A DNA stretch of 61,913 nucleotides, from NCBI GenBank assembly GCA_021785435.1, contig JAJYFE010000004.1, positions 1 to 61,913 on the forward strand, in the 5' to 3' direction. The first letter of the stretch is position 1, and every line of letters starts with the position of its first letter. This stretch comes from Planctomycetota bacterium. Its GTDB lineage: Bacteria; Planctomycetota; Phycisphaerae; WQYP01. Shown piece after piece: positions 1 to 61,913 of the stretch. The notes beneath the pieces are model-generated. The model worked only from the letters and a program-made list of their open reading frames with translations. It had not been told where the DNA came from and searched no databases. Position numbers and translations under genes: made by a program.

Positions 1-810
1 GAAGTCGTGGGCGAATTTCACGGAAAGCGGATCCCCGACTAAAAAATCCCAATCGAAGGAGACCAGGACTTGGGCTGCGGCCAATTCGGGTACGACCCGC
101 AACGGTTCGCCAAAGGCCAGACGTGTTCCTTCGCGCGCATTATCGTCGGACACCGGCTCGTATTCGAACCAGTGCGCCTGGGGCAGCGCTAGTTGGAACC
201 TTCGCCGCATATCCACCACGCTAGGTGAGCTGGAGTTTTCGGCCAGAATGGCCAGGGTCTGGCCATGACTTTTCTTTAATTGGGCAAGGTGGACTTTCCA
301 GAAGGATTCAAAGGCCGCCCACGTGGTGTCGACAGGTTGGCCAGCGGCAGGCTGTTGGCGGACGGTGCGGCTGCGGTCGGGGTCATATACATTGAGCACG
401 CTGGCCTGACCAAAGCTGTCGCTGCCGCCCCGATTGAGCGGATGCATCGGGTTGCCATCCACCTTGATCGGACGGCCATCCACGCTGGTGACCAGCATCC
501 CCTGCCCGATGCCGCCAAAATCCATCGCGGTGGTATATTGCACCGGCACGCCGGGATCGCGGTTGGCGGGGCGATGGGCGTATGGAACCAGTTTTTCCAC
601 CGGGAAGCGGGCGCAGCCGCCCAGTCCGGCCAGCGCCAGCGATGCCCCCATGATCTTTAGAAAATTTCGGCGATCGCCCTGGAGCCATTCGGCGGCGTGG
701 TTCGGAAACTCGCGTTGGACGAATTGCCGAAAGGCCGGTGTGTCCGCGAATTCCTCGAGGCTGCGCCAATAGGGCCCGGCGGTGAACTGGTTCTGGTTCA
801 GCGGTGGCAT
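1..810 (-). CDS. actB: Alternative complex III ActB-like molybdopterin/Fe-S oxidoreductase, N-terminal part (runs off window start)
   Basis: My translation of the minus strand from the ATG at 810 gives MPPLNQNQFTAGPYWRSLEEFADTPAFRQFVQREFPNHAAEWLQGDRRNFLKIMGASLALAGLGGCARFPVEKLVPYAHRP...DGRPIKVDGNPMHPLNRGGS. This has a twin-arginine signal RRNFLK followed by a molybdopterin-oxidoreductase-like segment. The segments I translated (1-60 and 421-810) are open in this frame; 61-420 was not translated. The ORF overlaps the upstream haem gene by 13 nt. It is missing from the ORF track, presumably because it is cut by the window edge. Confidence 0.75.
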   Translation of the reverse strand, partial: MPPLNQNQFTAGPYWRSLEEFADTPAFRQFVQREFPNHAAEWLQGDRRNFLKIMGASLALAGLGGCARFPVEKLVPYAHRPANRDPGVPVQYTTAMDFGGIGQGMLVTSVDGRPIKVDGNPMHPLNRGGSDSFGQASVLNVYDPDRSRTVRQQPAAGQPVDTTWAAFESFWKVHLAQLKKSHGQTLAILAENSSSPSVVDMRRRFQLALPQAHWFEYEPVSDDNAREGTRLAFGEPLRVVPELAAAQVLVSFDWDFLVGDPLSVKFAHDF

Positions 811-1526
811 GTCTCACAATCCGTCAGAATTTTCGCGTTGGCAATATGGTAGCGGGCCATTAGATATTTCCCCAGATTCTTCGGCAGCGTCGCCACCGTC
901 AATCCCAAGTCCTGGGCGAGCCGGGGCTTATTTTTCGGCGTCCAGTTGAGATTGGTCACCTCATTGCGCGGCCGCAGATACGGTTCCGGATGGCGATGGC
1001 AGGACAGACACCACGCCATGTTCAATGGTCGGGCTTGATAGACCTGCGTCATTTCGTTGACATGACCGTGGCACACCAGGCAACTGATGCCGGCGTGCAC
1101 GTGCGCGGCGTGATTGAAGTAGACGTAATCGGGCAACATGTTGACCTTTTTCCAGGCAATGGGCAGTCCCGCCAACTTGGGATTCCCTGTGCCGTAACTG
1201 TCGCGGACCAACTGCAAGCTGCGGCTTTTGGGGGCGATCATCTGGTGGCAATTCATGCAGGTCTGAGTGGGCGGGATCGCCGCAAAAGCCGCCCGCGCGA
1301 CATCGCTGTGGCAGTATAGGCAACTGATGCCCAGCGTTCCGGCGTGGAGGGCATGGCTGTAGGCCACCGGCTGCACGGGCTGGTAGCCAACATTCAGCGT
1401 GCGGGCGTTGGCGCCGTAATACAGCAGGGCGACCACATACACCGGCAGGAGCAGTACGCACCCGAGAGCGATTTTGGTAAAACGGTTGGCCCACCGGGGA
1501 AAAACGAAAAAAGATGGTTGGTTCAT
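798..1526 (-). CDS. actA: Pentahaem c-type cytochrome, ActA-like subunit of alternative complex III
   Basis: Five CxxCH motifs (CLYCH, CMNCH, CLVCH, CLSCH, CETCH), an N-terminal TM helix, and a position immediately upstream of the ActB-like gene. Confidence 0.8.
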   Translation of the reverse strand: MNQPSFFVFPRWANRFTKIALGCVLLLPVYVVALLYYGANARTLNVGYQPVQPVAYSHALHAGTLGISCLYCHSDVARAAFAAIPPTQTCMNCHQMIAPKSRSLQLVRDSYGTGNPKLAGLPIAWKKVNMLPDYVYFNHAAHVHAGISCLVCHGHVNEMTQVYQARPLNMAWCLSCHRHPEPYLRPRNEVTNLNWTPKNKPRLAQDLGLTVATLPKNLGKYLMARYHIANAKILTDCETCHR

Positions 1527-2028
1527 GGTGGTGGCAGCTATTCGTATTTAAAATCACCGCTTGCAGTTAGACCCGTTCCCGTCTTGTCCCTGGGCCGTCT
1601 CCTCCTGGCGCGCCCGTGGGGCTCGCGATCTGGAGGATCACGCAAAAGGGGGAATGTTAACGGCGGCACGGGGCGCTGTCAACGTTTACGATCGCGCCGC
1701 AGGGGTGAGGCGGTGGCCAAGTGTGGTGGCAGGGGGCATCCGGGGCGCAGCGCCGCCCCGGCCCGCGCGGAGGCGGAATAGTTTAGTGGCCCACGGCCAC
1801 CGCCGACGGGCTTGGGCTAAGCCGCCGGTCGCCGCGATGAGACCGCAAAGCGACTCGACCAAGCCCGCCCGCCCACTCGCGGGGTGAGCGGTTTGGCAGT
1901 GGAGGCCGTGATTGCACGCCGCCCCGGCTTGGCCATAGATGATGGCCACCCGGCAGGGGTTCAAGATGATGGCGATGGGCGCGGCGCGGAGATATGATAA
2001 ATAAGATGCTCGTTGAGCAAGCGAGGCC

Positions 2029-4092
2029 ATGATGCGCCTGACCATCCGGCGCAAAATCGTCGGCACGCTGGTCATGGTGGGCCTGCTGCCGCTAGCCATC
2101 AGTCTGCTGACCATCGTCGGCTTGGGCGCCCGCACGCGCGTGGAAACGCTGCGCCACACGTACGGCATTGTCGCCTATTCCTGCGCCCAAGCCGTGTCCC
2201 AACGCTTGGCGGCCGAACTTCAGCGGCTCAACCTGTTCGCCCGATTGCCGGCCGTCGTGGCGTATGTACGCCAGCAGGATGCGCGGCACAGCGCGGGGTT
2301 TAGCCGCGTGGCGGCTGCCATCCCGGCGGGCCGGGCGTCGGACACCAGCCAGCCTGCGTCCTCTATGCACAGCATTCTGCATAATCCCCTGGCCTATCGT
2401 CTGCGCCTGATCGGTGGCCGCAACGCCGGGCCTGCGCACTTTGTAGTCACGGATCGCTATGGAAATCTGATCGCCGCCGACGTTCCGCCACGGCGGTTTC
2501 TGGCCGAAGCTAAACCCTTTTCCAGCGCGCTTCTACGGCGCCGTCGTAATGAGATCTATATCCGCGCGGTGCGCCAAGCCCCATCGACGGGCGCCGCGGC
2601 CGTGGTGCTGGTCATACCAATTGATGCCCGCCAGAGCCTGACTCCGCTTGGCTATATCCAGGAGACGATGACTTTCGATGCATTGCGCCGCCGTCTTCAG
2701 ACGCACCGCTTATTAAGCCGGGCCACGGTCCAAATTTACGACCGTCAGCAGAAACGGACGGTCCTGCTGGCCGGCAGCGCGAAACAGGCGGCGCTGGCTC
2801 AACGGCACTTCGCGCAAACCAGACCGCACCTTCACGGGCTGGGTTGGTTGGAGAATCTGCTGGCCGGTGTCGTGATCGGCAACGCCCCGGTGCATCTGTC
2901 GCATCTAGTCTCGGCAGCGCATGGTCGGATCCACGGTCCGGCCTGGTCCGTACTGGTCAGCCAGCCTGCGACCCTGGTGCTGGCGCCAATCCTGATGCAG
3001 GCGCGCATGATCGGCGGCGCCGGACTGCTGCTGATTGTGGGGCTGTTTCTGGTTGGATTCATCATCAGCCAGCGCGAATTCGTGGCGCCGGTGGCGGCGT
3101 TGCGCCAGGCCACCGCGGCCATCGGTCGCGGCCAGTTGAACGTGCGCCTGCTGTCCCCGGGCGAGAGGCGCCACGCGCTTTTCCACGACGACGAGCTGGC
3201 CGACCTGGCCCGCGATTTCGAACAGATGACACGGCGCCTGCAACAGCATCGTAACAAGCTCGAACAAAGTGACCAGGCGAAAAAGCGTTTCATCGATCTG
3301 GCGGCGCACGAACTCCGCACCCCCGTGACCCGCATCCGTGCGGCGGTGACGCTGCTGCGGCGCCAGCTAACCCGGGCCGACTTGGCGGTCCCCGCCGCCC
3401 AGGCGTCCGATCCGCGGAGCGGCGATTCCACGGTGTATTGGCCGCTGTATCTGGACAATATCAGCGCCGCCACGGCACGCCTGGAGAAGATCGTCACCGA
3501 TCTTACCAAACTGGTGGAGTCGAACCGCTTTTCCACGCAGCTGCATCGCCAGCGTTTCGATGTTCGGCAGTTGATCCTGGAGACCGGCGCCCAAAGCCGC
3601 GTCTTTTTTGCCGCCCGCCGGCAACAACTGGATATCTCCGTCCCCCCGACCCTGCCGGAATTTGACGGCGATCCAGACAAAATCGCCGACGCCTTGACCA
3701 ATGTGCTCAGTAACGCCAGCCGCTTTTCGCCGGATGGCTCGACGATTCGATTGACCGCGCACGCGACATTTGGTGACCTGCTCGAAATTCTGGTGGAGGA
3801 TTCCGGTCCCGGGCTGCCAGCGCAGGTGCTCGAGGAACTTTTCGAACCGTTTCGCATCGGCGGGGATGTTCTGCGCCATCAAAGCCCCACCGCCGAGGAA
3901 AAGAGCAGCGGCTTGGGGCTGGGGTTGGCGATTGTTCGGCGGTTTGTGGAGTTGCACGGCGGGACGGTGCGGATCAAACCGCTGCCGCGGGGAACCCAGG
4001 TCCAGATGCTGCTGCCGTTTAGTCAGGAGCAGCCGGTGGTTTCCGCGCCCCAACCCGCCGAGCCAGCCGCGGCGCGCACCGCCGGACCATGA
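2029..4092 (+). CDS. Sensor histidine kinase (2 TM, HAMP, HisKA, HATPase_c)
   Basis: H-box DLAAHELRTPVTRIR, N-box LTNVLSNASRFSP, and G-boxes EDSGPGLP and GLGLGLAIVRRFVELHGGTV. An N-terminal TM helix and a second TM helix precede a HAMP-like segment. Confidence 0.85.
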   Translation: MMRLTIRRKIVGTLVMVGLLPLAISLLTIVGLGARTRVETLRHTYGIVAYSCAQAVSQRLAAELQRLNLFARLPAVVAYVRQQDARHSAGFSRVAAAIPAGRASDTSQPASSMHSILHNPLAYRLRLIGGRNAGPAHFVVTDRYGNLIAADVPPRRFLAEAKPFSSALLRRRRNEIYIRAVRQAPSTGAAAVVLVIPIDARQSLTPLGYIQETMTFDALRRRLQTHRLLSRATVQIYDRQQKRTVLLAGSAKQAALAQRHFAQTRPHLHGLGWLENLLAGVVIGNAPVHLSHLVSAAHGRIHGPAWSVLVSQPATLVLAPILMQARMIGGAGLLLIVGLFLVGFIISQREFVAPVAALRQATAAIGRGQLNVRLLSPGERRHALFHDDELADLARDFEQMTRRLQQHRNKLEQSDQAKKRFIDLAAHELRTPVTRIRAAVTLLRRQLTRADLAVPAAQASDPRSGDSTVYWPLYLDNISAATARLEKIVTDLTKLVESNRFSTQLHRQRFDVRQLILETGAQSRVFFAARRQQLDISVPPTLPEFDGDPDKIADALTNVLSNASRFSPDGSTIRLTAHATFGDLLEILVEDSGPGLPAQVLEELFEPFRIGGDVLRHQSPTAEEKSSGLGLGLAIVRRFVELHGGTVRIKPLPRGTQVQMLLPFSQEQPVVSAPQPAEPAAARTAGP

Positions 4093-5501
4093 TGGAATTA
4101 AGTTTTGTCGATCCGCTGTGGTTATGGGCGCTGGCGCCGGTGTTGATACTGGGCTTGGCCGCCTTGGGTCGGGGGCGGCGCCGGGCTTATCTGTTTCCGG
4201 CGCTGGACTTTTTCCCGCCGCCCGCGCCCGTTCCATCCGCCGGGCGCCAGGCGATGGATTGGTTGTGGCTGTTCGTCTTCGCGGGTGCCGTGCTCGTGGT
4301 ATTGGCCGCGGCCGGGCCACAGGTGCAGTGGGCCAAGCCACCCCCGCAACCGACCATCCGCCTGTACGCTGTCGCTCGGGCGCTGCCGCTGCCCGCCCCG
4401 TTTTCCACGGGGCGCCGGCCGTTCGCCCCTCGATCCCCCGCCCCGGGCGGAAACGCACCCAGCCGTATGACCCGCCGGAGTCCATCGAGGTCAACCCGGG
4501 GCAACTACGCGGTGCGGCCGCAGGCGCTTTCCGGCGAAGAGGCCGACCTTTGGGTACGTTGCCTCTCCCGCCTGCCGTGGCGGCAATATCGCCTGGTCTT
4601 TCAGAGCGGTGGAAAAACGCTGGCTTTAACTGTTCCTACCCGCCGATTGACAGGGGGCTTTACGTGGACGCATCTCACCGCGGGCCGCATCGTGCGACTA
4701 AGGCTCCAGCACGGCCACCACATGCTGGCCCAAACCGTGCTTTTGCGCCGATCCGTGGCCACGCCATTTAATATCAATCTTGTCGGGCATGTGCCGCGTG
4801 CGCTCGTTCGTCTGCTGCGACTGATGCCGGGTGCGCACTGGAATCAAACCGGTCCCAGGCCGACCCTCACCGTTTTGACGCGGAACGGGAGCGCGCCTTG
4901 GATTTTGCGGTCGGACGTCATTTTGGCTATCGGGCGCACGGCAGCGCCGGACCTGATCCCCGGCGGCATCATCCAACCGCCACCTGGGGAAGCTCTAACG
5001 ATCAGTCAACCGGTCAGTCCTCTTTTGAGGCATGTCCACTTCGCCTCCGTTCACGTGCGGCGGCTTTTTGCGGCGAGACTTGGGCCCAAGTGGCGGACCC
5101 TGGTTAGTCTTGGTCCGCGGCCGTGGTTGGCGGAATGCACGGATGTCCATACGCATGCCCGGTGGTTGTGGCTGGCCAGTCCGCCCCAAGCCCGATTCAC
5201 AGATTGGCCGCAGCACCTGGGCTTTGTCATTTTCTTTGCCAATCTGGTTCGGGCTGTGGTCGGCGGGCCGGGGCGGGCGGTGGCCGGAACCTGGTGGCGG
5301 CAGGGAGAGAGCGAATCCCAACGCGATTCCGGCAGCCTATGGCTCGGAACATCCGAGCACGGAAACACCCGGTCGACGGTGGCTACCTCCACGTCGGGTT
5401 GGCATTTGCTGGCGCCTTGGCTGGGGCTATTGAGCGCTGCGCTGTGGACCGTCGTGGCCGCCGGCTTGTTATGGCGCTACACTCCCGCAGGGCTTCGCTG
5501 A
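4089..5501 (+). CDS. BatA-domain (aerotolerance regulator N-terminal domain) membrane protein
   Basis: The N-terminus MELSFVDPLWLWALAPVLILGLA is typical of the BatA_N double-TM domain. There is an ATGA overlap with the kinase stop and a C-terminal TM helix. Confidence 0.5.
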   Translation: MMELSFVDPLWLWALAPVLILGLAALGRGRRRAYLFPALDFFPPPAPVPSAGRQAMDWLWLFVFAGAVLVVLAAAGPQVQWAKPPPQPTIRLYAVARALPLPAPFSTGRRPFAPRSPAPGGNAPSRMTRRSPSRSTRGNYAVRPQALSGEEADLWVRCLSRLPWRQYRLVFQSGGKTLALTVPTRRLTGGFTWTHLTAGRIVRLRLQHGHHMLAQTVLLRRSVATPFNINLVGHVPRALVRLLRLMPGAHWNQTGPRPTLTVLTRNGSAPWILRSDVILAIGRTAAPDLIPGGIIQPPPGEALTISQPVSPLLRHVHFASVHVRRLFAARLGPKWRTLVSLGPRPWLAECTDVHTHARWLWLASPPQARFTDWPQHLGFVIFFANLVRAVVGGPGRAVAGTWWRQGESESQRDSGSLWLGTSEHGNTRSTVATSTSGWHLLAPWLGLLSAALWTVVAAGLLWRYTPAGLR

Positions 5502-5627
5502 GGGTCACTCATTTTTCGGGGAGCGCGGCAGCAGGCGGTCCGCGCAGGCCACCGGCCTGCGCCGCGTGGTAGGAGCGCGCTTCGCCAGAATAAGGTCCGA
5601 CCTGGAAACTTGCGAACGGCGCAAGCG

Positions 5628-5643
5628 CCGGGGTTTATCCCGG
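5628..5643. repeat. REP-like hairpin CCGGGGTTTATCCCGG (same family as the copies around the RAYT gene at 42 kb)
   Basis: Stem CCGGG/CCCGG with a TTTAT loop. The flanking GGTGAACGGCGATACC resembles the copy at 42053 (GGTGAACCGCTATTCC). Confidence 0.7.
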
Positions 5644-5751
5644 TGAACGGCGATACCAGGATTTTCACACCAGACGAAACTTTTGAGAACCGCTCTAACG
5701 GGGGGCAAGGCGCCTCGGTTCACCGGTTCACCGGCTGGGGCAGTTTAACTT

Positions 5752-6425
5752 TTAGGTCATCTCCCGTAAGTGAGTTTTAAAGGAATGCTGGATTATCGCC
5801 CATTTCAGCATAGCTAAGAAATGGACCGCCGTTTTCTGCTACCGGGTGGCGATGCGCCGCGCGTGCTGGAGCCAGTCGATACGCCGTTCGATCCCATTTG
5901 CGCCGGCGATAAGTCGGCGCGTCGAACCGTGGGGGTGGGCCGGCCCACGCTCGTAGGGCCGGCATTTTTCGGGGATGACCACGCGGATGCCGCGGCGCCG
6001 CAATCAACGCTGCACCCGCGGAATAACCTGGTGCTTTGTCACCACTTGGCGTTCAGGTACCCCGGCTGCCGCCATGCACCGGGTCGCCGGGGGCGAGTCG
6101 CCCACGGCGACCTGAAGGCCAGTGCTTCGGGTTCGGTGGCGGATCCGGGGCTCTTTCGCCAACCAAAAATTTATCGCTTGACCAAGCCCTTCGGGGGTCT
6201 GCAGCAAGCGGTCGATCAGCCGGCCTGCCGCCACTGATGGAAGCGGTGGTACGCCGTCTTCCAGGGGCCCAAACGATCCGGTAGGTCCCGCCAGGGAGAA
6301 CCGGTGCAGAATCCAGAACCAGGCATGGAGGATGGTCCGGTGGTCCCGGTATGGCCGCCCCTGTCTCGATCACGGCAGTAACAACGGTTGGATCGGCCGC
6401 CACCGCCGGATAAAATGCGAATTTG
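5752..6425 (-). pseudogene. Decayed IS5-family (IS427-group-like, DUF4096 + DDE) transposase
   Basis: My minus-strand translation gives ...WRPIQPLLLP*SRQGRPYRDHRTILHAWFWILH, then a frameshift to TGSPWRDLPDRLGPWKTAYHRFHQWRQAG, and later ...RGIRVVIPEK.RPYERGP...ANGIERRIDWLQHARRIATR*QKTAVHFLAMLKWAIIQHSF. These are hallmark DUF4096 and C-terminal IS5 motifs. The reading frame is broken by in-frame TGA and TAG stops and by frame changes (track ORFs 5777..6007, 6004..6234 and 6053..6403 are its pieces). Confidence 0.7.
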
Positions 6426-6446
6426 AAATATAAATTTTAGTGTGGC

Positions 6447-6475
6447 TTGACCGGTCCCGGCGCGGCCCCTATACT
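6447..6475 (+). promoter_or_regulatory. Sigma70-like promoter candidate upstream of the MNT/HEPN pair
   Basis: TTGACC (6447-6452), a 17-nt spacer, then TATACT (6470-6475). It is preceded by the AT-rich stretch aatttgaaatataaattttag in otherwise GC-rich DNA. Confidence 0.4.
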
Positions 6476-6606
6476 GGGGCAGTCGAGCGGAGGCCAGCGG
6501 CGAATTCCGGCCTTGGCGCTCATGGCGTTAAGAGGTCGGCCGGACCTGATCCGGCGCTGGACATGGAGAACGCCGGGGCGCCCCGGTGGTGGCCTGGAGT
6601 CAACTG

Positions 6607-6915
6607 ATGCCGTTTGGCAAGATGGAAAAGCAGCAGATCAAGAAGGAGCTGGCGGCCTGCTTGGGGGGCGAGAGGGAAGTACGAAAAATAATTATTTTCG
6701 GCTCCTTCCTGACCAGCAATAATCCGCATGATTTGGAACTCGCGGTCTTCCAAGACAGCGATGAATCATATTTGCCGTTGGCGCTAAAGTATCGTCAGTT
6801 GACCCGCCCCATCGCTCGCCGTATTCCAATCGATATTCTTCCCGTCCGGCGGCAGGGGGCTTCAGGCTGGTTTATGGACGAGATCAATCGGGGAGAGGTG
6901 GTCTATGAGCGCTGA
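6607..6915 (+). CDS. Nucleotidyltransferase (MNT-type antitoxin) of a HEPN/MNT pair
   Basis: IIIFGSFLTSNNPHDLELAVF matches the minimal NTase GS...D.D pattern. I chose the ATG at 6607 inside track ORF 6586..6915. It overlaps the downstream HEPN gene by 11 nt. Confidence 0.7.
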   Translation: MPFGKMEKQQIKKELAACLGGEREVRKIIIFGSFLTSNNPHDLELAVFQDSDESYLPLALKYRQLTRPIARRIPIDILPVRRQGASGWFMDEINRGEVVYER

Positions 6916-7321
6916 GGCTGCGATAGCTTGGCTTGGCTACGCCAGGGAGAATCTTCGGACGGCCCAGCGGGCCTTCCAAAATGGGCTGCTGAACCCAAGC
7001 CTGCAAAAGGCTCTGCAGGCGGTGGAAAAGGCCCTCAAGGCGGTGTGGGTTTTTCATGGGCAAACGGTGCGGAAAACCCATTCGATTGCGGACCTCGTGG
7101 AAGACCTTGCGGCGGCAGGCGCCGACGCCGGAAGCACATTGGCCCAGTGCCACCTTTTGGATTCCGTCTACCTGCCGTCGAAATATCCCGTGGAATCAGT
7201 CCTTCCAGAACGACCCGTGGACACCGCGGCCGCCGGGCAGTGTGTCGGCTTGGCGGAGCAAGTATGCGCGTGGGCGGCCGGGAAAATTGCGGGGCCAGGA
7301 AGGCCCTGGCGTTGGCGGTAG
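6905..7321 (+). CDS. HEPN domain protein (toxin partner of the MNT)
   Basis: An all-helical protein with the R-x4-H motif (VRKTHSIADL), placed directly after the NTase gene. Confidence 0.7.
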   Translation: MSAEAAIAWLGYARENLRTAQRAFQNGLLNPSLQKALQAVEKALKAVWVFHGQTVRKTHSIADLVEDLAAAGADAGSTLAQCHLLDSVYLPSKYPVESVLPERPVDTAAAGQCVGLAEQVCAWAAGKIAGPGRPWRWR

Positions 7322-7704
7322 GGCGGGCTCTGTCCGGCAGCCGGGAAAAATGACTGTGGCCAAACAGCGGGCTTCGAGTAGGAGATTCAGCCCTGTTATA
7401 TCCAGAAGCTAACGCCACAACCTTCTGTTCTCCCCTCGTGCCCATCGCGGGCGATACGGCGGAGCGCGGCGATCGTTGCGGGCCGTCGGTTCGTGGCGGG
7501 TGCAACCAGGCCCATCCGCAGCGGCGACTGGAGACCCGCTGGCCAGACGATGCGGTTGGCGCAGGAATTCAGTGTGGGCCGCACATCGGATTCGCCCCCG
7601 GGCGTTCCGTAGCCAGCGAGGTTGAACCAGAAGGCGAAATTCCCAGGCGGCACAAGCCGCCCACCGGGTTCTCTATCGCCGGTGCCAACCACTCGTGCGC
7701 CGGG

Positions 7705-9372
7705 ATGGCGCCCCGGGACCAGGCGGCCGTGCTGCGCCCCGCGGCGGCCGTAGCCGGCGCTGGCCTGGCCTTGGCGGCGTTGGCGGGGATGTGGCTACTG
7801 CTGCTGACGGGTTGCTCCTTTGAGCCGCCGCTGCACGTGCCGCCGGCGCCGAAAACGTCCGCCTACGTCGCCGCACCGAAGATGACGAAAACCGCGGCAG
7901 CGCCTGCCCTGGGCGCCGCCGGGGCTGCGCAGCGCCTGGCCTATGGTCGGGCCGTGGCGGCTGATTGGTGGGTGTTATTCCGGTCGCCGTCGATTGATGC
8001 ATTGGTGCGCCGGGCGGTGGCACACAGTCCCACGCTCACGGCCGCGGAGGCGGTGCTGGAACAGGCCCATCAAAATCTTAAAGCCGTGCAGGGGGTATTC
8101 CTGCCCCAGGTCACTCTGAATCCGCTGGCTGAACGAGAGCGCCAAAGTGGGGCGGCCTTCGGCGGAAAGACCCGCACCTTCACCCTTTATACCGGCACCG
8201 TTAATGTCACCTATGCGGCGGATATTTTCGGTCTTAACCGCATGGTAACCCGCTCCCTGAAAGCCCAGGAGGCGGAACAGCGTTACGGTCTGCAGGAGGC
8301 CTACCTGACGCTGGAGGGCAATACCGTGGCCACGGCGATTGATATCGCGGCGTTAGAGGCGCGGATTCACACCACGCGGCGCTTGATCGCCAGCCAGCGG
8401 CATATTCTGAATATTGTCCGCCAGCAGTACCGCCTCGGAGCGGTTACGTACTTGGACGTGGAGAATCAGAAAAGCCAGCTGGCCGCCACGGAGGCAACGC
8501 TGCCGCCGCTGGAGCAGTCCCTGGATGCGGCCCGGCACGCCTTGGCCATTTTGTTGGGGACGGTTCCCTCCCAGGCTCGGTTGCCGCGGCTGGAACTGCG
8601 GCAGTTCCATTTGCCGCGTACCTTACCCGTGAGCCTGCCATCCACGCTGGTCCGGCAAAGACCGGACATTCGCTCGGCGGAAGCCCAGATCGCCGCGGCC
8701 AATGCCCAGGTGGGCGAGGCGATCGCGCAAATGTATCCGCTGGTGGAGCTGTCCGGCGACGCGGGATTTGAAAACGGTCGGCCCGCCGATTTCTTTAACG
8801 CTTCCAGTTTGATCTGGAATCTCGCCGCCAGCGCGACGGTGACGCTCTTTGACGGCGGAACGCTCCAAGCCAAAAAACGCGCCGCGCAGGCCGCCCTGCG
8901 CGCCATTGCCGCTGACTATGAAAGCACCGTGCTGAACGCTTTCCAGCAGGTGGCCGATGCGTTGCGGGCGATTCAGCACGACGCCCAGACGCTGCACTAT
9001 GATCAACAGGCATACGCGGCGGCCCACGCCGCCTATGCTTTGGCCCAGCGGCAATACCAGGCCGGCGCCGTGGCGTACGTGACCCTGCTTAATACTGAGG
9101 TTCAGTACGAAACTTCGCGCCTGGCGCTGGCGGCGGCCCAAGGCCAGCGTTATACGGATACCGCCGCCCTGTTTACAGCGCTCGGCGGCGGTTGGTGGCC
9201 GAAGAAATATGCCCAGGCGCATGGGGCCGGGGCCGCCGGAGTTGAGTCCACGGTCAGCGCTCCGCGTGTAAGCGTCGGGGGCAATAGGCCCAGCTCCAAT
9301 CCCGCCGCGCCGGGCGGCCTTGGGGCGCCGCAGTCCGGGCTGGATCCGCCGGTAACCCTGCGGGCTAAATAG
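7705..9372 (+). CDS. RND efflux outer-membrane factor lipoprotein (NodT/OprM family)
   Basis: Signal peptide plus lipobox LLLTGC. Two repeated OEP-type halves (RPDIRSAEAQIAAANAQVGEA, LFDGGTLQAKKRAA). Start set at the ATG at 7705, because the 89 codons upstream in track ORF 7438..9372 look non-coding. Confidence 0.85.
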   Translation: MAPRDQAAVLRPAAAVAGAGLALAALAGMWLLLLTGCSFEPPLHVPPAPKTSAYVAAPKMTKTAAAPALGAAGAAQRLAYGRAVAADWWVLFRSPSIDALVRRAVAHSPTLTAAEAVLEQAHQNLKAVQGVFLPQVTLNPLAERERQSGAAFGGKTRTFTLYTGTVNVTYAADIFGLNRMVTRSLKAQEAEQRYGLQEAYLTLEGNTVATAIDIAALEARIHTTRRLIASQRHILNIVRQQYRLGAVTYLDVENQKSQLAATEATLPPLEQSLDAARHALAILLGTVPSQARLPRLELRQFHLPRTLPVSLPSTLVRQRPDIRSAEAQIAAANAQVGEAIAQMYPLVELSGDAGFENGRPADFFNASSLIWNLAASATVTLFDGGTLQAKKRAAQAALRAIAADYESTVLNAFQQVADALRAIQHDAQTLHYDQQAYAAAHAAYALAQRQYQAGAVAYVTLLNTEVQYETSRLALAAAQGQRYTDTAALFTALGGGWWPKKYAQAHGAGAAGVESTVSAPRVSVGGNRPSSNPAAPGGLGAPQSGLDPPVTLRAK

Positions 9373-9542
9373 GAATACAGAGTGATTGCGGCGAAAAACC
9401 CCGAAGTTTGGGTCAATCATGGCAGCAGGCACGGTCCGAAGCGCCGCCGCTTCACCGAATGCGGCGCTGGCGCCCCGGCACTCCGGGCCATGGAAGGGGC
9501 GCGACGCGGCGATTTTCATGACAATCAGGGGACCTTGAAGCG

Positions 9543-10643
9543 ATGATGAAACGCCTGATTATTTCCATCGCCGTTCTGGCGATATTTGGAGCGTTGCTGT
9601 ATGGCTTGTTCGCTTACAAAGCGATGGTCGGGGCCAAGATGGCGTATGCGATGGCGCATCGCAAAATACCGCCGGTGGTGGTGTCCACCGCCACGGCTAC
9701 CCGCCGGACGTGGGCCCAGCGGCTCCATGCGGTCGCCGATGTGGTGGCGGTACGGAGTGTGCAGGTTTCCGCGCAAATTTCCGGTAACGTGACGGCCATT
9801 TATTTTCACTCGGGCCAACGGGTCAACGCCGGCCAGCGTCTCGTGCAACTCGATAACAGCACCCAATTGGCCCAGTTACGGCTGGATCAGGCCAACGCCC
9901 GCCTGGCGCGGATTAATGTGCATCGTGACCAGCAGCTGATCGCCCAGCGGGCGGTCAGTCAGGCGCAACTGGATACGGATACCGCCACGCTGGCTGCCGA
10001 CAACGCCAAAGTCGCGCAGGATCAGGCGGTTCTTAATAAATTGCGAATTGTCGCACCTTTTACCGGTTATCTCGGTATCCGGCAGGTTTCGCTGGGCCAA
10101 TATGTTTCGCCGGGAACCGCGATCGTCGCCTTGAATTCCTGGCGGCCTATTTATGCCGATTTTTATGTGCCCCAAAATGATCTGCCGATGCTGCACCTCG
10201 GACAAACCGTAACGCTGGCGGTTGACGCCTACCCCACGGTCCAATTCACCGGAACCGTCGCGGCGCTTTCTTCCCAGGTGAATACCTTGTCCCGCAACAT
10301 CCAGGTGCGAGCGCGGTTGGCCAATAAAGGAGAGCGTTTGAAGCCGGGTATGTTCGGCAGCGCCACCGTGACGATCGGCACAAAACGTGTTTTCACAACT
10401 ATTCCGGCCACGGCGATTACGTACAACACCTTCGGCGACTTTGTGTATCGGGTGGTCCATGCAAAATTCCACGGCCAGCCGATGCTTATCGCCAAACAGG
10501 TTTATGTAAAAGTAGGTCAGCAACGGGGCAACGAAGTTTCGATTTTATCCGGTATTCGGGTCGGAGATACGGTGGTCACCGCCGGACAGGTCAAGCTTCG
10601 CCCCGGTTCGCCAATCGCAGTGAACAATAGCGTTCAGCCCTAA
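9543..10643 (+). CDS. RND efflux periplasmic adaptor (HlyD/MFP family)
   Basis: N-terminal TM helix, a coiled-coil hairpin segment, and beta-barrel motifs (IVAPFTGYLGIRQVSLGQYV, LKPGMFGSATV). Located between the OMF and RND pump genes. Confidence 0.85.
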   Translation: MMKRLIISIAVLAIFGALLYGLFAYKAMVGAKMAYAMAHRKIPPVVVSTATATRRTWAQRLHAVADVVAVRSVQVSAQISGNVTAIYFHSGQRVNAGQRLVQLDNSTQLAQLRLDQANARLARINVHRDQQLIAQRAVSQAQLDTDTATLAADNAKVAQDQAVLNKLRIVAPFTGYLGIRQVSLGQYVSPGTAIVALNSWRPIYADFYVPQNDLPMLHLGQTVTLAVDAYPTVQFTGTVAALSSQVNTLSRNIQVRARLANKGERLKPGMFGSATVTIGTKRVFTTIPATAITYNTFGDFVYRVVHAKFHGQPMLIAKQVYVKVGQQRGNEVSILSGIRVGDTVVTAGQVKLRPGSPIAVNNSVQP

Positions 10644-10659
10644 CCAGGAATTTCACCGC

Positions 10660-13600
10660 ATGAAATTTACGGACATTTTTATTCGGCGCTGGGTGCTGGC
10701 CATCGCCCTGAACCTGGTCATTCTTATCATGGGCCTGCGGGCCTGGACCGGTATGACCATCCGGCAATACCCGCACATCAGTAGCACCCTGATCACGGTG
10801 AGCACGGCCTATCCGGGCGCCAGTCCCGCCACGGTGCAGGGTTTTATCACGTCGCGCCTGGAACAGGCCATCGCCCAGGCTCCCAATATCGACTATATGA
10901 CGGCCAACAGCACGGAAGGCGTCTCCACCATCCAGGTGTACATGCAACTCAACAGCGATCCGAATGCGGATGTGGCGCAAATTTTGGCCAAGGTTAAGCA
11001 GGTCGCCAGCCAGCTTCCTCCGGCCAGCCAGACCCCGGTGATCAATGAAACCGTCGGCAATCCCCGGGCCCTGATGTACCTGGCGTTTTATAGCAAGACC
11101 ATGAACCAGCAGCAGATTAATGATTATCTGCTGCGCGTGGTGCAACCCCAAATGCAGGCGATCCCCGGTGTGGCCCAAGCCCAGATTCTGCCGCCCGGGG
11201 CCGGTTCCAGCGGAAATAGTTTCGCCCTGCGGGCATGGCTCAATCCACGTCGTCTGGCCGGTTATGGTTTAACGCCGGCCGATGTAGCCAACGCCCTGGC
11301 CGCCAATGACTATATTTCCGCCGTGGGGCGCGTGCGCGGGAAAAATATCGCCCAAGTCGTTAGCGCCACGACCTCGCTTCACAATCTGGCCGAGTTCCGC
11401 AATCTGGTGATCAAGCCTGACGTGCAAGGCGTGCCGATTTACCTTAAAGACGTGGCGCGGGTGGAATTGGGGGCGCAAAATTATAATTCCGCCGTGTTTC
11501 TAAATGGCATTCCAGCGGTGTTCGTCGGCATCCAGACCACGCCCGACGCCAACAGCTTAAACGTCGCCCACGCGGCGCATCAGGTCTTCGCCGCCATAAT
11601 GAAGAAACTGCCGCCGGGACTGAAGGCCCGGATCGCATACGATGCCAGCGTCTACATTAATTCCGCCATCCACGAGGTTTTAACCACGATTGCCATTACC
11701 CTGGGCGTGGTGATCCTGGTCGTCTTCCTGTTCTTAGGGTCGCTCCGTTCCCTGCTGATTCCGATGGTAGCCATCCCCCTGTCCACCATCGGCGCCGGTA
11801 TTTTCATGCTGGCCGGCGGCTTTACCATCAACCTGCTGACGCTTTTGGCGATCATTCTGGCGATCGGCCTGGTAGTGGATGACGCCATTATCATGGTGGA
11901 GAACATTCATCGGCATATTGATGAAGGTTTGGCCCCGCTTCAGGCGGCTTTCCAGGGCGCCCGGGAATTGGCCGCGCCCATCATCGTGATGTCGACTACG
12001 TTGGTGGCGGTATTCGCCCCGATTGGTTTTCTGGGTGGATTAACCGGCAGTCTTTTTTCCGAATTCGCATTTACCCTGATTTTCACCGTGTTAATCTCCA
12101 TGATCGTGGCGTTGACGCTTTCACCCATGCTCTGCAGCAAGCTGCTCCAGCCTACCCGCGAACACGGTCTGGTACATTTCCTGGACGCCAGTTTTGCCCG
12201 GTTTCGGGCAGGTTACGACCGCTCGCTGGCGGCGGTGCTTCAATACCGTTTCGTGGTGGTGCTTATGGCGGCGGCCATTTTGGCCGTCATTCCCTTTTTG
12301 TACTTGGGAACGCAGCACGAACTGGCCCCGACCGAAGACCAGGGGATTCTGTTTTTCACCGGCACGGGTCCGCCCACCGCGACGCGGCATTACATGAATA
12401 TTTATTCCCGCCAGATTCTCCACGCGGCGCTTAGTTTTCCGGAAACGCGGGCGGTGTTTCAGGTAACCGGTTTTTCCTTTGTCAGTCCCGGCCAGAATAC
12501 GTTGGTCGGCGGGATGAATCTTAAGCCCTGGAATCAGCGGAAACGAACCCAGATGCAGATCGCCCCGCTCTTCCAACGGAAGCTCGCCCGCATCGCCGGG
12601 GTGCAGGTGGCCGCTTTTTCCCTGCCATCCCTTCCCGGCGCCCCCTCCGGCTATCCGGTCCAGTTCGTTCTCACTTCCACGCATAGTTACCTGCGGATTG
12701 ACCAGTTGGCGGATGAGCTTATCGCCCAAGCCATGGCCAGCGGCAAGTTCCTCTTCCTGACCAAGGACCTGCGTTACGACAGCCCGCAAGTCAAGCTGGT
12801 GATCCACCGCAATTTCGCCCAGACGCTCGGACTGAATATGACCCAGGTTGGCCAGGACCTTGAAGCCCTGCTCGGCGGAAATTTTGTCAATCGCTTCAAC
12901 CTGGCTGGCCGCAGTTATAAAGTTATTCCCCAGGCACCCACCCGGTGGCGGGCCACCCCGTCTATGCTCAAAAATTACTATGTCCAAACCGCTTCCGGGG
13001 CGATGGTGCCGTTGTCGACCCTGGTCTCCGTGCGGCACACGGTGCAGCCGGAGTTTCTGCCGCAGTTTCAACAGCTTAACTCTGCGACGGTGCAGGGCGT
13101 TCCTGCCGCGGGCGTACCTCTGGGCAGCGCTTTGGCGTACCTGAAAACGCTGGCCCACCGGATTCTGCCGAACGGCTTTGGCGTCGATTACGCCGGTCAA
13201 TCGCGCCAGTTTATTCAGCAGGGCAGTTCCATCTACACCACGTTCCTGCTGGCCATCGTGATGATTTTTCTGTTGATGGCCGGGCAGTTTGAAAGCTTCC
13301 GTGATCCGCTGATCGTGATGTTCACGGTGCCCATGTCCATCTTTGGCGCGCTGACGTTCTTATTTCTGGGCGTTTCCACCCTGAACATCTATACAGAGGT
13401 GGGGCTGCTCACCCTGATCGGCCTGATCAGCAAGCAGGGCATCCTGATCGTTCAGTTCGCCAACCAGCTGCAGGAACAGGAAGGCCTGGATGTCCGCGCC
13501 GCTGCTATGAAGGCCTCCAGCATCCGCCTGCGGCCGATCTTGATGACCACCGGCGCCATGGTCTTCGGCGTGGTTCCTTTGCTGCTGGCCAGCGGCGCCG

Positions 13601-13737
13601 GCGCGGTCAGCCGCTTTGATATGGGCCTGATGATCGCCACCGGACTTTCCATCGGCTGCCTGTTCTCGTTATACGTGATTCCGGTGATGTATACCTATCT
13701 GGCCACGCGGAAGGAACGGGTTAATGCCAGGGCGTGA
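10660..13737 (+). CDS. RND multidrug efflux permease (AcrB/MdtB family)
   Basis: 1025 aa with a 12-TM AcrB architecture. Start MKFTDIFIRRWVLAIALNLVILIMG; conserved LAIGLVVDDAIIMVENI. Confidence 0.9.
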   Translation: MKFTDIFIRRWVLAIALNLVILIMGLRAWTGMTIRQYPHISSTLITVSTAYPGASPATVQGFITSRLEQAIAQAPNIDYMTANSTEGVSTIQVYMQLNSDPNADVAQILAKVKQVASQLPPASQTPVINETVGNPRALMYLAFYSKTMNQQQINDYLLRVVQPQMQAIPGVAQAQILPPGAGSSGNSFALRAWLNPRRLAGYGLTPADVANALAANDYISAVGRVRGKNIAQVVSATTSLHNLAEFRNLVIKPDVQGVPIYLKDVARVELGAQNYNSAVFLNGIPAVFVGIQTTPDANSLNVAHAAHQVFAAIMKKLPPGLKARIAYDASVYINSAIHEVLTTIAITLGVVILVVFLFLGSLRSLLIPMVAIPLSTIGAGIFMLAGGFTINLLTLLAIILAIGLVVDDAIIMVENIHRHIDEGLAPLQAAFQGARELAAPIIVMSTTLVAVFAPIGFLGGLTGSLFSEFAFTLIFTVLISMIVALTLSPMLCSKLLQPTREHGLVHFLDASFARFRAGYDRSLAAVLQYRFVVVLMAAAILAVIPFLYLGTQHELAPTEDQGILFFTGTGPPTATRHYMNIYSRQILHAALSFPETRAVFQVTGFSFVSPGQNTLVGGMNLKPWNQRKRTQMQIAPLFQRKLARIAGVQVAAFSLPSLPGAPSGYPVQFVLTSTHSYLRIDQLADELIAQAMASGKFLFLTKDLRYDSPQVKLVIHRNFAQTLGLNMTQVGQDLEALLGGNFVNRFNLAGRSYKVIPQAPTRWRATPSMLKNYYVQTASGAMVPLSTLVSVRHTVQPEFLPQFQQLNSATVQGVPAAGVPLGSALAYLKTLAHRILPNGFGVDYAGQSRQFIQQGSSIYTTFLLAIVMIFLLMAGQFESFRDPLIVMFTVPMSIFGALTFLFLGVSTLNIYTEVGLLTLIGLISKQGILIVQFANQLQEQEGLDVRAAAMKASSIRLRPILMTTGAMVFGVVPLLLASGAGAVSRFDMGLMIATGLSIGCLFSLYVIPVMYTYLATRKERVNARA

Positions 13738-13793
13738 GCATGCGCCGGGAAGTTTCCCCCCATATCTGGCATCGTTGGCCGCCGAGATCCGGG

Positions 13794-15038
13794 CTAAGCC
13801 GATTTCACTGGTTCGCTGCGGAACAGATTGCGCAGGATGGCGTCGGCGTTGATGGATTCCCCGCTTAACACCATCGCCAACAGCTCTCCGCCGAGGATGT
13901 CCGGGGCGATGATCATATCCGGTCCGACCCGTTGCAGGCGCGCCAGATTCTTCCGGTTTTTCGCTGACGCCACGATGCGGGCCTTGCCGCCAAGTTCTTT
14001 CGCCGCCAGGACGATAAAGGCGTTGTCGCTGTCATCAACCCGTAATGCCAGTATGGCCAAAGCATTAGCGCCGCCGGCCTGACGCAGCGTTTCAATGTCG
14101 GTCGCATCGCCGACGATCAGATCGTCGGCGTCCACCCATGGCGTCTGCGGTGGGGCCGGTGCGATCACGGTTACCGGCAGGTGGCGGGCCTTCAGTTCAC
14201 GATACGTATTATGGGCCAGAGGGTTGTCGCCGACCACAATATAATGATCTTTTTTCATACGTTTCTTTGCTCCTAAAAGCAGTTGCCGCATGCGCGTGTT
14301 CATCAGCGGCACAATCACGGCGGAAATGGCGGTGGCGAAAACCGTGATGCCCAGGATGATGATCGACACCGTGAACAGCCGGGCATCGGGGCTTTTCGGG
14401 ACAATGTCGCCGTAGCCGACGGTCGACAGCGTGACCACGGAGAAATAGAGGGCCTGCGGCAGATTGAGGATGGGGGGCGAAAAGCCCGCCCCCAGTAAAT
14501 AGGCGCCGAAGACCGCGTAGCCGAGCAGCAGGATGGCACTGACCACCCCGAACATGGTTCCCGCCGCCACGCTCGTGCGCGAAAAGGTGCGGTAGAAAAC
14601 GAGCATGACGGCGAGCAACATGAGGTCGAACAGGGCCAGGGCGTCAAGGCGCCAGGCGGTTTGGTGCAAAATGACCGCCAGGGTTCCGGAGGCCAGCAGC
14701 AGCGTGATAGTCCAGGCGAAGCGGGAGCGGGTCAGAAGTCCGACCGACATCACCAGGAGCACCACCCCTGCGATGCCCTGCGGCACGCCCGCCAGATGGG
14801 CCAGAGCGGGAACCTGGCCCAAATTCAGCACCGGTTTGAGATGCAGCAGAAACGGCACATTACGCAGGACCATCTGCAGGCTGGAGAGCAGGTTCAGCAG
14901 CCCGAATAATCCCACCGCCAAAGCGATCGGCACATGCGGAAACCAATGGTACCAATACAGGCGATGCTGGAGTTGCTGCCGTCGACGTGCCCACCGATGG
15001 CGAAAACTGAACCGAAGATGGGGGTGGAATTCAGCCAC
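13794..15038 (-). CDS. Potassium channel with C-terminal RCK/TrkA-N domain
   Basis: Selectivity filter TVGYGD (LSTVGYGDIVP), multiple TM helices, and the Rossmann-like RCK start HYIVVGDNPLAHNTYREL. Confidence 0.8.
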   Translation of the reverse strand: MAEFHPHLRFSFRHRWARRRQQLQHRLYWYHWFPHVPIALAVGLFGLLNLLSSLQMVLRNVPFLLHLKPVLNLGQVPALAHLAGVPQGIAGVVLLVMSVGLLTRSRFAWTITLLLASGTLAVILHQTAWRLDALALFDLMLLAVMLVFYRTFSRTSVAAGTMFGVVSAILLLGYAVFGAYLLGAGFSPPILNLPQALYFSVVTLSTVGYGDIVPKSPDARLFTVSIIILGITVFATAISAVIVPLMNTRMRQLLLGAKKRMKKDHYIVVGDNPLAHNTYRELKARHLPVTVIAPAPPQTPWVDADDLIVGDATDIETLRQAGGANALAILALRVDDSDNAFIVLAAKELGGKARIVASAKNRKNLARLQRVGPDMIIAPDILGGELLAMVLSGESINADAILRNLFRSEPVKSA

Positions 15039-15044
15039 GCCGGG

Positions 15045-15341
15045 TCACGGTTCTTCGCTGACGTTGGTTACCTGCTTAATTTGGCGCGGATTGGGGCTGG
15101 GGGGAGCGGTCAGAGCCGGCTTTTCCGGCGGCGGCTCGTTGGCGGTGGACTGGTTGACCTCGTCGGAAGTCTGATGCAGGCCCTTCTTGAACTCCACAAT
15201 GGTGCGGCCAAAGCTGCGGGCGATATCCGGCAGACGCTTTCCGAAAAGCAGTAAGGCAATCAGCCCTACAACCAGGATGTCTGGCCCGTCGAGGTTGGGA
15301 AGCAAAAAACCAAGCAGCTTCAAGTTGGCCAAGCCAATCAT
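15045..15341 (-). CDS. tatA: Twin-arginine translocase subunit TatA/E
   Basis: MIGLANLK...ILVVGLIALLLFGKRLPDIARSFGRTIVEFKKG is the canonical TatA TM helix plus amphipathic helix. The ATG at 15341 has GAGG about 10 nt upstream. The longer track ORF (to 15551) runs through repeat DNA. Confidence 0.85.
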   Translation of the reverse strand: MIGLANLKLLGFLLPNLDGPDILVVGLIALLLFGKRLPDIARSFGRTIVEFKKGLHQTSDEVNQSTANEPPPEKPALTAPPSPNPRQIKQVTNVSEEP

Positions 15342-15470
15342 AGCACGTACCTCAATCGAAGCAGGCCCCGGACACCTGCACCAGCCAGGGAAGGAAAATG
15401 GAGCAACCTCCACTTGGTAATTATACGGTTTCCAAGCTGTGCAAAGCAAGTCGCCAACAAAACGCCGGAG

Positions 15471-15530
15471 GTATGACAGATTTGGCCCGCCAGTGCCGTT
15501 CCCAGTGCGCCCGTTTCGCGCCGCGGGGTA
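15471..15530 (-). repeat. Dispersed ~55-nt element, copy 1 (inverted relative to copy 2)
   Basis: The reverse complement reads ACCCCGCGGCGCGAAACGGGCGCACTGGGAACGGCACTGGCGGGCCAAATCTGTC. Compare the copies at 15740 and 25973. Confidence 0.7.
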
Positions 15531-15647
15531 AGGACGGCAGGTGATGATCATAGTTCGGAGGTCGCCGCGGGCGACTAAACTGCAGCGACGGGTTCGAGAT
15601 GCTGCTGCAGCGCCCGGCCCCGGCGCTTACGCTTAAGGGCTATGTAG

Positions 15648-15694
15648 GGCCGATGCCCTCATCGGCCACGTGGCCAGCCGACGAGGGCGTCGGC
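15648..15694. repeat. Two adjacent GC-rich hairpins (GGCCGATG-CCCT-CATCGGCC and GCCGACG-AGGG-CGTCGGC)
   Basis: Perfect 8-bp and 7-bp stems at 15648-15667 and 15677-15694. The 19-nt core GCCGATGCCCTCATCGGCC is identical to the reverse complement of the 27-bp tandem repeat at 38287-38362. Confidence 0.8.
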
Positions 15695-15739
15695 TCGATG
15701 GGTGCTCCCGGCTATGAGCAATGGCCGGTTCAACGGCGC

Positions 15740-15797
15740 ACCCCACACGGCGCGAAACTCCTACCCTGGAAACGGCACTGGCGCGCCAAATCAGTCC
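15740..15797 (+). repeat. Dispersed ~55-nt element, copy 2
   Basis: ACCCCACACGGCGCGAAACTCCTACCCTGGAAACGGCACTGGCGCGCCAAATCAGTCC. Confidence 0.7.
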
Positions 15798-15960
15798 GGC
15801 GTCGCTCCAGGCACCTGCGCGCACCTGGGGGGTGGCGTTGGCGGTGGCCGCCGGATAGAATACAGCCTATCACAAGCAGGCAACGGGTGACCGTGTACGC
15901 CCGTTCCGACACGCTGGGAGCGTTGCCCATGCGACCCATGCACCCAACACGGAATCACGC

Positions 15961-18900
15961 ATGAAAATAGATCCTCGTTTTCAGGTTGAAAGCGGCGTGG
16001 AGATCTTCAGCGGTTCGGAACTGCTGCTGAAGGGCGCCCTGGAGACGCCTGGCGGGGTGGCGTTGTTGACTGGTTATCCCGGTTCGCCGGTGGCGGGATT
16101 CTTCGACGCCTGCCACGACATCGGTCCGCTGCTGAATGAAAAAGGGATCTGCGCCAAAATGGCCAACAACGAGGCCATCAGCGTGGCCATGCTCAACGGC
16201 GCCCAGATGGTCGGCGTCAAGGGTCTGGTGGTGTTCAAGTCCGTGGGGTTGCACGTCGCCGCGGACGCGTTGGCGCTGGGCAATCTGGGGGGCGTGCCCC
16301 ATCCGGGCGGCGGGGCGGTGGTGGTTTCGGGAGATGATCCGTGGTGTGAATCCACGCAGGTCCCGGTCGATTCGCGTTTCCTTTTCGAGCATTTGCGGGT
16401 TCCGGTGTTCGAGCCAGCCAATCCACAGGAGTTGAAGGATTGGGTGGCCCACGCGTTTGATCTATCGGTGGCGGCGGGACTGTATATCGGCATCATGGTG
16501 ACAGTGGCGCTGGCTGATGGCGGCGGCACCGTGCAATGCCGCCCCAACCAGTGGCCGACCATTAGCACCAAAGAGCGGATCGCCCTGGAGACAGCCGCCA
16601 TTGACGTTGAATCCACCGTATTGCTGCCTCCGCGCACCTGGCGCCGGGAGCTGACATTTGAGCCGCGGTTCGCCGCGCTGCATCAGCGCTGCCGGCAGTT
16701 GGATCTTACCCGCCTGCTGTATCCGCTGGAGCGCACGTGGCGGGGCGGGCCCCGTGAAAAGGCGCCGCTGGGCTTCATTTCCTCGGGGATGTCCCACACC
16801 ATGCTGGTCCACGCCCTGCAGGAAATTGGTTTGCTGGGCGCCTTTCCGATGCTCAAGCTGGCCTTCAGCTACCCGCTAGACACCGTCGCAGTGGATGAAT
16901 TGGCCAGCATGTGCGAGCGGATCATCGTCGTCGAGGAGCGGCGGAGTTTTATTGAAAAACAGATCACGGAACACCTGGTCCGGCAGCGGCAACAGCGTCC
17001 GGATCATCCCCACGCCCGCGTGCAGTTATGGGGCAAGGCTTTTCCCAACGGGCGCCCGGGCATTCCCTCCACCCGCGGCCTGCATCCGTCGCTGCTGATT
17101 GAGCGGCTCATCGAATTCCTCCGCGAAACGCCCAACGTATCGCCCGAACTGGCCAATGGTCGGCTGGCGGAGGAGCTGGCCGTTATCGCCGCGGCCAGCC
17201 AGGCTAAGCCGGCGGTGGTGGTTCGCACGCCGGCCTACTGCCCGGGGTGCCCGCATCGCGATTCGTCCAGCGCGCTGCTGGAGATTCGCCGCAATCTGCT
17301 CGACGCCCGGTACATGCAACGCCAGTACGGCCGGGGTCCCGTCGATCTGGTGGCCCACGGCGATACCGGCTGCTACACCATGATGATGTTTGAGCCGAAC
17401 AAGCCGCTCATGCATAACTACAGCGGCATGGGCTTGGGCGGCGCCACCGGTGGCGGGGTGGACCCCTTTATCACCAACAAGCAGCTGGTCTTCATGGGCG
17501 ACGGCACCTTTTTCCATTCCGGTCAGTTGGCCATCGCCAACTCCATCAACCAGGGCCAGGACATCACGTACATCATCCTGGAAAATAAGACTACCGCCAT
17601 GACCGGCCATCAGCCCAACCCCACTTTGCAGGAGGACCTGGTCGGCCAGATGGTGCTGGCCCACGATATTGAACGGATTGTCCGCGCCATGATTCCCGAG
17701 GCCGCCGGCCCGCTGCGCATCCGCGGCCAGGACGGCCGCAATGAACCGCAGCCCCGTGTCATCCGGATCAATCCGGCCGAGCGCGACAATTACCGGGAGC
17801 TGCTCGAACGCGTGATCCTGCAGGACGGGGTGAAGGTCGTGATCGCCGACAAGGAATGCGGCATCACTTTCAACCGCCGAAAACATCGCGCCGAGCTTTG
17901 GGAAAAGAAGGATCACGGCTTTATCCGCCAGAAGACCTACATGAATGTCACGGAGGAGGTCTGTGAATACTGTCTGGAATGCACGCAGCAAACTGGTTGC
18001 CCGGCCCTGAAAGTGGTGCAGACGGATTACGGGCCGAAAATCCAGACCGATTTCACCACCTGCGTCAATGACGGCGCCTGCGCCCGCCTGGACGCGTGTC
18101 CGAGTTTTGAGCAGGTCATCGTCACCCGCAAACACCCGCCGCGCCTGCCGGACGAGGTGGTGGACTTAGGGGGCATGCCGGAGCCGCCGTTGGCGAAGAT
18201 GGGTGAGCAATGGCGGTGCTATCTGGCCGGCGTCGGTGGAATGGGGATCGGCGTGGCGGGGGAAATTCTGGTGCGGGCCGCCCACAAGGAAGGATTCCAC
18301 GTGGCGTTTCTGGACAAGAAAGGCCTGGCCATACGCAACGGCGGTGTGTTCAGCCAGTTGCTGTTTTCCCGGAATCCCATCGTGGGTTCCGCCATCACTC
18401 CGTTCGGTAAGGCGGACCTGCTGATTGGCGTGGATGCCTTGGAAGCCGCCCGCGCGGTGTCATCCAGCGAAAATCTGCGCGTGGCTTCGCCGCGCTACAC
18501 CCGCGCCGTGATCAACACCGGTAAAACTTCCACGATTCTGACCTTGCTGGGCCGCGAGGATTTTTCGCCCTCCGAACTCGCCGCCGCGATCCAGGCCCAG
18601 TGTCGGCCGGGCCAGTTTTTCAGCTTCAACGTCGGTGATTTGTGTGAACGCCTGCTCGATTCCAAACTCTACGCGAATATCATGATGCTCGGTGTCGCCT
18701 GGCAATTGGGCTTTATTCCCGTTTCCTACAAGAATATCACCTGGGCGATCCGCCACGCGGTGGGGCGTGAATTTGAACGCAACTACCGGGCCTTCAACCT
18801 CGGCCGCAAGATTGTGTTGCGTCCGGACTTGTTCGGTGTGGCCGCGGCGCACGAAGTGGAAACCGTCGAGCAGGCGATCGGACGCAAAGCCAATATTCTG

Positions 18901-19674
18901 CAGGTCAGTTCCCTGTGGGGCCGCCGCAACGCGGTGCGCTACCGCCGACTGTGCCGCGATACGCTGGGCCAGATGCCCGGGCTCGAAGACGCCGCCCGGC
19001 GCGATTATGTGATTCGGCTGTTCGACGCGATTCAATGGGGCGGTTTGCCCTGCGGCCGTTCCTACGCCGCCCGCGTGGTGAAAACGTACCGCCAGGACGA
19101 CGCCGCGCGCGGCTTCGCCGTCACCGTCGCGGTCATCTGGAATCTGGCCCGGGTGCTGCTGATCAAAGATGAAGTGTATGTCGCCATGATGTACACCAGC
19201 CCGGAGAAATATCGCCGCGACCGCCGGCGCTTCAACGTCAACCGCGCCAACGGCGACCGCATCCGATATATCCATTTGAATCGACCGGAATTTGAGCTGG
19301 GCGGCTTCAAATGGCGCTTCCACCTGCGCGGGCGCGATTGGCAGATGCGCATCCTGCGTCATTGCCGCTGGCTGCGGAGGCTTTTGCCCGCCTGGCACGC
19401 TCGCGAACGGGCGTTCCGGGACTGGTACCTGCGACTCGTGGACACCTGCGAGTTGCATGAGCCGTGGCTTTACAACCTGTGGCTGGATATTCTGAAAACG
19501 CCTGAGTCGGTCACCGGTTTCCGCGAGGTGCGCTATCGGAAAATGGAAGCGGCCCAACGCCGCGTGCACGACCTGCAAAGCGCCATCGCCACCGGTAAGA
19601 CCGACGGTCGCTTCCGGTCTCCACCGCGCACCATCAGCCTGGTCGGTCAGGTGATGGGAACGTTCCGCGAGTGA
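15961..19674 (+). CDS. Indolepyruvate/2-oxoacid:ferredoxin oxidoreductase, fused alpha-beta family protein
   Basis: 1237 aa. The N-terminus MKIDPRFQVESGVEIFSGSELLLKGALE...LTGYPGSPV is typical of fused IOR proteins. TPP-binding GDGTFFHSG, a Cys-rich ferredoxin-like stretch (CEYCLECTQQTGCPALK...CVNDGACARLDACPSF), and a gamma/beta-like C-terminal half. Confidence 0.85.
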   Translation: MKIDPRFQVESGVEIFSGSELLLKGALETPGGVALLTGYPGSPVAGFFDACHDIGPLLNEKGICAKMANNEAISVAMLNGAQMVGVKGLVVFKSVGLHVAADALALGNLGGVPHPGGGAVVVSGDDPWCESTQVPVDSRFLFEHLRVPVFEPANPQELKDWVAHAFDLSVAAGLYIGIMVTVALADGGGTVQCRPNQWPTISTKERIALETAAIDVESTVLLPPRTWRRELTFEPRFAALHQRCRQLDLTRLLYPLERTWRGGPREKAPLGFISSGMSHTMLVHALQEIGLLGAFPMLKLAFSYPLDTVAVDELASMCERIIVVEERRSFIEKQITEHLVRQRQQRPDHPHARVQLWGKAFPNGRPGIPSTRGLHPSLLIERLIEFLRETPNVSPELANGRLAEELAVIAAASQAKPAVVVRTPAYCPGCPHRDSSSALLEIRRNLLDARYMQRQYGRGPVDLVAHGDTGCYTMMMFEPNKPLMHNYSGMGLGGATGGGVDPFITNKQLVFMGDGTFFHSGQLAIANSINQGQDITYIILENKTTAMTGHQPNPTLQEDLVGQMVLAHDIERIVRAMIPEAAGPLRIRGQDGRNEPQPRVIRINPAERDNYRELLERVILQDGVKVVIADKECGITFNRRKHRAELWEKKDHGFIRQKTYMNVTEEVCEYCLECTQQTGCPALKVVQTDYGPKIQTDFTTCVNDGACARLDACPSFEQVIVTRKHPPRLPDEVVDLGGMPEPPLAKMGEQWRCYLAGVGGMGIGVAGEILVRAAHKEGFHVAFLDKKGLAIRNGGVFSQLLFSRNPIVGSAITPFGKADLLIGVDALEAARAVSSSENLRVASPRYTRAVINTGKTSTILTLLGREDFSPSELAAAIQAQCRPGQFFSFNVGDLCERLLDSKLYANIMMLGVAWQLGFIPVSYKNITWAIRHAVGREFERNYRAFNLGRKIVLRPDLFGVAAAHEVETVEQAIGRKANILQVSSLWGRRNAVRYRRLCRDTLGQMPGLEDAARRDYVIRLFDAIQWGGLPCGRSYAARVVKTYRQDDAARGFAVTVAVIWNLARVLLIKDEVYVAMMYTSPEKYRRDRRRFNVNRANGDRIRYIHLNRPEFELGGFKWRFHLRGRDWQMRILRHCRWLRRLLPAWHARERAFRDWYLRLVDTCELHEPWLYNLWLDILKTPESVTGFREVRYRKMEAAQRRVHDLQSAIATGKTDGRFRSPPRTISLVGQVMGTFRE

Positions 19675-20756
19675 ACATCGAAAATTCCACCGACGCCCGC
19701 CCCCTGGTGGAGCGCCTGCTGCTCGCAGCGGTCCAGCGCCGCGCCTCGGACCTGCATGTCGAACCGGTGGCCGGCGGTTATCAAGTGAAATTTCGCATCG
19801 ACGGTCTGCTGGAGCCGGCGGATACGCTGGCGTCTGAATCCGGCCAGGCCGTGGTCAATCGTCTGATGGTCCTGGCGCATCTGCTGACTTATCGCCAGAA
19901 TGTGCCGCAGGAGGGCCGCTTGAGCGCGGCCGTGGCGGATCATGGGCCGCTGGAAATGCGACTTTCCGTCATTCCCACCCGCCACGGCCTGCGGGCCGTG
20001 GTGCGCCTGCCCGCGGAACTGCTTCAACCGCGGCGGCTGACGAACTTGGCGCTGCCGCCGCCGGTCCTGGCGGCGCTGGAGCACTTCGCCCGCCAAGAGG
20101 CCGGCCTGCTGGCGGTGACCGGTCCGGCCGGTTCCGGCAAAACCACCACCGTTTACGCCCTGCTGGAATATCTGGTTGAGCACGGCGCGGGGTTGAGCAT
20201 CGTTTCGTTGGAGGACCCTATCGAGCGCGATCTGCCCGCCGTAACGCAAATTGAAGTCACGCCCTTCGGCGAATTGGATTATCAGAAAGCCCTGCGCAGC
20301 ATGCTGCGGCAGGACCCGCAGGTATTGGCCCTGGGTGAAATCCGCGACGCGGAAACCGCCTCGCTGGCGATGCAGGCGGCGCTGACCGGTCACCGGCTGG
20401 TGTGCACGATGCACGCCGGTTCGCCCGCGGCGGCCATTCGCCGCTGGTGTGAAATGGGCATCCAACGTCACCAGATTTCCAGCGCTGTGTACGGCGTGCT
20501 GACCCAGCGCCTGCTGCGCCGAAAACAGGCCGATGGGTACGGCGGCCGCGTGCCGGTGGCCCAATTCGCCGTGGTCGATGAAAGTCTCCGCCAGGCGATC
20601 TTAAACGACTCCGACACCGCCGCCCTGCAAGCCGCCATGGCCCGCCAGCCGGGCTATCAAACCCTGCACGCCTGTGCCGCGGAACTGGTCGCGCAGCGCG
20701 TCACCGATTATCCGGAAGTCCTCCGCGTCCTCGGCCCACCAGCCGGTTCCTGCTAA
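19671..20756 (+). CDS. gspE: GspE/PilB-family secretion ATPase (short form)
   Basis: ASDLHVEP, Walker A GPAGSGKTTT, Asp box and Walker B (LRQDPQVLALGEIRD), His box TGHRLVCTMHA. The GTG start overlaps the stop of the preceding gene. Confidence 0.8.
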   Translation: MNIENSTDARPLVERLLLAAVQRRASDLHVEPVAGGYQVKFRIDGLLEPADTLASESGQAVVNRLMVLAHLLTYRQNVPQEGRLSAAVADHGPLEMRLSVIPTRHGLRAVVRLPAELLQPRRLTNLALPPPVLAALEHFARQEAGLLAVTGPAGSGKTTTVYALLEYLVEHGAGLSIVSLEDPIERDLPAVTQIEVTPFGELDYQKALRSMLRQDPQVLALGEIRDAETASLAMQAALTGHRLVCTMHAGSPAAAIRRWCEMGIQRHQISSAVYGVLTQRLLRRKQADGYGGRVPVAQFAVVDESLRQAILNDSDTAALQAAMARQPGYQTLHACAAELVAQRVTDYPEVLRVLGPPAGSC

Positions 20757-21321
20757 CGCGACAATATCGCGCGGGTTCAAGAATGAAAGCAACTGGGGGG
20801 GCGGCCTTCCAGGCCGCCGGTTCGTCGGGCCGTCGTCCCTGCCCTGCGGGCACTCTCCGGAGGCGAGTCTTCGACCTGCGGAGGATGAAAATATGCCTAG
20901 CCCTCCCGATAATCCCGATGGATTTCGGGAGATAAGCGCAGGGTTCGGGGTGCCCGAGGTCAAGCGGGCCCCGTCGCTGCGGTTTAGTCGCCCGCGGCGA
21001 CCGCCGGGCTATGAAGGAAGGGGGCGCAGCCATTTTCAGAACAGGAAGGCAGCCCCGTGGACCAAGCCCGGGGCGATCGACCACCGCGTTGCCCGCGGAC
21101 CGCTCCCGCACCGCCGAAAGGCCATCAGTGAAAGGCGATCACTGAAAGCTGAGAATTGATCGCTGACGGCTGAAAGCTGATCGCCGGCAGCTGGTCGAAG
21201 AATCACCAGGGACCCCCAGCCCCGCCATTTTCAGGCCCGGACCAGGCCAAACCGTTGGTATGATAAAATAACGCCGTCCATTATACTATCAAACGCAGCA
21301 ACGAAAGGCAGAGGCTTAGCT

Positions 21322-22566
21322 ATGTATGCACGATACCTCCAAGACTCTCTGCTTGCAGCCCTGGTGGATACACCGGTGGTTTTTCTGCAGGGACCTCGCC
21401 AAAGTGGTAAGAGCACACTGGTGCAGTTCCTGCTCGCCGGTCCCCAACCTGCCCGATACATCACGCTCGACGATCCGGCCGTCCTGGCTGCGGCCGGCGC
21501 ATCACCCCATGATTTTATCGCCCGCCTGGACCCTCCGGTGGCGATCGACGAGGTGCAGCTTGTACCGGAGCTTTTCCGCGCCATCAAGCGGGCGGTTGAT
21601 GCCGAGCGCAAGCCAGGTCGTTTTCTGCTGAGCGGTTCCTCGAATGTGCTCTTAGCGCCGAAGCTATCGGAATCGCTGGCCGGGCGCATGGAAATTCTGA
21701 CCCTTTGGCCGCTTTCCCAGGGAGAAATCGCCGGCGCACGAGAAGGTTTTATCGACGCTGCGTTCAGCGCCGGGTCGTGGCCGGCGGTGCCGCCCGTTTC
21801 GCTGACACGCCGCGCTTTGGTGCAGGCCATCTTGGCCGGAGGCTATCCCGAAGCGGTCGCACGCACCGATGCCAACCGCCGCGCGGCCTGGTTCAACTCT
21901 TACCTTACCACGATCATCGAACGCGATATCCGCCATCTCGCCGCGATCGAGGGCTTGACCCAAATGCCGCGGCTTCTGACCCTTCTGGCGGCGCAAACCG
22001 GTGGACTGCTTAATGTCGCCGGGCTTTCACGCGACCTGGGATGGACCCAGCCCACGCTGGCGCGCTACCTGACGCTGCTTCAGGCGACGCACCTGTATCG
22101 ACCGCTGCCGGCGTGGCTGACCACTGCGCGGCAGCGGTTGATTAAACGCGAAAAGGTGTACCTCGGCGACACCGGTCTGGCGGGGCACCTGCGCAAAGCC
22201 GCCCTGCCGGCACTGGTGGAGGGGACGGATAACTTAGGTCCTTTGTTGGAAGCTTTCGTCGGCCAAGAATTACGCAAGCAAGCCAGTTGGAGCTGCGCCC
22301 GGCCTGACTTATTCTACTACCGCACCGTGACGGGCCGAGAGGTGGATTTTGTGCTCGAAGGCCGGGATGGTCGCGTGGTCGGTATTGAGGTTAAGGCCAG
22401 TGTGAGCATATCGGCTGCTGATCTGGCGGGCCTGCGGGACCTGGCGGGGACCGCGGGCAAGAAGTTCGTCCGGGGCATGGTCCTGTACTTGGGTCGTGAA
22501 GTGCTGCCGTTCGGGGAAGATATCCTGGCCATGCCCGTGACACATCTCTGGATGACGGCGCCGTGA
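21322..22566 (+). CDS. AAA ATPase with DUF4143 (AAA_14 family)
   Basis: Walker A GPRQSGKST, Walker B IDEVQ, and a C-terminal block (FYYRTVTGREVDFVLE...GIEVKAS) typical of DUF4143 proteins. Confidence 0.8.
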   Translation: MYARYLQDSLLAALVDTPVVFLQGPRQSGKSTLVQFLLAGPQPARYITLDDPAVLAAAGASPHDFIARLDPPVAIDEVQLVPELFRAIKRAVDAERKPGRFLLSGSSNVLLAPKLSESLAGRMEILTLWPLSQGEIAGAREGFIDAAFSAGSWPAVPPVSLTRRALVQAILAGGYPEAVARTDANRRAAWFNSYLTTIIERDIRHLAAIEGLTQMPRLLTLLAAQTGGLLNVAGLSRDLGWTQPTLARYLTLLQATHLYRPLPAWLTTARQRLIKREKVYLGDTGLAGHLRKAALPALVEGTDNLGPLLEAFVGQELRKQASWSCARPDLFYYRTVTGREVDFVLEGRDGRVVGIEVKASVSISAADLAGLRDLAGTAGKKFVRGMVLYLGREVLPFGEDILAMPVTHLWMTAP

Positions 22567-22706
22567 CGCCGGAGATGGCCCCTTCCGCCCGTGGCCCGTT
22601 GGCCTGCGCCAAAACCGAACAACACAACCTTTCAATACTTCTTGACATCTACCCAGGCCTGGCATAAATTGAACCGGTCCGTCCAGTCAGCGAAGAGGGG
22701 AGGCTT

Positions 22707-23990
22707 ATGGCCGGGGCTTTGAACCGCGGTTTCGCCTATCGCGCCCGCCTTTCCAGCGGCGAAGAAATCACCGGCACGCTTAATGCCGCCGATGCGGATG
22801 CCGCGCGGCACAGCTTGGAATCCATGCAGTTGCAGGTGGCCCAGCTTTGGCCGGCCGGTCCAGCCATCCGGGGCCAACCGCTTTCCGCGCAGGATTTGAA
22901 AACCTTCAACCAGCAACTGGCCATGCTGGTCAAGGCCGGTCTGCCGGTGGAATCCGGGCTGCGATTGCTCGGCTCGGAAATGGGCCGCGGCCGGTTGGCC
23001 CGGGCGATGGACGGCGTGGCCCACGATCTGGAAAGCGGCCTGTCCCTGCCGCAGGCCATCGCAAAAAGCAAAGGCCGGTTTCCCGCCGATTACGGCCCGC
23101 TGCTCGAAGCCGGCGTCAAGAGCCATAATCTCGCCGCCGTGCTGATGAATCTGGGTTTCCACGTGGACCTTTCCGAAAAACTGCGCGAAGCGCTGCGCCG
23201 GGCGCTGGCCTATCCCCTATTTGTCTTTATCGCCATGCTGGGAGTATTGAGCTTACTGGGCCTGTTCGTTCTGCCGCGCTATCAGCAGATGTATGGCCAG
23301 TTGGTGCGAACGTGGAGGCGTAGCGCCGTCCAATATAACTTTGTGAATGGCCGGTTCCAGGCGCGCGTACTGTCGTTTCCGACATCTACGCGGATGCTGA
23401 TGACCGTCGGCCAATACACCCCACAGATTCTTATGGCCTTGGGCGCTCTGGTCGTCGCGGCGCTCATCTTCTGGATAGTCTTTCGCCATCGCCGTCTCAT
23501 GCTGCATCTGCGCGATGCCGCAGCGCTGCATCTGCCGCTGCTGGGCGTGGCCTTGCGGCAACAGTTACTCGCCCGCTGGATCCACGGCCTGAAAATCGGC
23601 ATCGATGCGGGGCTGGATTTACCCGCCGCCATTGAGCTGGCCGGCGCCATCGCCGGCTCCCCGGCGCTCCAGGCCGATGGCCGCCAGATGGCCCGGAGCC
23701 TTTCTTTGGGTCTGGAATTGGACCAGACGCCGCGGGGGAACATGTTGCCGAAAATAGTTCCGGCGACGCTGCAATTGGCGGTTAAACAGAACAATCTGTC
23801 CGACACGGCCGGCACGCTGGCCCAATCGTTCCGGCGCCAGGCCGAACACCGTACGGCGGTGATTCCGGCGGTGCTCTCGCCGGTCTTGTTACTCTTGTTG
23901 GCGGTTACGGTGGGCTTCGTGATCTACGCCATGCTGGCGCCGCTGATCGGATTACTCAAAATAATGGAAATGTATACGTTTCTGCGGTGA
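22707..23990 (+). CDS. gspF: Type II secretion / type IV pilus platform protein GspF/PilC family
   Basis: Two T2SSF-like repeats (FNQQLAMLVKAGLPVESGLRLL... and LKIGIDAGLDLPAAIELAG...) and 3 TM segments. Confidence 0.8.
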   Translation: MAGALNRGFAYRARLSSGEEITGTLNAADADAARHSLESMQLQVAQLWPAGPAIRGQPLSAQDLKTFNQQLAMLVKAGLPVESGLRLLGSEMGRGRLARAMDGVAHDLESGLSLPQAIAKSKGRFPADYGPLLEAGVKSHNLAAVLMNLGFHVDLSEKLREALRRALAYPLFVFIAMLGVLSLLGLFVLPRYQQMYGQLVRTWRRSAVQYNFVNGRFQARVLSFPTSTRMLMTVGQYTPQILMALGALVVAALIFWIVFRHRRLMLHLRDAAALHLPLLGVALRQQLLARWIHGLKIGIDAGLDLPAAIELAGAIAGSPALQADGRQMARSLSLGLELDQTPRGNMLPKIVPATLQLAVKQNNLSDTAGTLAQSFRRQAEHRTAVIPAVLSPVLLLLLAVTVGFVIYAMLAPLIGLLKIMEMYTFLR

Positions 23991-23996
23991 CGGGGC

Positions 23997-25436
23997 ATGG
24001 GCGTGTCAGTGAGGCGACGACAAGCAGGCGTCGGGCGCGAGGTGCGGCGCCCCGCTATTCCGGGAGGTCGGCGTCGGTGGCAGGCGTCACTGCCGGGCTG
24101 GCTGGCCATCGTGCTGGTGGTGGTGCCCTTCGTCGTGTTTCTCGGGCTCAACGCCCACCGGGAGTACGGCGCCTACGAGCTCTATCGAGCCACCTCTTAT
24201 TTTTCCCCCCGTCCCCCGCTGCCTCCGTGGATCTGGGTCCCGCTGCACACCTTCACCACCATGAACTTCTTCCGGGTAATCCTCCAGCCAATTAACCTGG
24301 CGCTTGGCCTGGCGGTCGCCTTTATTCTTTGCACGGTGGCCGGGGCAGGGTATTTCGCCGCCCGCCGACGGGCTAATGCCATCGGGGATCATCTCGATCA
24401 AGCGGTCCGGCTCGGCCATCCGTTGCCCGAATCGTTGCGGATTGCCGGGGAAGGCGAGCGCGGCAAGCTGGCTGGGAGCCTGCTGGCCACGGCGGAGCTG
24501 CTCCGGCGGGGCAAACCGCTCGACGAAAGTCTGGCCGTAGCGGCACCCGAGATTTCCCGGCGCGATCTCGCCATAATCGCCGATGCGGGAACGTCCGGTA
24601 AGTTGCCGCAAGCGTTAGAGCGGCTCCGAGCGGAGCGGGCGGTGTGGCATTACAGCGGAGAGCTGCTGCCGATGTATATCGCCTACGCGGCCACATTGTT
24701 GCTGGTGCTGTTTCTGGCGCTGGCCGTCGCCTGGGGGGTCATCCTGCCGAAGGCGATCTACGGCTTGGGCGCGTTCTCACCGCCGGCAACGGTACCGCTT
24801 CCTGCAAGGCAGCACCTGGAGGTATTGTGGTCGCACGCGGCGGCGGCCACCAGCGCATGTTTTTTCTTTGCGTCGCTGCTGATTGGTTCGGCCGCAGCGG
24901 TGGTCTTGCTTCGCTGGGTATTCACCCCTTACGGCCACCGTTGGCCCCGGACGGCGTGGCTCTGGGATCGCCTGCTGTGGTACCTGCCCGTGGCCCGCAC
25001 CCTGGAGCGCAGCCGTTCCTGGGCGGCGGCGATGGACGTGCTGGCGCACGGCGTTGAGGAAGGCGATGAATTCCCGGCCCTGGTGGAATCCGCCGCCAAC
25101 GCCGGCGTTAACGGCAGGGCTCGGCGAAAACTATTGGTGTGGAAAAAGGCCTTGGAAAACGGCGCCGCCATTGATGCCGCCGCCCGTGCCGCCCATTTGC
25201 CGCGTTTGATCTGCAATATGCTGCCTGCGGATAACACGGGCTCCCTGCCGGGGGCGCTTGCCTGCCTGCACGCATGGTACCGCCATCGCTTCACCCAGTG
25301 GGCGGACATGATCCGCGGCGCCTTTATTCCAGTTTTTGTGCTGGGCTGCGGCATAGTGGTTCTCGGCGTCACGCTCCTACTGTGGGCGCCTTACGTCGAG
25401 TTAATACGGCTGCTGGAACTGCAAGGGCCGTTATGA
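23997..25436 (+). CDS. Second GspF-like platform protein (divergent; start uncertain)
   Basis: T2SSF-like segments (LDQAVRLGHPLPESLRIAGEG...IADAGTSGKLPQALERL and VEEGDEFPALVESAAN) plus TM helices. The first ~40 codons are Arg/Gly-rich and may be non-coding. Confidence 0.6.
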   Translation: MGVSVRRRQAGVGREVRRPAIPGGRRRWQASLPGWLAIVLVVVPFVVFLGLNAHREYGAYELYRATSYFSPRPPLPPWIWVPLHTFTTMNFFRVILQPINLALGLAVAFILCTVAGAGYFAARRRANAIGDHLDQAVRLGHPLPESLRIAGEGERGKLAGSLLATAELLRRGKPLDESLAVAAPEISRRDLAIIADAGTSGKLPQALERLRAERAVWHYSGELLPMYIAYAATLLLVLFLALAVAWGVILPKAIYGLGAFSPPATVPLPARQHLEVLWSHAAAATSACFFFASLLIGSAAAVVLLRWVFTPYGHRWPRTAWLWDRLLWYLPVARTLERSRSWAAAMDVLAHGVEEGDEFPALVESAANAGVNGRARRKLLVWKKALENGAAIDAAARAAHLPRLICNMLPADNTGSLPGALACLHAWYRHRFTQWADMIRGAFIPVFVLGCGIVVLGVTLLLWAPYVELIRLLELQGPL

Positions 25437-25783
25437 TGCGAAAGGACCGTGCCTTCATCCTGCTGGATTTTGTGCTGGGCATCACGCTGGTGTTGATCCT
25501 GGCTGGTGTATTCGCCCATGCGTTGTGGCAAACGAATCGCGGTATCCGTACCGAGCAAAGCCTGCGCCATTGCCTTCGCGCGGAACAGACCATTCTGCAA
25601 AATTATCTGGCCGGTGCTCCCCCGACTCCGCCCCCACGGTTTTCGGCCAGTAAGCTATCCACTCCCGCGCCGGCGGGTTATCAATGGGTGGTCATGCGCC
25701 GCCATCTCGGTCACGGCGAAGTCACGCTGTCCGGTTTGGTGCCGCTGTCCGCGAAACTGTCGCAGCGAAGGAAAGTGCGCTGA
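25433..25783 (+). CDS. Pseudopilin-like small protein
   Basis: ATGATG overlaps the upstream stop. MMRKDRAFILLDFVLGITLVLILAGVF resembles a degenerate prepilin N-terminal helix (FILLD in place of FTLIE). Confidence 0.45.
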   Translation: MMRKDRAFILLDFVLGITLVLILAGVFAHALWQTNRGIRTEQSLRHCLRAEQTILQNYLAGAPPTPPPRFSASKLSTPAPAGYQWVVMRRHLGHGEVTLSGLVPLSAKLSQRRKVR

Positions 25784-25906
25784 TGACGCGATGCTCTCCA
25801 GCTCCAGGTACGTCCGCGGAATCGTCGCGGCCAGAACAGCAACTGGTCTTCGTAGCCCGGAGCGTTAGCGACGGGGCTAGGCGCAGCGGCGGGACGCTTA
25901 GCCCAT

Positions 25907-26061
25907 CGCTTATCCCGACCGGGTCGGGACTTTCAGCGCTCTGGGCTGTGCAAGGGCGCCGTTCCGATGGCGTACCCCGCGGGCGCGAAACGATTGCCCT
26001 GGAAACGACACTGGCGAGCGATCCTGTCGCTTATCCCGACCGGGTCGGGACTTCCAGTGCT
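25907..26061. repeat. Two copies of the 34-nt element CGCTTATCCCGACCGGGTCGGGACTT(T/C)CAG(C/T)GCT, 121 bp apart, enclosing copy 3 of the dispersed ~55-nt element
   Basis: Copies at 25907-25940 and 26028-26061 differ at 2 positions. Each contains the hairpin TCCCGAC-CGG-GTCGGGA. Bases 25973-26020 (TACCCCGCGGGCGCGAAACGATTGCCCTGGAAACGACACTGGCGAGCG) match the 15.5/15.7-kb element. Confidence 0.85.
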
Positions 26062-26142
26062 CCGGGCTATGAAGAATGGTCGGCTCGAAAGGTCCACTCG
26101 TGCTTCGTGTCTTCGCGGCGGAGCCTGTCCCGATTTCCTCTC

Positions 26143-26634
26143 ATTCTTTCCAGATATCGGGATGTCAAGAAAGCCGGTTTCACCGTCATTGAAATGGTCG
26201 CCGCGCTGCTCATCATGGGCGTGTTTCTGTTGATCTCCGGTACGTTGTGGATGCAATGTGTCGGCGCCTTCGGCAAGACGGCGTCTTTGGAAAATCGCCA
26301 GGCCCTCTGGAGCCAGATGGTCCACCGGCTGGGCCGCGATGTGTGGACTGCCCGGAAAATCGAGATGAAAGGTGCTCGGGAACTGATCTGCCGCTATGGC
26401 TCGCAAGATTGGGTCGACTGGCGCGTTCAGCGCCGCGGTGTGATCCGGCGCATCCGCTGGCGCGCCAGGCTGGCGGGCTGGCCCGTTACCTGGACGCACT
26501 TCGGGGCTGTGGTACGTTTCGGCCCAGCGCCTAAAGCGGTGCAGTTGCTGGTGTTCCGTCACGGCCGCCAGCGCACCATTACGCTGCCGGCCGAGCTGCG
26601 GTTGCTGCAGGCACTTGCCGAAAGGGAGCGCTGA
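26143..26634 (+). CDS. Prepilin-type N-terminal cleavage/methylation domain protein (pseudopilin); start codon unresolved
   Basis: KKAGFTVIEMVAALLIMGVFLLISG is a canonical G/FTxxE prepilin motif, but the first ATG in frame (26194) lies after it. The only start-like codon shortly upstream is ATT at 26143. The 5-prime 150 codons of track ORF 25684..26634 run through repeat DNA. Confidence 0.55.
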   Translation: MLSRYRDVKKAGFTVIEMVAALLIMGVFLLISGTLWMQCVGAFGKTASLENRQALWSQMVHRLGRDVWTARKIEMKGARELICRYGSQDWVDWRVQRRGVIRRIRWRARLAGWPVTWTHFGAVVRFGPAPKAVQLLVFRHGRQRTITLPAELRLLQALAERER

Positions 26635-27056
26635 TGTCGCCTTTCCACCGAATCCCTGAAATCAGCTCCGGCTTTGCAATGGTCATGGCTTTGTTTCTTA
26701 TGGCGATCATCGCGATTCTGCTATTGGTAATGTCCGCCGCGTTCATGCGCCAGGTGCAGAGCGCCCGTGGCCTGCAGCGGCGGCTTCAGCTGCAGCAGCT
26801 GCTGACCGCCGGGGCGCTGGATGTGCTCGTCCATAGCCGTCGCTGGGGCACCGCCGCGTCCGCCGCCCATTGGACCGTGCCGCTGCCGTCCGTTCTGGCC
26901 GCCGCCGGCGGGGCCGTACGGATCGCCGTTGCGCCGGTCGGGGCCTCTCAACTGCGAGCCACGGTGCGGGCGGCTTTCGAGCACGCCCAAGCCCGGCAGG
27001 TGATGACGCTGCGGTGGTTCGAGAAGCAGTGGCGGGTGGCGCGACTGAAACGGTGA
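26634..27056 (+). CDS. Pseudopilin/GspK-like small protein
   Basis: ATGA-type overlap with the upstream gene. The hydrophobic N-terminal helix SSGFAMVMALFLMAIIAILLLVMSAAF resembles minor pseudopilins. Confidence 0.4.
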   Translation: MSPFHRIPEISSGFAMVMALFLMAIIAILLLVMSAAFMRQVQSARGLQRRLQLQQLLTAGALDVLVHSRRWGTAASAAHWTVPLPSVLAAAGGAVRIAVAPVGASQLRATVRAAFEHAQARQVMTLRWFEKQWRVARLKR

Positions 27057-27124
27057 GGAAGGTCCCGTACAGGTTCATATGCCCACCTTTGGGATGTTCT
27101 TTCCGGCCCTTGTGCTGATCGGGG

Positions 27125-27530
27125 CTATGTGGCGGGTGCCGGAAGGGCTCGGGCGCTGGCGCGGAAGGGGGCCGGGGCCGCTGGGCCGCGATGAGGCTTC
27201 CGGGATGGTCTAACAGGCACGCCGTGCCACAATGCGAGCACCGCTCGTAGAGCCGTGCCAATAGGTCGGCGAGGAGCAGGTCGATCGCGTTGTTGTGTTA
27301 CGAGCGTCTCCACGAGGAATGCCGCCGCGGCACCGTTGCGGCGCGGTTGGCGGATCGGTTGAACGCGGGGATCATCGCGTTGCAGTCGCTTGGTTGGCGC
27401 AGCAGCGTCCGCCGGTAAGGTTCCGTGGGCGCGGTGCCGTGGGTCATCTCCGCTCTCGGCCGAAGGCCCGTGTACCGCTGCACTTCGTACAGCGACAGCC
27501 TGGAAGCGGACCAGCAGTGGCCCGCCATTG
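27125..27530 (-). pseudogene. Decayed paralogue of the 34065..34817 gene (island-border remnant)
   Basis: The minus-strand reading ...PSDCNAMIPAF...RRS*HNNAIDLLLADLLARLYERCSHCGTACLLDHPGSLIAAQRPRPPSAPAPEP parallels ...ASDPCVTVGVS...GRRLADLLARLYERCSQGGEAGLLYWPGGLAAAPRPPSPFAPSPGP of the 250-aa protein at 34065..34817. It is interrupted by a TAA at 27295-27297. Confidence 0.45.
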
Positions 27531-27726
27531 GCTAAGCTTCGAGTACAGGCGTTTTAGCTTTAGGGGCGGTGTCGGCCGTTGCGAGCGTTCAAGGCCTGCG
27601 ACCCAGCAAGCCAGCCCACCCGAAACTCAAACCCACTGGTGCAAGCACCCGGCTTGCCGATTTTTTTCCAACCCAAGCGCCCGATGTGACAACTATTATT
27701 TTTGTTATATAATAGGAACGTAGTAG

Positions 27727-27755
27727 TTGACTGTAAAGTATATCGGAGTTATAGT
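27727..27755 (+). promoter_or_regulatory. Near-consensus sigma70 promoter abutting the start codon (possible leaderless mRNA)
   Basis: TTGACT (27727-27732), a 17-nt spacer, then TATAGT (27750-27755), set in a conspicuously AT-rich ~100-bp patch. In-frame ATGs follow at 27756 and 27765. Confidence 0.4.
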
Positions 27756-28439
27756 ATGAATGGCATGGAAAAACCTGGCCCAGACCGAGAGGCGCTGCGA
27801 CATCTCGCCGATACCGGTGAAGCGCCGAAAAAGGCGTTCGAGGTGCTGGCCAAGCGGCAGCGGAAACGGCGGGAACTGAGCTTGGAAGTTCTCATGCAGG
27901 AACTGCGGGCCGACGGGGTGGAGATTACCAGAGCCCAGGCTTACTCATTTTTCAAGGAGTTGGAGCGTTGCGGCTGTGGCAGAATTAAACTGGGGCGCGG
28001 CAGTCGCCCCACACGGTTCCGCTGGCGCTACACGATGCGATCCATCGCCCAGTTGGCGCTGGGCCAAACGGACACGGTCGAGATCATGCCGGAGCTGGAC
28101 GCCGAGGAAATAGACAACGGCGAGGGGACAGCCCCGGCGCCGCCCGACAATACAGCGCACCAGGACGGCCCGGCTCTGTGTGAGAAATATGAGAAAGCTA
28201 TGGGCCGGTCCGATCCGCAGGCCCCCGTGCCGTCCCCTCGCGAAGGCGGCATGGGGGACACGGCCACACCCAGTGACCGGGGTATTCGCATCGTGAACTA
28301 TCCATACCCGTTGCGGCCGGGGTTGCTGGTCTCAGTCTCCTTGCCGGTGGATATGACCACGCAGGAGGCGGAGAGGATGGCGGCGTATATCAAAACGTTG
28401 GCCGCGGCCACACCGCAAAAGGCGGCGTGCAGCCCTTAG
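27756..28439 (+). CDS. Hypothetical protein, possibly DNA-binding (only plus-strand gene at the island edge)
   Basis: ORF in the frame of track 27702..28439. N-terminal helical region (ITRAQAYSFFKELERCGCGRIKLGRG), an acidic/Pro-rich linker, and the C-terminal block YPYPLRPGLLVSVSLPVDMTTQEAERMAAYIKTL. Its stop overlaps the stop of the convergent HEPN gene. No family assigned. Confidence 0.5.
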   Translation: MNGMEKPGPDREALRHLADTGEAPKKAFEVLAKRQRKRRELSLEVLMQELRADGVEITRAQAYSFFKELERCGCGRIKLGRGSRPTRFRWRYTMRSIAQLALGQTDTVEIMPELDAEEIDNGEGTAPAPPDNTAHQDGPALCEKYEKAMGRSDPQAPVPSPREGGMGDTATPSDRGIRIVNYPYPLRPGLLVSVSLPVDMTTQEAERMAAYIKTLAAATPQKAACSP

Positions 28440-28819
28440 GGTAGCGGTGGGGCGAATATTTCGGGGTGGTCCTTTTTAAGGCCTTGAAGCGTCTCGGCCA
28501 CAGTACCGTGGACACCCGCCGGATTGTTCATCTCGTCGTCGTAGTCGGCTTGGTTCCTGTACTGGCGTAGGCGCCCCAGCTGCTCCCCCAGCCTTCGTCT
28601 GCCCATATCCGCACTGATTTTCAGCGTACGGACTACTTCTTGATGCACCTCCGCTTTGGTGGAGAACCTATGTCCTTCCGCTTCGAGGAACTGTCGCACC
28701 AAGTTGAACGCGCCGTAATATCCACGGCTGATACCCGCGCGCAGGCGAGCTTCCGCATTTCCGGCCATTGCATGCGGAGAATCGCACAGGAGCAGGAACT
28801 GGCGCCAGTCGAACCCCAT
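28436..28819 (-). CDS. HEPN-domain protein
   Basis: ISRGYYGAFNLVRQFLEAEGHRFSTKAEVHQEVV...LGRLRQYRNQADYD matches the classical HEPN pattern (sRaYYa.fha...G....H......R..adY). Its start is coupled to the upstream gene by TAATG. Confidence 0.65.
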   Translation of the reverse strand: MGFDWRQFLLLCDSPHAMAGNAEARLRAGISRGYYGAFNLVRQFLEAEGHRFSTKAEVHQEVVRTLKISADMGRRRLGEQLGRLRQYRNQADYDDEMNNPAGVHGTVAETLQGLKKDHPEIFAPPLP

Positions 28820-29547
28820 TAGGCATCAAGAAGAAAACAAATCAGGCTCCCCCGACTTTCCGGTTGCTGGAGCCACCATTCTGTGTCGAAACGACCAAGT
28901 TGTGCTAGTGCCCGTTGTGGGTCACCCCCCGGCCTGATGCGCACCAGAAGTTGTGTTAGGTCCGGGAGTTCCGGGTCGGTTTGCAGCTCGAGCATGGCGG
29001 TCGTAAGTGGACGAAAATACTCGCGGATAGGTTCGCGGGCCCGCGCCAGGAGGGTTCCGACGCCCGGGTGCGCGCTAAGAAAGGCACTAATTTGCGCCGC
29101 GCCGTGCGGTACGTAGCCATCGGGAATGACAGCGCTGTCGCGTTGGGCGTCAGCCCTTTGCCGGGCGGCCCTCTGGCTGGCGTCGCCGCAGAATTTTTCC
29201 GAAGCTTCGTCCGCGGGACTGTTTCCCGCGTAGCGCGTTATAGCCACGGCAAAGGCCTGCCAATCGGGTTGGGGCGCGGACCAGGCTGCGACGGTTTCAT
29301 AGGACCAGGTGACGACCAGGCCGCCCACATTCTCCAGTGCGAGCGACTGGGGCAGGCGCGCGTGTGCGGCGTTCAGCGTTTTCGCGGCGTCCCGGATGCC
29401 TCGCTTGTCGTACCGCACGCTCCGCCCGGGGCCGAACCGAAGCTCCGCTATTCCTTTCTCCATTTCCGGCCGCGCGGAAAACAGGGCCGTCGCACTGGCC
29501 GTTGGCCACTCACCGGAGATGCTGCTTCGCGGTAGTTGCTCGATCAT
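28819..29547 (-). CDS. Hypothetical protein X1 (no recognisable domain)
   Basis: The ATG at 29547 forms an ATGA overlap with the stop of the TIGR04255-like gene (tcat at 29544-29547). It ends in a TAATG overlap with the HEPN gene. The longer track ORF (to 29634) would overlap the upstream gene by 90 nt. Confidence 0.55.
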   Translation of the reverse strand: MIEQLPRSSISGEWPTASATALFSARPEMEKGIAELRFGPGRSVRYDKRGIRDAAKTLNAAHARLPQSLALENVGGLVVTWSYETVAAWSAPQPDWQAFAVAITRYAGNSPADEASEKFCGDASQRAARQRADAQRDSAVIPDGYVPHGAAQISAFLSAHPGVGTLLARAREPIREYFRPLTTAMLELQTDPELPDLTQLLVRIRPGGDPQRALAQLGRFDTEWWLQQPESRGSLICFLLDA

Positions 29548-30365
29548 GCTCTGCCCCACCATTGCTTCTGAACCTCGTGCGACGTCAGCCCCAGGAAGAC
29601 GCTGATCAGCGACTCGTGGGCCATGGCAAACCATTCTTTCATCGCCTCGTCTCCGGCCGCCTTCCCGAACCCGCGCGCCACCGACTCCATTATAATCAGC
29701 GGTTGTCCCGATTCCGCGCGGATGGCGGATTGTATCCTTATATGGGCTCGACCAAGCTCCTCCGGCAGTCCGAAGATCAGCCGATGTTCGAACCCCTCCG
29801 GATCGACCATGCGGCCGCGGCCGGGTGCCCTGAAGGCCACGTCCGGAAACACGCGCCTCGCCAACTGCGTGGGTGACACCGCCGCTTCGCTGGCATCAGC
29901 CGCGATGTGGTCAACATAGATCAACTCGTACTGTATGGCCTCGGCCGACCCGAGCTCATATTCGGCGAGAAAACCGCGAAATTCCACCAGGCGCTGCATA
30001 AACTGCACGAAGGTCGCATGATACTGTGGATACACCGTCTGCGCATCGGCCTTTCGCCAGTTGTAGACATAGCGGTCACGCTGTACCTGGATCAGCTTTT
30101 GACCATCCTTGCTCAGGTACCAGGTCCGGGGCAGTGGTGGCAGATTGGATATGGACAGCTGAATACTGGGAGAGGCGCTGCCTTGTTTAAGCTCAATTGT
30201 CGGCGATAAGGGCGGGGCCTCGCCGAATTGCGTAAAATCGGATTTCCATCGATCCCAGAGCACCCCAAGATGGGGTCCCGTCAGCTTCTGCAGCGGCGGG
30301 AAAAGCAGCCCCATCGCCACCTCGGCAACCGGCGGATTTTCAAAGTGCACCGGTTCTGCCAACAT
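29544..30365 (-). CDS. TIGR04255-like uncharacterised family protein (copy 1)
   Basis: 273 aa from the ATG at 30365: MLAEPVHFENPPVAEVAMGLLF... with mid-protein IQYELIYVDHI and a C-terminal WFAMAHESLISVFLGLTSHEV. The layout matches my memory of TIGR04255 and parallels the second copy at 44154..44885. The first 64 codons of the track ORF are Arg/Gly-rich junk. Confidence 0.5.
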   Translation of the reverse strand: MLAEPVHFENPPVAEVAMGLLFPPLQKLTGPHLGVLWDRWKSDFTQFGEAPPLSPTIELKQGSASPSIQLSISNLPPLPRTWYLSKDGQKLIQVQRDRYVYNWRKADAQTVYPQYHATFVQFMQRLVEFRGFLAEYELGSAEAIQYELIYVDHIAADASEAAVSPTQLARRVFPDVAFRAPGRGRMVDPEGFEHRLIFGLPEELGRAHIRIQSAIRAESGQPLIIMESVARGFGKAAGDEAMKEWFAMAHESLISVFLGLTSHEVQKQWWGRA

Positions 30366-30560
30366 CGTTCCGCCGCCACATAGCCCGCCCTCCATCCGGG
30401 TGCCGCTTACGCCAGCATGGTATCCCTTTTCATATCCTAATCGGGCGTTACCCGCCCAGCAACCACCTCGCGAACCTGGATAGCCGGCGGATGGGCGGCC
30501 GCGGCCGCCGAGGGGACGCCGCCCTTCACACCGAGGATGCGGGGACCTTTCCCGCACCCT

Positions 30561-31553
30561 TCAGCCGCCTTGAGGGCCGGCAGAGAGCGGGGGCGATTGG
30601 CCCGGCGGGATCGCTTCGGTGGCTGCGGCGCTGGGCGAAACAGGCGCGACAGTGACCTCGCTCTCCGCGCCCGGCCCTCGCGTTCCGGGTAGGGTGGATT
30701 CCACGTTGGAGTGGACGTAGCCCGTCAGGTTCTCGAATTTGGCGATGGTCTCCGCTATCTTCTTAAAGGGGACGACGATCGCCATGCCTGCATTTACATT
30801 TCCGCCGCCTGAACGGTCAGCGGCCGTTGTAGGGTCGACTTCATCGATGTCTACCGCTGCGGTGTCGAAGTGGCCGTGGATTAAGCCAAGCAGGAGGACG
30901 TTCGGTCCACCCGACTGAAACCGGAGATTGGCACCGAGCATCCGCACGGGGCCGAGGTTCAAAAACACCGGCGATCCGCTTAAGCCCCCGATCGAGCGGG
31001 CCTCAATCAGGTACGCGTCCATCGCCCCGAACGAAGGAGATACCAACACCTTGTCTTCGGGCATACACGCCAGGTTGCCTATTCTGACAACCGGCTCATT
31101 CTTCCGAGTCCCCGGATGGTAACGCAGCAGGCCTGTGACAAAAACCTCGTCGCCCAGCCCCACCTCGTTGGCTCTGAGCTTTTCTTCGTCGACGCACTGC
31201 GAATAAGGAAAAACAAGATGGTCGAGACCCTCGGGAATCCCCGCCCTCAAGATGGCCACGTCGACGGAGCCGTCGTCGGGATGGGAGAACCAGCCGGCGG
31301 CGTCGGTGGGAACCCATTTGGCCTGGCCGTCGGCGCAATTAACGCGGAGCAGGGGTTGGCCGTTACCCCGGTTTCGCACCCACTCGACCACATGCCTCGC
31401 CGTTACCGCGTAGACGGGATCCGCTCTTCTCCCGCCGGGCGTATCACGCCCGAGGAAGAACACGGAGCCCGCGAAACGGCGTTGCCCGCCGTCCTCGTAG
31501 CCGATAAAGGCAACGCACTTCCGGACCTCATCGGGAACAATCACGGGTCTCAC
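30561..31553 (-). CDS. Trypsin-like (S1/chymotrypsin-fold) serine peptidase
   Basis: Catalytic triad context: VYAVTARHVV (His), DVAIL (Asp), GGLSGSPVFL (Ser). GTG start at 31553. A C-terminal Pro/Ser-rich tail. Confidence 0.7.
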   Translation of the reverse strand: MRPVIVPDEVRKCVAFIGYEDGGQRRFAGSVFFLGRDTPGGRRADPVYAVTARHVVEWVRNRGNGQPLLRVNCADGQAKWVPTDAAGWFSHPDDGSVDVAILRAGIPEGLDHLVFPYSQCVDEEKLRANEVGLGDEVFVTGLLRYHPGTRKNEPVVRIGNLACMPEDKVLVSPSFGAMDAYLIEARSIGGLSGSPVFLNLGPVRMLGANLRFQSGGPNVLLLGLIHGHFDTAAVDIDEVDPTTAADRSGGGNVNAGMAIVVPFKKIAETIAKFENLTGYVHSNVESTLPGTRGPGAESEVTVAPVSPSAAATEAIPPGQSPPLSAGPQGG

Positions 31554-31559
31554 CTCATC

Positions 31560-31789
31560 TCAACCACCGCGCCGAAATTCCTCCAGCGTGGCATCCTTCA
31601 CTTCCTGCGCCACGATTGGGAAGGTGGACAGAATGTGGGCGAATTCTTCCTCGGTTAAGCCATACAGATGCGCGATGATCGCGTCCAATTCCGCCCGCAG
31701 TTTCAGCCGCTTCGCGGGATCGGTTACGCCGTCCTTGTGGCTTTTCAGACCCACCGACTTGGCCAGCTCATCAAATTCCGGCGTGGTGC
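31560..31789 (-). repeat. MTase 3-prime-end remnant V (direct repeat of 38388-38617)
   Basis: 31633-31789 matches 38461-38617 at 155/157 nt by my manual alignment. The distal 73 nt (31560-31632) are clearly more diverged. Encodes ...GLKSHKDGVTDPAKRLKLRAELDAIIAHLYGLTEEEFAHILSTFPIVAQEVKDATLEEFRRGG (track ORF 31560..31754). Confidence 0.9.
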
Positions 31790-31896
31790 GTGTCGGCTCG
31801 GATGGCCGGATCCGCCGTTCCTGGCGAGGCCATAATGACAGGTCGCCCCTTCGCGTTTCCCCTTGGTAAACAGATGGCGCTCATAACCACAGCGCC

Positions 31897-32838
31897 CTAC
31901 CGAAACAGCGCCGTAACAGATCCGGTCATTCGCCAACGCGGGCGGTGCGCCACTTCTAACACTTGCTCCAAATTTGGCTTTCGATCCAGTGCCCGTCCGC
32001 GAATCGGTATGCCGCCGCGCTCGATGAAATGCGGATTCGCTTCCGCCGAGGGACCGGGCGATGCAAAATCAACCACAAATAACGGATGATGGCGTCTGAT
32101 CGCCTCATCGCCCGCCGCGAATGTGCCCCCCTCGTTTGCGGATTCCACCAGAATCATCCCGTCGGAAAGACCAATAATGGTGCGGTTGCGTTTCATGGCG
32201 TTGCGCGCGATCCAGGGGAGGCTCGGCGGGAATTGCGAAACAACCAGGTGCTTTCCCCGGCCCAGCACATCGGCAATCTCCTTCTTGACGCGGAAATGTC
32301 GGATGCCCTCGGCCACGACCATGATCGTCGCGCCACCGGCCTCCAGGGTGGCCCGGTGCGCCGCTAAATCCACGCCATGGGCGTAGCCGCTGACCACACA
32401 GATATTCTGGCGGGCCAGGGCCGCGGCAGCGTCGCGCGTGACCGCCAGGCCCTTGTCCGAAGCTTGGCGAGAGCCACAGAATCCCAACGCTGGCAGGTCA
32501 AAAAGTTCAGCCTCGCCTCTGAGGAAAAGAAAGGGTGGCGCCTCATCCCCCAGGATGGCCTTGAGGCGCGCCGGGTAGGCGTCATCTTCGATCCAGAGCA
32601 GCCGGACGCCGTGGAGTTGCAGGTTATCCCATAGCCGGGCCGCCGCGTCCCCTGATTTCCCGACGTTGGCGGCTGCCGGTTCCGAGACACCTAACACCTC
32701 CCTCAGGCGGGGCGGGTCCAAGCGAACGGCGTCGGCCGGGGAAATGCCTTCACCTGCGCAGTACCGGGCCAGGTGCCGCAGGGCCGCTTCCCCGACCCCT
32801 TTCGCCAGGATGAACTGTAACAGGGGAAGCGCGTTCAT
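31897..32838 (-). CDS. DprA/Smf-family (SLOG Rossmann) protein
   Basis: YPARLKAILGDEAPPFLFLRG...LGFCGSRQASDKGLAVTRDAAAALARQNICVVSGYAHGVDLAAHRATLEAGGATIMVVAEGI...RNRTIIGLSDGMILVESANEGGTFAAGDEA follows the DprA signature closely. The ATG is coupled by ATGA to the upstream PRTase gene. Confidence 0.85.
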   Translation of the reverse strand: MNALPLLQFILAKGVGEAALRHLARYCAGEGISPADAVRLDPPRLREVLGVSEPAAANVGKSGDAAARLWDNLQLHGVRLLWIEDDAYPARLKAILGDEAPPFLFLRGEAELFDLPALGFCGSRQASDKGLAVTRDAAAALARQNICVVSGYAHGVDLAAHRATLEAGGATIMVVAEGIRHFRVKKEIADVLGRGKHLVVSQFPPSLPWIARNAMKRNRTIIGLSDGMILVESANEGGTFAAGDEAIRRHHPLFVVDFASPGPSAEANPHFIERGGIPIRGRALDRKPNLEQVLEVAHRPRWRMTGSVTALFR

Positions 32839-33686
32839 TGGTTATCCGTGTCGCTCATTGATTTTACGCACACCAACCCGAAAACATATTTTGCCCCGAG
32901 GCTCTTCAAAAACTTAGCGCAACACCATAGCGTGACGCCGGACTGATATAGATCATCCACAACGGCCACCGTCCTGCCCCTTATGTCGGCATCGATTCGA
33001 ACGCACTGGCCGCGTTCGTATAACTCGCACCAGTGCTTCATCTTTTCCACGAAAGGCAAATTTTTCAGATAGGATTTTCCACAGCATAGGCTGCTTTGAA
33101 CAAGGGGAACGCCCTTGTCTTTCGCGACGCGCATTGCCAATTCTCTGCCGAAATTATACTTTTCCAGGTCGGATGGGACACCGGTGATCAGCAGATTGGT
33201 CTTTTCCTCGGGCGGTACGGGCAGGTAATCAAACGCCTCGACCATCGCCCTGCTCACAACGGAGCAATAGGCTTGGGACTGCCGGTATTTGGCCTGATAC
33301 AACGCCTCGCCAAACAATGTCCGCCTTTCCGAGTTTGGATCGTAGTTAAAAGACAGCCCCATGCAGAAATCCAGCTCTTGCGAAAAGCCGGGAGCGATGT
33401 GCCTGCTCAATCCGATCAGCACATATTCCTGGAATCTCTGTCTCCAGTTCTCGATCTGTTCAAGGTTTGCCTGGTTGAGTGCGCCGGCCGGAAACCAAAG
33501 GTATTTCATCTTGCCCCCCTTGGATACACGCCAGCCATTTGGGGCCAGCTTAGAGATTTGCGGGCAGTGGTAATCGAAAAGCCCCGGATAGGTGTCGCAG
33601 GAAACGAACAGGCTTATCGCACCATCGTCGTATTCGTTGAGATGACATTCGAGCTGTGACCGGCTGTGGGTGGTCCGTGGGATCAT
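32835..33686 (-). CDS. Phosphoribosyltransferase-domain protein
   Basis: C-terminal type-I PRTase PRPP loop RTVAVVDDLYQSGVTLW. The ATG at 33686 has GGAG 4 nt upstream. The N-terminal ~180 aa have no recognised domain. Confidence 0.7.
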   Translation of the reverse strand: MIPRTTHSRSQLECHLNEYDDGAISLFVSCDTYPGLFDYHCPQISKLAPNGWRVSKGGKMKYLWFPAGALNQANLEQIENWRQRFQEYVLIGLSRHIAPGFSQELDFCMGLSFNYDPNSERRTLFGEALYQAKYRQSQAYCSVVSRAMVEAFDYLPVPPEEKTNLLITGVPSDLEKYNFGRELAMRVAKDKGVPLVQSSLCCGKSYLKNLPFVEKMKHWCELYERGQCVRIDADIRGRTVAVVDDLYQSGVTLWCCAKFLKSLGAKYVFGLVCVKSMSDTDNQ

Positions 33687-33921
33687 TTTTCTCCACCTGC
33701 TGCCAGCACCGGCGGTGCGGAACAGTGTTCCACCGTTTGAGCCGGCTGCCGACCGGGCGTTGCCGGGCCGCGGGTCACACGCATCCGCAGCTGGGTGCCG
33801 CAATTATAAACCACATACGGCCAACGGTCATGCTTCAGGCGCATTATTCACATTTTTTCCCGGTCGAAGATATTCCCAACTCGCCGGGTAATTGTCCACC
33901 GGGGTAGGCCGGCGGCTCGCC

Positions 33922-34071
33922 TCAATTGGTGCGTTTGAAGTCCTCAAGCGTCGCCCGTTTCACTTCCTCTGGCACGATCGGAAACGTCCCCAATATGTGG
34001 GCGAATTCTTCCTCGGTTAAGCCGTACAGATACGCGATGATCGCGTCCAATTCCGCCCGCAGTTTCAGCCG
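33922..34071 (-). repeat. MTase 3-prime-end remnant IV
   Basis: 33971-34071 is 101/101 identical to 38437-38537 by my manual alignment. The distal tail 33922-33970 is diverged. Encodes LKLRAELDAIIAYLYGLTEEEFAHILGTFPIVPEEVKRATLEDFKRTN. Confidence 0.9.
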
Positions 34072-34817
34072 ACCAGCCCCGACAACGACAACTGCTGGAA
34101 GCCTTCGGCGTCGACGATCGCCACCGGAACGAACGCCTTCAGCGAAACCCACTCGCTAAGCGCACGCCGCGGGAGCCGGCCCGCCCGCAGCTGAATTTCC
34201 CCAAGCGTCCGGGGGGCCTGCCACTCTCCCCGGGCTTCGACGGGGTCGCCGGGTTGGTGCGATGCGGGCCCGGGCGATGGCGCGAAAGGGGACGGGGGCC
34301 GCGGGGCCGCGGCGAGGCCCCCAGGCCAATACAACAGGCCTGCCTCGCCGCCTTGCGAACACCGCTCGTAGAGCCGCGCCAGTAAATCAGCAAGGCGCCG
34401 GCCCGCATCCCGACAGTCATCCTCCATGGTTGCAGCAGGGGTGTCAGCCGACACGCCGACGGTCACGCACGGGTCGCTCGCGAGGCGAAGCTTCCCCTGC
34501 GCCAAGCCGTCGGGCGGGAACAGATAGGCCATCGTGGCGATCCCCCGAACCGCGATGTCTTCCCGGACCAGTTCGTCGCGCCAGCCTGGTCCGACGCCGG
34601 AGGGCTGCGCGGGCGCATCGATAAGCTGCCGGTAGTCCAAGGCGAACAGCGGGTTGGGCGCGCCGAGAAGGTGCAGCACGGCGTGGAACCCCCGGCTGCA
34701 CGGGGACCATAGCCGCGTCGGCGCGGCCGGGGTTGCGGCGAGTGCCTCGCGGAACGCGCTTTCCAGCGCCGTGCTCCACTGCTCGGGCGTACCCGCCCGC
34801 CTCCCCGCCTGGCTCAC
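34065..34817 (-). CDS. Hypothetical protein (third gene of the HipA-like module)
   Basis: 250-aa ORF starting 11 nt after the HIRAN-like gene. No recognised domain. Its TGA stop (34065-34067) lies inside remnant IV, in a different frame from the MTase tail. A decayed paralogue sits at 27125-27530. Confidence 0.5.
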   Translation of the reverse strand: MSQAGRRAGTPEQWSTALESAFREALAATPAAPTRLWSPCSRGFHAVLHLLGAPNPLFALDYRQLIDAPAQPSGVGPGWRDELVREDIAVRGIATMAYLFPPDGLAQGKLRLASDPCVTVGVSADTPAATMEDDCRDAGRRLADLLARLYERCSQGGEAGLLYWPGGLAAAPRPPSPFAPSPGPASHQPGDPVEARGEWQAPRTLGEIQLRAGRLPRRALSEWVSLKAFVPVAIVDAEGFQQLSLSGLVG

Positions 34818-34827
34818 CGACGTTCTC

Positions 34828-35601
34828 CTAAACGGCCCAGTCCCGTATTGAATTAAATTCCTCCCCGGTCATTGGATCGTGGCCCTCCGGCCACTGGCCC
34901 GTGAGTTCGATCAGGAATCGCTGGTGGGTAGGTGCACCGGGTGGGTTTCGTCTGACCAGGCGGGCTTGGGCGCCAGCGGCCCCGCCCGCCGCGGGGGCGA
35001 GGACTTCTGCCACGTAACGCGGCGCCCAGCCGACCACGTGTGCATCCCGCGGTCGCCCTGGCGACTCTTCGATCCGCAGTTCAACCGCCGGTTCCATTGC
35101 CGGGCCATCTCGGCGCACCGCCACGCGCAGCGGCTCATCGGCGCCAAGCTCGGCAAGCCGGGCTTGCGCGGCCTGCGTGGTGCGCCGCCAACCACGGAGG
35201 AAGAACCGGCACCGGAAACTTCGATCGGCCCCTGCTTCGAGCTTGGGAAATACCTCCAGATTGTCCGTCTGGCGCCGCCCGCCTGTTAGCGCCAGCAACG
35301 TTAAAGGGTCGGCCTCTTCGGGGCGCAGGTCCAGCAGCTTCAGGTACTCCGCATATTCCTCGCGCGTGGGGGAAAGGACCCGATTGCGAAAGAGGGGGAA
35401 TAACTCGTCCGCCTCGTAGCGCCACCCGAGGTACGGGAACGCCTCCAGCGGCCGCCACCCGGCCTCCTGTGCCGCCAGTTGGGCGCCCTGCGTGTACCAG
35501 AAGCAATAATGGCATGCTGCGGGATCGGCTTCGAGCCGGCCGATGGGGTACCAGCGCCGCATTTGCACCGGGCTCTGCCACGCCAGGAACAGGCTCGTCA
35601 T
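34828..35601 (-). CDS. HIRAN-like domain protein with conserved N-terminal WYPIGRL domain
   Basis: From the ATG at 35601 (ATGA overlap with the HipA-like stop): MTSLFLAWQSPVQMRRWYPIGRLE...YCFWYTQGA...ELFPLFRNRVLSPTREEYAEYLKLLDL...DPLTLLALTGGRRQTDNLEVFP, then FFLRGWRR...GADEPLRVAVRRDG...AVELRIE...HVVGWAPRYVAEVL. This resembles proteins I recall as annotated HIRAN domain-containing. Confidence 0.5.
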   Translation of the reverse strand: MTSLFLAWQSPVQMRRWYPIGRLEADPAACHYCFWYTQGAQLAAQEAGWRPLEAFPYLGWRYEADELFPLFRNRVLSPTREEYAEYLKLLDLRPEEADPLTLLALTGGRRQTDNLEVFPKLEAGADRSFRCRFFLRGWRRTTQAAQARLAELGADEPLRVAVRRDGPAMEPAVELRIEESPGRPRDAHVVGWAPRYVAEVLAPAAGGAAGAQARLVRRNPPGAPTHQRFLIELTGQWPEGHDPMTGEEFNSIRDWAV

Positions 35602-36542
35602 ACCTTGACCTTCCTCAACTCCGCCATTGTATAGCGCAGGACATCCCGACAGAAGTCCTTCTGAATAGCGGTCATGCACGTGTTGGGAACCCGATCGACT
35701 GGCAAGATCACGCGGGCTTCTTCGAGGGCCCGCAACTTTTCGAGCCATGGCTTCGCCAAGGCGGGGTCCTCCTGGGCGAGACGCCGCAACAGCGCCATTG
35801 GGCTGGGGCCGCACCGCGCGTGCGCGTCCCAGTAGATTCCGCCACGGCCTCTTTCCACGTATTGTCCGATGCGTCCGTGGCGTATCAACTCAAGGCGCCG
35901 GGCGTCGGTCAGTTCGCGCCCAAGGGAGGAAGCATGGTCGTAAGAAGGGGCCACGGAAATTTCGACGTCCACGGGACCATCCCGGCGGGTCTCCAGGATC
36001 GCCCAATTTTCGTGGTGGCGATCGGTATTGCCGATCCAAGCGTCGAACACGATCAGCCCCACCAGCTGCGCCAGATAGGGCCGGGCGCCGCTCTCGGGAA
36101 AGCGGGCTTCGACTGCCTTGCGAATGTTGGCCCAGCGGTGATCGGCCTGCCCGCGACGCTTGGCCTTATCGTAGCCCGTCACCCATTTCCCCAGGAGCTC
36201 GTTTCCATGGACAAGCTCGCCCAGCCGAATGTGATGCGAAAAGGGGTCATATTGATGGGGAATAAAGGACCGGGAGGCGGTTCCGACCACCCCCTGGTAG
36301 CGTGCCAACTCCACCCGCGCCACCGGCAGGCCGATCAGGGGCGCTAGTTCGGCGGCAATTTTCTCCGCCCAATGCTCGCCCGTTCCCGGCCGTGGGTACT
36401 TAAAAAGCCACCGGCGGGGGTCGCTGTCGACAGAAAACCAGAATTTGGTCTTGGTCCCAAACAACTCCGTGTCAAGCCGCTGGAAATCGTGCCGACCCTC
36501 CCGCAAGTCCCAAACGTCGTACTCACCGGGCTCGCCACTCAT
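35598..36542 (-). CDS. HipA-like Ser/Thr kinase domain protein
   Basis: Catalytic-loop motif DAWIGNTDRHHENWAIL (HipA_C-like). Upstream GTKTKFWF...LFKYPRPGTGEHWAEKIAAELA. No HipB-type HTH gene is adjacent. Confidence 0.7.
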   Translation of the reverse strand: MSGEPGEYDVWDLREGRHDFQRLDTELFGTKTKFWFSVDSDPRRWLFKYPRPGTGEHWAEKIAAELAPLIGLPVARVELARYQGVVGTASRSFIPHQYDPFSHHIRLGELVHGNELLGKWVTGYDKAKRRGQADHRWANIRKAVEARFPESGARPYLAQLVGLIVFDAWIGNTDRHHENWAILETRRDGPVDVEISVAPSYDHASSLGRELTDARRLELIRHGRIGQYVERGRGGIYWDAHARCGPSPMALLRRLAQEDPALAKPWLEKLRALEEARVILPVDRVPNTCMTAIQKDFCRDVLRYTMAELRKVKV

Positions 36543-36730
36543 GGGGGCTGCGCTCCCTTAAATCTGCGAAATTCCTCCATCGTCGTGTGTTTCACTTCCT
36601 GCGGCACGATCGGAAACGTCGCGAATATGTGCGCGAATTCCTCTTCGGCTAAGCTGTGCCAACGGGCGATAATGGCGTCGAGCCCGGCGCGGAGCCGGGG
36701 CCGCCCGAATCTTCCATCCCTTGGCGAGGC
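36539..36730 (-). repeat. MTase 3-prime-end remnant III (diverged)
   Basis: My translation gives RDGRFGRPRLRAGLDAIIARWHSLAEEEFAHIFATFPIVPQEVKHTTMEEFRRFKGAQPP*, against the MTase tail KDGVTDPAKRLKLRAELDAIIAYLYGLTEEEFAHILGTFPIVPQEIKDATLAEFTRHV. Its frame ends in a TGA that overlaps the ATG of the HipA-like gene. Confidence 0.7.
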
Positions 36731-37671
36731 TGTAATGGGATGGCCCCACCTGGAGCCAAAGCCATGACCTGCTGTTTTATTAATCTGGCGCCCTCGTGGT
36801 TCTCAATGATTTTGAATGCGGCGCTGTTCATGAGGGCGTGCATGTAGCAATGATGAACGGTTAGCACCAAATCCTGGAGTTGCTGGTCCTCTTCAATCAG
36901 GACGACTTTCAGGCCCATCTTTATGCACTCGTCGGCGTGGATATGCCTGCTGTGGGCCTTGTGGCTGCGGTAGTCGGCGAGCCTTCTGGCTATCTTCGAC
37001 GCTTTGGCATCCGCGTCGGGCTCACCGGCGAACATGACTTTCGACAGCTGCTCACGTACGAAGCCATTGGACCAGTCGATGGCGTTGGAGCACTGCCCCA
37101 GAAAGGTGGGATGATATTTTCCGATAATAGGCTGCCAGACCGCGGCCCTGGCGGGGTCGGATTTAATTTCCTTGACCGCCTGCTTGAATTCCCGTATCAC
37201 ACCCTGGGCGGGAACTCCACGTACCTGTGGGTCAATAGGACCGAGATTAGACTGCTTGCCCATCAATATTTCCCTGCACGAGCAAGCCATGACCGTACCC
37301 GCCGACATGGCGATTTGCGGCACGATAGCGCGAATGTTGCGGTCGAACATTTTTTGCAGGTAGTCAACGATGGACTGGGTGGACGCAATATCACCCCCCG
37401 GCGTGTGCAGGATGAGATCTAGCCCCTGGCTCCGATCGAGCTTATGCACGGCCATCATGAAGCCGTTTTTGTCTTCATCGTTTATCTCCGCGCCGACGAT
37501 CTGCGGCTTGGAAAGCCAGCCCGAATAATAGGCAATAATGTTACGTGTCGTGCGCTGATGAAGCTGGCCAAGGTACTTTTTTCGAACCGAGTCCAAAGCC
37601 TGCTGGGCCATCGCCTGGTGGCTGAGGATTTCTTGATTAATCTCGTTTTGGACATCGCCCCAATTCGGCAT
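36649..37671 (-). CDS. SDH-family ClpP-fold serine protease (SppA/ClpP-like)
   Basis: LDLILHTPGGDIASTQSIVDYLQKMFDRNIRAIVPQIAMSAGTVMACSCREILMGKQSNLGPIDPQ matches the serine dehydrogenase proteinase family pattern. The last ~27 codons are read from remnant III in a different frame, so the native C-terminus may be replaced. Confidence 0.7.
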   Translation of the reverse strand: MPNWGDVQNEINQEILSHQAMAQQALDSVRKKYLGQLHQRTTRNIIAYYSGWLSKPQIVGAEINDEDKNGFMMAVHKLDRSQGLDLILHTPGGDIASTQSIVDYLQKMFDRNIRAIVPQIAMSAGTVMACSCREILMGKQSNLGPIDPQVRGVPAQGVIREFKQAVKEIKSDPARAAVWQPIIGKYHPTFLGQCSNAIDWSNGFVREQLSKVMFAGEPDADAKASKIARRLADYRSHKAHSRHIHADECIKMGLKVVLIEEDQQLQDLVLTVHHCYMHALMNSAAFKIIENHEGARLIKQQVMALAPGGAIPLQPRQGMEDSGGPGSAPGSTPLSPVGTA

Positions 37672-38019
37672 ACGACCCTCACCTCGCTGGCGCGGGCCAC
37701 GGCGTAGTGGTTGTTGTGATGGTGGGCACCGCGGGGAACGGCCAGGGCTGCTCGAGCGAGTAACTGTCCCCGGGGGAAACCGCCGGCGCGGTTATCCCGG
37801 CGCTCCGGGAGAGATAGCGCCGATAAAGAAGAGCCAATTTCGCGGCCTCCGATCCCGCCCTGTGGTATGCGGGACCAACTCGCCGCTTCCTCCGGTGTCC
37901 AGGTTGTTTGCCCGACCGTCCCATTATTATCTCCTTTCTCGGTGAGTTGATTCACCAATCAGTTTAGCCGCTACGGGACAGGCGTCAAATAGCCCGCGAT
38001 GCGCAGTGGCGCATCCGCG

Positions 38020-38130
38020 ACTTAAATTCCGCCATCGCCGCGTCGTCCACCCCCTGCGGCACAATGGGAAATGTCCCCCCAACATGTGCGCGAACTCTGC
38101 TTCGGTTAAGACGTACAAATGGGCGGTGCT
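38020..38130 (-). repeat. MTase 3-prime-end remnant II (diverged, frameshifted)
   Basis: Two track ORFs carry its halves: ...AHLYVLTEAEFAHMLGG (37927..38292) and GGTFPIVPQGVDDAAMAEFKSRMRH (37985..38176). One extra C in gtcccccc causes the frame change. Confidence 0.6.
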
Positions 38131-38286
38131 GGGGTGGGACAATTTTTCGGGGGTGGAATCCCCGCTGATAGTCCACCGCCAGTTCTCGAACGCGGCCTCC
38201 CGTAGCCGGCCATGTCCCGGCCGTTCAGTCGCCTGGGCGACCTGGCGGAGCGATGCGGGTACGCGCTTTGACCGCGGCGCCGATGG

Positions 38287-38362
38287 GGGCATCGGCGGCT
38301 ACATGGCCGATGAGGGCATCGGCGGCTACATGGCCGATGAGGGCATCGGCGGCTACATGGCC
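38287..38362. repeat. 27-bp tandem repeat, 2.8 copies, each unit a hairpin
   Basis: GGGCATCGGCGGCTACATGGCCGATGA at 38287-38313 and 38314-38340, plus a 22-nt partial copy at 38341-38362. Stems CATCGGC/GCCGATG. Lies 25 nt downstream of the MTase stop codon. Confidence 0.9.
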
Positions 38363-38387
38363 CCGGGGCGCGGGGGTATGCGGCAGG

Positions 38388-41300
38388 TTAAACGTGCCGG
38401 GTAAATTCCGCCAACGTGGCATCCTTGATTTCCTGCGGCACGATCGGAAACGTCCCCAATATGTGGGCGAATTCTTCCTCGGTTAAGCCGTACAGATACG
38501 CGATGATCGCGTCCAATTCCGCCCGCAGTTTCAGCCGCTTCGCGGGATCGGTTACGCCGTCCTTGTGGCTTTTCAGACCCACCGACTTGGCCAGCTCATC
38601 AAATTCCGGCGTGGTGCAGATCAGCCGCGCGGCACGTTCCACAATCGGTGCGAAGGCCGGGTCTTTCTCGGTCAGGCGCGGGACGGGCAGTTGGTAGACG
38701 TAGAAGAAGTTCACGTTGGCCGAGACTCGCTGGCGAATGATGTAGTCCAACGCCAAGGCGTCGAGGATGGCGGCAGCCCACAGGCGGACAGGGCCATGCG
38801 CGAGCCAAACGCCGTCCGCAGCGGCGAACTCGCCCGCCTGGAAACTGTTGGCGCAAAACGACGGCGGGGCGACCGTTGTTACCAGCGTCCGCTGGTCCGT
38901 GTTTCGTGCGATGTTCCTGAACCCCAGCCGGTAATCCTGATAATCCAATTTCTGGCCCGTGTCCGGCGTGCGGCCCAGGATTCTTGCCCGGCCCTTCTTT
39001 TCATCCACCCAATAGCGCGGCGGGGCCAGCTGATGATCGAACTGCCAGATCATTTTGCCTTCATACAGCGGCAATTTTCCTTTGCCCGGACTGGTCTCAA
39101 ACAAATCGCTGTCGTTCGTCATGTTGAGCTCCTGGGCGAACCGTACGTTCCAATTGCCTTGGATTTTTTCGCCCAGCAGCGGGAATTTCAGCATCTTTTC
39201 CGCGATCTGCACATCCAGATCGCACTTGAATTCCATGATGGAAAGCGAATCCGGCGAAAGCCGCCGCACCAGATCAACGGCTATCTCCAGGCCTCCCTGC
39301 CGGGGAAAACCCTCCAGTTCGGCCACATCGTGGCGCATGAACGCGGCAGGAAATTCCACCGTCTGGCCGCCCTTTTGAAAGGTCAAAACGACGAACTTGA
39401 AACTACGGTGCACGCCCTCAAAGATTTCCTTGCGATTCTCAAAACCAAACAGGCCAGTGATGTGGGTTTCTTTAAACAGCATTTCCCGCAACTGCTTGCT
39501 GCCCAAATCGGTATAAATGCCGGAGGGAATCACAATACCGCAAAGCCCGCCGGGGCGCAGCAGGTTGAAGCACTGTTCGGTGAACAACTTGTATAGGTTA
39601 ATCTTCGAAGCCGGGGTGCGCCCGCTGGCGTCGGTTGACAGCTGGTTTGGGTATTGGGCGGAGAGCTTAAAATACCTCGACGGGTGGGGAAACTCGCTGG
39701 AGTATGCAAGCCACGCCTCCCGCACTCTGCGATCTTCCATTATCGCGGCGCGCTGGGCCACCCAGTCCTCGATGCGGAGGCTCTTCTTGGTAATTGAGGG
39801 AATGTATTCTTGGAAAAATTCTTTCTCGTCGGTCTGGAAGACCTCCCACGGCGGATTGGTGATGATGGCGTCGAAGCCGCCGTTTTTATTTAGCACCCGG
39901 TCGAATTCAAAGCCCCAATGAAACGGTTTCAGTCGCTGGATATCGGCCAGGCCCAGCGGTCGCTTCTTCGGCCGGCCCTGAACCTTTTTCACCCCATCCC
40001 ACGTCGCCTGCTCGAACTTGATCCCCAGCCGCTCGAACTCGCCGAGCAGCAGGTCATCGAGCACGGCGGCGCAGGCGCGCTTGAGGGAATCGATGTTGTT
40101 GCGCAGGGCGGTTAAATCGTCGGCGTAGGTAGCTGTCCGGCGATAGTTGTCAATCCGCCGATTTTTGTCTTGCAGAATTTCCTGGTATGTCCGCTGGCGG
40201 AACAGCTGCCCCTGTTTTTGTTCAAACGATTTATCATCCACCCGCATCAGGCCGATGAGCGAATTGCCGGGCAGAATGTTAAAGTCGATATTCGGCAGCG
40301 GCTCGAGCTGATCGACGGTTTCGGCGGAGGAACCCAGCGCCAGAAACAACCGCAGGCGGGCGATTTCCACGGCCTCTTCCATCAAATCCACGCCGAAAAG
40401 ATTATCCGTAATGATGCATTTCTTGATGAAGTAGTCGATGTTGGAGTGCTTTTTTTCGATGTCGGCCAGCCAGGCGGAAAGCTCGGGATCATGCAGAAAT
40501 TTAATCTGGCCGATGATGGGAGAATAAATGCCGATCAGCGTATTCATGGCGGCCACCAGAAAGGCCCCTGATCCGCAGGCCGGATCCAGCAGTGACAGAT
40601 TCGGCAAAACATCATGGATCAGCTTGTGACACAGCGGGGCATCGAGATCAATCAGCAGATCGGCCACCGACTCATAACGGCGGGTTTTTACCCCCGCCAG
40701 GGTCGGCACGCCGGGGGACGTGTTGGCGGCGTCGAGAATCAGGCGGTGGATGGTCCGTTCGCAGAGATATTCCGTGATTTCCGGGCGGGTGTAATAGGCG
40801 CCGAAGGCTTTCTGGTTGATATATTGCTCAAAGATGTAGCCGAGAACGTGCGGGCTGATTTCGCGGTCATTTTCGCCGGGCGCGTCGTTAAGATTCCAGG
40901 AATAGGAGGCGAACAGCTGGAAAAGTTTATCGAAGAAGGCGTCAGGAATGGCGATATTCTGGTTTTCGGTTTCGATGCGGTGCGGCAGAAACAGGCCGCC
41001 GTTGAGGTAGCGGATGTTGCCGAGCTCGGTACGGGCGGCGGGCGAGCGTTTTTCCGGCGGTTTGGCGAAGCCTTCAAAGAAAAGCAGTTGCAGAAAATCG
41101 CGGTAAAAGCGTTCGGGGCCCTGGCGGCGGGAGGCCTGCAGCTTACGCTGCAGGTAGTCGATATCGCCGTCACGGGCTTGGGCGTCCCGGTAGTCGAGAA
41201 ACCCCTTGCGCTGCAGGAAATAGATGAACATCAGGCGGTTTAAGAGAATGGAGGCGTACCAGCGGCGATCGTGGTCCGTGGGTATGCCCTGGATCAGCTC

Positions 41301-41939
41301 CACCAAGTTGTCGTGGATACCCTCGAATTCCCTGAAAAAGCGTTTGGTGACCCGTTGGACATCCAGCGCCGCCTGGAGTCGCTGCGTAACTTCGGTCAGT
41401 TTGATGCGTCCATCGGAATCAAATTCCGAGATGTCAAAATGGATGGCGCCCAATTTGCTGATGAACAGATCGCCGGGCTGGCCGGCGGCGAAGAGATGCT
41501 CGCGCGGCACGGTTTTGCCATTTTCACGCTTGACCCAGCGCCAGAGGCTTTGGGTGCCGTTGGCGTCAACGAAAATCAGGAGGCATTCATACTGCAGCTG
41601 GGAGATTCCCTTATGGATGGCGGCGCGGGTTGGGGCGTCGGGTATGGCGGCGGATTCAACTTGATAAACGCCCACGCCGGCCAGATCGGCAATATGGCGG
41701 CGGGTAAGCTGAAGGCCATCGATGGCCATGGGAATCCCGTCGCGGCGGCCGGGGGGCGGATTCGACCAGCCCAAGTGTTCGATGAACAGCTCGCCGAATT
41801 TAAATTGGCGCAGGCATTCGCGCACGGCGGGAAAATTCAACCGCGCGGCGGCATTGGGCCGGGCATGAAGATTCTCCGTGCCCGGGGCGAGTTCGCGGTG
41901 GAGGGTAGACATGACGGCAATTATGGCCGAGGTGCGCAC
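38388..41939 (-). CDS. Eco57I/PglX-like gamma-class N6-adenine DNA methyltransferase, type IIG-like large protein
   Basis: Motif X AFGAYYTRPEIT, motif I LLDPACGSGAFLV, motif IV ITNPPWEVF, the N-terminal block ILLNRLMFIYFLQRKGFLD, and a long C-terminal TRD-like region ending LYGLTEEEFAHILGTFPIV. The track start is GTG at 41939; an alternative ATG is at 41912. Confidence 0.85.
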   Translation of the reverse strand: MRTSAIIAVMSTLHRELAPGTENLHARPNAAARLNFPAVRECLRQFKFGELFIEHLGWSNPPPGRRDGIPMAIDGLQLTRRHIADLAGVGVYQVESAAIPDAPTRAAIHKGISQLQYECLLIFVDANGTQSLWRWVKRENGKTVPREHLFAAGQPGDLFISKLGAIHFDISEFDSDGRIKLTEVTQRLQAALDVQRVTKRFFREFEGIHDNLVELIQGIPTDHDRRWYASILLNRLMFIYFLQRKGFLDYRDAQARDGDIDYLQRKLQASRRQGPERFYRDFLQLLFFEGFAKPPEKRSPAARTELGNIRYLNGGLFLPHRIETENQNIAIPDAFFDKLFQLFASYSWNLNDAPGENDREISPHVLGYIFEQYINQKAFGAYYTRPEITEYLCERTIHRLILDAANTSPGVPTLAGVKTRRYESVADLLIDLDAPLCHKLIHDVLPNLSLLDPACGSGAFLVAAMNTLIGIYSPIIGQIKFLHDPELSAWLADIEKKHSNIDYFIKKCIITDNLFGVDLMEEAVEIARLRLFLALGSSAETVDQLEPLPNIDFNILPGNSLIGLMRVDDKSFEQKQGQLFRQRTYQEILQDKNRRIDNYRRTATYADDLTALRNNIDSLKRACAAVLDDLLLGEFERLGIKFEQATWDGVKKVQGRPKKRPLGLADIQRLKPFHWGFEFDRVLNKNGGFDAIITNPPWEVFQTDEKEFFQEYIPSITKKSLRIEDWVAQRAAIMEDRRVREAWLAYSSEFPHPSRYFKLSAQYPNQLSTDASGRTPASKINLYKLFTEQCFNLLRPGGLCGIVIPSGIYTDLGSKQLREMLFKETHITGLFGFENRKEIFEGVHRSFKFVVLTFQKGGQTVEFPAAFMRHDVAELEGFPRQGGLEIAVDLVRRLSPDSLSIMEFKCDLDVQIAEKMLKFPLLGEKIQGNWNVRFAQELNMTNDSDLFETSPGKGKLPLYEGKMIWQFDHQLAPPRYWVDEKKGRARILGRTPDTGQKLDYQDYRLGFRNIARNTDQRTLVTTVAPPSFCANSFQAGEFAAADGVWLAHGPVRLWAAAILDALALDYIIRQRVSANVNFFYVYQLPVPRLTEKDPAFAPIVERAARLICTTPEFDELAKSVGLKSHKDGVTDPAKRLKLRAELDAIIAYLYGLTEEEFAHILGTFPIVPQEIKDATLAEFTRHV

Positions 41940-41963
41940 GTTTGGGTAGTGAAAAAAGGCGAG

Positions 41964-41984
41964 CCGCCGGGTTTATCCCGGCGG
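41964..41984. repeat. REP hairpin CCGCCGGG-TTTAT-CCCGGCGG
   Basis: Perfect 8-bp stem with a 5-nt loop, lying between the MTase start and the RAYT gene. Confidence 0.85.
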
Positions 41985-42052
41985 TGGGCTACGCGGCCAG
42001 TGCCGTTCTCAAAAATAACCTCCGATGGGGGAACTGGAGAACTGTGGTAGCA

Positions 42053-42067
42053 CTGGGTTTATCCCGG
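42053..42067. repeat. REP hairpin variant CTGGGTTTATCCCGG
   Basis: Same core as 41964. Its flank matches the copy at 5628. Confidence 0.75.
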
Positions 42068-42182
42068 TGAACCGCTATTCCCCGACTCCCCTATCCGACA
42101 GAAGGTACGACAACTGCTCTAAACCGCGTGGCGTGCCTGCGAAAAAACGTAAAAGTGCGGGCAAGTTCCATCTTTCCCTCGG

Positions 42183-42728
42183 CTATTTCCGGGGGATCAC
42201 CCGCATGACGACAATCTCGCAAAGCATGCCGCTCTGGTTGTGGATATACCGATCCGCCGCGGCAATCGCCGCCTGGTCATGCAGGTAGCGATCACTGCCG
42301 CCCCGGGTCCACCAACGGCGCGGCGCTCCGGCGGCTTCGCTCAAGGCGGCGCTGCTTACGCCCTTGATCACACGCCGCACGGCGGGGCCGTCAGCGGGAC
42401 AGTTCGTTATGAGGCTGTGGATATGATTGGCCATGCACGCGGCGCGGAGGATAACCCAGTCGCGTTCGACGGCGGCCTGGCGGATAGCCTCGGCGGCGAC
42501 GCGGGATTCCGCTTGCGTCAACCAAACTGTGACGTGCTCTTGAAATCTCCTGGCGGCGGCGAGGGTGGCCGGATCATCCTGACCGCACGGCGTGCCGCGC
42601 TGGTTCCGCTTTCGCTCGTATGCTCCGCCAGGCAACAGCGTGTTGGAAACATAGCCGCGTGGATCACCAGGAAGCCAGGTGCCGTAGGTGGTCCAAGTGA
42701 TGAACAGGGCGAAAGGCGATACGGGCAT
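42183..42728 (-). CDS. REP-associated tyrosine transposase-like protein (IS200/IS605 Y1 HUH family)
   Basis: FITWTTYGTWLPGDPRGYV N-terminal block, HUH motif MANHIHSLI, and catalytic Tyr context RYIHNQ. Flanked on both sides by REP hairpins. I chose the ATG at 42728; the track's GTG at 42749 lies inside a REP. Confidence 0.7.
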   Translation of the reverse strand: MPVSPFALFITWTTYGTWLPGDPRGYVSNTLLPGGAYERKRNQRGTPCGQDDPATLAAARRFQEHVTVWLTQAESRVAAEAIRQAAVERDWVILRAACMANHIHSLITNCPADGPAVRRVIKGVSSAALSEAAGAPRRWWTRGGSDRYLHDQAAIAAADRYIHNQSGMLCEIVVMRVIPRK

Positions 42729-42748
42729 GGGCGCTCCGTCGGATGACA

Positions 42749-42769
42749 CCGCCGGGATAAACCCGGCGG
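42749..42769. repeat. REP hairpin, inverted orientation (CCGCCGGG-ATAAA-CCCGGCGG)
   Basis: Same stem as 41964 with the loop reverse-complemented. Immediately upstream of the RAYT gene. Confidence 0.85.
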
Positions 42770-42832
42770 TTCGCTAAAGGATGACGCAACTCGCTGGGGA
42801 CATTTTACCGGGAGCGCCCGGCGGCTGGCGCG

Positions 42833-42853
42833 CCGCCGGGTTTATCCCGGCGG
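42833..42853. repeat. REP hairpin CCGCCGGG-TTTAT-CCCGGCGG
   Basis: Identical 21-mer to 41964-41984. Confidence 0.85.
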
Positions 42854-42882
42854 TTCCGTGGGGCTAACCCCCAGCCCGCCGG

Positions 42883-43065
42883 TCAGTCTTTCCCCCGTAA
42901 CCCGAGCGAACAGATGATCCGCGGATCGAAATTGGCCGGGTCTTCCGTGACGTTGCACAAGTCGTTATCGGCTCTTAAATCGCTCACCAACCGGCCCAGC
43001 GCCTCATCATCCATGCCTTCCCGGATGCAGCCGGCCGGGCGCCCTGTTTCGATCGCCGTACTCAT
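42883..43065 (-). repeat. Helicase 3-prime-end remnant (direct repeat of 46946-47080)
   Basis: 42905-43023 matches 46962-47080 at 118/119 nt by my manual alignment. Encodes ...REGMDDEALGRLVSDLRADNDLCNVTEDPANFDPRIICSLGLRGKD, against the helicase C-terminus ...REGMDDEALGRLVSDLRADNNLCNVTEDPANFDPRIICSLGLRG. Confidence 0.9.
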
Positions 43066-43082
43066 TCTGCGTTCCCACTTGG

Positions 43083-43104
43083 CCGCGGGGTTTATTCCCG
43101 GCGG
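43083..43104. repeat. Degenerate REP hairpin CCGCGGGG-TTTATT-CCCGGCGG
   Basis: Same family with one stem mismatch and a 6-nt loop. Confidence 0.6.
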
Positions 43105-43127
43105 GGGAAGGGCGCCGGTTTACACCC

Positions 43128-43784
43128 CTACAGTTCCGGCGCATGGTGGGTCAGGTGCTTGAAGATGTGCACCGCTAAGTGTCCGAAGTTCCCTTGCATC
43201 GCTTGCTTCATAATGAAAGTGTAATCGGAATGATCCGGGCGCTGACGGACCCTAAATTGCGGCGGTACGCCAAACCGCAATAGGCCCCAAGCCCACAGCA
43301 GACGGGACAGCCGGCCGTTCCCATTGATAAAAGGGTGCACCTGTATAAACCGCCCGATCATCGTGCCGAGGATAATGGCCAATCTCTTGGCGCGTTCCTG
43401 TGGTGACAGCTCCGGCCAGTCGAGCTCCAGTGCAACGGTGTATCGGCGCAGGTGATCGAACAGCCGCTCCATCTCGGAAACCACGGTTTGGTACGGTGCG
43501 CCGGGGGTTCCTTCCACCCGGACATCTGTTTGCAGGCAAGGGCGTAGCGGATCAATTTGCCGATAGTTTCCGGCGTAATAGTCGAGTGGGACGTGGTGTG
43601 TGAACAGGGTGCGGTGCCAGTCACGGCAGGCCGGCGAATCGACGATTTTTCGCTTGGCGGCCGCCGCAGCCGCTCGATAGGCCGCGGCGACGGAGGCGCG
43701 GAAAGTTCCTTCCCTGGTCTCGGGGCCGTCCGAAGACCACTCCGGACAATTACCGGTGTAGGGCCTGGTCATCGTCATCCGCAA
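43128..43784 (-). CDS. Fic/DOC family protein
   Basis: Canonical Fic motif HPFINGNGRLSRLL. Overlaps the upstream small gene by about 35 nt. Confidence 0.85.
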   Translation of the reverse strand: MRMTMTRPYTGNCPEWSSDGPETREGTFRASVAAAYRAAAAAAKRKIVDSPACRDWHRTLFTHHVPLDYYAGNYRQIDPLRPCLQTDVRVEGTPGAPYQTVVSEMERLFDHLRRYTVALELDWPELSPQERAKRLAIILGTMIGRFIQVHPFINGNGRLSRLLWAWGLLRFGVPPQFRVRQRPDHSDYTFIMKQAMQGNFGHLAVHIFKHLTHHAPEL

Positions 43785-44157
43785 GCAGGTTAATTTGTTC
43801 GTCGGTCAGATCCGATGCATATGGAGCGGCGGCCGGATCTCGGAAGTGTTCCGACGCCTTTTGTGCCAATTTGTCGAAATCGAGTCCTTGCTGCCTGACG
43901 ATCTGTCGCATGGACGACTCGGCGCCTGCGAAATCAATGGCCATCGGATTCCATGGGGACGCCGCGGAGGCGGGACATTCAGTATGACCGTAGGGCCACT
44001 GCCCGATCGTCAGAGGCTGCTGGATGTCGCGCCTGATTGAACCTACACGCTCACCCAGTTCCTTTACTGTTGACATCCAATCCCAGTATCCCGTCTCCGG
44101 GATGCTGGCAGGTGGCTTCCGCGAACCAGCCGCGTATTCCTCTGCAACCAATATCAT
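43750..44157 (-). CDS. Hypothetical protein X2 (acidic C-terminus; candidate Fic partner)
   Basis: 135-aa ORF. Its ATG forms an ATGA overlap with the stop of the TIGR04255-like gene (44154-44157). No recognised domain. Confidence 0.5.
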   Translation of the reverse strand: MILVAEEYAAGSRKPPASIPETGYWDWMSTVKELGERVGSIRRDIQQPLTIGQWPYGHTECPASAASPWNPMAIDFAGAESSMRQIVRQQGLDFDKLAQKASEHFRDPAAAPYASDLTDEQINLLADDDDQALHR

Positions 44158-44885
44158 CGAATCAGCTCCCTGGCTTTATCCGTGATCGACCCCTCAAAAA
44201 ACCTGTTCTCGGTATCGTGAAGCAGTTCCAATCGTTCCGAAAAATTATAGGGAATGTTCCCGGTCTGGAATACGTCTATATCCACAAGCACGGACGCCAC
44301 CCCCTCCCTTGTCGGCGGAACTAACGCCTCATTACATATAATCATTCCCGGTAAGTCCGCCTGCGGGATTTGTAATTGCATGGCAAAGCCGCTCAGCCCC
44401 GCCGGCAGTCCGCCGCCGATTTCCGGCGCGGTGGAAAGGTAATCCTTAAAATCCCGAAATGGCAACGGCAAGTCAAACCGGTTGGTGTAGCGCACCGCCA
44501 ACCGCATGATTTCCTTGGGCTTCACGATCGCCTCATACCACCGCCAGAGGCGCAAAAATTCATCGCGAAGTTTTTCCCACGTTTCGTACGGCGTCAGCCG
44601 ACTAACGGTCAGCCCTTCCTGTCGCGTCTGGAACACATACTTGTGCTCGGCACGGCCACCATGGGAATAACCGATTTGCCTGAATTCCGGTTTCGCAGCG
44701 CCGCCGGGCGCCACTTGAATCATGATATTGCCAGTGAGGACTGGGGTTACAGTGGGATAATCCGCCTTGATCTCCGCTGAGGGGGAATTAAAGGCGGCCC
44801 AGTCAATCCAAGTGTCGTTCTTCACCTGGACATCAATCAGGGCCTGAATAATGGGCGCCCGGCTATAGTGTGTTCTTTGCGGCAT
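44154..44885 (-). CDS. TIGR04255-like uncharacterised family protein (copy 2)
   Basis: 243 aa: MPQRTHYSRAPIIQALIDVQV..., RLAVRYTNRFDLPLP, VLVDIDVFQ, HDTENRFFEGSITDKAREL. Same layout as the 29544..30365 product. Confidence 0.5.
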   Translation of the reverse strand: MPQRTHYSRAPIIQALIDVQVKNDTWIDWAAFNSPSAEIKADYPTVTPVLTGNIMIQVAPGGAAKPEFRQIGYSHGGRAEHKYVFQTRQEGLTVSRLTPYETWEKLRDEFLRLWRWYEAIVKPKEIMRLAVRYTNRFDLPLPFRDFKDYLSTAPEIGGGLPAGLSGFAMQLQIPQADLPGMIICNEALVPPTREGVASVLVDIDVFQTGNIPYNFSERLELLHDTENRFFEGSITDKARELIR

Positions 44886-45092
44886 TCGCGGTGATCCTAC
44901 CCGGTGCTAAGGTGACCCGCAACTGGCAAGCTACTTCGCCCTCCCAGCCAAATGGTTCGATGGACAACTCGCGGAGCTTGCACTGACGCGGCAGGTCGCG
45001 CGTGGCGGAAAAATTAAGGGCATGAATCCGGCGCTCCGTGGTAATCGAGATCGGGCCATCCGGCGAAGGTCAGGCTGGTCCCGGCGTAACCG

Positions 45093-45620
45093 TCACTCCA
45101 ACCGGAACCCTAAGCGCTCGCGTGCACTTATCGGGGGATCGAGGCTCGCGTTAAGCTTGATACCCACCGCGCGCACAAAATGGTGATCGCCGATGCAGGC
45201 GATATTCAACTTCGCGCAGACCTCCGGAATGCCGTAGCGATCGGGGCCGCGGTTCTTGACGGTTTCCCGCGTCACCACCGTGGCCCCTGCTTCCCACGCG
45301 GAGGCGATCACCCACGGATCAGCCAGGTCGCGGCCCTTTCGCGTGTCGACAAGGCGCGGGTAGCCGAGGAGAATTTCCCGCATCCGCCTTTGCATCGGCT
45401 CGCTCAGCGGCTCGAATAACCCCCTCGTGCCATTGGCCCATTTGAAAAGGCCATCTTCCCTTTTCTCCAGTTCACGCCGAACTTCTTCCGGGCAAAAGAT
45501 GATCCCCTTACCGGCGAGATCGCGGAGGATGTCCCAATAGTCCGGGCACAGATCAGGGGCGTAATATCCCGTCCACGGGCGGATCAGAGCGTTTGTATCG
45601 AGGCAATAGCGCGTGTTCAA
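45093..45620 (-). CDS. DUF4411 PIN-like nuclease
   Basis: RYCLDTNALIRPWTGYYAPDLCPDYWDILRDLAGKGIIFCPEEVRRELEKREDGLFKWA fits the DUF4411 pattern. The TTG start overlaps the stop of the ImmA/IrrE gene (TTGA). Confidence 0.65.
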   Translation of the reverse strand: MNTRYCLDTNALIRPWTGYYAPDLCPDYWDILRDLAGKGIIFCPEEVRRELEKREDGLFKWANGTRGLFEPLSEPMQRRMREILLGYPRLVDTRKGRDLADPWVIASAWEAGATVVTRETVKNRGPDRYGIPEVCAKLNIACIGDHHFVRAVGIKLNASLDPPISARERLGFRLE

Positions 45621-46798
45621 CGGACGCCCCCGGACACGCCCACGCGCTGGAGAAGCTGTGCCATTCTCGGAAACAGGTTGACCTTCAGATCAAGAAGGTC
45701 GGACGCCTCGGTCGCCGTGGCGTAGTCATCGTAGTACGCCCGCAGCACATCCTCCGTGAACGCACGCCCGTTATATGCAAGCCTCAGCGTGAAATAGCTG
45801 GGGCTGCCTTCACGTCGCGGCCGGCCCGCCCGCTGCGCCCATCTCTGCGCCAAGCTTTGATGTAACCGCTCGTAATCGGATGAGGAAATCGAGCGCCGCT
45901 CGAGCAGCATGCGCGCGATGACCTCCTCGCTGACCCTAAGCCGATCGGAGAGGTGCGCGATCAGCTCGGGGCGGGACAAGGCACGCGCCCGACCCCGTTC
46001 GCCCTCGAAGGCCTCTGGCGCCACCAGCAGGCCGGCGGCGGTGCGGTTGCAGAATGTCTCTATCCGTGCCGCGTCGCCCAGCGCCTCGCCGCCGGTCAGG
46101 GCAAGGTTCGATACACCTGATTGGCCCAGCCAGATGTGCGCCAATTCATGGGCCAACGTGAACAGCTGTCCCGCTACGGCGTCTTTCCCATTGATCCATA
46201 TGATCGGCGCCCATGGATCGCTGAGCGCCAGTCCGCGCGCCTCCGGCAGCTCGATCCCGGGGTCGCGGCGAACGCAGACCCCCGCTTCTTCCGTGCGGGC
46301 GACCCAGTAGCGCAGCGCCTCCGCCTGCGTCCGGCGGTTCCGGTGCCAGAATATATCTACACGCAGGGTGGACCGAATCGCGCGGGACAAGGCCGCGGCA
46401 TCCCGGTCTTGCCCCGAGCTGACGAAGGCCAGCTCGGATTCCCCGGTGTCCCGGCGGTATTCCGCAAGCCACTTCTGCCGGTAGTCCAGAGAGCGCGCCA
46501 AGAAAAGAAATTCCGGGCTGAAATGTCGTGGCACGTCGCCGGGAAGCCGGCGAAAATCACGCGGGGTGGCAAAATCCAGCGGCGGCTTGGACACATAGAA
46601 TACCGCCAGCGGCCGCCTATAGACCTGTGCCGCTTTGCGCGCCTGCGCCAGGGACGGATGGTCGGTCCCCGCCTCCCAGTGATCCAGCGCTTCCGACGTG
46701 ACGCCTATGCACTCGGCCGCCACCGTCTTGTCGTAGCCCGCCTGCTCGCGCGCCCATTTGAGAACTGCGGGCGTTATTAGGGCTTGGATGTGTGACAC
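45617..46798 (-). CDS. XRE-HTH + ImmA/IrrE zinc metallopeptidase fusion
   Basis: N-terminal HTH (LKWAREQAGYDKTVAAECIGVTSEALDHWEAG) and the HExxH motif in FTLAHELAHIWLG. Confidence 0.8.
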   Translation of the reverse strand: MSHIQALITPAVLKWAREQAGYDKTVAAECIGVTSEALDHWEAGTDHPSLAQARKAAQVYRRPLAVFYVSKPPLDFATPRDFRRLPGDVPRHFSPEFLFLARSLDYRQKWLAEYRRDTGESELAFVSSGQDRDAAALSRAIRSTLRVDIFWHRNRRTQAEALRYWVARTEEAGVCVRRDPGIELPEARGLALSDPWAPIIWINGKDAVAGQLFTLAHELAHIWLGQSGVSNLALTGGEALGDAARIETFCNRTAAGLLVAPEAFEGERGRARALSRPELIAHLSDRLRVSEEVIARMLLERRSISSSDYERLHQSLAQRWAQRAGRPRREGSPSYFTLRLAYNGRAFTEDVLRAYYDDYATATEASDLLDLKVNLFPRMAQLLQRVGVSGGVR

Positions 46799-46945
46799 GG
46801 CCTATTTTCCCCTTTCCATCGCCCGCATGTCGATCGGGGCTTTTTTAGGCGGACGCTGGCCGCCGGCGGTTCCACTGTGCATCGCGGTTGATCCTAACGG
46901 AGGCGCGCGGCCTTCGCAAACTACCCCTGCACTGCTACGGTTGTA

Positions 46946-49900
46946 CTACCCCCGCAACCCCAGCGAACAGATGATCCGCGGATCGAAATTGGCCGGGTCT
47001 TCCGTGACGTTGCACAAGTTGTTATCGGCTCTTAAATCGCTCACCAACCGGCCCAGCGCCTCATCATCCATGCCTTCCCGCATCCGGCGGGCCAGCTGAT
47101 CGCGGGCGGTATCCTTCAGCGGATAGTGGTATATCTCCTCGATCACTTTGTCCAGGTCCGGGGCTTGGTACAACGTATTGGCCGTGCGGGCGTGGAAGGC
47201 CGTCAACCGGGCATAAAGCTGGCGGCGGACGCTGCGCGCGCCGCCCAGTTGGCCGCCGACGCGGCTTTGGTCTCGGGCCGCCAGCTCGAGAGCCTTGTCA
47301 ACGAGCGCATGGTGCTCCGGCAGACGCGGCGCGGCCGGTTCGTCCGGCGCGCAGGCCGCGGTGTTCAAAATGTCGCGGGGTGATTCGGTCACAATTTGTT
47401 TTTGGTTGTCCAGCTGGATCAACGTATTGTTTCCCGGCGAACTCTGAATAAAGGCGATCACCCCGTTGGATGCGCCGCGGCCTGGCGCCGCCCCGCGGGT
47501 GGAATAGATAACGTCGGGCAGCCCCTGGACGGCGGCGGCGAGCTGGGGGTTGTTTTTGACGGCGTTTTGCCAGATTTCATAAGCCACCGAGGATATGTCC
47601 ACCTCCGCTTCATCCTGCTCGTCGAGCGCGTGGGCCGTTTCGTTGTACAAATTCCGCAGCAGCGGCAATTCTTTTACCGGATCGCCCTCGATGAACATTT
47701 CATCCGAGCCGATCACCTCGCCCTCCTCCCGCTGCCGTTGCCGGATGCGCTGATGCAGCCGAATGATGCGTTCCACCCCGTCGGCGGGCAGAAAACTGTA
47801 ACAGAGAATCCGCTCCGCCCGCTGGCCGATGCGGTCCACGCGTCCCACGCGCTGGATCAGGCGAATCAGCGCCCAGGGTAAATCGTAATTGACGATAATG
47901 GCGCAGTCCTGCAGATTCTGGCCTTCGCTTAGCACGTCCGTGCTGATGAGCACGCGCAATTCCTCGGCGGCAGCAACTTTACCGCGCGCGGCGTTGCTCT
48001 CCGGGCTGAAGCGATGGGCCAGCGCGGTGGGATTTTCACTTTGGCCCGTGACCGCGGCAAAATTGCCGATGCCGGCTCGCCTTGTCGAGTCGCCTTCTTC
48101 GGCGACCTGCTGAAGCTGGCGCTGCACATAATTGGCGGTGTCGGCGAACTGGGTGAAAATCAGCACCTTCTCGCGTGGATGGGTCTGCTGCAGCAGCTGA
48201 AGTAGTTTCTGCAGTTTGCGGTCATGGCGCGGGTTCCAGGGGCCGATCAGCGCTTGGATCTTCTCCAGCGCAGCAATATCCGCCCTTAGATGCTCCGCCA
48301 GGTCCGCCTCGAAAAACGCCGCCGGGAGCCAGCGGTATGATCGGTTAGCGCGGCAGTCGGCATAGAGGTCTTCGATCTGCTCGGCGGACTCGACCACCGG
48401 CGTTGCATTTTCGTGGTCGTCCTCGTCGACGCCAAACAAGTCATCGGCGTCGGTCAGGCTCGTTTCAAAGATGGCCGCATTACTGGAACCGATCGGAACC
48501 TCCAGGCCATGCTCCAGGGCGTATAGCGCCACTTTATCGCGCAGAATGTGGCGGTCCATGGTCAGTTCAAACGCAGCCCCGCTGCTTTCCAGACGCTTAA
48601 ATAAGCTGGTGCGGCAGAAGCCGATAAGGTGCTTTCCCGCGCGGGCGAGGTCGTCGATGACGGCCTGGTGTTCGGCGGTGCTGTCCGGCCAGTGCAGCGC
48701 CGCTTTGACATAATTGCCCAACCCGTAACGCGGCAGGTGCAGGGAATTGACAGCGCTAACCGTCGGGTCGCTGAACATGCGGGCGTATTGGTCGTGGGGG
48801 TCTTTCTCATCGATAGGAAATGTCAGGCTCTTGGGAACCCGGTCGGGGAAATAAGATCGCCGGCCGTCGTGGAAGCATAGGTACGCCCGGCCCTGATGAC
48901 CATCCGTTCGGGCATAGTTCTTTTTGATAGAGCCGCGCGTGCGGCGGATAAGAAATTGGTCCATCAGCAGCCGCCAGTCCTCGGCATGGTCGCTTTTTTC
49001 GAAGGCCACGATGGTGTGGGGATCCGCCTGGGTCCGGGCGGAAAGCACGTCGAGTCCCTCTTGGCGGATGAAATGCTCCGGCCGCACAGGCAACTGGCGA
49101 TCCGGGGCCAGAAAAAGCCGCAACTGGCTCGACAGGTCCAGGAGAGTCTTATTGTAGGGCGTGGCCGTCAGGAGAATCACCGCACTTTTGTTGCGCTCCA
49201 GGTAATCGCGAATGGCCTTGTATTTTGCGGTCTCGCGGTTGCGCAGATTGTGGCTTTCATCAATTAATACCGTACGGTATCGCTTCTCGTCCTTAAGCTG
49301 ACGATCCACGAGACTAAGCGACAGGATTTTACCGATGATATGGTACTGATAGAGATAATCCTCCCACATGGGGACCAGGTTGCGCGGGCAGATAATAAGC
49401 GTTTCGTGTTGCTTTTCTTCCTGCAGCGCCTTGGCGACGGCGGAACCCATCAGCGTTTTGCCCAGCCCCACCACGTCGCCGATCATCACCCCGCCATGGC
49501 GGCTGATCTTACCCATCGCCCGCTTCACCGCCTCGATTTGGAAATCCAGCAGGCGGTTGCCGAATTCGTCGGGAATATCGAACTGCTCTTCACTCAGACG
49601 GGCATCGGCGGAAAGGTGGTACGCCATCTTCAAGTAAATATGGTACGGCGGCGGCTGGGTTTCCCTGGCCCAACTGGTCTGCACAATCTCCAGAAGCTCC
49701 GCCGAGATATCCCAACACAGCCGGTCCTCCCAGCGGGCCTGAAACCACGCGGCCAGCTTGGCGCAGGCATCCTGATCCGGCACGTCAACGTTCAGTTCCC
49801 CTTGATGGCACAGGCCGGCCATCGTCAAGTTGCTGCTGCCGAGATAACCAATCCTGGGGCTCAAGGGGTCGGGACGGAACAGCAGGTAGAGCTTGGCATG

Positions 49901-50314
49901 CAACGGATGACGCAGAAACAGTTTGACGATCAGTTTCCCGGCGCGAATCTGCCCCGCCAGGCGCTGCAGGCCAGCCTCGTCGGCATCGCTGGGCGCGCCG
50001 ATCTGCAATTGCCGGCGGAACGTTTCCGCCAGCGATTTTTTCAGGCGCATAGCCTCGGCGTTGTCGGGGACGTTGGCGGCGGGGCTGGAGCGCAACAGGG
50101 TCCGTAAATCTTCTTCGGGAGGCCGCTGCATGCCCACCAGCAGCCGGCAACAATGTCCCTCGCCACCGGACCATTTCTCCATGCAGTCAGCGAGGTTTTT
50201 CCAGCCGCGCAGATTAAAGTAACCGACGCAAAAATCGGCCCGATCCGATAATTGCATCGCCTGGCGCAGGGTCGGCAGGAGCGGTTGCTCGATGTTATCG
50301 AATATTTGCGGCAT
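46946..50314 (-). CDS. PLD-family nuclease domain fused to SNF2-family helicase
   Basis: N-terminal HKD motif LHAKLYLLFRPD...GSSNLT. SNF2_N motifs GDVVGLGKT, LIDESHNLRN, LLTATP. Helicase_C LISTDVLSEGQNLQDCAIIVNYDLPWALIRLIQRVGRVDRIGQ. The ATG at 50314 has AAGGGA about 6 nt upstream; the track start is TTG at 50329. Confidence 0.85.
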   Translation of the reverse strand: MPQIFDNIEQPLLPTLRQAMQLSDRADFCVGYFNLRGWKNLADCMEKWSGGEGHCCRLLVGMQRPPEEDLRTLLRSSPAANVPDNAEAMRLKKSLAETFRRQLQIGAPSDADEAGLQRLAGQIRAGKLIVKLFLRHPLHAKLYLLFRPDPLSPRIGYLGSSNLTMAGLCHQGELNVDVPDQDACAKLAAWFQARWEDRLCWDISAELLEIVQTSWARETQPPPYHIYLKMAYHLSADARLSEEQFDIPDEFGNRLLDFQIEAVKRAMGKISRHGGVMIGDVVGLGKTLMGSAVAKALQEEKQHETLIICPRNLVPMWEDYLYQYHIIGKILSLSLVDRQLKDEKRYRTVLIDESHNLRNRETAKYKAIRDYLERNKSAVILLTATPYNKTLLDLSSQLRLFLAPDRQLPVRPEHFIRQEGLDVLSARTQADPHTIVAFEKSDHAEDWRLLMDQFLIRRTRGSIKKNYARTDGHQGRAYLCFHDGRRSYFPDRVPKSLTFPIDEKDPHDQYARMFSDPTVSAVNSLHLPRYGLGNYVKAALHWPDSTAEHQAVIDDLARAGKHLIGFCRTSLFKRLESSGAAFELTMDRHILRDKVALYALEHGLEVPIGSSNAAIFETSLTDADDLFGVDEDDHENATPVVESAEQIEDLYADCRANRSYRWLPAAFFEADLAEHLRADIAALEKIQALIGPWNPRHDRKLQKLLQLLQQTHPREKVLIFTQFADTANYVQRQLQQVAEEGDSTRRAGIGNFAAVTGQSENPTALAHRFSPESNAARGKVAAAEELRVLISTDVLSEGQNLQDCAIIVNYDLPWALIRLIQRVGRVDRIGQRAERILCYSFLPADGVERIIRLHQRIRQRQREEGEVIGSDEMFIEGDPVKELPLLRNLYNETAHALDEQDEAEVDISSVAYEIWQNAVKNNPQLAAAVQGLPDVIYSTRGAAPGRGASNGVIAFIQSSPGNNTLIQLDNQKQIVTESPRDILNTAACAPDEPAAPRLPEHHALVDKALELAARDQSRVGGQLGGARSVRRQLYARLTAFHARTANTLYQAPDLDKVIEEIYHYPLKDTARDQLARRMREGMDDEALGRLVSDLRADNNLCNVTEDPANFDPRIICSLGLRG

Positions 50315-50345
50315 GCGATCCCTTACCAACCTAATTTCCTCAAGG

Positions 50346-51263
50346 CTACGCGTGCACGAGTTTCAGCAGCCAGTAGGCCACGGGCGCGGCCAGCAGGGGA
50401 GAATCCAGCAAATCCAGCACACCGCCGAAGCCGGGAACCTGTCCGGAATCCTTTACGCCGGCATCGCGTTTAAGCAGGCTTTCCAGAAGATCGCCCAGTT
50501 GGCCAACCGTTCCGAGCAAAGTACCGGCTAGCAAACCTTGCCACCAGGCGAACCGCCCGGCAAAATGCGCCAGGAGGGTGCCGATCAAGGCGGCCGAGGC
50601 GATACCGCCGAGCAATCCTTCCCAACTTTTCTGGGGGGACAGCCAGGTGATAAAGCGATGGCGGCCCAGACTACGGCCAACGCCGTAGGCGCCGATATCG
50701 GCCCCTTTGACGATCAGTAGAATCGATACCACCATCCCCGCGGAGTGGCTCAGGCGAATCGGCATATAAAACCCCGGCAACACGCCCAGATACACGATCG
50801 CCAGCAGCGAACCCCCTGCCGAAGCGATGGCGCCGGCGGTTTGCTGGCGGCGGGACTGCATCAGGAACGCTCCCAGCAATGCCACGGCCAGTACGGTGGG
50901 CACCAGGTAGCCGGGTTTAACGGTGTGAAACCATTGCGCCACCGTGATGGCCAGCGGGCTGGCCCCCCGGGGCTGGTCCAGCAACATCTCGGAGAGTTGC
51001 GCCACCCAGGGCCAGAGCATGCACAACATGGCGGCCACCACGCACACCCGCATGGAGATGACCACCTGTTGGCGCGCCAGCAGTTTCCGCATTTCGTCCA
51101 TGGCCATTGGAATGATCACGGCGAAGGTCAGCGCCAGCAGCGCCCCCGGCGGAAATGACAAGGGCCGGGCCGGCCAACCGGCGGAGAGCGCCTGATCAAA
51201 ATAAAACATGATCAGTAGGGCGATACCGAACAGCAGTCCGAAGCTCAGGCGTTGTTTGAACAT
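50346..51263 (-). CDS. cdsA: Phosphatidate cytidylyltransferase
   Basis: Polytopic membrane protein with the CTP_transf_1 signature region SLLKRDAGVKDSGQVPGFGGVLDLLDS. Confidence 0.85.
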   Translation of the reverse strand: MFKQRLSFGLLFGIALLIMFYFDQALSAGWPARPLSFPPGALLALTFAVIIPMAMDEMRKLLARQQVVISMRVCVVAAMLCMLWPWVAQLSEMLLDQPRGASPLAITVAQWFHTVKPGYLVPTVLAVALLGAFLMQSRRQQTAGAIASAGGSLLAIVYLGVLPGFYMPIRLSHSAGMVVSILLIVKGADIGAYGVGRSLGRHRFITWLSPQKSWEGLLGGIASAALIGTLLAHFAGRFAWWQGLLAGTLLGTVGQLGDLLESLLKRDAGVKDSGQVPGFGGVLDLLDSPLLAAPVAYWLLKLVHA

Positions 51264-51274
51264 GGCCGATCATA

Positions 51275-51304
51275 TTAGCAAATTTCCCGCCGAATGCGTA
51301 TAAT
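51275..51304 (+). promoter_or_regulatory. Sigma70-like promoter candidate for sucAB
   Basis: TTAGCA (51275-51280), an 18-nt spacer, then a perfect TATAAT (51299-51304), about 150 nt upstream of sucA. Confidence 0.4.
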
Positions 51305-51454
51305 TTAGTAAAAGCGTTCCGGGGCCGGCCCCCGCTTAATTCCAAGGGGAACGGAAACCGGAGCCTCGGGGCCGGGTGTATCGGGCTTGCCAGGGGCGAA
51401 ATCCCCGCACGCTGCGGCGTGCTTAAGCCCGCTGTGCCGTTGGCCGGCCCTTCT

Positions 51455-54343
51455 ATGACCTACGGAGATGCGGACGTGAAAGCATCGGATGCCATGACCG
51501 GAACCCGGGATTCGGTGAACGCCTTTAACGCGGAATACATTCAATATCTTCATCAGCGGTGGCGGGAAAATCCGGAGGCGGTGGATCAACAATGGCAGTG
51601 GTTCTTTCGCGGTTTTGATCTCGCCGGCGCCGGTCGCGTGGAGCCAGGGACCTTGGCCGGGTCACCCGTGCAAGCGCCGCCGGATATGCAAACCTCCGAC
51701 CTGATCCACAGTTACCGCGAGTTGGGCCATCTCATCGCCAAGCTGGATCCCCTCGGTCACAATCCCGAAGAGCACCCGCTGCTGGCCCTGGAGCAGTTCG
51801 GGCTAAGCCCGGCGGATCTGGAGCGCACCGTTAATCTCGGCCCCTTTGGCAATTCTGGCGCCGGGTCGCTGCGGGACCTTCTCGGCCTGCTCCGTCGCAC
51901 CTATTGCGGCACGTTCGCCGTGGAATACATGGACATTCGCGACCCCGCGCAGCGGGTGTTTCTCCAGGAGCGGATGGAGCCGGTGCTGAATCAGCCCAGG
52001 CTGGAGCCGGCGCAAGCCCAGCGCATGATGCGGCGGCTCATTGCGGCGGAGGAGTTTGAGCTTTTTCTGCAGCGGCGCCATCCGACGGTTAAGCGTTTCT
52101 CCATTGAAGGCGCCGAAACGCTGATCACCCTTTTGGATGAATTGATTGCCCGCGGCGCCGCCGACGGCATCGACGAAATAGTCATCGGTATGGCCCATCG
52201 CGGCCGACTTAACGTCCTGGCGCACATTCTCGAAAAACCGTACGAGATGATCCTGGCGGAAGTGCTGGATCGGCCCCTGAAAATCAGCGGCGACGGTGAC
52301 GTGAAATACCACATGGGCTACGCCTGTGATCACCGCACCGCCGACGGCCGGACCGTGCACGTATCGCTGGCGGCGAACCCCAGCCATCTGGAAGTGATCG
52401 ATCCGGTGGTGGAAGGCATGGTGCGGGCCAAGCAGGATCGCAAGGGCGACGCCCGGCGGCAACGGGTGCTTCCGGTGCTGATTCACGGCGACGCGGCGTT
52501 TACCGGGCAGGGCATTGTCGCGGAAACGTTGTATCTTTCCGAGTTGGACGCTTACCGCACCGGCGGCACGCTGCATATTATCGTGAATAATCAGATCGGA
52601 TTTACCACCGCTCCGACGGAGGGTCGTTTTACGCGCTATCCCAGCGACGTGGTCAAGGCCATTCAGTCGCCGGTTTTCCACGTCAATGGCGATGATCCCG
52701 AAGCGGTCATCCATGCGGTGCGGTTGGGAGTGGAGTTCCGGCAGCGCTTCCAGGCCGATGTGATTATCGATCTGGTCTGTTATCGCCGCCGCGGCCATAA
52801 CGAGATGGATGATCCGACCATTACCCAACCGGTCATGTGCCAGGAAATCGCCCGGCATCCCACCGTGCGGCAGCTTTATACCCAGCGGCTGCTTCAGGCC
52901 GGTGTGGTCACCCAGGACCAGCTTGACCATATGGCGCAGGAAGTGCATGAGCGCCTGGAAAAGGCCCACGAATACGCCCAGACGTTCAAGCCGTCCGATT
53001 CGCCGCCCCCTACGCATGGGCCGTGGAAAAATTTAATGCAGGTGCCGCGGGATCTGGCCGACTGGCGCGCCGACACCGCGATAGCGGCGGATAAGCTGCG
53101 GAAAATCACCGCGGAGCTATGTCGTTTTCCGGACGGTTTCAGCGTCCATCCCAAGGTGGCGCAGATGTACCGGCAGCGGCTGGACGGGGTGAACGCGGGC
53201 GCCGGTCTGGACTGGGGCGCCGCCGAAATGCTGGCCCTCGGTTCCCTGCTCGATGAGGGCATCTGGGTGCGCTTAACCGGCCAGGATGTCTGCCGGGGGA
53301 CATTTAGCCATCGCAACGCGGTGCTGTACGATGCGCATACCGGCCGGCCGTTTACGCCGCTGGCCGCATACGCCGAGGGCCGGTCCCGTTTTGCCATTAT
53401 CAACACCATGCTTTCCGAACTGGCGGTGGTGGGCTTTGAGTATGGCTATGCCTCCGCCGATCCGGAAACGCTGGTGCTCTGGGAAGCCCAGTTCGGCGAT
53501 TTTGTCAACATGACGCAGCCGATTATCGATCAATTCCTGGTCAGCGCGGAAACCAAATGGCGCCGGTACAATGGGCTGGTGATGCTTCTGCCCCACGGTT
53601 ATGAAGGCTCCGGACCGGAGCATTCGCACGCCCGGCTGGAGCGCTTTCTGCAACTGGCCGCCGAAGACAATATTCAGGTTTGCAACCCCACCACGCCGGC
53701 CCAATATTTTCATCTGCTGCGCCGACAGATGCACCGGCGGTTCCGTAAGCCGCTGATTGTGATGACGCCGAAAAGTCTCCTGCGGCACAAACAGGCCGTC
53801 TCCAGCCTGGAGGAGTTTACCCAGGGTCAGTTCGAGGAGATCATCGATGAACGGCCCGAAATCGATCGCTCCCGCATTCGCCGGGTGTTGTTCTGCAGCG
53901 GCAAGATTTATTATGAACTGCTGACCCAGCGCACCAAACACCGCATCACCGATATCGCCATCTTGCGCCTGGAGCAGGTCTATCCGTTCCACGCCCAGCG
54001 CCTCACCGAAATTGCCCAGACCTACCCCCAAGGCGTGGAAATGGTCTGGGTGCAGGAGGAACCGCGGAATAACGGCGTGTACCCCTTTATCGGGGCCAAA
54101 CTGCACTATCACTGGCCGGGCATGCGGAAACTGACCTATATCGGTCGCAAGCCATCGTCCAGTCCCGCGGCTGGTTCCTACGAGCGGCATATGCGGGAGC
54201 AAACCCAGATTATCGCCCGGGCGCTGAATCTGAATCCGGACGACTTGAATACCACGCCGGCCGCCGCGGCGCCGGTGGCGCTGGTTCAGCCGTCCACCGC
54301 CGGTGAGGTGGAAGTGCGGGAAGCTGTGCCTGTCGCCAAATAG
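51455..54343 (+). CDS. sucA: 2-oxoglutarate dehydrogenase E1 component
   Basis: NAEYIQYLHQRWRENPEAVDQQWQWFF N-terminus, GMAHRGRLNVLAHIL, TPP-binding region HGDAAFTGQGIV, and LPHGYEGSGPEHSHARLERFLQL. The start is uncertain (GTG 51419, ATG 51455 or ATG 51494). Confidence 0.9.
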   Translation: MTYGDADVKASDAMTGTRDSVNAFNAEYIQYLHQRWRENPEAVDQQWQWFFRGFDLAGAGRVEPGTLAGSPVQAPPDMQTSDLIHSYRELGHLIAKLDPLGHNPEEHPLLALEQFGLSPADLERTVNLGPFGNSGAGSLRDLLGLLRRTYCGTFAVEYMDIRDPAQRVFLQERMEPVLNQPRLEPAQAQRMMRRLIAAEEFELFLQRRHPTVKRFSIEGAETLITLLDELIARGAADGIDEIVIGMAHRGRLNVLAHILEKPYEMILAEVLDRPLKISGDGDVKYHMGYACDHRTADGRTVHVSLAANPSHLEVIDPVVEGMVRAKQDRKGDARRQRVLPVLIHGDAAFTGQGIVAETLYLSELDAYRTGGTLHIIVNNQIGFTTAPTEGRFTRYPSDVVKAIQSPVFHVNGDDPEAVIHAVRLGVEFRQRFQADVIIDLVCYRRRGHNEMDDPTITQPVMCQEIARHPTVRQLYTQRLLQAGVVTQDQLDHMAQEVHERLEKAHEYAQTFKPSDSPPPTHGPWKNLMQVPRDLADWRADTAIAADKLRKITAELCRFPDGFSVHPKVAQMYRQRLDGVNAGAGLDWGAAEMLALGSLLDEGIWVRLTGQDVCRGTFSHRNAVLYDAHTGRPFTPLAAYAEGRSRFAIINTMLSELAVVGFEYGYASADPETLVLWEAQFGDFVNMTQPIIDQFLVSAETKWRRYNGLVMLLPHGYEGSGPEHSHARLERFLQLAAEDNIQVCNPTTPAQYFHLLRRQMHRRFRKPLIVMTPKSLLRHKQAVSSLEEFTQGQFEEIIDERPEIDRSRIRRVLFCSGKIYYELLTQRTKHRITDIAILRLEQVYPFHAQRLTEIAQTYPQGVEMVWVQEEPRNNGVYPFIGAKLHYHWPGMRKLTYIGRKPSSSPAAGSYERHMREQTQIIARALNLNPDDLNTTPAAAAPVALVQPSTAGEVEVREAVPVAK

Positions 54344-54372
54344 CCTAACCGTAGCGCAAGGATTTTCCGAGC

Positions 54373-55755
54373 ATGAGTAATTCCGAGACGGTCCTGAACG
54401 TATGTGTTCCCGGCCTGGGCGAATCCGTCACCGAAGCCCGTATTGCCAAGTGGCTGAAAGCGGAGGGGCAGGTGGTTTCCCCCGACGATGTGATCGCCGA
54501 ACTGGAAACGGACAAGGCGACGGTGGAACTGCCCGCCGCGGCGCGCGGCGTATTGCACATTGTTCAGGGCGAGGGACGAACCGTGAACGTGGGCGATTTG
54601 ATCGCGCGCATTGAAACGGGCGCCGCCGCGCCGGCGGCGGTCGGTTCCGGCGAAACCGCCGTGGCGGCGTCACCGCGCGGTCGCGGCACGCCAGCCGCCG
54701 CCGGTGAAGAGCCCCCCACGCCAACCACCGTCCCGGTGGAACCCAACCGGCCGCCACTGCGCGGGGAACCTGGCGCTGCGACGAATGCCCCGCGGAAGGA
54801 TTCTTCTTTCGGGACCGCCGCGGCGCCCGCCCCCGGCGAAAGCACCCGCCCGCTTTCACCGGCGGTGCGGCGTCTGGTGGCGGAAAATCATCTGAATCCC
54901 GATGAAATCGTCGCCACCGGGCCGGGCCAGCGGCTCACCAAGGGCGATGTGCTGGAGCATCTGGCGCGGCGTGAATCCACGCCGCTGGCTGCGGCGCCCA
55001 CCCCGGCGGATTCGCTTGGCGCCGACCGGAGCACGGCGCCCGCGGCCGCCGTCGAGGCCGAAGAAACCCGCGTGGAAATATCCATGCTGCGCCAAACCAT
55101 CGCTCGCCGCCTGGTCGAGGCGCAGCGGACCGCCGCCATTCTTACCACGATCAATGAAATTGACATGTCCGCGGTGATGGCGCTGCGCGAAAAATACCGG
55201 GAACAGTTTGAAAAGGCGCACCAGGTGGGGCTGGGTTTCCTGTCCTTCTTCGCCCGGGCCGCGTGCGCCGCCCTCAAGGCGGTGCCCGTCGTCAACGCCC
55301 AACTGCAGGACCGCGCCATTGTCTACAAGCATCATGTACACCTGGCGCTGGCTGTGGCCACTGAGAAGGGCTTGATCGTGCCCGTGATCCGGTACGCCGA
55401 TAAGCTTTCCATGGCCCAGATTGAAGTCCAGGTCAAACAATTGGCCGCACGGGCCCGCGAGGGGAAGATTACCTTGGAAGAGCTCGGCGGCGGTACGTTC
55501 ACCATCACCAACGGGGGCGTTTTTGGTTCACTGCTTTCCACGCCGATTCTTAATCCTCCGCAGAGCGCCATTCTGGGATTACACAAGATTCAGAAGCGGC
55601 CCGTGGTCGTCGCGGATCAGATCGTGGTTCGGCCCATGATGTATGTGGCGCTTTCCTATGATCATCGCCTGATTGATGGCCGGGAGGCGGTGACGTTTCT
55701 GGTGCATATCAAGGAAGCGCTGGAAGATCCGGCGCGGCTGCTGCTGGAGGTATGA
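54373..55755 (+). CDS. sucB: Dihydrolipoyllysine-residue succinyltransferase (E2 of 2-oxoglutarate dehydrogenase)
   Basis: Lipoyl domain [13 protein letters not shown], a Pro/Ala linker, a peripheral subunit-binding domain ([19 protein letters not shown]), and the catalytic SYDHRLIDG. Confidence 0.9.
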
Positions 55756-55900
55756 AGCGGCCCGGCCCCGGCTCAGCCGGATGATGAAAATGACAGCCAC
55801 CATGTATAGCCCCCGGTTGAAGAGTCGCCGCGGAGACCTCGGCCGGGGGTGGCGTCCCCAATGGCGCCTCCCCCCGCCATGTTCAGAACAGACGAACCAC

Positions 55901-56536
55901 TCACGCTTCAATGACGCGCCAAGCGCGGAAAATATACTGCCCTGCGGAAAGCAGCGTTACCGCGATAGTCAGCCCGATAAGCACGTCGCGCAGGACGGCC
56001 AGCCCGGCGGCCAACCCCTGTAGTCGCGGCGTGGTGACGAAGGCCAGGTACAGCAAAATGGATCCGACCGCCAGCGACTGCAGCACCATTTTCGCTTTAC
56101 CCGTCCACAACGCGCGGAAATCGATCCCCCGGCTTTCCGCCAGTCCGCGCAGACCGGTTACCAGGAATTCGCGGGCGATCAGCAACACCGCCATCCAGGG
56201 GTGCACGCCGGTGGCGCTGTAGCTGCGCGCCGCGGCGGGAAGCACCAAGGGTCCGGGTAGAAAATTCGGCATCGAAAAAAATACGAAGGCGCCGCAGATC
56301 AAAATTTTGTCGGCGAACGGATCTACCACGCGGCCAAAAACGCTCTCCACTTTCCAACTGCGGGCCAGATACCCGTCCAAGGCGTCGCTGGCGGTGGCCA
56401 GGATGAAAACGGCCAACGCCATCCACATGAACATAGGAAATTGTCGAACCTGGACCGGCCAGTCAATGACCGCGAAGAACAGCGCCGTCAACAGCAGCCG
56501 CCCCAGGGTGATGAGATTGGGAATCTGGCGATACAT
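55901..56536 (-). CDS. pgsA: CDP-alcohol phosphatidyltransferase (PgsA-like)
   Basis: IPNLITLGRLLL start and the motif DALDGYLARSWKVESVFGRVVDPFADKIL (D-x2-DG-x2-AR...G-x3-D-x3-D). Confidence 0.8.
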   Translation of the reverse strand: MYRQIPNLITLGRLLLTALFFAVIDWPVQVRQFPMFMWMALAVFILATASDALDGYLARSWKVESVFGRVVDPFADKILICGAFVFFSMPNFLPGPLVLPAAARSYSATGVHPWMAVLLIAREFLVTGLRGLAESRGIDFRALWTGKAKMVLQSLAVGSILLYLAFVTTPRLQGLAAGLAVLRDVLIGLTIAVTLLSAGQYIFRAWRVIEA

Positions 56537-56577
56537 CGGTTTTCAGTTGGTGCGATTCGGGGTCAGGGGCTAACGGT

Positions 56578-58260
56578 TCACGGGCACGGGGCACGGCGCG
56601 CTGTTTCCGCAGCGGCGAGCGCCGGCTCCAACACCGGCAGGCGGACCGGCCGCGGCGCGCGGGGGGGCGTGGCGGCGGGATGCTCCGGCCGGGCGAGCAG
56701 GTCGTAACCCTTGGCCCCCTCCACGACGGCGGTGAGCAACGTGCCCGGTTCCGCGGAACAGGGGTGCAACCGGACGCGCCCATCTATGTCCGGAGCCTGG
56801 CCGGCATGGCGCCCCAGCGCCGTCCGGCGCCGCGCGTCCACCTGGTCAATCAATATCGACAGCGGGCGTCCCGCCAGGGCGGCGTTCCGGCGGAAGACAA
56901 TTTCCTGTTGCGCCAGCATGATCTCTTCCCGGCGCCGCGCCGCCACCGGGGCAGGCACCGGCGCCTCCGACCAGAGGCGCCCGGCGGGGGTTTCCGGTTC
57001 CGGCGAATATTCGAAAACGCCCAGGCAGTCGAAGCCGAAGTCACGCACCAAGGTAACCAGTTCACGATGCTGGGCTTCCGTTTCCCCCGGAAAACCAGTG
57101 ATAAAGGTGGTGCGAATGACCAGGCCGGGAATCCAGCGCCGTAACTTGTCCAGCAGCGTTTCGATTTGCCGGCGGGTCACGCGGCGGCGCATGGCCCGGA
57201 GGATCTCGTCGTTAATGTGCTGGAGCGGTAAGTCGATATATTTGACGAAGCGCGCCGCCCCGGCCAACGCCCGGATCATATCGTCGCTGAAACAACTCGG
57301 ATACGCGTACAGCAGCCGAAACCATTGCACGCCAGCCAGCCGGTCGAGCCTTGCCAACAGTCCCACCAGCCCCTGCCCCGGACCGTCATAGCCGATATCG
57401 CGGCCATAACTGGTGGTGTCCTGGCCGATCAGATTGATTTCCACCGCCCCGTCGGCGCTTAGCTCTTCCGCTTCCGCCACGATCTGCGCCAACGGCTTGC
57501 TGCGCATGCGGCCGCGGATGGAGGGAATGGTGCAGAACGTACAGCCCTGGTTGCATCCTTCGGAAATGCGCAGATAGGCATAATGCCGCGGCGTCAGGCG
57601 CAGGCGGGCGCTGTCTTCGTCCGTATAACCGGTCCGGGTCCGCTCCGGGCCGCGTACGAACTGGCTGACCGCGTGAAAACGGCCGAGATCCGCAGCGGCG
57701 TCACCCCCGATCAATTTTTCGTTATGGGGGAAGGCCCCGCTATGGCCGGCCCCATGTCGTGCGCGTGTTCTCTCGTCAGGCATCTGGGGAAATCCGCGTA
57801 ATGTGTGGATTTTTTGGTTATGGTCCGCAGGCCGTCGGAGCGTATCATCCCTCCCGCCGCGCACGGCTTGAACAATATTCTCCCGGTCGAAGACGCCGAC
57901 CAGGGCATCAATATCGGGGGCCTCGGCCAGGAGGCGGCTGGGATCGCGTTGCACCAGACACCCTGCCACGACCACGCGCTGGCATCGCCCGCGACGTCGG
58001 GCCTGCTCCTTGTGGTGCAGCGCCTGGGCAATGACCGCCAGCGCTTCGCGCCGGCTTGCTGCCAAGAACCCGCAGGTGTTAATGACGATGGCGTCGGCCC
58101 CGGCGTGGTCATCCGTGACGGCCAGGCCCGCTGCGGCCAGCAGGCCGAGCATCCGTTCGCTGTCGACCAGGTTTTTGGGGCAGCCCAGCGACACAAACGC
58201 CACTGTGGCGGGGCCGGCGCCGGCTGGAAGCGTAGGTGGCGTCAGGTTCGTCATGAACAA
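56578..58260 (-). CDS. rimO: Ribosomal protein S12 methylthiotransferase RimO-like radical-SAM enzyme (unusually long)
   Basis: VAFVSLGCPKNLVDSERMLG N-terminal MTTase domain, the radical-SAM cluster motif ISEGCNQGCTFCTIP, and a TRAM-like C-terminus. 560 aa, with an extended linker before the radical-SAM domain. Confidence 0.75.
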   Translation of the reverse strand: MFMTNLTPPTLPAGAGPATVAFVSLGCPKNLVDSERMLGLLAAAGLAVTDDHAGADAIVINTCGFLAASRREALAVIAQALHHKEQARRRGRCQRVVVAGCLVQRDPSRLLAEAPDIDALVGVFDRENIVQAVRGGRDDTLRRPADHNQKIHTLRGFPQMPDERTRARHGAGHSGAFPHNEKLIGGDAAADLGRFHAVSQFVRGPERTRTGYTDEDSARLRLTPRHYAYLRISEGCNQGCTFCTIPSIRGRMRSKPLAQIVAEAEELSADGAVEINLIGQDTTSYGRDIGYDGPGQGLVGLLARLDRLAGVQWFRLLYAYPSCFSDDMIRALAGAARFVKYIDLPLQHINDEILRAMRRRVTRRQIETLLDKLRRWIPGLVIRTTFITGFPGETEAQHRELVTLVRDFGFDCLGVFEYSPEPETPAGRLWSEAPVPAPVAARRREEIMLAQQEIVFRRNAALAGRPLSILIDQVDARRRTALGRHAGQAPDIDGRVRLHPCSAEPGTLLTAVVEGAKGYDLLARPEHPAATPPRAPRPVRLPVLEPALAAAETARRAPCP

Positions 58261-58467
58261 CTCAGTTTAGCAGAACCCACGAGGTAAAGCCAGCGGTTCA
58301 AGCCTCCGGCTGGAGCGCCGTCGGGCAGGCGCCCGGTTCCACGGCGCCGCTCGCGTCGCCACCTGGCGACCAGGACTTTGTCGACTCGCCCTCTTCGACC
58401 ACCAGGCAAACCTCGGCTCCTGCGGTTATATTGTTGATCTTCGCTGGCGCAATGGAATGAGGCGATT

Positions 58468-59505
58468 ATGAGCGAGCCCCAACCCCGCCGGGCGCTGATC
58501 ACCGGCATCACCGGTCAGGATGGGTCCTATTTAACCGAGTTTCTGCTGGCCAAGGGTTATGAAGTCCATGGCGTGATCCGGCGCTCCAGCGGTTTCAACA
58601 CGGAACGGATCAATCATCTTTACCGGGATCCCCACGACCCCGCCTGCCGCCTGCGCCTGCACTATGGTGATCTGACGGATGCGTCCTGTCTGCGGGATAT
58701 TCTGACGCGAACCCGGCCGCAGGAGGTCTACAATCTGGGCGCGCAGTCCCATGTGCGCGTCAGTTTTGAGCAGCCCGTTTATACCGTGAACGCCAACGCG
58801 CTGGGCACACTGATGCTGCTCGAAGCAATCCGCGATGTGGCGCTGCCCATCCGCTTCTACCAGGCCTCGTCCAGCGAAATGTACGGTCAGGTGGCCGAGA
58901 CGCCGCAGCGGGAGACCACGCCTTTCCATCCCCGCAGCCCCTACGCCTGCGCCAAGGTCTATGCCTACTGGCAGGTGGTCAACTACCGCGAAGCCTATCG
59001 GCTTTTCGCCTGCAACGGCATTCTGTTTAATCATGAATCACCCCGGCGCGGCGAAACCTTTGTGACGCGCAAAGTCACCCGCGCCGCCACGCGGATCAAG
59101 CTGGGCCTGCAGAAGGAGCTTTATCTGGGTAATCTCGACGCCCGGCGCGACTGGGGCTTCGCCGGGGATTATGTCGAAGCCATGTGGCTGATGCTGCAGC
59201 GGAATCAGCCGGAAGACTACGTCATTGCTACCGGCACGACCCATTCCGTGCGCGAATGGGTGGAACTGTGTTTCAACCTGCTGGATCTGGACTGGCGGGA
59301 CTATGTCCGCGTGGATGCGCGCTACCTGCGCCCGGCCGAGGTGGATATCCTGCTTGGCGATGCCGGCAAGGCCACCCGCGATCTCGGCTGGAAGCCCCGG
59401 GTGAATTTAAAACAACTGGCCCAGATGATGGTCACCCATGACCTGGAATTAGCGCGGCAGGAAAAACTGCTGCAGGATCACCGTCCTGGGCCCGCCTCGG
59501 GATAG
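58468..59505 (+). CDS. gmd: GDP-mannose 4,6-dehydratase
   Basis: [44 protein letters not shown], and [10 protein letters not shown] with the catalytic Y-x3-K. Confidence 0.9.
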
Positions 59506-59532
59506 CCGCGGGTCAGGAATGTCGAGTTGCCA

Positions 59533-60459
59533 ATGCGCTGCTTAATTACCGGCGGAGATGGATTTCTCGGACGATTTGTCCGGCAGGAACTGGCGGCACA
59601 AGGCATTGCGGAGGGCGACCTGCTCACGCCCCGCCACGCCGATTGCGATCTGACCCGCCAGGACCAGGTCGAACGCCTGATGCGGCGACTGCGCCCCGAG
59701 GTGGTGATTCATCTGGCCGCTCGGGTCGGCGGAATCGGCGCTAATCGGGCCAACCCCGGCCTGTATTTTTACGCCAACCTGGCCATGGGATTGAATTTGC
59801 TGGAAGCGGCCCGCCTGGTGCCGGTGCGCAAGTTCGTCCAGGTGGGCACGATCTGTGCGTATCCGAAATTCACGCCGGTTCCTTTCCGCGAAGAGCAGCT
59901 CTGGAACGGCTATCCGGAAGAAACCAACGCTCCTTATGGCATCGCCAAGAAGGCGCTGCTCGTGATGTGCCAGGCCTATCGGCGGCAGTACGGCTTAAAT
60001 GCGATCTACCTGTTACCGGTGAATTTGTATGGTCCGGGCGATCACTTTGACCTGCGGGATTCCCACGTGATTCCGGCCCTTATCCGCAAATGCGTCGAAG
60101 CGCGGCAAGCCGGGGCCGACCATATTGTGGCGTGGGGCACCGGAACGGCATCGCGCGAATTTTTATATGTGCAGGACGCAGCCGCGGCCATTGTCCAGGC
60201 TACGCTTAAGTACGACGAGCCGGAGCCGGTGAACATCGGCTCGGGTCAGGAAATCACGATCCGCCAGCTGGCCGAAATGATCGCCCGGTTCTGTGATTTT
60301 ACCGGGCCAATTCGCTGGGATTTTTCCCAACCCGATGGTCAACCGCGGCGCTGCCTGGACACCAGTCGAGCCTTGGAAAAATTCGGGTTTCGCGCCCGTA
60401 CCACGCTGGAGGATGGTCTTAAAAAGACCATCGCGTGGTATCGCACCCAAGCCACCTGA
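59533..60459 (+). CDS. fcl: GDP-L-fucose synthase
   Basis: [13 protein letters not shown] Rossmann start, [16 protein letters not shown] (Y-x3-K), and a position downstream of gmd. The track start TTG at 59527 is 2 codons upstream. Confidence 0.9.
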
Positions 60460-60593
60460 CCCGCTCTGGCGCCAACCGCCGTCCGAGCGGCGTGCCCAAC
60501 TGCGTGCGCCCGTGCCCGGGATAAGCCGGGCCTGGCTTGTGGGCGTTTTGCAAACGATTTAAAATGCCTGGTTGGCCCGACGGGGAAATTTCC

Positions 60594-61913
60594 ATGGCGA
60601 TCAGTGACACCATCAAGCGCGGAGCCATTCGTGCTCCACATCGCAGCCTGCTTCGCGCCACCGGCGTGATCCGGGATGAATCCGACTGGGACAAGCCGTT
60701 CATCGCCGTGGCCAACAGCTTTGTGCAGATTATTCCCGGCCACGCCCATCTGGATGTGGTGGGGCGCAAAGTTCGGCAGGCGGTTCGTGACGCGGGCGGC
60801 GTGCCGTTTGAATTCAACACGATCGGGGTGGATGATGGCATTGCCATGGGTCACCTGGGCATGAAGTATTCCCTGCCCAGCCGTGAACTGATCGCGGATT
60901 GCGTGGAAACCATGCTCCGCGCCCATTGTTTCGACGGGGTCGTGTGCATACCCAATTGCGACAAAATCGTACCGGGCATGATGATGGCCGCGGCGCGGGT
61001 GAATATTCCTACGGTGTTTGTCTCCGGCGGGCCGATGTCCGCCGGGGTACAACCGTCCACAGGCAAAGTCATTGATTTGATCAGCGTCTTTGAAAGCGTG
61101 GGGGGGCTGTCCGCGGGTGCGGTGACGGAAACCGAGCTTAAGGAAATCGAGATCAACGCCTGTCCCACCTGTGGCTCCTGTTCGGGCATGTTCACGGCCA
61201 ACAGCATGAACTGTCTCTGCGAAGCCCTGGGGCTGGCCCTGGCCGGCAACGGAACCATCCTGGCCACAGATCCCCGGCGCGACGAACTGTTTCGCGCGGC
61301 GGGTACGACGATTGTCAATCTGGTGCGGAAGAACATCCGCCCCCGCGATATTCTGACGCGCGAGGCGTTTGAAAATGCCTTCGCCCTGGACATGGCCATG
61401 GGCGGTTCAACCAACACCGTGCTGCACACCCTGGCCGTGGCGATTGAAGCGGGCTGTCCGTTTGAGCTGAAGCACTTAAATGAGGTCGCCGCCCGGGTCC
61501 CGCATGTATGCAAAGTCGCTCCGGCCGGTGTGCACCACATGCAGGATCTGGATCGAGCCGGCGGCATCTCCGCCATTCTTAAAACGATCAACCAGAAACC
61601 GGGTGTGCTCAACACCGCGTGCCTGACCGTCACCGGCCGGACCCTCGGCGAAAATATCGCCGGCGCCAGCGTCCGGGATTCCGACGTGATCCGCCCGCTG
61701 GAGAAAGCCTATTCGCAACAGGGCGGCTTGGCGATACTGTTCGGCTCGCTGGCTCCGGCCGGGGCCGTGGTGAAGACGGGCGGCGTGGCGGCCCACATGA
61801 TGAAGTTCCGCGGCCCCGCCAACATTTTTGAATCGGAAGAGGCCGCCGCGGCTGGCATTCTTGAGGGGCGAGTGAAAGCCGGCGATGTGGTGGTGATCCG
61901 GTACGAGGGACCC
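60594..61913 (+). CDS. ilvD: Dihydroxy-acid dehydratase, N-terminal 440 codons (runs off window end)
   Basis: My translation gives [54 protein letters not shown]...[28 protein letters not shown]...[15 protein letters not shown], which carries IlvD hallmarks. An in-frame ATG also exists at 60564. Confidence 0.9.

Follow-up and report, generated by a model that had tools for sequence, protein, structure and literature searches.

Does a HipA-like kinase gene without a HipB partner, followed by a gene for a putative DNA-end sensor and by a third reading frame, make up a three-gene toxin system with an unusual control logic? The question is raised by a locus in a 61,913-nt stretch of DNA from a Planctomycetota bacterium (contig JAJYFE010000004.1, referred to here as the window), for which an initial, sequence-only reading had proposed such a module. 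In our assessment, the locus is probably a two-gene hipIN-type kinase toxin module, equivalent to PDC-M03, that forms one cassette of a defence island and is accompanied by a third ORF that is a lineage-restricted passenger. The pair of a kinase and a HipS-HIRAN protein is already known, as it was described and named in 2021 and listed among defence candidates in 2024; the window copy contributes one more hipIN member and no new principle. The features on which the following discussion is based are collected in Table 1.

Table 1. Positions of the kinase cassette, its domains, and related features in the window, in the order of reading on the minus strand.
Feature	Position	Strand	Basis
Intact type IIG restriction-modification gene, 1183 aa	38388..41939	-	Pfam Eco57I 4e-23, MmeI_Mtase; PADLOC REase_MTase_IIG 6e-110
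Type IIG-like methylase 3'-end remnant	36539..36703	-	tblastn of type IIG C-terminus: 66%, 47 aa, E 4e-16
hipI-type kinase gene, 314 aa	35598..36542	-	Pfam HipA_C, PADLOC PDC-M03A, motifs
hipN-type gene, 257 aa from ATG	34828..35601	-	PADLOC PDC-M03B, fold matches
hipN N-terminal HipS-like domain, ~aa 1-120	35242..35601	-	AlphaFold2 and Foldseek
hipN C-terminal HIRAN-fold domain, ~aa 125-240, with tail and stop	34828..35229	-	Foldseek; Pfam in homologues
Third (orphan) ORF, 250 aa, GTG start, 71.6% GC	34065..34817	-	no family match
Next methylase 3'-end copy	33931..34077	-	86% identity, 49 aa, E 6e-24
Fragment related to the third ORF, 136 nt	27145..27280	-	blastn 76% identity to nt 430-565 of the third ORF, E 3e-22 within the window

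The first gene codes for a HipA-family Ser/Thr kinase that consists of a short core and lacks N-subdomain 1. Pfam HipA_C (PF07804) matches residues 28-207 with 43.4 bits (E 4.1e-11; curated cut-off 30.5 bits), the PADLOC model PDC-M03A is aligned over positions 12-301 of 302 (E 3.3e-81), and phrog_8728 matches as well (E 4.7e-47). The kinase had been recognized earlier by its NTDRHHENW loop, an assignment that these matches bear out (GNTDRHHENW, residues 171-180). Its motifs comprise a Gly-rich loop (G29-T-K-x-K33), the catalytic N172-T-D174-R-H-H-x-N179-W180, and the Mg-binding A-P-x-x-D202, and CtkA aligns with the kinase across the same core motifs. At 57 of the 59 columns in which 90% or more of 65 kinases agree, the consensus residue is present, including G-(S/T)-K-x-K, NTDRHHxNW, and D202, and all family-conserved catalytic residues are kept. 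HipI kinases have been described as proteins of 279-321 aa that lack the HipA N-subdomain 1 (Gerdes et al. 2021, PMC8262856), and the window kinase, with 314 aa and a Gly-rich loop at residues 29-33 near its N-terminus, is of this kind. Between two strains, the kinase alleles differ by 18 non-synonymous and 5 synonymous codon changes; this excess could reflect relaxed constraint, though the changes are clustered like a recombined patch. The stop codon of the kinase overlaps the start codon of the second gene in the tetranucleotide ATGA, as had been read in the sequence from the outset.

The PADLOC model PDC-M03B covers the whole partner protein (model positions 1-242 of 245, E 2.5e-62), so that two neighbouring genes on one strand match the two models of PDC-M03. 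In the AlphaFold2 model of the partner (mean pLDDT 89.6), the N-terminal domain finds its top Foldseek match in 7vkb_B, the HipS chain of the Legionella HipT-HipS structure (probability 1.0, TM 0.74), and the gene downstream of the kinase thus starts with a HipS-like domain, as in hipIN. The sequence-only reading had noted this half by its WYPIGRL motif and had missed its HipS-like nature. 7VKB is a complex of HipT and HipS, in which HipS blocks ATP binding (PMC9325769). By analogy, the HipS-like half of the window protein is likely the neutraliser of the kinase. The same fold is also seen in the HipA N-subdomain, without an inhibitory effect, and the HipS-like domain could therefore complete the kinase instead of blocking it.

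The C-terminal half of the modelled partner resembles 3k2y (Foldseek probability 0.99, TM 0.65-0.69), which we take to be a HIRAN-fold protein, and Pfam HIRAN is found in 25 of 26 partner homologues at residues ~130-227. The support for the HIRAN half consists of this fold search and the Pfam matches in homologues; a sequence-level link to solved structures was also sought by comparing two profiles (A1 and A4) with the PDB and gave nothing meaningful. On the window protein itself, Pfam HIRAN gives no match even at E<=10. Here, the HIRAN domain departs from 10 of 37 family-conserved columns, including a change from NNP to DGP, whereas the HipS-like domain differs at 1 of 50. Where a consensus HipN such as that of Nitrospira moscoviensis NSP M-1 has ELNNPAT, the window protein reads RRDGPAM. 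The changes comprise H136R, E163R, N165D, N166G, T169M, Q174E, Y187A, and D200V together with a 7-aa insertion. The C-half is therefore probably HIRAN at the level of fold and family, in line with the original suggestion, and atypically diverged in this copy. Important to note here is that DNA-end binding may not apply to the window copy, because the Pfam model fails and the lost residues include NNP.

The class to which the module belongs follows from a comparison with the known HipA-type systems. Neither the ORF list nor a Pfam search revealed an HTH or HipB-like gene within the cassette, which agrees with the earlier observation that an XRE/HipB-type antitoxin gene is absent. A canonical hipBA locus has an upstream HTH gene (hipB) and a HipA of ~440 aa with N-subdomain 1, neither of which is present here. 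With HipBST of E. coli O127 and Legionella pneumophila (PMC9325769, PMC10627512), the window module shares the split HipA, in which the kinase core is separate from the HipS-fold protein, and in HipBST it is HipS that neutralises the kinase by blocking ATP binding. However, the HipBST order is hipB-hipS-hipT with autoregulation by the HTH protein HipB, whereas in the window the kinase comes first, an HTH protein is missing, the HipS-like domain is fused to a HIRAN-fold domain, and the third ORF lies downstream with no match to HTH or any other family. In Actinobacteria, HipA-HIRAN clusters have a third gene that encodes a diDNase (PMC11706625), a dinuclease of the DEDD family; the third ORF of the window has no match in Pfam, PADLOC, NCBIfam, or PHROGs. 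HipL kinases and phrog_26212, a phage family with a fusion of kinase and HipS-like domain, contain the same three domains (kinase, HipS, HIRAN) in one polypeptide instead of two coupled genes, and these fusions support the view that kinase and HipS-like domain interact physically.

[quoted passage not shown] The window likewise has a short kinase without N-subdomain 1, a coupled downstream gene of the HipS-like plus probable HIRAN type, and no HipB; it differs by the replaced HIRAN signature (NNP to DGP, and others), the extra orphan ORF, and the type IIG gene that lies ahead. For hipIN, Gerdes et al. also proposed that DNA-end sensing by HIRAN releases the kinase and leads to abortive infection (PMC8262856). 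The control logic that had appeared unusual in the sequence-only reading is thus already published, both as gene organisation and as DNA-end sensing, and the pair itself is PDC-M03.

No experimental tests of the hipIN/PDC-M03 family were found in the searchable literature, and we infer the toxicity, neutralisation, target, and trigger of the window module by analogy with HipA, HipT, and HipS. In this view, the HipS-like domain would bind the kinase and block ATP binding, as HipS does on HipT. Release of the kinase would be triggered via the HIRAN domain; in relatives, this domain would bind to free 3' ends on DNA from phage genomes, replication intermediates, or restriction products. The freed kinase would then phosphorylate an essential translation factor, for example an aminoacyl-tRNA synthetase, and growth would stop in the manner of abortive infection. 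As the HIRAN signature residues are replaced in the window copy, its trigger may be altered or weakened.

Relatives of the partner protein number at least 378 in species-representative genomes, and the family comprises more than 1300 protein clusters. The sequence-only reading had suggested looking for HipA-like kinases beside the relatives of the WYPIGRL-domain protein; a kinase gene indeed lies directly upstream of hipN in 76 of the best 80 of the 378 relatives, often overlapping it. The pair is a conserved neighbourhood in many phyla and often stands in type I operons of the order hsdM-hsdS-kinase-hipN-hsdR, with hsdR directly after the pair in ~24 of the best 80 loci and hsdM and hsdS upstream. 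A well-conserved orthologue of the pair is found in such an operon (hsdMS-hipIN-hsdR) of Nitrospira moscoviensis. PDC candidates were drawn from genes embedded in restriction-modification (RM), BREX, and DISARM loci (Payne et al., bioRxiv 10.1101/2024.01.29.577857). PDC-M03 is a candidate only and is not discussed by name in that work; the window pair matches its A and B models end to end, and the RM embedding was seen independently here in the ~24 type I loci. Unlike in the source loci of PDC-M03 (type I, BREX, DISARM), the host restriction system in the window is of type IIG.

PrrC and RloC are abortive-infection effectors embedded in type I hsd operons, where they act as anticodon nuclease toxins. 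Like these, hipIN places a latent toxin gene within an RM operon, which suggests a second defence line coupled to restriction. In contrast to PrrC and RloC, the hipIN toxin is a kinase and not an anticodon nuclease, and no sign of a physical coupling to the restriction enzyme was seen here. The hipIN family is worth testing as it is widespread and tightly linked to RM operons. As a naturally occurring variant that has exchanged the putative DNA-end-binding residues and kept its kinase and HipS-like domain intact, the window copy would be a useful contrast in binding and activation assays.

The uneven divergence of the partner protein can also be read differently. Toxin-antitoxin pairs commonly stabilise islands, and the module could be a plain addiction (post-segregational killing) module that stabilises the island without phage sensing, its HIRAN domain decaying towards a HipS-only antitoxin like that of hipJS. 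The loss of 10 conserved residues in HIRAN against one in the HipS-like domain would fit, as would the suggestion that hipJS derives from hipIN through HIRAN loss (Gerdes et al., PMC8262856). On the other hand, HIRAN is strongly conserved across the family (33 invariant columns, alignment A4), which points to a function under selection, members of the family systematically lie inside RM operons, and hipN is 100% identical in the two strains with differing kinase alleles, unlike what decay would leave. We therefore regard this explanation as unlikely and retain the hipIN-type module with a sensing role as the preferred reading.

The surroundings of the module show how it is set into the island. 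The 3' end of the intact type IIG gene is repeated four more times downstream, and the kinase cassette is one of four that each stand behind such a copy, the cassettes containing an SDH protease, hipIN, a PRTase with DprA, and a PDC-S45-like gene, respectively. The setting indicates how such modules move, namely as cassettes that bring along the stub of the methylase gene formerly ahead of them. The remnant at the upstream edge of the kinase cassette reads ...RLRAGLDAIIARWHSLAEEEFAHIFATFPIVPQEVKHTTMEEFRRFKGAQPP up to its TGA stop codon, which overlaps the kinase ATG, and its differences from the other copies fall mostly at codon position 3. The next copy bounds the kinase cassette on its downstream side and at the same time the PRTase/DprA cassette on its upstream side; it matches the native gene exactly over nt 6-106, and 17 differences follow in the last 40 nt. 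Contig joints connect repeat copies, from 34038 to 38602 in X2 and from 36583 to 33960 in X3. These joints could represent cassette loss or rearrangement, or else assembly artefacts, since more than 31 bases are identical between the repeats. A promoter and terminator scan of 31.4-38.6 kb gave counts no better than shuffled sequence and is therefore uninformative on transcription units.

This arrangement allows for a more far-reaching and quite tentative interpretation, which we rate as rather improbable as a whole. The conserved 3' end of RM methylase genes would serve as a recombination anchor by which cassettes can be taken up, accumulate, and be lost with no need for a dedicated integrase; hipIN would be an RM-coupled second defence line whose HIRAN domain reads DNA ends that restriction makes or leaves unprocessed, and the diverged HIRAN together with the orphan ORF would be a re-tuned sensor. 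In this interpretation, each cassette would carry the 3'-end stub of the methylase gene that once preceded it.

The third ORF was initially counted as a member of the module. It does have 250 aa and the same strand as the pair, although the gap to hipN is 10 nt and not 11 nt, and an AGGAG motif precedes its GTG by 7 nt. A three-component system, in which this ORF encodes a functional partner, for example a novel sensor or regulator making up for the diverged HIRAN, would draw on this spacing, on the coding-like GC by codon position (.745/.586/.817), on a frame that stays open in L081, L083, and the window strain, on the diDNase gene that accompanies the HipA-HIRAN clusters of Actinobacteria, and on the unusual HIRAN divergence in exactly this lineage. 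Yet both a word-indexed search of 5.8 billion clustered proteins and an exhaustive HMMER search of 1.84 billion representative proteins returned near-identical copies only. The sequence-only reading had itself staked the three-gene module on co-location in other genomes; the ORF was absent from all of the best 80 (of 378) loci with the pair, whose two genes remain together in 76. In one strain (L082), only aa 118-250 of the ORF and the adjoining repeat are found, beside unrelated DNA and detached from the kinase. Furthermore, its GC content exceeds that of the kinase (62%), Ala, Pro, and Gly abound in its product, and the stop codon, located within the next methylase 3'-end copy, is supplied by the recombination junction. 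Codon changes amount to 2 synonymous and 3 non-synonymous against L083 and 2 and 5 against L082, a pN/pS of ~1 that is indecisive given the very few changes (4 synonymous and 8 non-synonymous) in two comparisons. AlphaFold2, run on the single sequence, gave no informative model (mean pLDDT 38). We conclude that the third ORF is outside the conserved module and consider a genuine three-component system very unlikely. The ORF was also considered as a frameshifted continuation of the methylase remnant, which was rejected because only 49 aa downstream resemble the methylase, and these lie in another frame.

A decayed paralogue of the third ORF had been reported at 27125-27530 and taken to show that this module type had been at the locus before. 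A related piece does exist there, with 76% identity at the nucleotide level and 47% over 62 aa by tblastn (E 0.003), but it extends over just 136 nt. As nothing resembling the kinase or hipN was found near 27 kb, the fragment is no proof of an earlier module at this locus.

That the pair is an inactive remnant, a decaying relic of an older RM locus, is highly improbable: gene remnants do flank the cassette, the kinase of the closest relative (L001) is broken by an internal deletion, and non-synonymous exceed synonymous changes between kinase alleles, but the two reading frames are coupled and neither is disrupted, the kinase retains all of its catalytic and nearly all of its conserved residues, a second strain has an identical hipN, and the module is present at full depth in several metagenomes. 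Among sequencing runs, the locus occurs only in DNA metagenomes, which come from mine drainage and sediment.

The kinase and partner genes are coupled through an ATGA overlap of the kinase stop and the partner start, and neither gene calling nor Pfam revealed an HTH or HipB-like gene in their cassette. The sequence thus bears out the descriptive part of the sequence-only reading (three ORFs, ATGA coupling, an NTDRHHENW loop, and no HipB). The kinase is matched by Pfam HipA_C (43.4 bits, with a curated cut-off of 30.5; E 4e-11) and end to end by the PADLOC model PDC-M03A (E 3.3e-81). It consists of a short core that lacks HipA's N-subdomain 1, and its residues 171-180 read GNTDRHHENW. When aligned with 64 kinases from related loci, it followed the consensus at 57 of the 59 columns conserved in at least 90% of the sequences, including the Gly-rich loop (G29-(S/T)-K-x-K33), K48, the catalytic N172-T-D-R-H-H-x-N-W180, and the Mg-binding D202. 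Its sole solved sequence relative, the HipA-like CtkA, is matched weakly across the same motifs. The kinase alleles of the window and of strain L083 differ in 23 codons (18 non-synonymous and 5 synonymous) and a 9-nt indel; the differences are clustered (e.g., a SNP cluster at 35868-35900) and resemble a patch, including 35860-35900, that has recombined or is diversifying.

The partner (HipN, the product of the hipN-type gene) matched no Pfam family; the PADLOC model PDC-M03B covers its whole length (E 2.5e-62), and more than 1350 relatives are present in a large protein collection, many of them with a precomputed PF08797 (HIRAN) match. A confident AlphaFold2 model from 27 aligned sequences (mean pLDDT 89.6, pTM 0.85) consists of two domains. 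Its second structure match is 3k2y (probability 0.99, TM 0.65-0.69), which we take to be a bacterial HIRAN-fold protein, and Rad5 appears lower in the list. Pfam HIRAN was found at residues about 130-227 in 25 of 26 aligned homologues, each scanned singly; the C-terminal half had thus rightly been called HIRAN-like. The top solved-structure match (probability 1.0, TM 0.74) is 7vkb_B, the HipS antitoxin (102 residues) of the Legionella HipT-HipS complex; on binding, HipS remodels the P-loop and blocks ATP binding (PMC9325769). The N-terminal 'WYPIGRL' domain, previously left unnamed, is therefore HipS-like.

With each species represented by one genome, a scan returned 378 loci that encode a partner relative. 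Among the best 80 of these, 76 have a kinase match immediately before the partner gene (three being fragments only), frequently overlapping the partner start, so the WYPIGRL-domain protein is indeed co-located with HipA-like kinases. A type I hsdR starts 0-27 nt past the partner gene in about 24 of the best 80 loci, and hsdM and hsdS are located upstream of the pair in, for example, Nitrospira moscoviensis NSP M-1 (locus L036) and the related loci L005, L058, and L066. Kinase and partner therefore form a conserved two-gene unit, which is often nested in restriction-modification (RM) operons. Some type I RM-embedded copies carry an extra unannotated ORF between hsdS and the kinase (L036 4096-4734, 212 aa; L058 3946-4995, 349 aa), for which Pfam gave no match. 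PHROGs contains families for the kinase and for the partner, and one of them, phrog_26212 (547 aa), is matched by kinase residues 45-310 as well as HipN residues 2-121. It is a fused, HipL-like kinase plus HipS-like form in phage or prophage genomes, which supports a physical interaction of the window kinase with HipN and means that such modules are carried by phages too.

Modules of this composition are known. The hipIN modules defined by Gerdes, Baerentsen and Brodersen (mBio 2021, PMC8262856) lack HipB and encode HipI, a short kinase of 279-321 aa without N-subdomain 1, together with HipN, which has a HipS-like N-terminal and a HIRAN C-terminal domain; the HipS-like domain was proposed to neutralise this kinase, and the HIRAN domain to recognise the ends of DNA from invading phages or from replication intermediates, upon which the kinase becomes active and causes abortive infection (PMC8262856). 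PADLOC lists as PDC systems 145 untested candidates that go back to genes lying inside BREX, DISARM, and type I RM loci (Payne et al., bioRxiv 10.1101/2024.01.29.577857), and the RM embedding of the pair independently reproduces this 'guilt-by-embedding' signal. The window pair shares with hipIN the short core kinase, a downstream partner with a HipS-like N-terminal domain, and the lack of HipB; the C-terminal half of this partner resembles HIRAN in fold but has no Pfam HIRAN match of its own. The two proteins match the A and B models of PDC-M03; judged by sequence, it belongs to the hipIN/PDC-M03 kind known from comparative genomics. The DNA-end sensor linked to a HipA-type kinase, put forward in the sequence-only reading as an unusual toxin-control logic, is exactly the published hipIN proposal; the observation was largely right, and its interpretation partly right and not new. 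No experimental test of hipIN or PDC-M03 was found in the literature searched.

By analogy with the biochemistry of HipA, HipT, and HipS and the proposal of Gerdes et al., the HipS-like domain would hold the kinase inactive until the HIRAN domain senses a signal, which in typical members would be free DNA 3' ends; the kinase, once released, would phosphorylate an essential translation factor and bring growth to a halt. Since DNA ends are also a product of restriction, the RM embedding suggests, speculatively, a back-up defence layer tied to restriction.

The HIRAN half of the window copy is unusual. When compared with 116 homologues, the window partner departs from the consensus at 11 of the 87 columns conserved in at least 90% of the sequences, which is the highest number of all sequences (median 2). 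Ten of these deviations (I121L, H136R, E163R, N165D, N166G, T169M, Q174E, Y187A, L197V, and D200V) and a 7-residue insertion fall in the HIRAN half, and owing to them Pfam HIRAN fails to match even at E<=10; the HipS-like half deviates at one of 50 conserved columns. That the pair is a plain addiction module, with these replacements marking a decaying HIRAN domain, is unlikely: hipN is 100% identical in strain L083 while the kinase alleles differ, so the HIRAN half is a sensor domain that has diverged and become fixed, with no obvious decay. The kinase is an intact member of the HipA family, and an inactive relic is hardly probable. As the end-binding signature is gone, the signal read by the window copy may differ from that of typical members.

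The third ORF starts 10 nt (not 11 nt, as had been stated) past the TAG of the partner gene. Its GC by codon position (.745/.586/.817), an AGGAG motif 7 nt before the GTG, and a frame open in three strains favour real coding; selection is uninformative, with 4 synonymous and 8 non-synonymous changes summed over two comparisons (pN/pS about 1). A three-component system, for which these features would speak, is nevertheless quite improbable. The third ORF had no match in Pfam, PADLOC, NCBIfam, or PHROGs, and was absent from all 80 related loci. Word-indexed searches of 5.8 billion clusters and exhaustive HMMER searches of 1.84 billion representatives returned only two relatives, a 99% identical copy and the protein P0002, which shares residues 118-250 alone. 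It occurs only in contigs from the window's own population (L081, L083), and another strain (L082) has just its 3' two-thirds and the adjoining repeat, which there abut unrelated DNA with a higher AT content. At 71.6%, the GC content of the ORF clearly exceeds that of the kinase (62%) and the window (about 62%), and its stop codon comes from the start of the methylase-3'-end copy that follows. The supposed third module gene is thus an orphan, and we read it as a lineage-restricted passenger, or truncated relic, at the cassette edge. Of the decayed paralogue claimed at 27125-27530, a related stretch is present, limited to 136 nt (27145-27280, 76% identical) and without a kinase or partner remnant nearby.

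Features of the kinase cassette and the surrounding island
Feature	Coordinates	Strand	Details
PDC-S45-like gene	30561-31553	minus	starts 13 nt after methylase-3'-end copy
Methylase-3'-end copy	31569-31787	minus	repeat of type IIG 3' end
Phosphoribosyltransferase (PRTase)-like + DprA-like	31897-33803	minus	PADLOC: PsyrT 9e-9, ShosT 3e-5; PsyrA 2e-56, ShosA 3e-40
Methylase-3'-end copy	33931-34077	minus	repeat of type IIG 3' end
Third ORF	34065-34817	minus	250 aa, GTG start
Second (partner) protein	34828-35601	minus	257 aa counted from ATG
Kinase	35598-36542	minus	314 aa, ATG start
Methylase-3'-end copy ahead of kinase	36563-36703	minus	repeat of type IIG 3' end
SDH-family ClpP-like serine protease	36649-37671	minus	single-gene cassette; Pfam SDH_protease 6e-19; phrog_11747 1.5e-96
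Methylase-3'-end copy, degenerate	38024-38124	minus	repeat of type IIG 3' end
Native methylase 3' end	38391-38747	minus	within type IIG gene
Intact type IIG restriction-modification gene	38388-41939	minus	Pfam, PADLOC
Fic/DOC protein	43128-43784	minus	PDC-S04/SoFic-like
HTH + M78-peptidase protein	45617-46798	minus	RmrA/CapP-like

The last 100-220 nt of the type IIG gene occur in four further copies on its strand (five with the native one), and each copy lies directly 5' of a defence-type cassette, namely the SDH-family protease, the kinase cassette, the PRTase and DprA pair, and the PDC-S45-like gene. The copy ahead of the kinase is still read as a C-terminal peptide, with its TGA overlapping the ATG of the kinase, so that at one time translation of the kinase was coupled to that of a complete methylase gene. 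The copies differ from one another mainly at codon position 3 (e.g., 13/5/25), which rules out local duplication as their source and argues that they diverged as parts of working genes. Two copies equal the resident type IIG gene for about 100 nt and then diverge sharply, a pattern that crossovers leave behind.

The closest partner relative (57% identity) is encoded in a Phycisphaerales genome bin (L001), where a methylase-3'-end stub immediately precedes the kinase and the pair is flanked by a sensor histidine kinase on one side and housekeeping genes on the other; apart from this stub, no methylase gene was found nearby. At L001 5391-6000, an internal deletion or frameshift has disrupted the kinase and removed its catalytic core, and the HipN gene is intact. 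Among 80 metagenome loci with the C-terminal motif, two contain multiple copies with cassettes between them (three copies and an Mrr_N + GIY-YIG cassette in L088; two copies in L132). The most economical reading is that cassettes take along the 3' stub of the methylase gene behind which they once lay, and that homologous recombination in this conserved stub stacks or removes them; the five copies, the position-3 bias, and the breakpoints together suggest such stacking. In two metagenomes, contigs join one copy to another; these joints fit this reading and could also be assembly artefacts. The window copy is of value as a naturally occurring variant with a diverged HIRAN domain and for the cassette-with-stub layout of its island.

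Regarding the neighbouring cassettes, the PRTase and DprA genes resemble, by their PADLOC matches, a PsyrTA/Shosta-type defence pair. The SDH-family protease had no PADLOC match; its ORF extends into the methylase-3'-end copy that follows. A 27-nt tandem repeat (38279-38362; 3.1 copies, 98% matches) was observed immediately past the stop codon of the type IIG gene. Each of its units contains a short palindrome (GCCGATG...CATCGGC), and in metagenome contigs this region has spikes in depth and small indels. As an IS200/Y1-transposase-like ORF is found at 42183-42749, the repeat may be a REP-like element.

Follow-up and report, generated by a model that had tools for sequence, protein, structure and literature searches.

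A five-gene cassette bracketed by duplicated 3' ends of a PLD-SNF2 helicase gene in a restriction-modification-like locus of a Planctomycetota bacterium

Integrase-mediated islands and prophages enter the 3' ends of genes and restore the gene with an end of their own, examples being prophage e14 at icd and the MGIs at trmE and yicC, and tandem accretion of such islands can give arrays. At rhs and cdiA loci, arrays of promoterless 3' fragments lie downstream of the full-length gene and recombine with it by shared homology, and these orphans bear a variable tip together with an immunity gene. Passenger defence and toxin-antitoxin (TA) genes are furthermore embedded in restriction-modification (R-M) and BREX operons, e.g., PrrC within EcoprrI; to our knowledge these cases have not been described as bracketed by duplicated gene ends. 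TA modules were also reported in Type I loci, and a three-component TA module was described that combines HTH-DUF955 (ImmA/IrrE) with DUF4411 (Matelska et al., 2017, PMC5499597). A further process is insertion with long target duplication (Nobusato et al., 2000, Gene 259:99; Furuta et al., 2010, PMC2853133). It comprises a block of <20 kb without mobility genes, flanked by repeats of >30 bp that duplicate the target (PMC2853133). The repeats often cross the stop codon of a gene, related genomes carry the empty site with a single copy, and the repeats can later drive amplification or loss (PMC2853133). The published screen selected inserts with R and M genes inside (Furuta et al., 2010, PMC2853133).

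The window, i.e., the whole 61.9-kb stretch of DNA analysed here, encodes a helicase-methyltransferase (MTase) module, in which the 3' end of the helicase gene is present twice and encloses five further genes. The features are as follows:

46946..50329, minus strand: PLD (HKD) nuclease and SNF2 helicase, first module gene (Pfam PLDc_2, SNF2-rel_dom, Helicase_C, ResIII)
46949..47093, minus strand: right (active) repeat copy, the last 48 helicase codons (core 46962-47080)
45617..46798, minus strand: fused HTH (XRE) and ImmA/IrrE M78 metallopeptidase (Pfam HTH_3, Peptidase_M78)
45093..45620, minus strand: DUF4411 PIN-like nuclease (Pfam DUF4411, E=2e-36)
44154..44885, minus strand: TIGR04255 family protein (NCBIfam TIGR04255, E=1e-28)
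43750..44157, minus strand: X2, a 135-aa ORF without family match, hypervariable in its N-terminal half
43128..43784, minus strand: Fic/Doc family protein (Pfam Fic, E=1e-9; motif HPFINGNGRLSR)
43086..43107, no strand assigned: REP-like palindrome between the Fic stop and the orphan tail, resembling the REP consensus CCGCCGGGTTTATCCCGGCGG
42892..43036, minus strand: left (orphan) helicase-tail copy, inside a 60-codon ORF (42883-43065)
42183..42749, minus strand: RAYT-like (IS200/Y1-type) gene (Pfam Y1_Tnp, E=6e-4, below the curated cutoff)
38388..41939, minus strand: Eco57I/MmeI-type (Type IIG-like) N6-adenine MTase, second module gene (Pfam Eco57I, MmeI_Mtase)

The helicase has 'HKD+Snf2' as its top PADLOC match and more than 8000 homologues (E<1e-50), and residues L1105, C1106, E1110, P1117, I1119-S1122, G1124 and R1126 in its tail are invariant throughout the family. 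The MTase matches PADLOC REase_MTase_IIG (E=6e-110). No named defence system combining PLD-SNF2 with Eco57I was found in the literature.

The direct repeats 42892-43036 and 46949-47093 (145 nt, 95% identical, spacing 4057 nt; repeat search and MAFFT) terminate exactly at the helicase stop and differ at positions 47089, 47086, 47084, 47081, 47020, 46961 and 46955 of the right copy. This list reproduces the 118 of 119 identical positions that the first-pass annotation had given for 42905-43023 versus 46962-47080, and the alignment agrees with its extension to 42892/46949 with two further mismatches. Translation likewise identifies the right copy as the true end of the PLD-SNF2 gene (...SLGLRG*) and the left copy as an orphan tail with its own stop (...SLGLRGKD*), as had been proposed. 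Since only seven direct-repeat families of at least 40 nt exist in the window, the repeat is not a chance similarity, and an assembly artefact is ruled out because both copies, each with its own SNPs, are present in more than 10 independent assemblies. Nor is the left copy what remains of another, decayed helicase gene: over the 91 nt preceding it, the alignment to the helicase is no better than with shuffles, tblastn matched the tail alone, and the Fic gene lies 92 nt from the orphan tail.

The insert of 4057 bp holds the five genes named from the first reading (HTH-ImmA/IrrE, DUF4411-PIN, TIGR04255, X2 and Fic), as seen with Pfam and NCBIfam. The description of a five-gene block is right for the gene content; the block is nevertheless a composite and no single conserved mobile unit, because the closest ImmA-DUF4411 pairs stand alone, without the other three genes (L096 and L097), and the TIGR04255-X2 segment varies separately as a hypervariable allele: over 44832-43835, strains with at least 99% identity elsewhere differ at 20-30% of their nucleotides. 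Inverted repeats at the contig ends of L097 look like assembler end artefacts. The fused HTH-M78 gene, directly upstream of DUF4411 and overlapping its start by 4 nt, matches the described three-component module, in which the DUF4411 nuclease is the predicted toxin; unlike the plain module, it is here joined to a TIGR04255-X2-Fic segment. The Fic motif HPFINGNGRLSR agrees with the consensus HxFx(D/E/N)GNGRxxR, with N where D or E is usual, and the PADLOC matches of this protein to PDC-S04 and SoFic are weak. The genes would constitute two TA- or abortive-infection-like modules, i.e., HTH-ImmA with DUF4411 and TIGR04255-X2-Fic. A foreign composition of the cassette is not apparent, as its GC content (54-65% vs. 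62% for the window) and its GC3 are not clearly distinct, and megablast gave no match of the cassette to a known plasmid or phage. Neither an integrase nor a transposase was found in the block (Pfam, NCBIfam and PADLOC on all five genes) or in the 61.9-kb window.

The empty site exists in relatives, which supports an insertion as origin of the repeat-bracketed block. In the closest relatives, L001 and L002, the helicase is directly followed by REP and RAYT, the same order that follows the orphan copy in the window, and the RAYT gene is a marker of the ancestral sequence downstream of the helicase. It is located between REP palindromes at 41958-42077 and 42747-42860 and outside the bracketed block; as for REP/RAYT acting as the agent, the REP-like element next to the Fic gene lies 50 nt upstream of the orphan and not at a REP-to-REP junction, and these observations speak neither for nor against such a role. 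The MTase follows the helicase directly in 68 of 83 informative relatives (L003 and 67 others), the median gap between the helicase stop and the first MTase residue in the alignment being 9 nt. Within the species, contig L092 from the most divergent strain (0.74-0.91%) has a single hybrid copy, in which the helicase body is joined to the orphan-type end (LRGKD*) and the orphan flank; the contig stretches just 22 nt past the repeat, and an assembly path switch across a 49-nt identical stretch could in principle have formed this junction. The helicase-(RAYT)-MTase state expected from a clean excision of the block is thus found in nature. The duplication of the helicase tail itself was found only in the species of the window and in none of 85 other loci, so that it is no general feature of the family, and the tail is no general insertion site either, as five other lineages carry inserts between helicase and MTase without tail duplication.

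The locus agrees with insertion with long target duplication in its repeats of >30 bp derived from the target (145 nt, one copy being the functional helicase end), in a block of <20 kb without a mobility gene (4057 bp, with the RAYT-like gene outside) and in the empty sites of relatives (L001, L002 and the 68 loci, and L092 with its 22-nt flank). The published cases carry R-M cargo, whereas in the window the R-M-like genes are the target, the insertion being at a 3' end within their operon, and the cargo is TA- or abortive-infection-like. Also unlike the published cases, the same kind of target was used serially at the partner MTase (five tail copies), and an apparent in-repeat crossover is documented between lineages that are ~4.5% diverged. 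The co-oriented position of TA/abortive-infection genes between genes for restriction-type subunits is shared with embedded passengers.

Two contigs carry the signature of crossovers inside the tail, with small SNP numbers. L092 is active-type at alignment column 93 and orphan-specific at columns 143 and 152, the pattern predicted for a reciprocal exchange in the interval from column 93 to column 143. Over cdsA and the helicase, L098 shares ~95.5% of its bases with the window (helicase divergence ~4.5%); then, beginning 12 nt within the repeat and running past the stop into HTH-ImmA, it has no mismatch over ~480 nt. This switch from divergent to identical inside the repeat indicates, from the SNP pattern, that tail and cassette were moved together by a second, independent crossover in the tail; if the donor homology had spanned the whole 3.4-kb gene, ~4% of crossovers would be expected to fall within its final ~130 nt. 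L098 is one contig that ends inside the cassette, before the point where an orphan copy would lie. The orphan copies of the helicase tail exist as several haplotypes, and the orphan of L086 and L099 has the bases of the active copy at two sites, which gene conversion would explain.

Taken together, the block is probably an insertion with long target duplication that needed no integrase and that homologous recombination via the 3' tail of the gene can both create and undo. Incoming DNA would carry the cassette behind its own ~145-nt helicase gene end, and this tail would pair with the resident helicase tail in a RecA-type homologous recombination. A Campbell-type single crossover of a circular molecule of tail and cassette would be one route, and a double crossover with the tail as short homology arm would be equivalent. 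The conserved C-terminus of the helicase would stay intact, and the second tail copy would come to lie beyond the cassette, beside the old downstream REP-RAYT-MTase. Both copies would stay substrates for recombination, so that deletion would restore the empty site, further copy-to-copy recombination would appear as gene conversion, and tail and cassette could be transferred into diverged helicase alleles. The sequences themselves show the insertion, the duplicated tail, the empty-site states, the crossovers within the tail and the lack of a recombinase or structured site; the RecA dependence, the circular intermediate and the function of the cargo are what we infer, and neither a circle nor its junction was seen. 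For the very first cassette to acquire a tail, an illegitimate join must still be assumed.

The first-pass annotation had seen the same architecture at the MTase gene and had taken both anchor genes as insertion points. Tail-bracketed cassettes are indeed present at both, and the arrangement is more pronounced at the MTase, which has four orphan tails:

31575..38617, minus strand: MTase-tail array, five tail copies with four cassettes between them
38403-38617: active MTase tail
38023-38078, 36570-36694, 33937-34151 and 31575-31789: orphan MTase tails
Cassettes of the array: 121-aa ORF; SDH/ClpP-like protease; HipA-like gene with two ORFs; PRTase with DprA-like gene

The array is polymorphic among sister strains: L100 and L105 are without two of the cassettes, and the flank of the second orphan tail of the window is in these strains the end of the active MTase. 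Orphan MTase tails are found at at least 14 other loci, ~12 of them independent, out of ~60 relatives with enough downstream sequence. Many of these tails resemble foreign tails more than the resident one, which agrees with the scheme proposed for the helicase.

It is conceivable, and suggested here only tentatively, that the conserved 3' tails of both module genes serve as portable homology arms and that the module is an integrase-free, integron-like cassette platform. Cassettes that bear a tail copy, or precede one, could then enter any genome that owns the module by homologous recombination, whatever the chromosomal context, and defence and TA cassettes could be stacked and swapped, the window containing one such cassette downstream of the helicase and four downstream of the MTase. 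In contrast to an integron array, no integrase is present and the repeats fold no better than shuffles, and no attC-type site was found; in contrast to rhs/cdiA, the orphans are the conserved end and the variable part consists of unrelated cassettes between them. Defence islands are known to gather genes at hotspots, while the arrival of genes without mobility functions is mostly inferred, and the locus offers a concrete and testable route for such cassettes, in which a short duplicated gene end would both keep the function of the target and give homology for gain, loss and exchange. If this were general for the common helicase-MTase module, R-M-like operons would nucleate defence islands without integrases, and orphan 3' tails would be a simple signature to delimit cassettes in metagenomes.

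An unlikely alternative to the reciprocal insertion is a homologous recombination at one end combined with an illegitimate join at the other, i.e., homology-facilitated illegitimate recombination or an allelic replacement. Here, a linear fragment with the 3' part of a helicase gene and the cassette would have crossed over somewhere in the helicase, and its far end would have been attached within the resident tail, at 43036/43037, by illegitimate joining; the orphan would then be entirely the old tail of the resident, a scar and no reciprocal product. Such events would suit the MTase locus, where the orphan tails are 56-215 nt long with a common 3' boundary at the stop and where the C-terminal third of the MTase is allelic among strains (break at ~39835). 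Orphan tails elsewhere are also often nearer to foreign alleles than to the resident tail, and in L030 a tail of the other MTase subfamily directly follows a window-type MTase. At the helicase, however, the change from active-type to orphan-type SNPs in L092 fits better with a reciprocal crossover, and the crossover in L098 lies inside the tail and not elsewhere in the 3.4-kb gene. The weight of L092 is limited by its few SNPs, and if it is a deletion product, it is silent on the route of insertion.

Far less probable is a site-specific integration, in which a tyrosine or serine recombinase from another part of the genome would act on an att site within the helicase tail, and the element would bring a replacement 3' end as e14 does at icd. 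The architecture is that of islands at 3' gene ends, with the end of the gene duplicated, the ORF preserved by the rebuilt end and the orphan end displaced beyond the insert, and the serial MTase arrays resemble tandem accretion at one att site. In contrast to such islands, neither the block nor the rest of the window nor the tail-bracketed cassettes at other loci encode a recombinase, and no fixed core is apparent: for L098 the inferred crossover lies at columns 45/46, for L092 and the main lineage it lies somewhere from column 93 to column 143, and the MTase repeats vary between 56 and 215 nt. The repeats also contain no structured or palindromic core, as neither those of the helicase tail (fold z = +1.3 and +2.0 vs. 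shuffles) nor those of the MTase tail (z = -1.7 and -1.1) form a hairpin, and no tRNA or Rfam matches were found.

Compatible with any insertion mechanism, and the least probable of the readings considered, is that the orphan is kept because the 60-codon ORF is expressed as a mini-protein with the C-terminal 44 residues of the helicase, acting as decoy or regulator of whatever binds the tail: the ORF opens with ATG and is uninterrupted, it is annotated as a gene in other assemblies, conservation of the tail extends across the family and an identical 60-aa product is encoded on 20 contigs in four nucleotide haplotypes with exclusively synonymous differences, but this last pattern is an ascertainment bias, since exact identity of the protein was the criterion by which the contigs were collected, a promoter search gave nothing above chance, and the orphan MTase tails are frameshifted or without starts. 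Gene conversion from the active copy would also keep the reading frame without selection.

A direct repeat of 145 nt (42892-43036 / 46949-47093; 95% identity, 4057 nt spacing) was found by repeat search and MAFFT alignment; across the entire window there are just seven direct-repeat families of at least 40 nt. In right-copy positions the seven mismatches lie at 47089, 47086, 47084, 47081, 47020, 46961 and 46955, and therefore the core 46962-47080 / 42905-43023 is 118/119 identical, the same figure as in the first-pass annotation. The five-gene block bracketed by copies of the helicase 3' end, which that annotation had described and read as an insertion, was confirmed as an observation, and its interpretation is supported. 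Every relevant gene of the locus is encoded on the minus strand.

Features of the locus in order of transcription
46949-47093, minus: right copy, tail of the PLD-SNF2 helicase gene, last 48 codons of a 1127-codon ORF ending ...SLGLRG*
45617-46798, minus: fused HTH and M78 (ImmA/IrrE) peptidase, first gene between the copies
45093-45620, minus: DUF4411 PIN-like protein, second gene of the block
44154-44885, minus: TIGR04255 family protein, third gene
43750-44157, minus: X2, 135-aa ORF with no family match, fourth gene
43128-43784, minus: Fic protein with the motif HPFINGNGRLSR, fifth gene
42892-43036, minus: left copy, orphan helicase tail within a 60-codon ORF ending ...SLGLRGKD*
42183-42749, minus: RAYT-like gene between REP palindromes, past the orphan tail
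38388-41939, minus: Eco57I/MmeI-type MTase, strong match to Type IIG models

The repeat homology has one limit at the stop codon; its other limit lies approximately 92 nt away from the stop of Fic. Alignment of the 91 nt between the orphan tail and Fic with the helicase scores no higher than that of shuffled sequence, and therefore the orphan copy does not terminate a longer helicase gene that has decayed, a possibility that had been raised against the insertion reading and that is ruled out. The helicase tail is probably preserved under selection, since its residues are invariant across the very large PLD-SNF2 helicase family, which counts roughly 8000 homologous loci. Depending on the strain, a run of five or six G immediately precedes the helicase stop (46949-46953), and this change in length converts the helicase end LRG* into LRGVVQP*, which was found in the proteins P0001, P0127, P0128, P0131 and P0133 and in the loci L087, L088, L100 and L106.

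The arrangement of HTH-DUF955 and DUF4411 is a predicted three-component toxin-antitoxin (TA) system (PMC5499597). The functions of the cargo as TA-like modules are predictions from family membership, and for the ImmA and Fic proteins PADLOC returned weak matches only. 3' of the orphan tail follow REP palindromes, the RAYT-like gene, further REPs and then the MTase. Housekeeping genes make up the remainder of the window (cdsA, sucA/sucB, miaB-like, an RND efflux system and pilus genes); no integrase and no tRNA is present in the whole window, and no Rfam family within its 27-51.5 kb region. Copies of the REP family with the consensus CCGCCGGGTTTATCCCGGCGG are located at 5629-5698, 41958-42122, 42747-42860, 43086-43107 and 60516-60530, those around the RAYT-like gene being in inverted orientation, and a 68-nt REP-containing unit is common to 5631-5698 and 42055-42122. 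Within the block, strains with at least 99% identity in both flanks differ by 20-30% over a segment of approximately 1 kb (43835-44832) that covers the TIGR04255 gene and the part of X2 coding for its N-terminal half; this is an allelic swap inside the cassette, and it accounts for the contig breaks there in five samples.

For comparison, related loci were collected from genomes and metagenomes, 85 in all, of which 83 were informative for the adjacency of helicase and MTase. It had been proposed that excision would restore a helicase-(RAYT)-MTase arrangement, and relatives carry this empty arrangement: the MTase immediately follows the helicase in 68 of the 83 loci (L003 among them), with a median distance of 9 nt between the helicase stop and the first MTase residue in the alignment, and the two closest relatives, the Planctomycetota MAG loci L001 and L002 (70-72% identity), have REP and a RAYT homologue directly after the helicase stop, the same context as downstream of the window's orphan copy. 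Neither homologues of the five cassette genes beside the helicase nor a duplicated helicase tail were found in any of the 85 loci. As judged from these sequences, the 4-kb block is an insertion. In another Planctomycetota lineage (L097 1-5075), whose MTase has 69% identity, an ImmA-DUF4411 pair with 62-65% identity to that of the window has the MTase on one side and a truncated, inverted remnant of RAYT on the other, with no helicase-tail copy; the ends of this contig carry inverted repeats of approximately 100 nt that resemble assembly artefacts.

The 90% identity cluster of the helicase contains 16 sequences, and the contigs from other samples form three groups, i.e., the cassette-bearing majority, L092 and L098. 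Most conspecific contigs share 98-99.9% identity with the window and have the cassette at the identical site. The contig L092 (GCA_027429515.1), the most divergent within these strains (0.74-0.91%), has the helicase body fused to an orphan-type end, its protein P0132 terminating in LRGKD, and an orphan-type flank of only 22 nt, as the contig stops just short of REP. In the alignment of the repeat copies, L092 is active-type at column 93 and orphan-specific at columns 143 and 152, and outside L092 T143 was seen in orphan copies only; such a structure is expected of a target site with no insert, or after a deletion whose crossover fell between columns 93 and 143. The contig L098 (ERZ27237313), which terminates within the cassette, is approximately 95.5% identical to the window over cdsA and the whole helicase and has zero mismatches over approximately 480 nt, from 12 nt inside the repeat through the stop into HTH-ImmA. 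Tail and cassette have therefore been transferred from one diverged lineage to another, and the left crossover of this transfer lies within the 145-nt tail. The orphan helicase tails comprise several haplotypes, and active-type bases at two sites of the L086/L099 orphan suggest gene conversion.

The 3' tail of the MTase (last 56-215 nt) is present five times in 31575-38617, once active and four times as an orphan, and at the peptide level all orphans keep the reading frame of the MTase (...RLKLRAELDAIIAYLYGLTEEEFAHILGTFPIVPQE...).

Orphan MTase tails downstream of the MTase gene, and the cassettes between the MTase tails
38023-38078: orphan MTase tail
36570-36694: orphan MTase tail
33937-34151: orphan MTase tail
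31575-31789: orphan MTase tail
Cassette 1: 121-aa ORF
Cassette 2: SDH/ClpP-like protease
Cassette 3: HipA-like protein and two ORFs
Cassette 4: PRTase and DprA-like protein

The sister strains L100 and L105 are without the first two MTase cassettes, and their active MTase end leads directly to the flank of the window's second orphan tail and the HipA-like gene; thus, the orphan flank of one strain is the active gene end of another. Orphan MTase tails were found in at least 14 further loci (L004, L005, L008, L023, L030, L033, L036, L039, L044, L051, L059, L063, L082 and L085), corresponding to approximately 12 independent cases, as L033/L036 and L044/L051 are apparently identical loci from different samples. 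These tails are often closer to foreign MTase tails than to the resident tail, and they are preceded by genes for Schlafen/AlbA_2-ATPase with ParA-like, CHAT, DprA-like, AAA_13 and DUF3800 proteins, with no recombinase among them.

The architecture, as read from sequence, corresponds to the "insertion with long target duplication" reported from Helicobacter and other bacteria for restriction-modification (R-M) gene complexes, where repeats of 30-400 bp, often across a gene start or stop, flank inserts without mobility genes and for which the mechanism was given as unknown (PMC2853133). The published cargo consists of R-M genes, whereas the cargo here is predicted to be TA-like modules; the window differs further in that the 3' ends of both genes of the R-M-like operon are the target, that the MTase end was used serially and that there is direct evidence of crossovers inside the duplicated segment. 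The locus looks similar to islands that an integrase inserts at gene 3' ends and to integron arrays, but the tests place it in neither class. The main rival reading is homologous recombination at one end combined with an illegitimate join at the far end; the first tail-bearing cassettes may have originated in this way, and many of the orphan MTase tails may be due to it. The observations agree with an insertion made through the gene tail by homologous recombination, with no integrase. In favour of this reading, crossover positions differ within the repeat, neither a recombinase nor a structured site was found, and repeat lengths vary yet always end at the stop codon. A circular molecule of tail and cassette would integrate by a single crossover in the resident tail, which would yield exactly the hybrid copies observed and would explain why the L098 crossover, in a gene of 3.4 kb, falls within its final ~130 nt. 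The duplicated tail makes the block prone to loss, which the predicted TA-like cargo could offset.

Further observations concern the MTase and its island. The C-terminal third of the MTase (38403-39835) has up to 114/240 mismatches between conspecific strains, the N-terminal two thirds being ~99% identical, which resembles an exchange of the target-recognition domain and would imply a different methylation specificity. In several relatives the MTase ORF runs past the conserved tail into a Schlafen/AlbA_2 domain of ~170 aa (L037 8202-8921, L059 8503-9222, L077 8766-9506, also L074 and L083), and the first gene past the MTase in L004 encodes AlbA_2 as a protein of its own. DprA-like genes are located downstream of the MTase in the unrelated loci L023, L041, L047, L053, L055, L056, L070, L072, L076 and L082, and in L023 and L082 this gene ends in, or precedes, an MTase-tail-like segment. 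As a 136-nt direct repeat (27145-27280 / 34266-34401, 76% identity), a fragment similar to the 3' part of the 250-aa cassette gene occurs a second time near the distal edge of the island, with no MTase tail after it. A second gene of the TIGR04255 family (29544-30557, E=3e-12) is located immediately past the last of the orphan MTase tails, between two ORFs (330 and 271 aa) that match no family. Finally, a 45-nt direct repeat (25906-25950 / 26027-26071, 91% identity, 121-nt spacing) is located inside an ORF bearing a prepilin-type N-terminal methylation motif.
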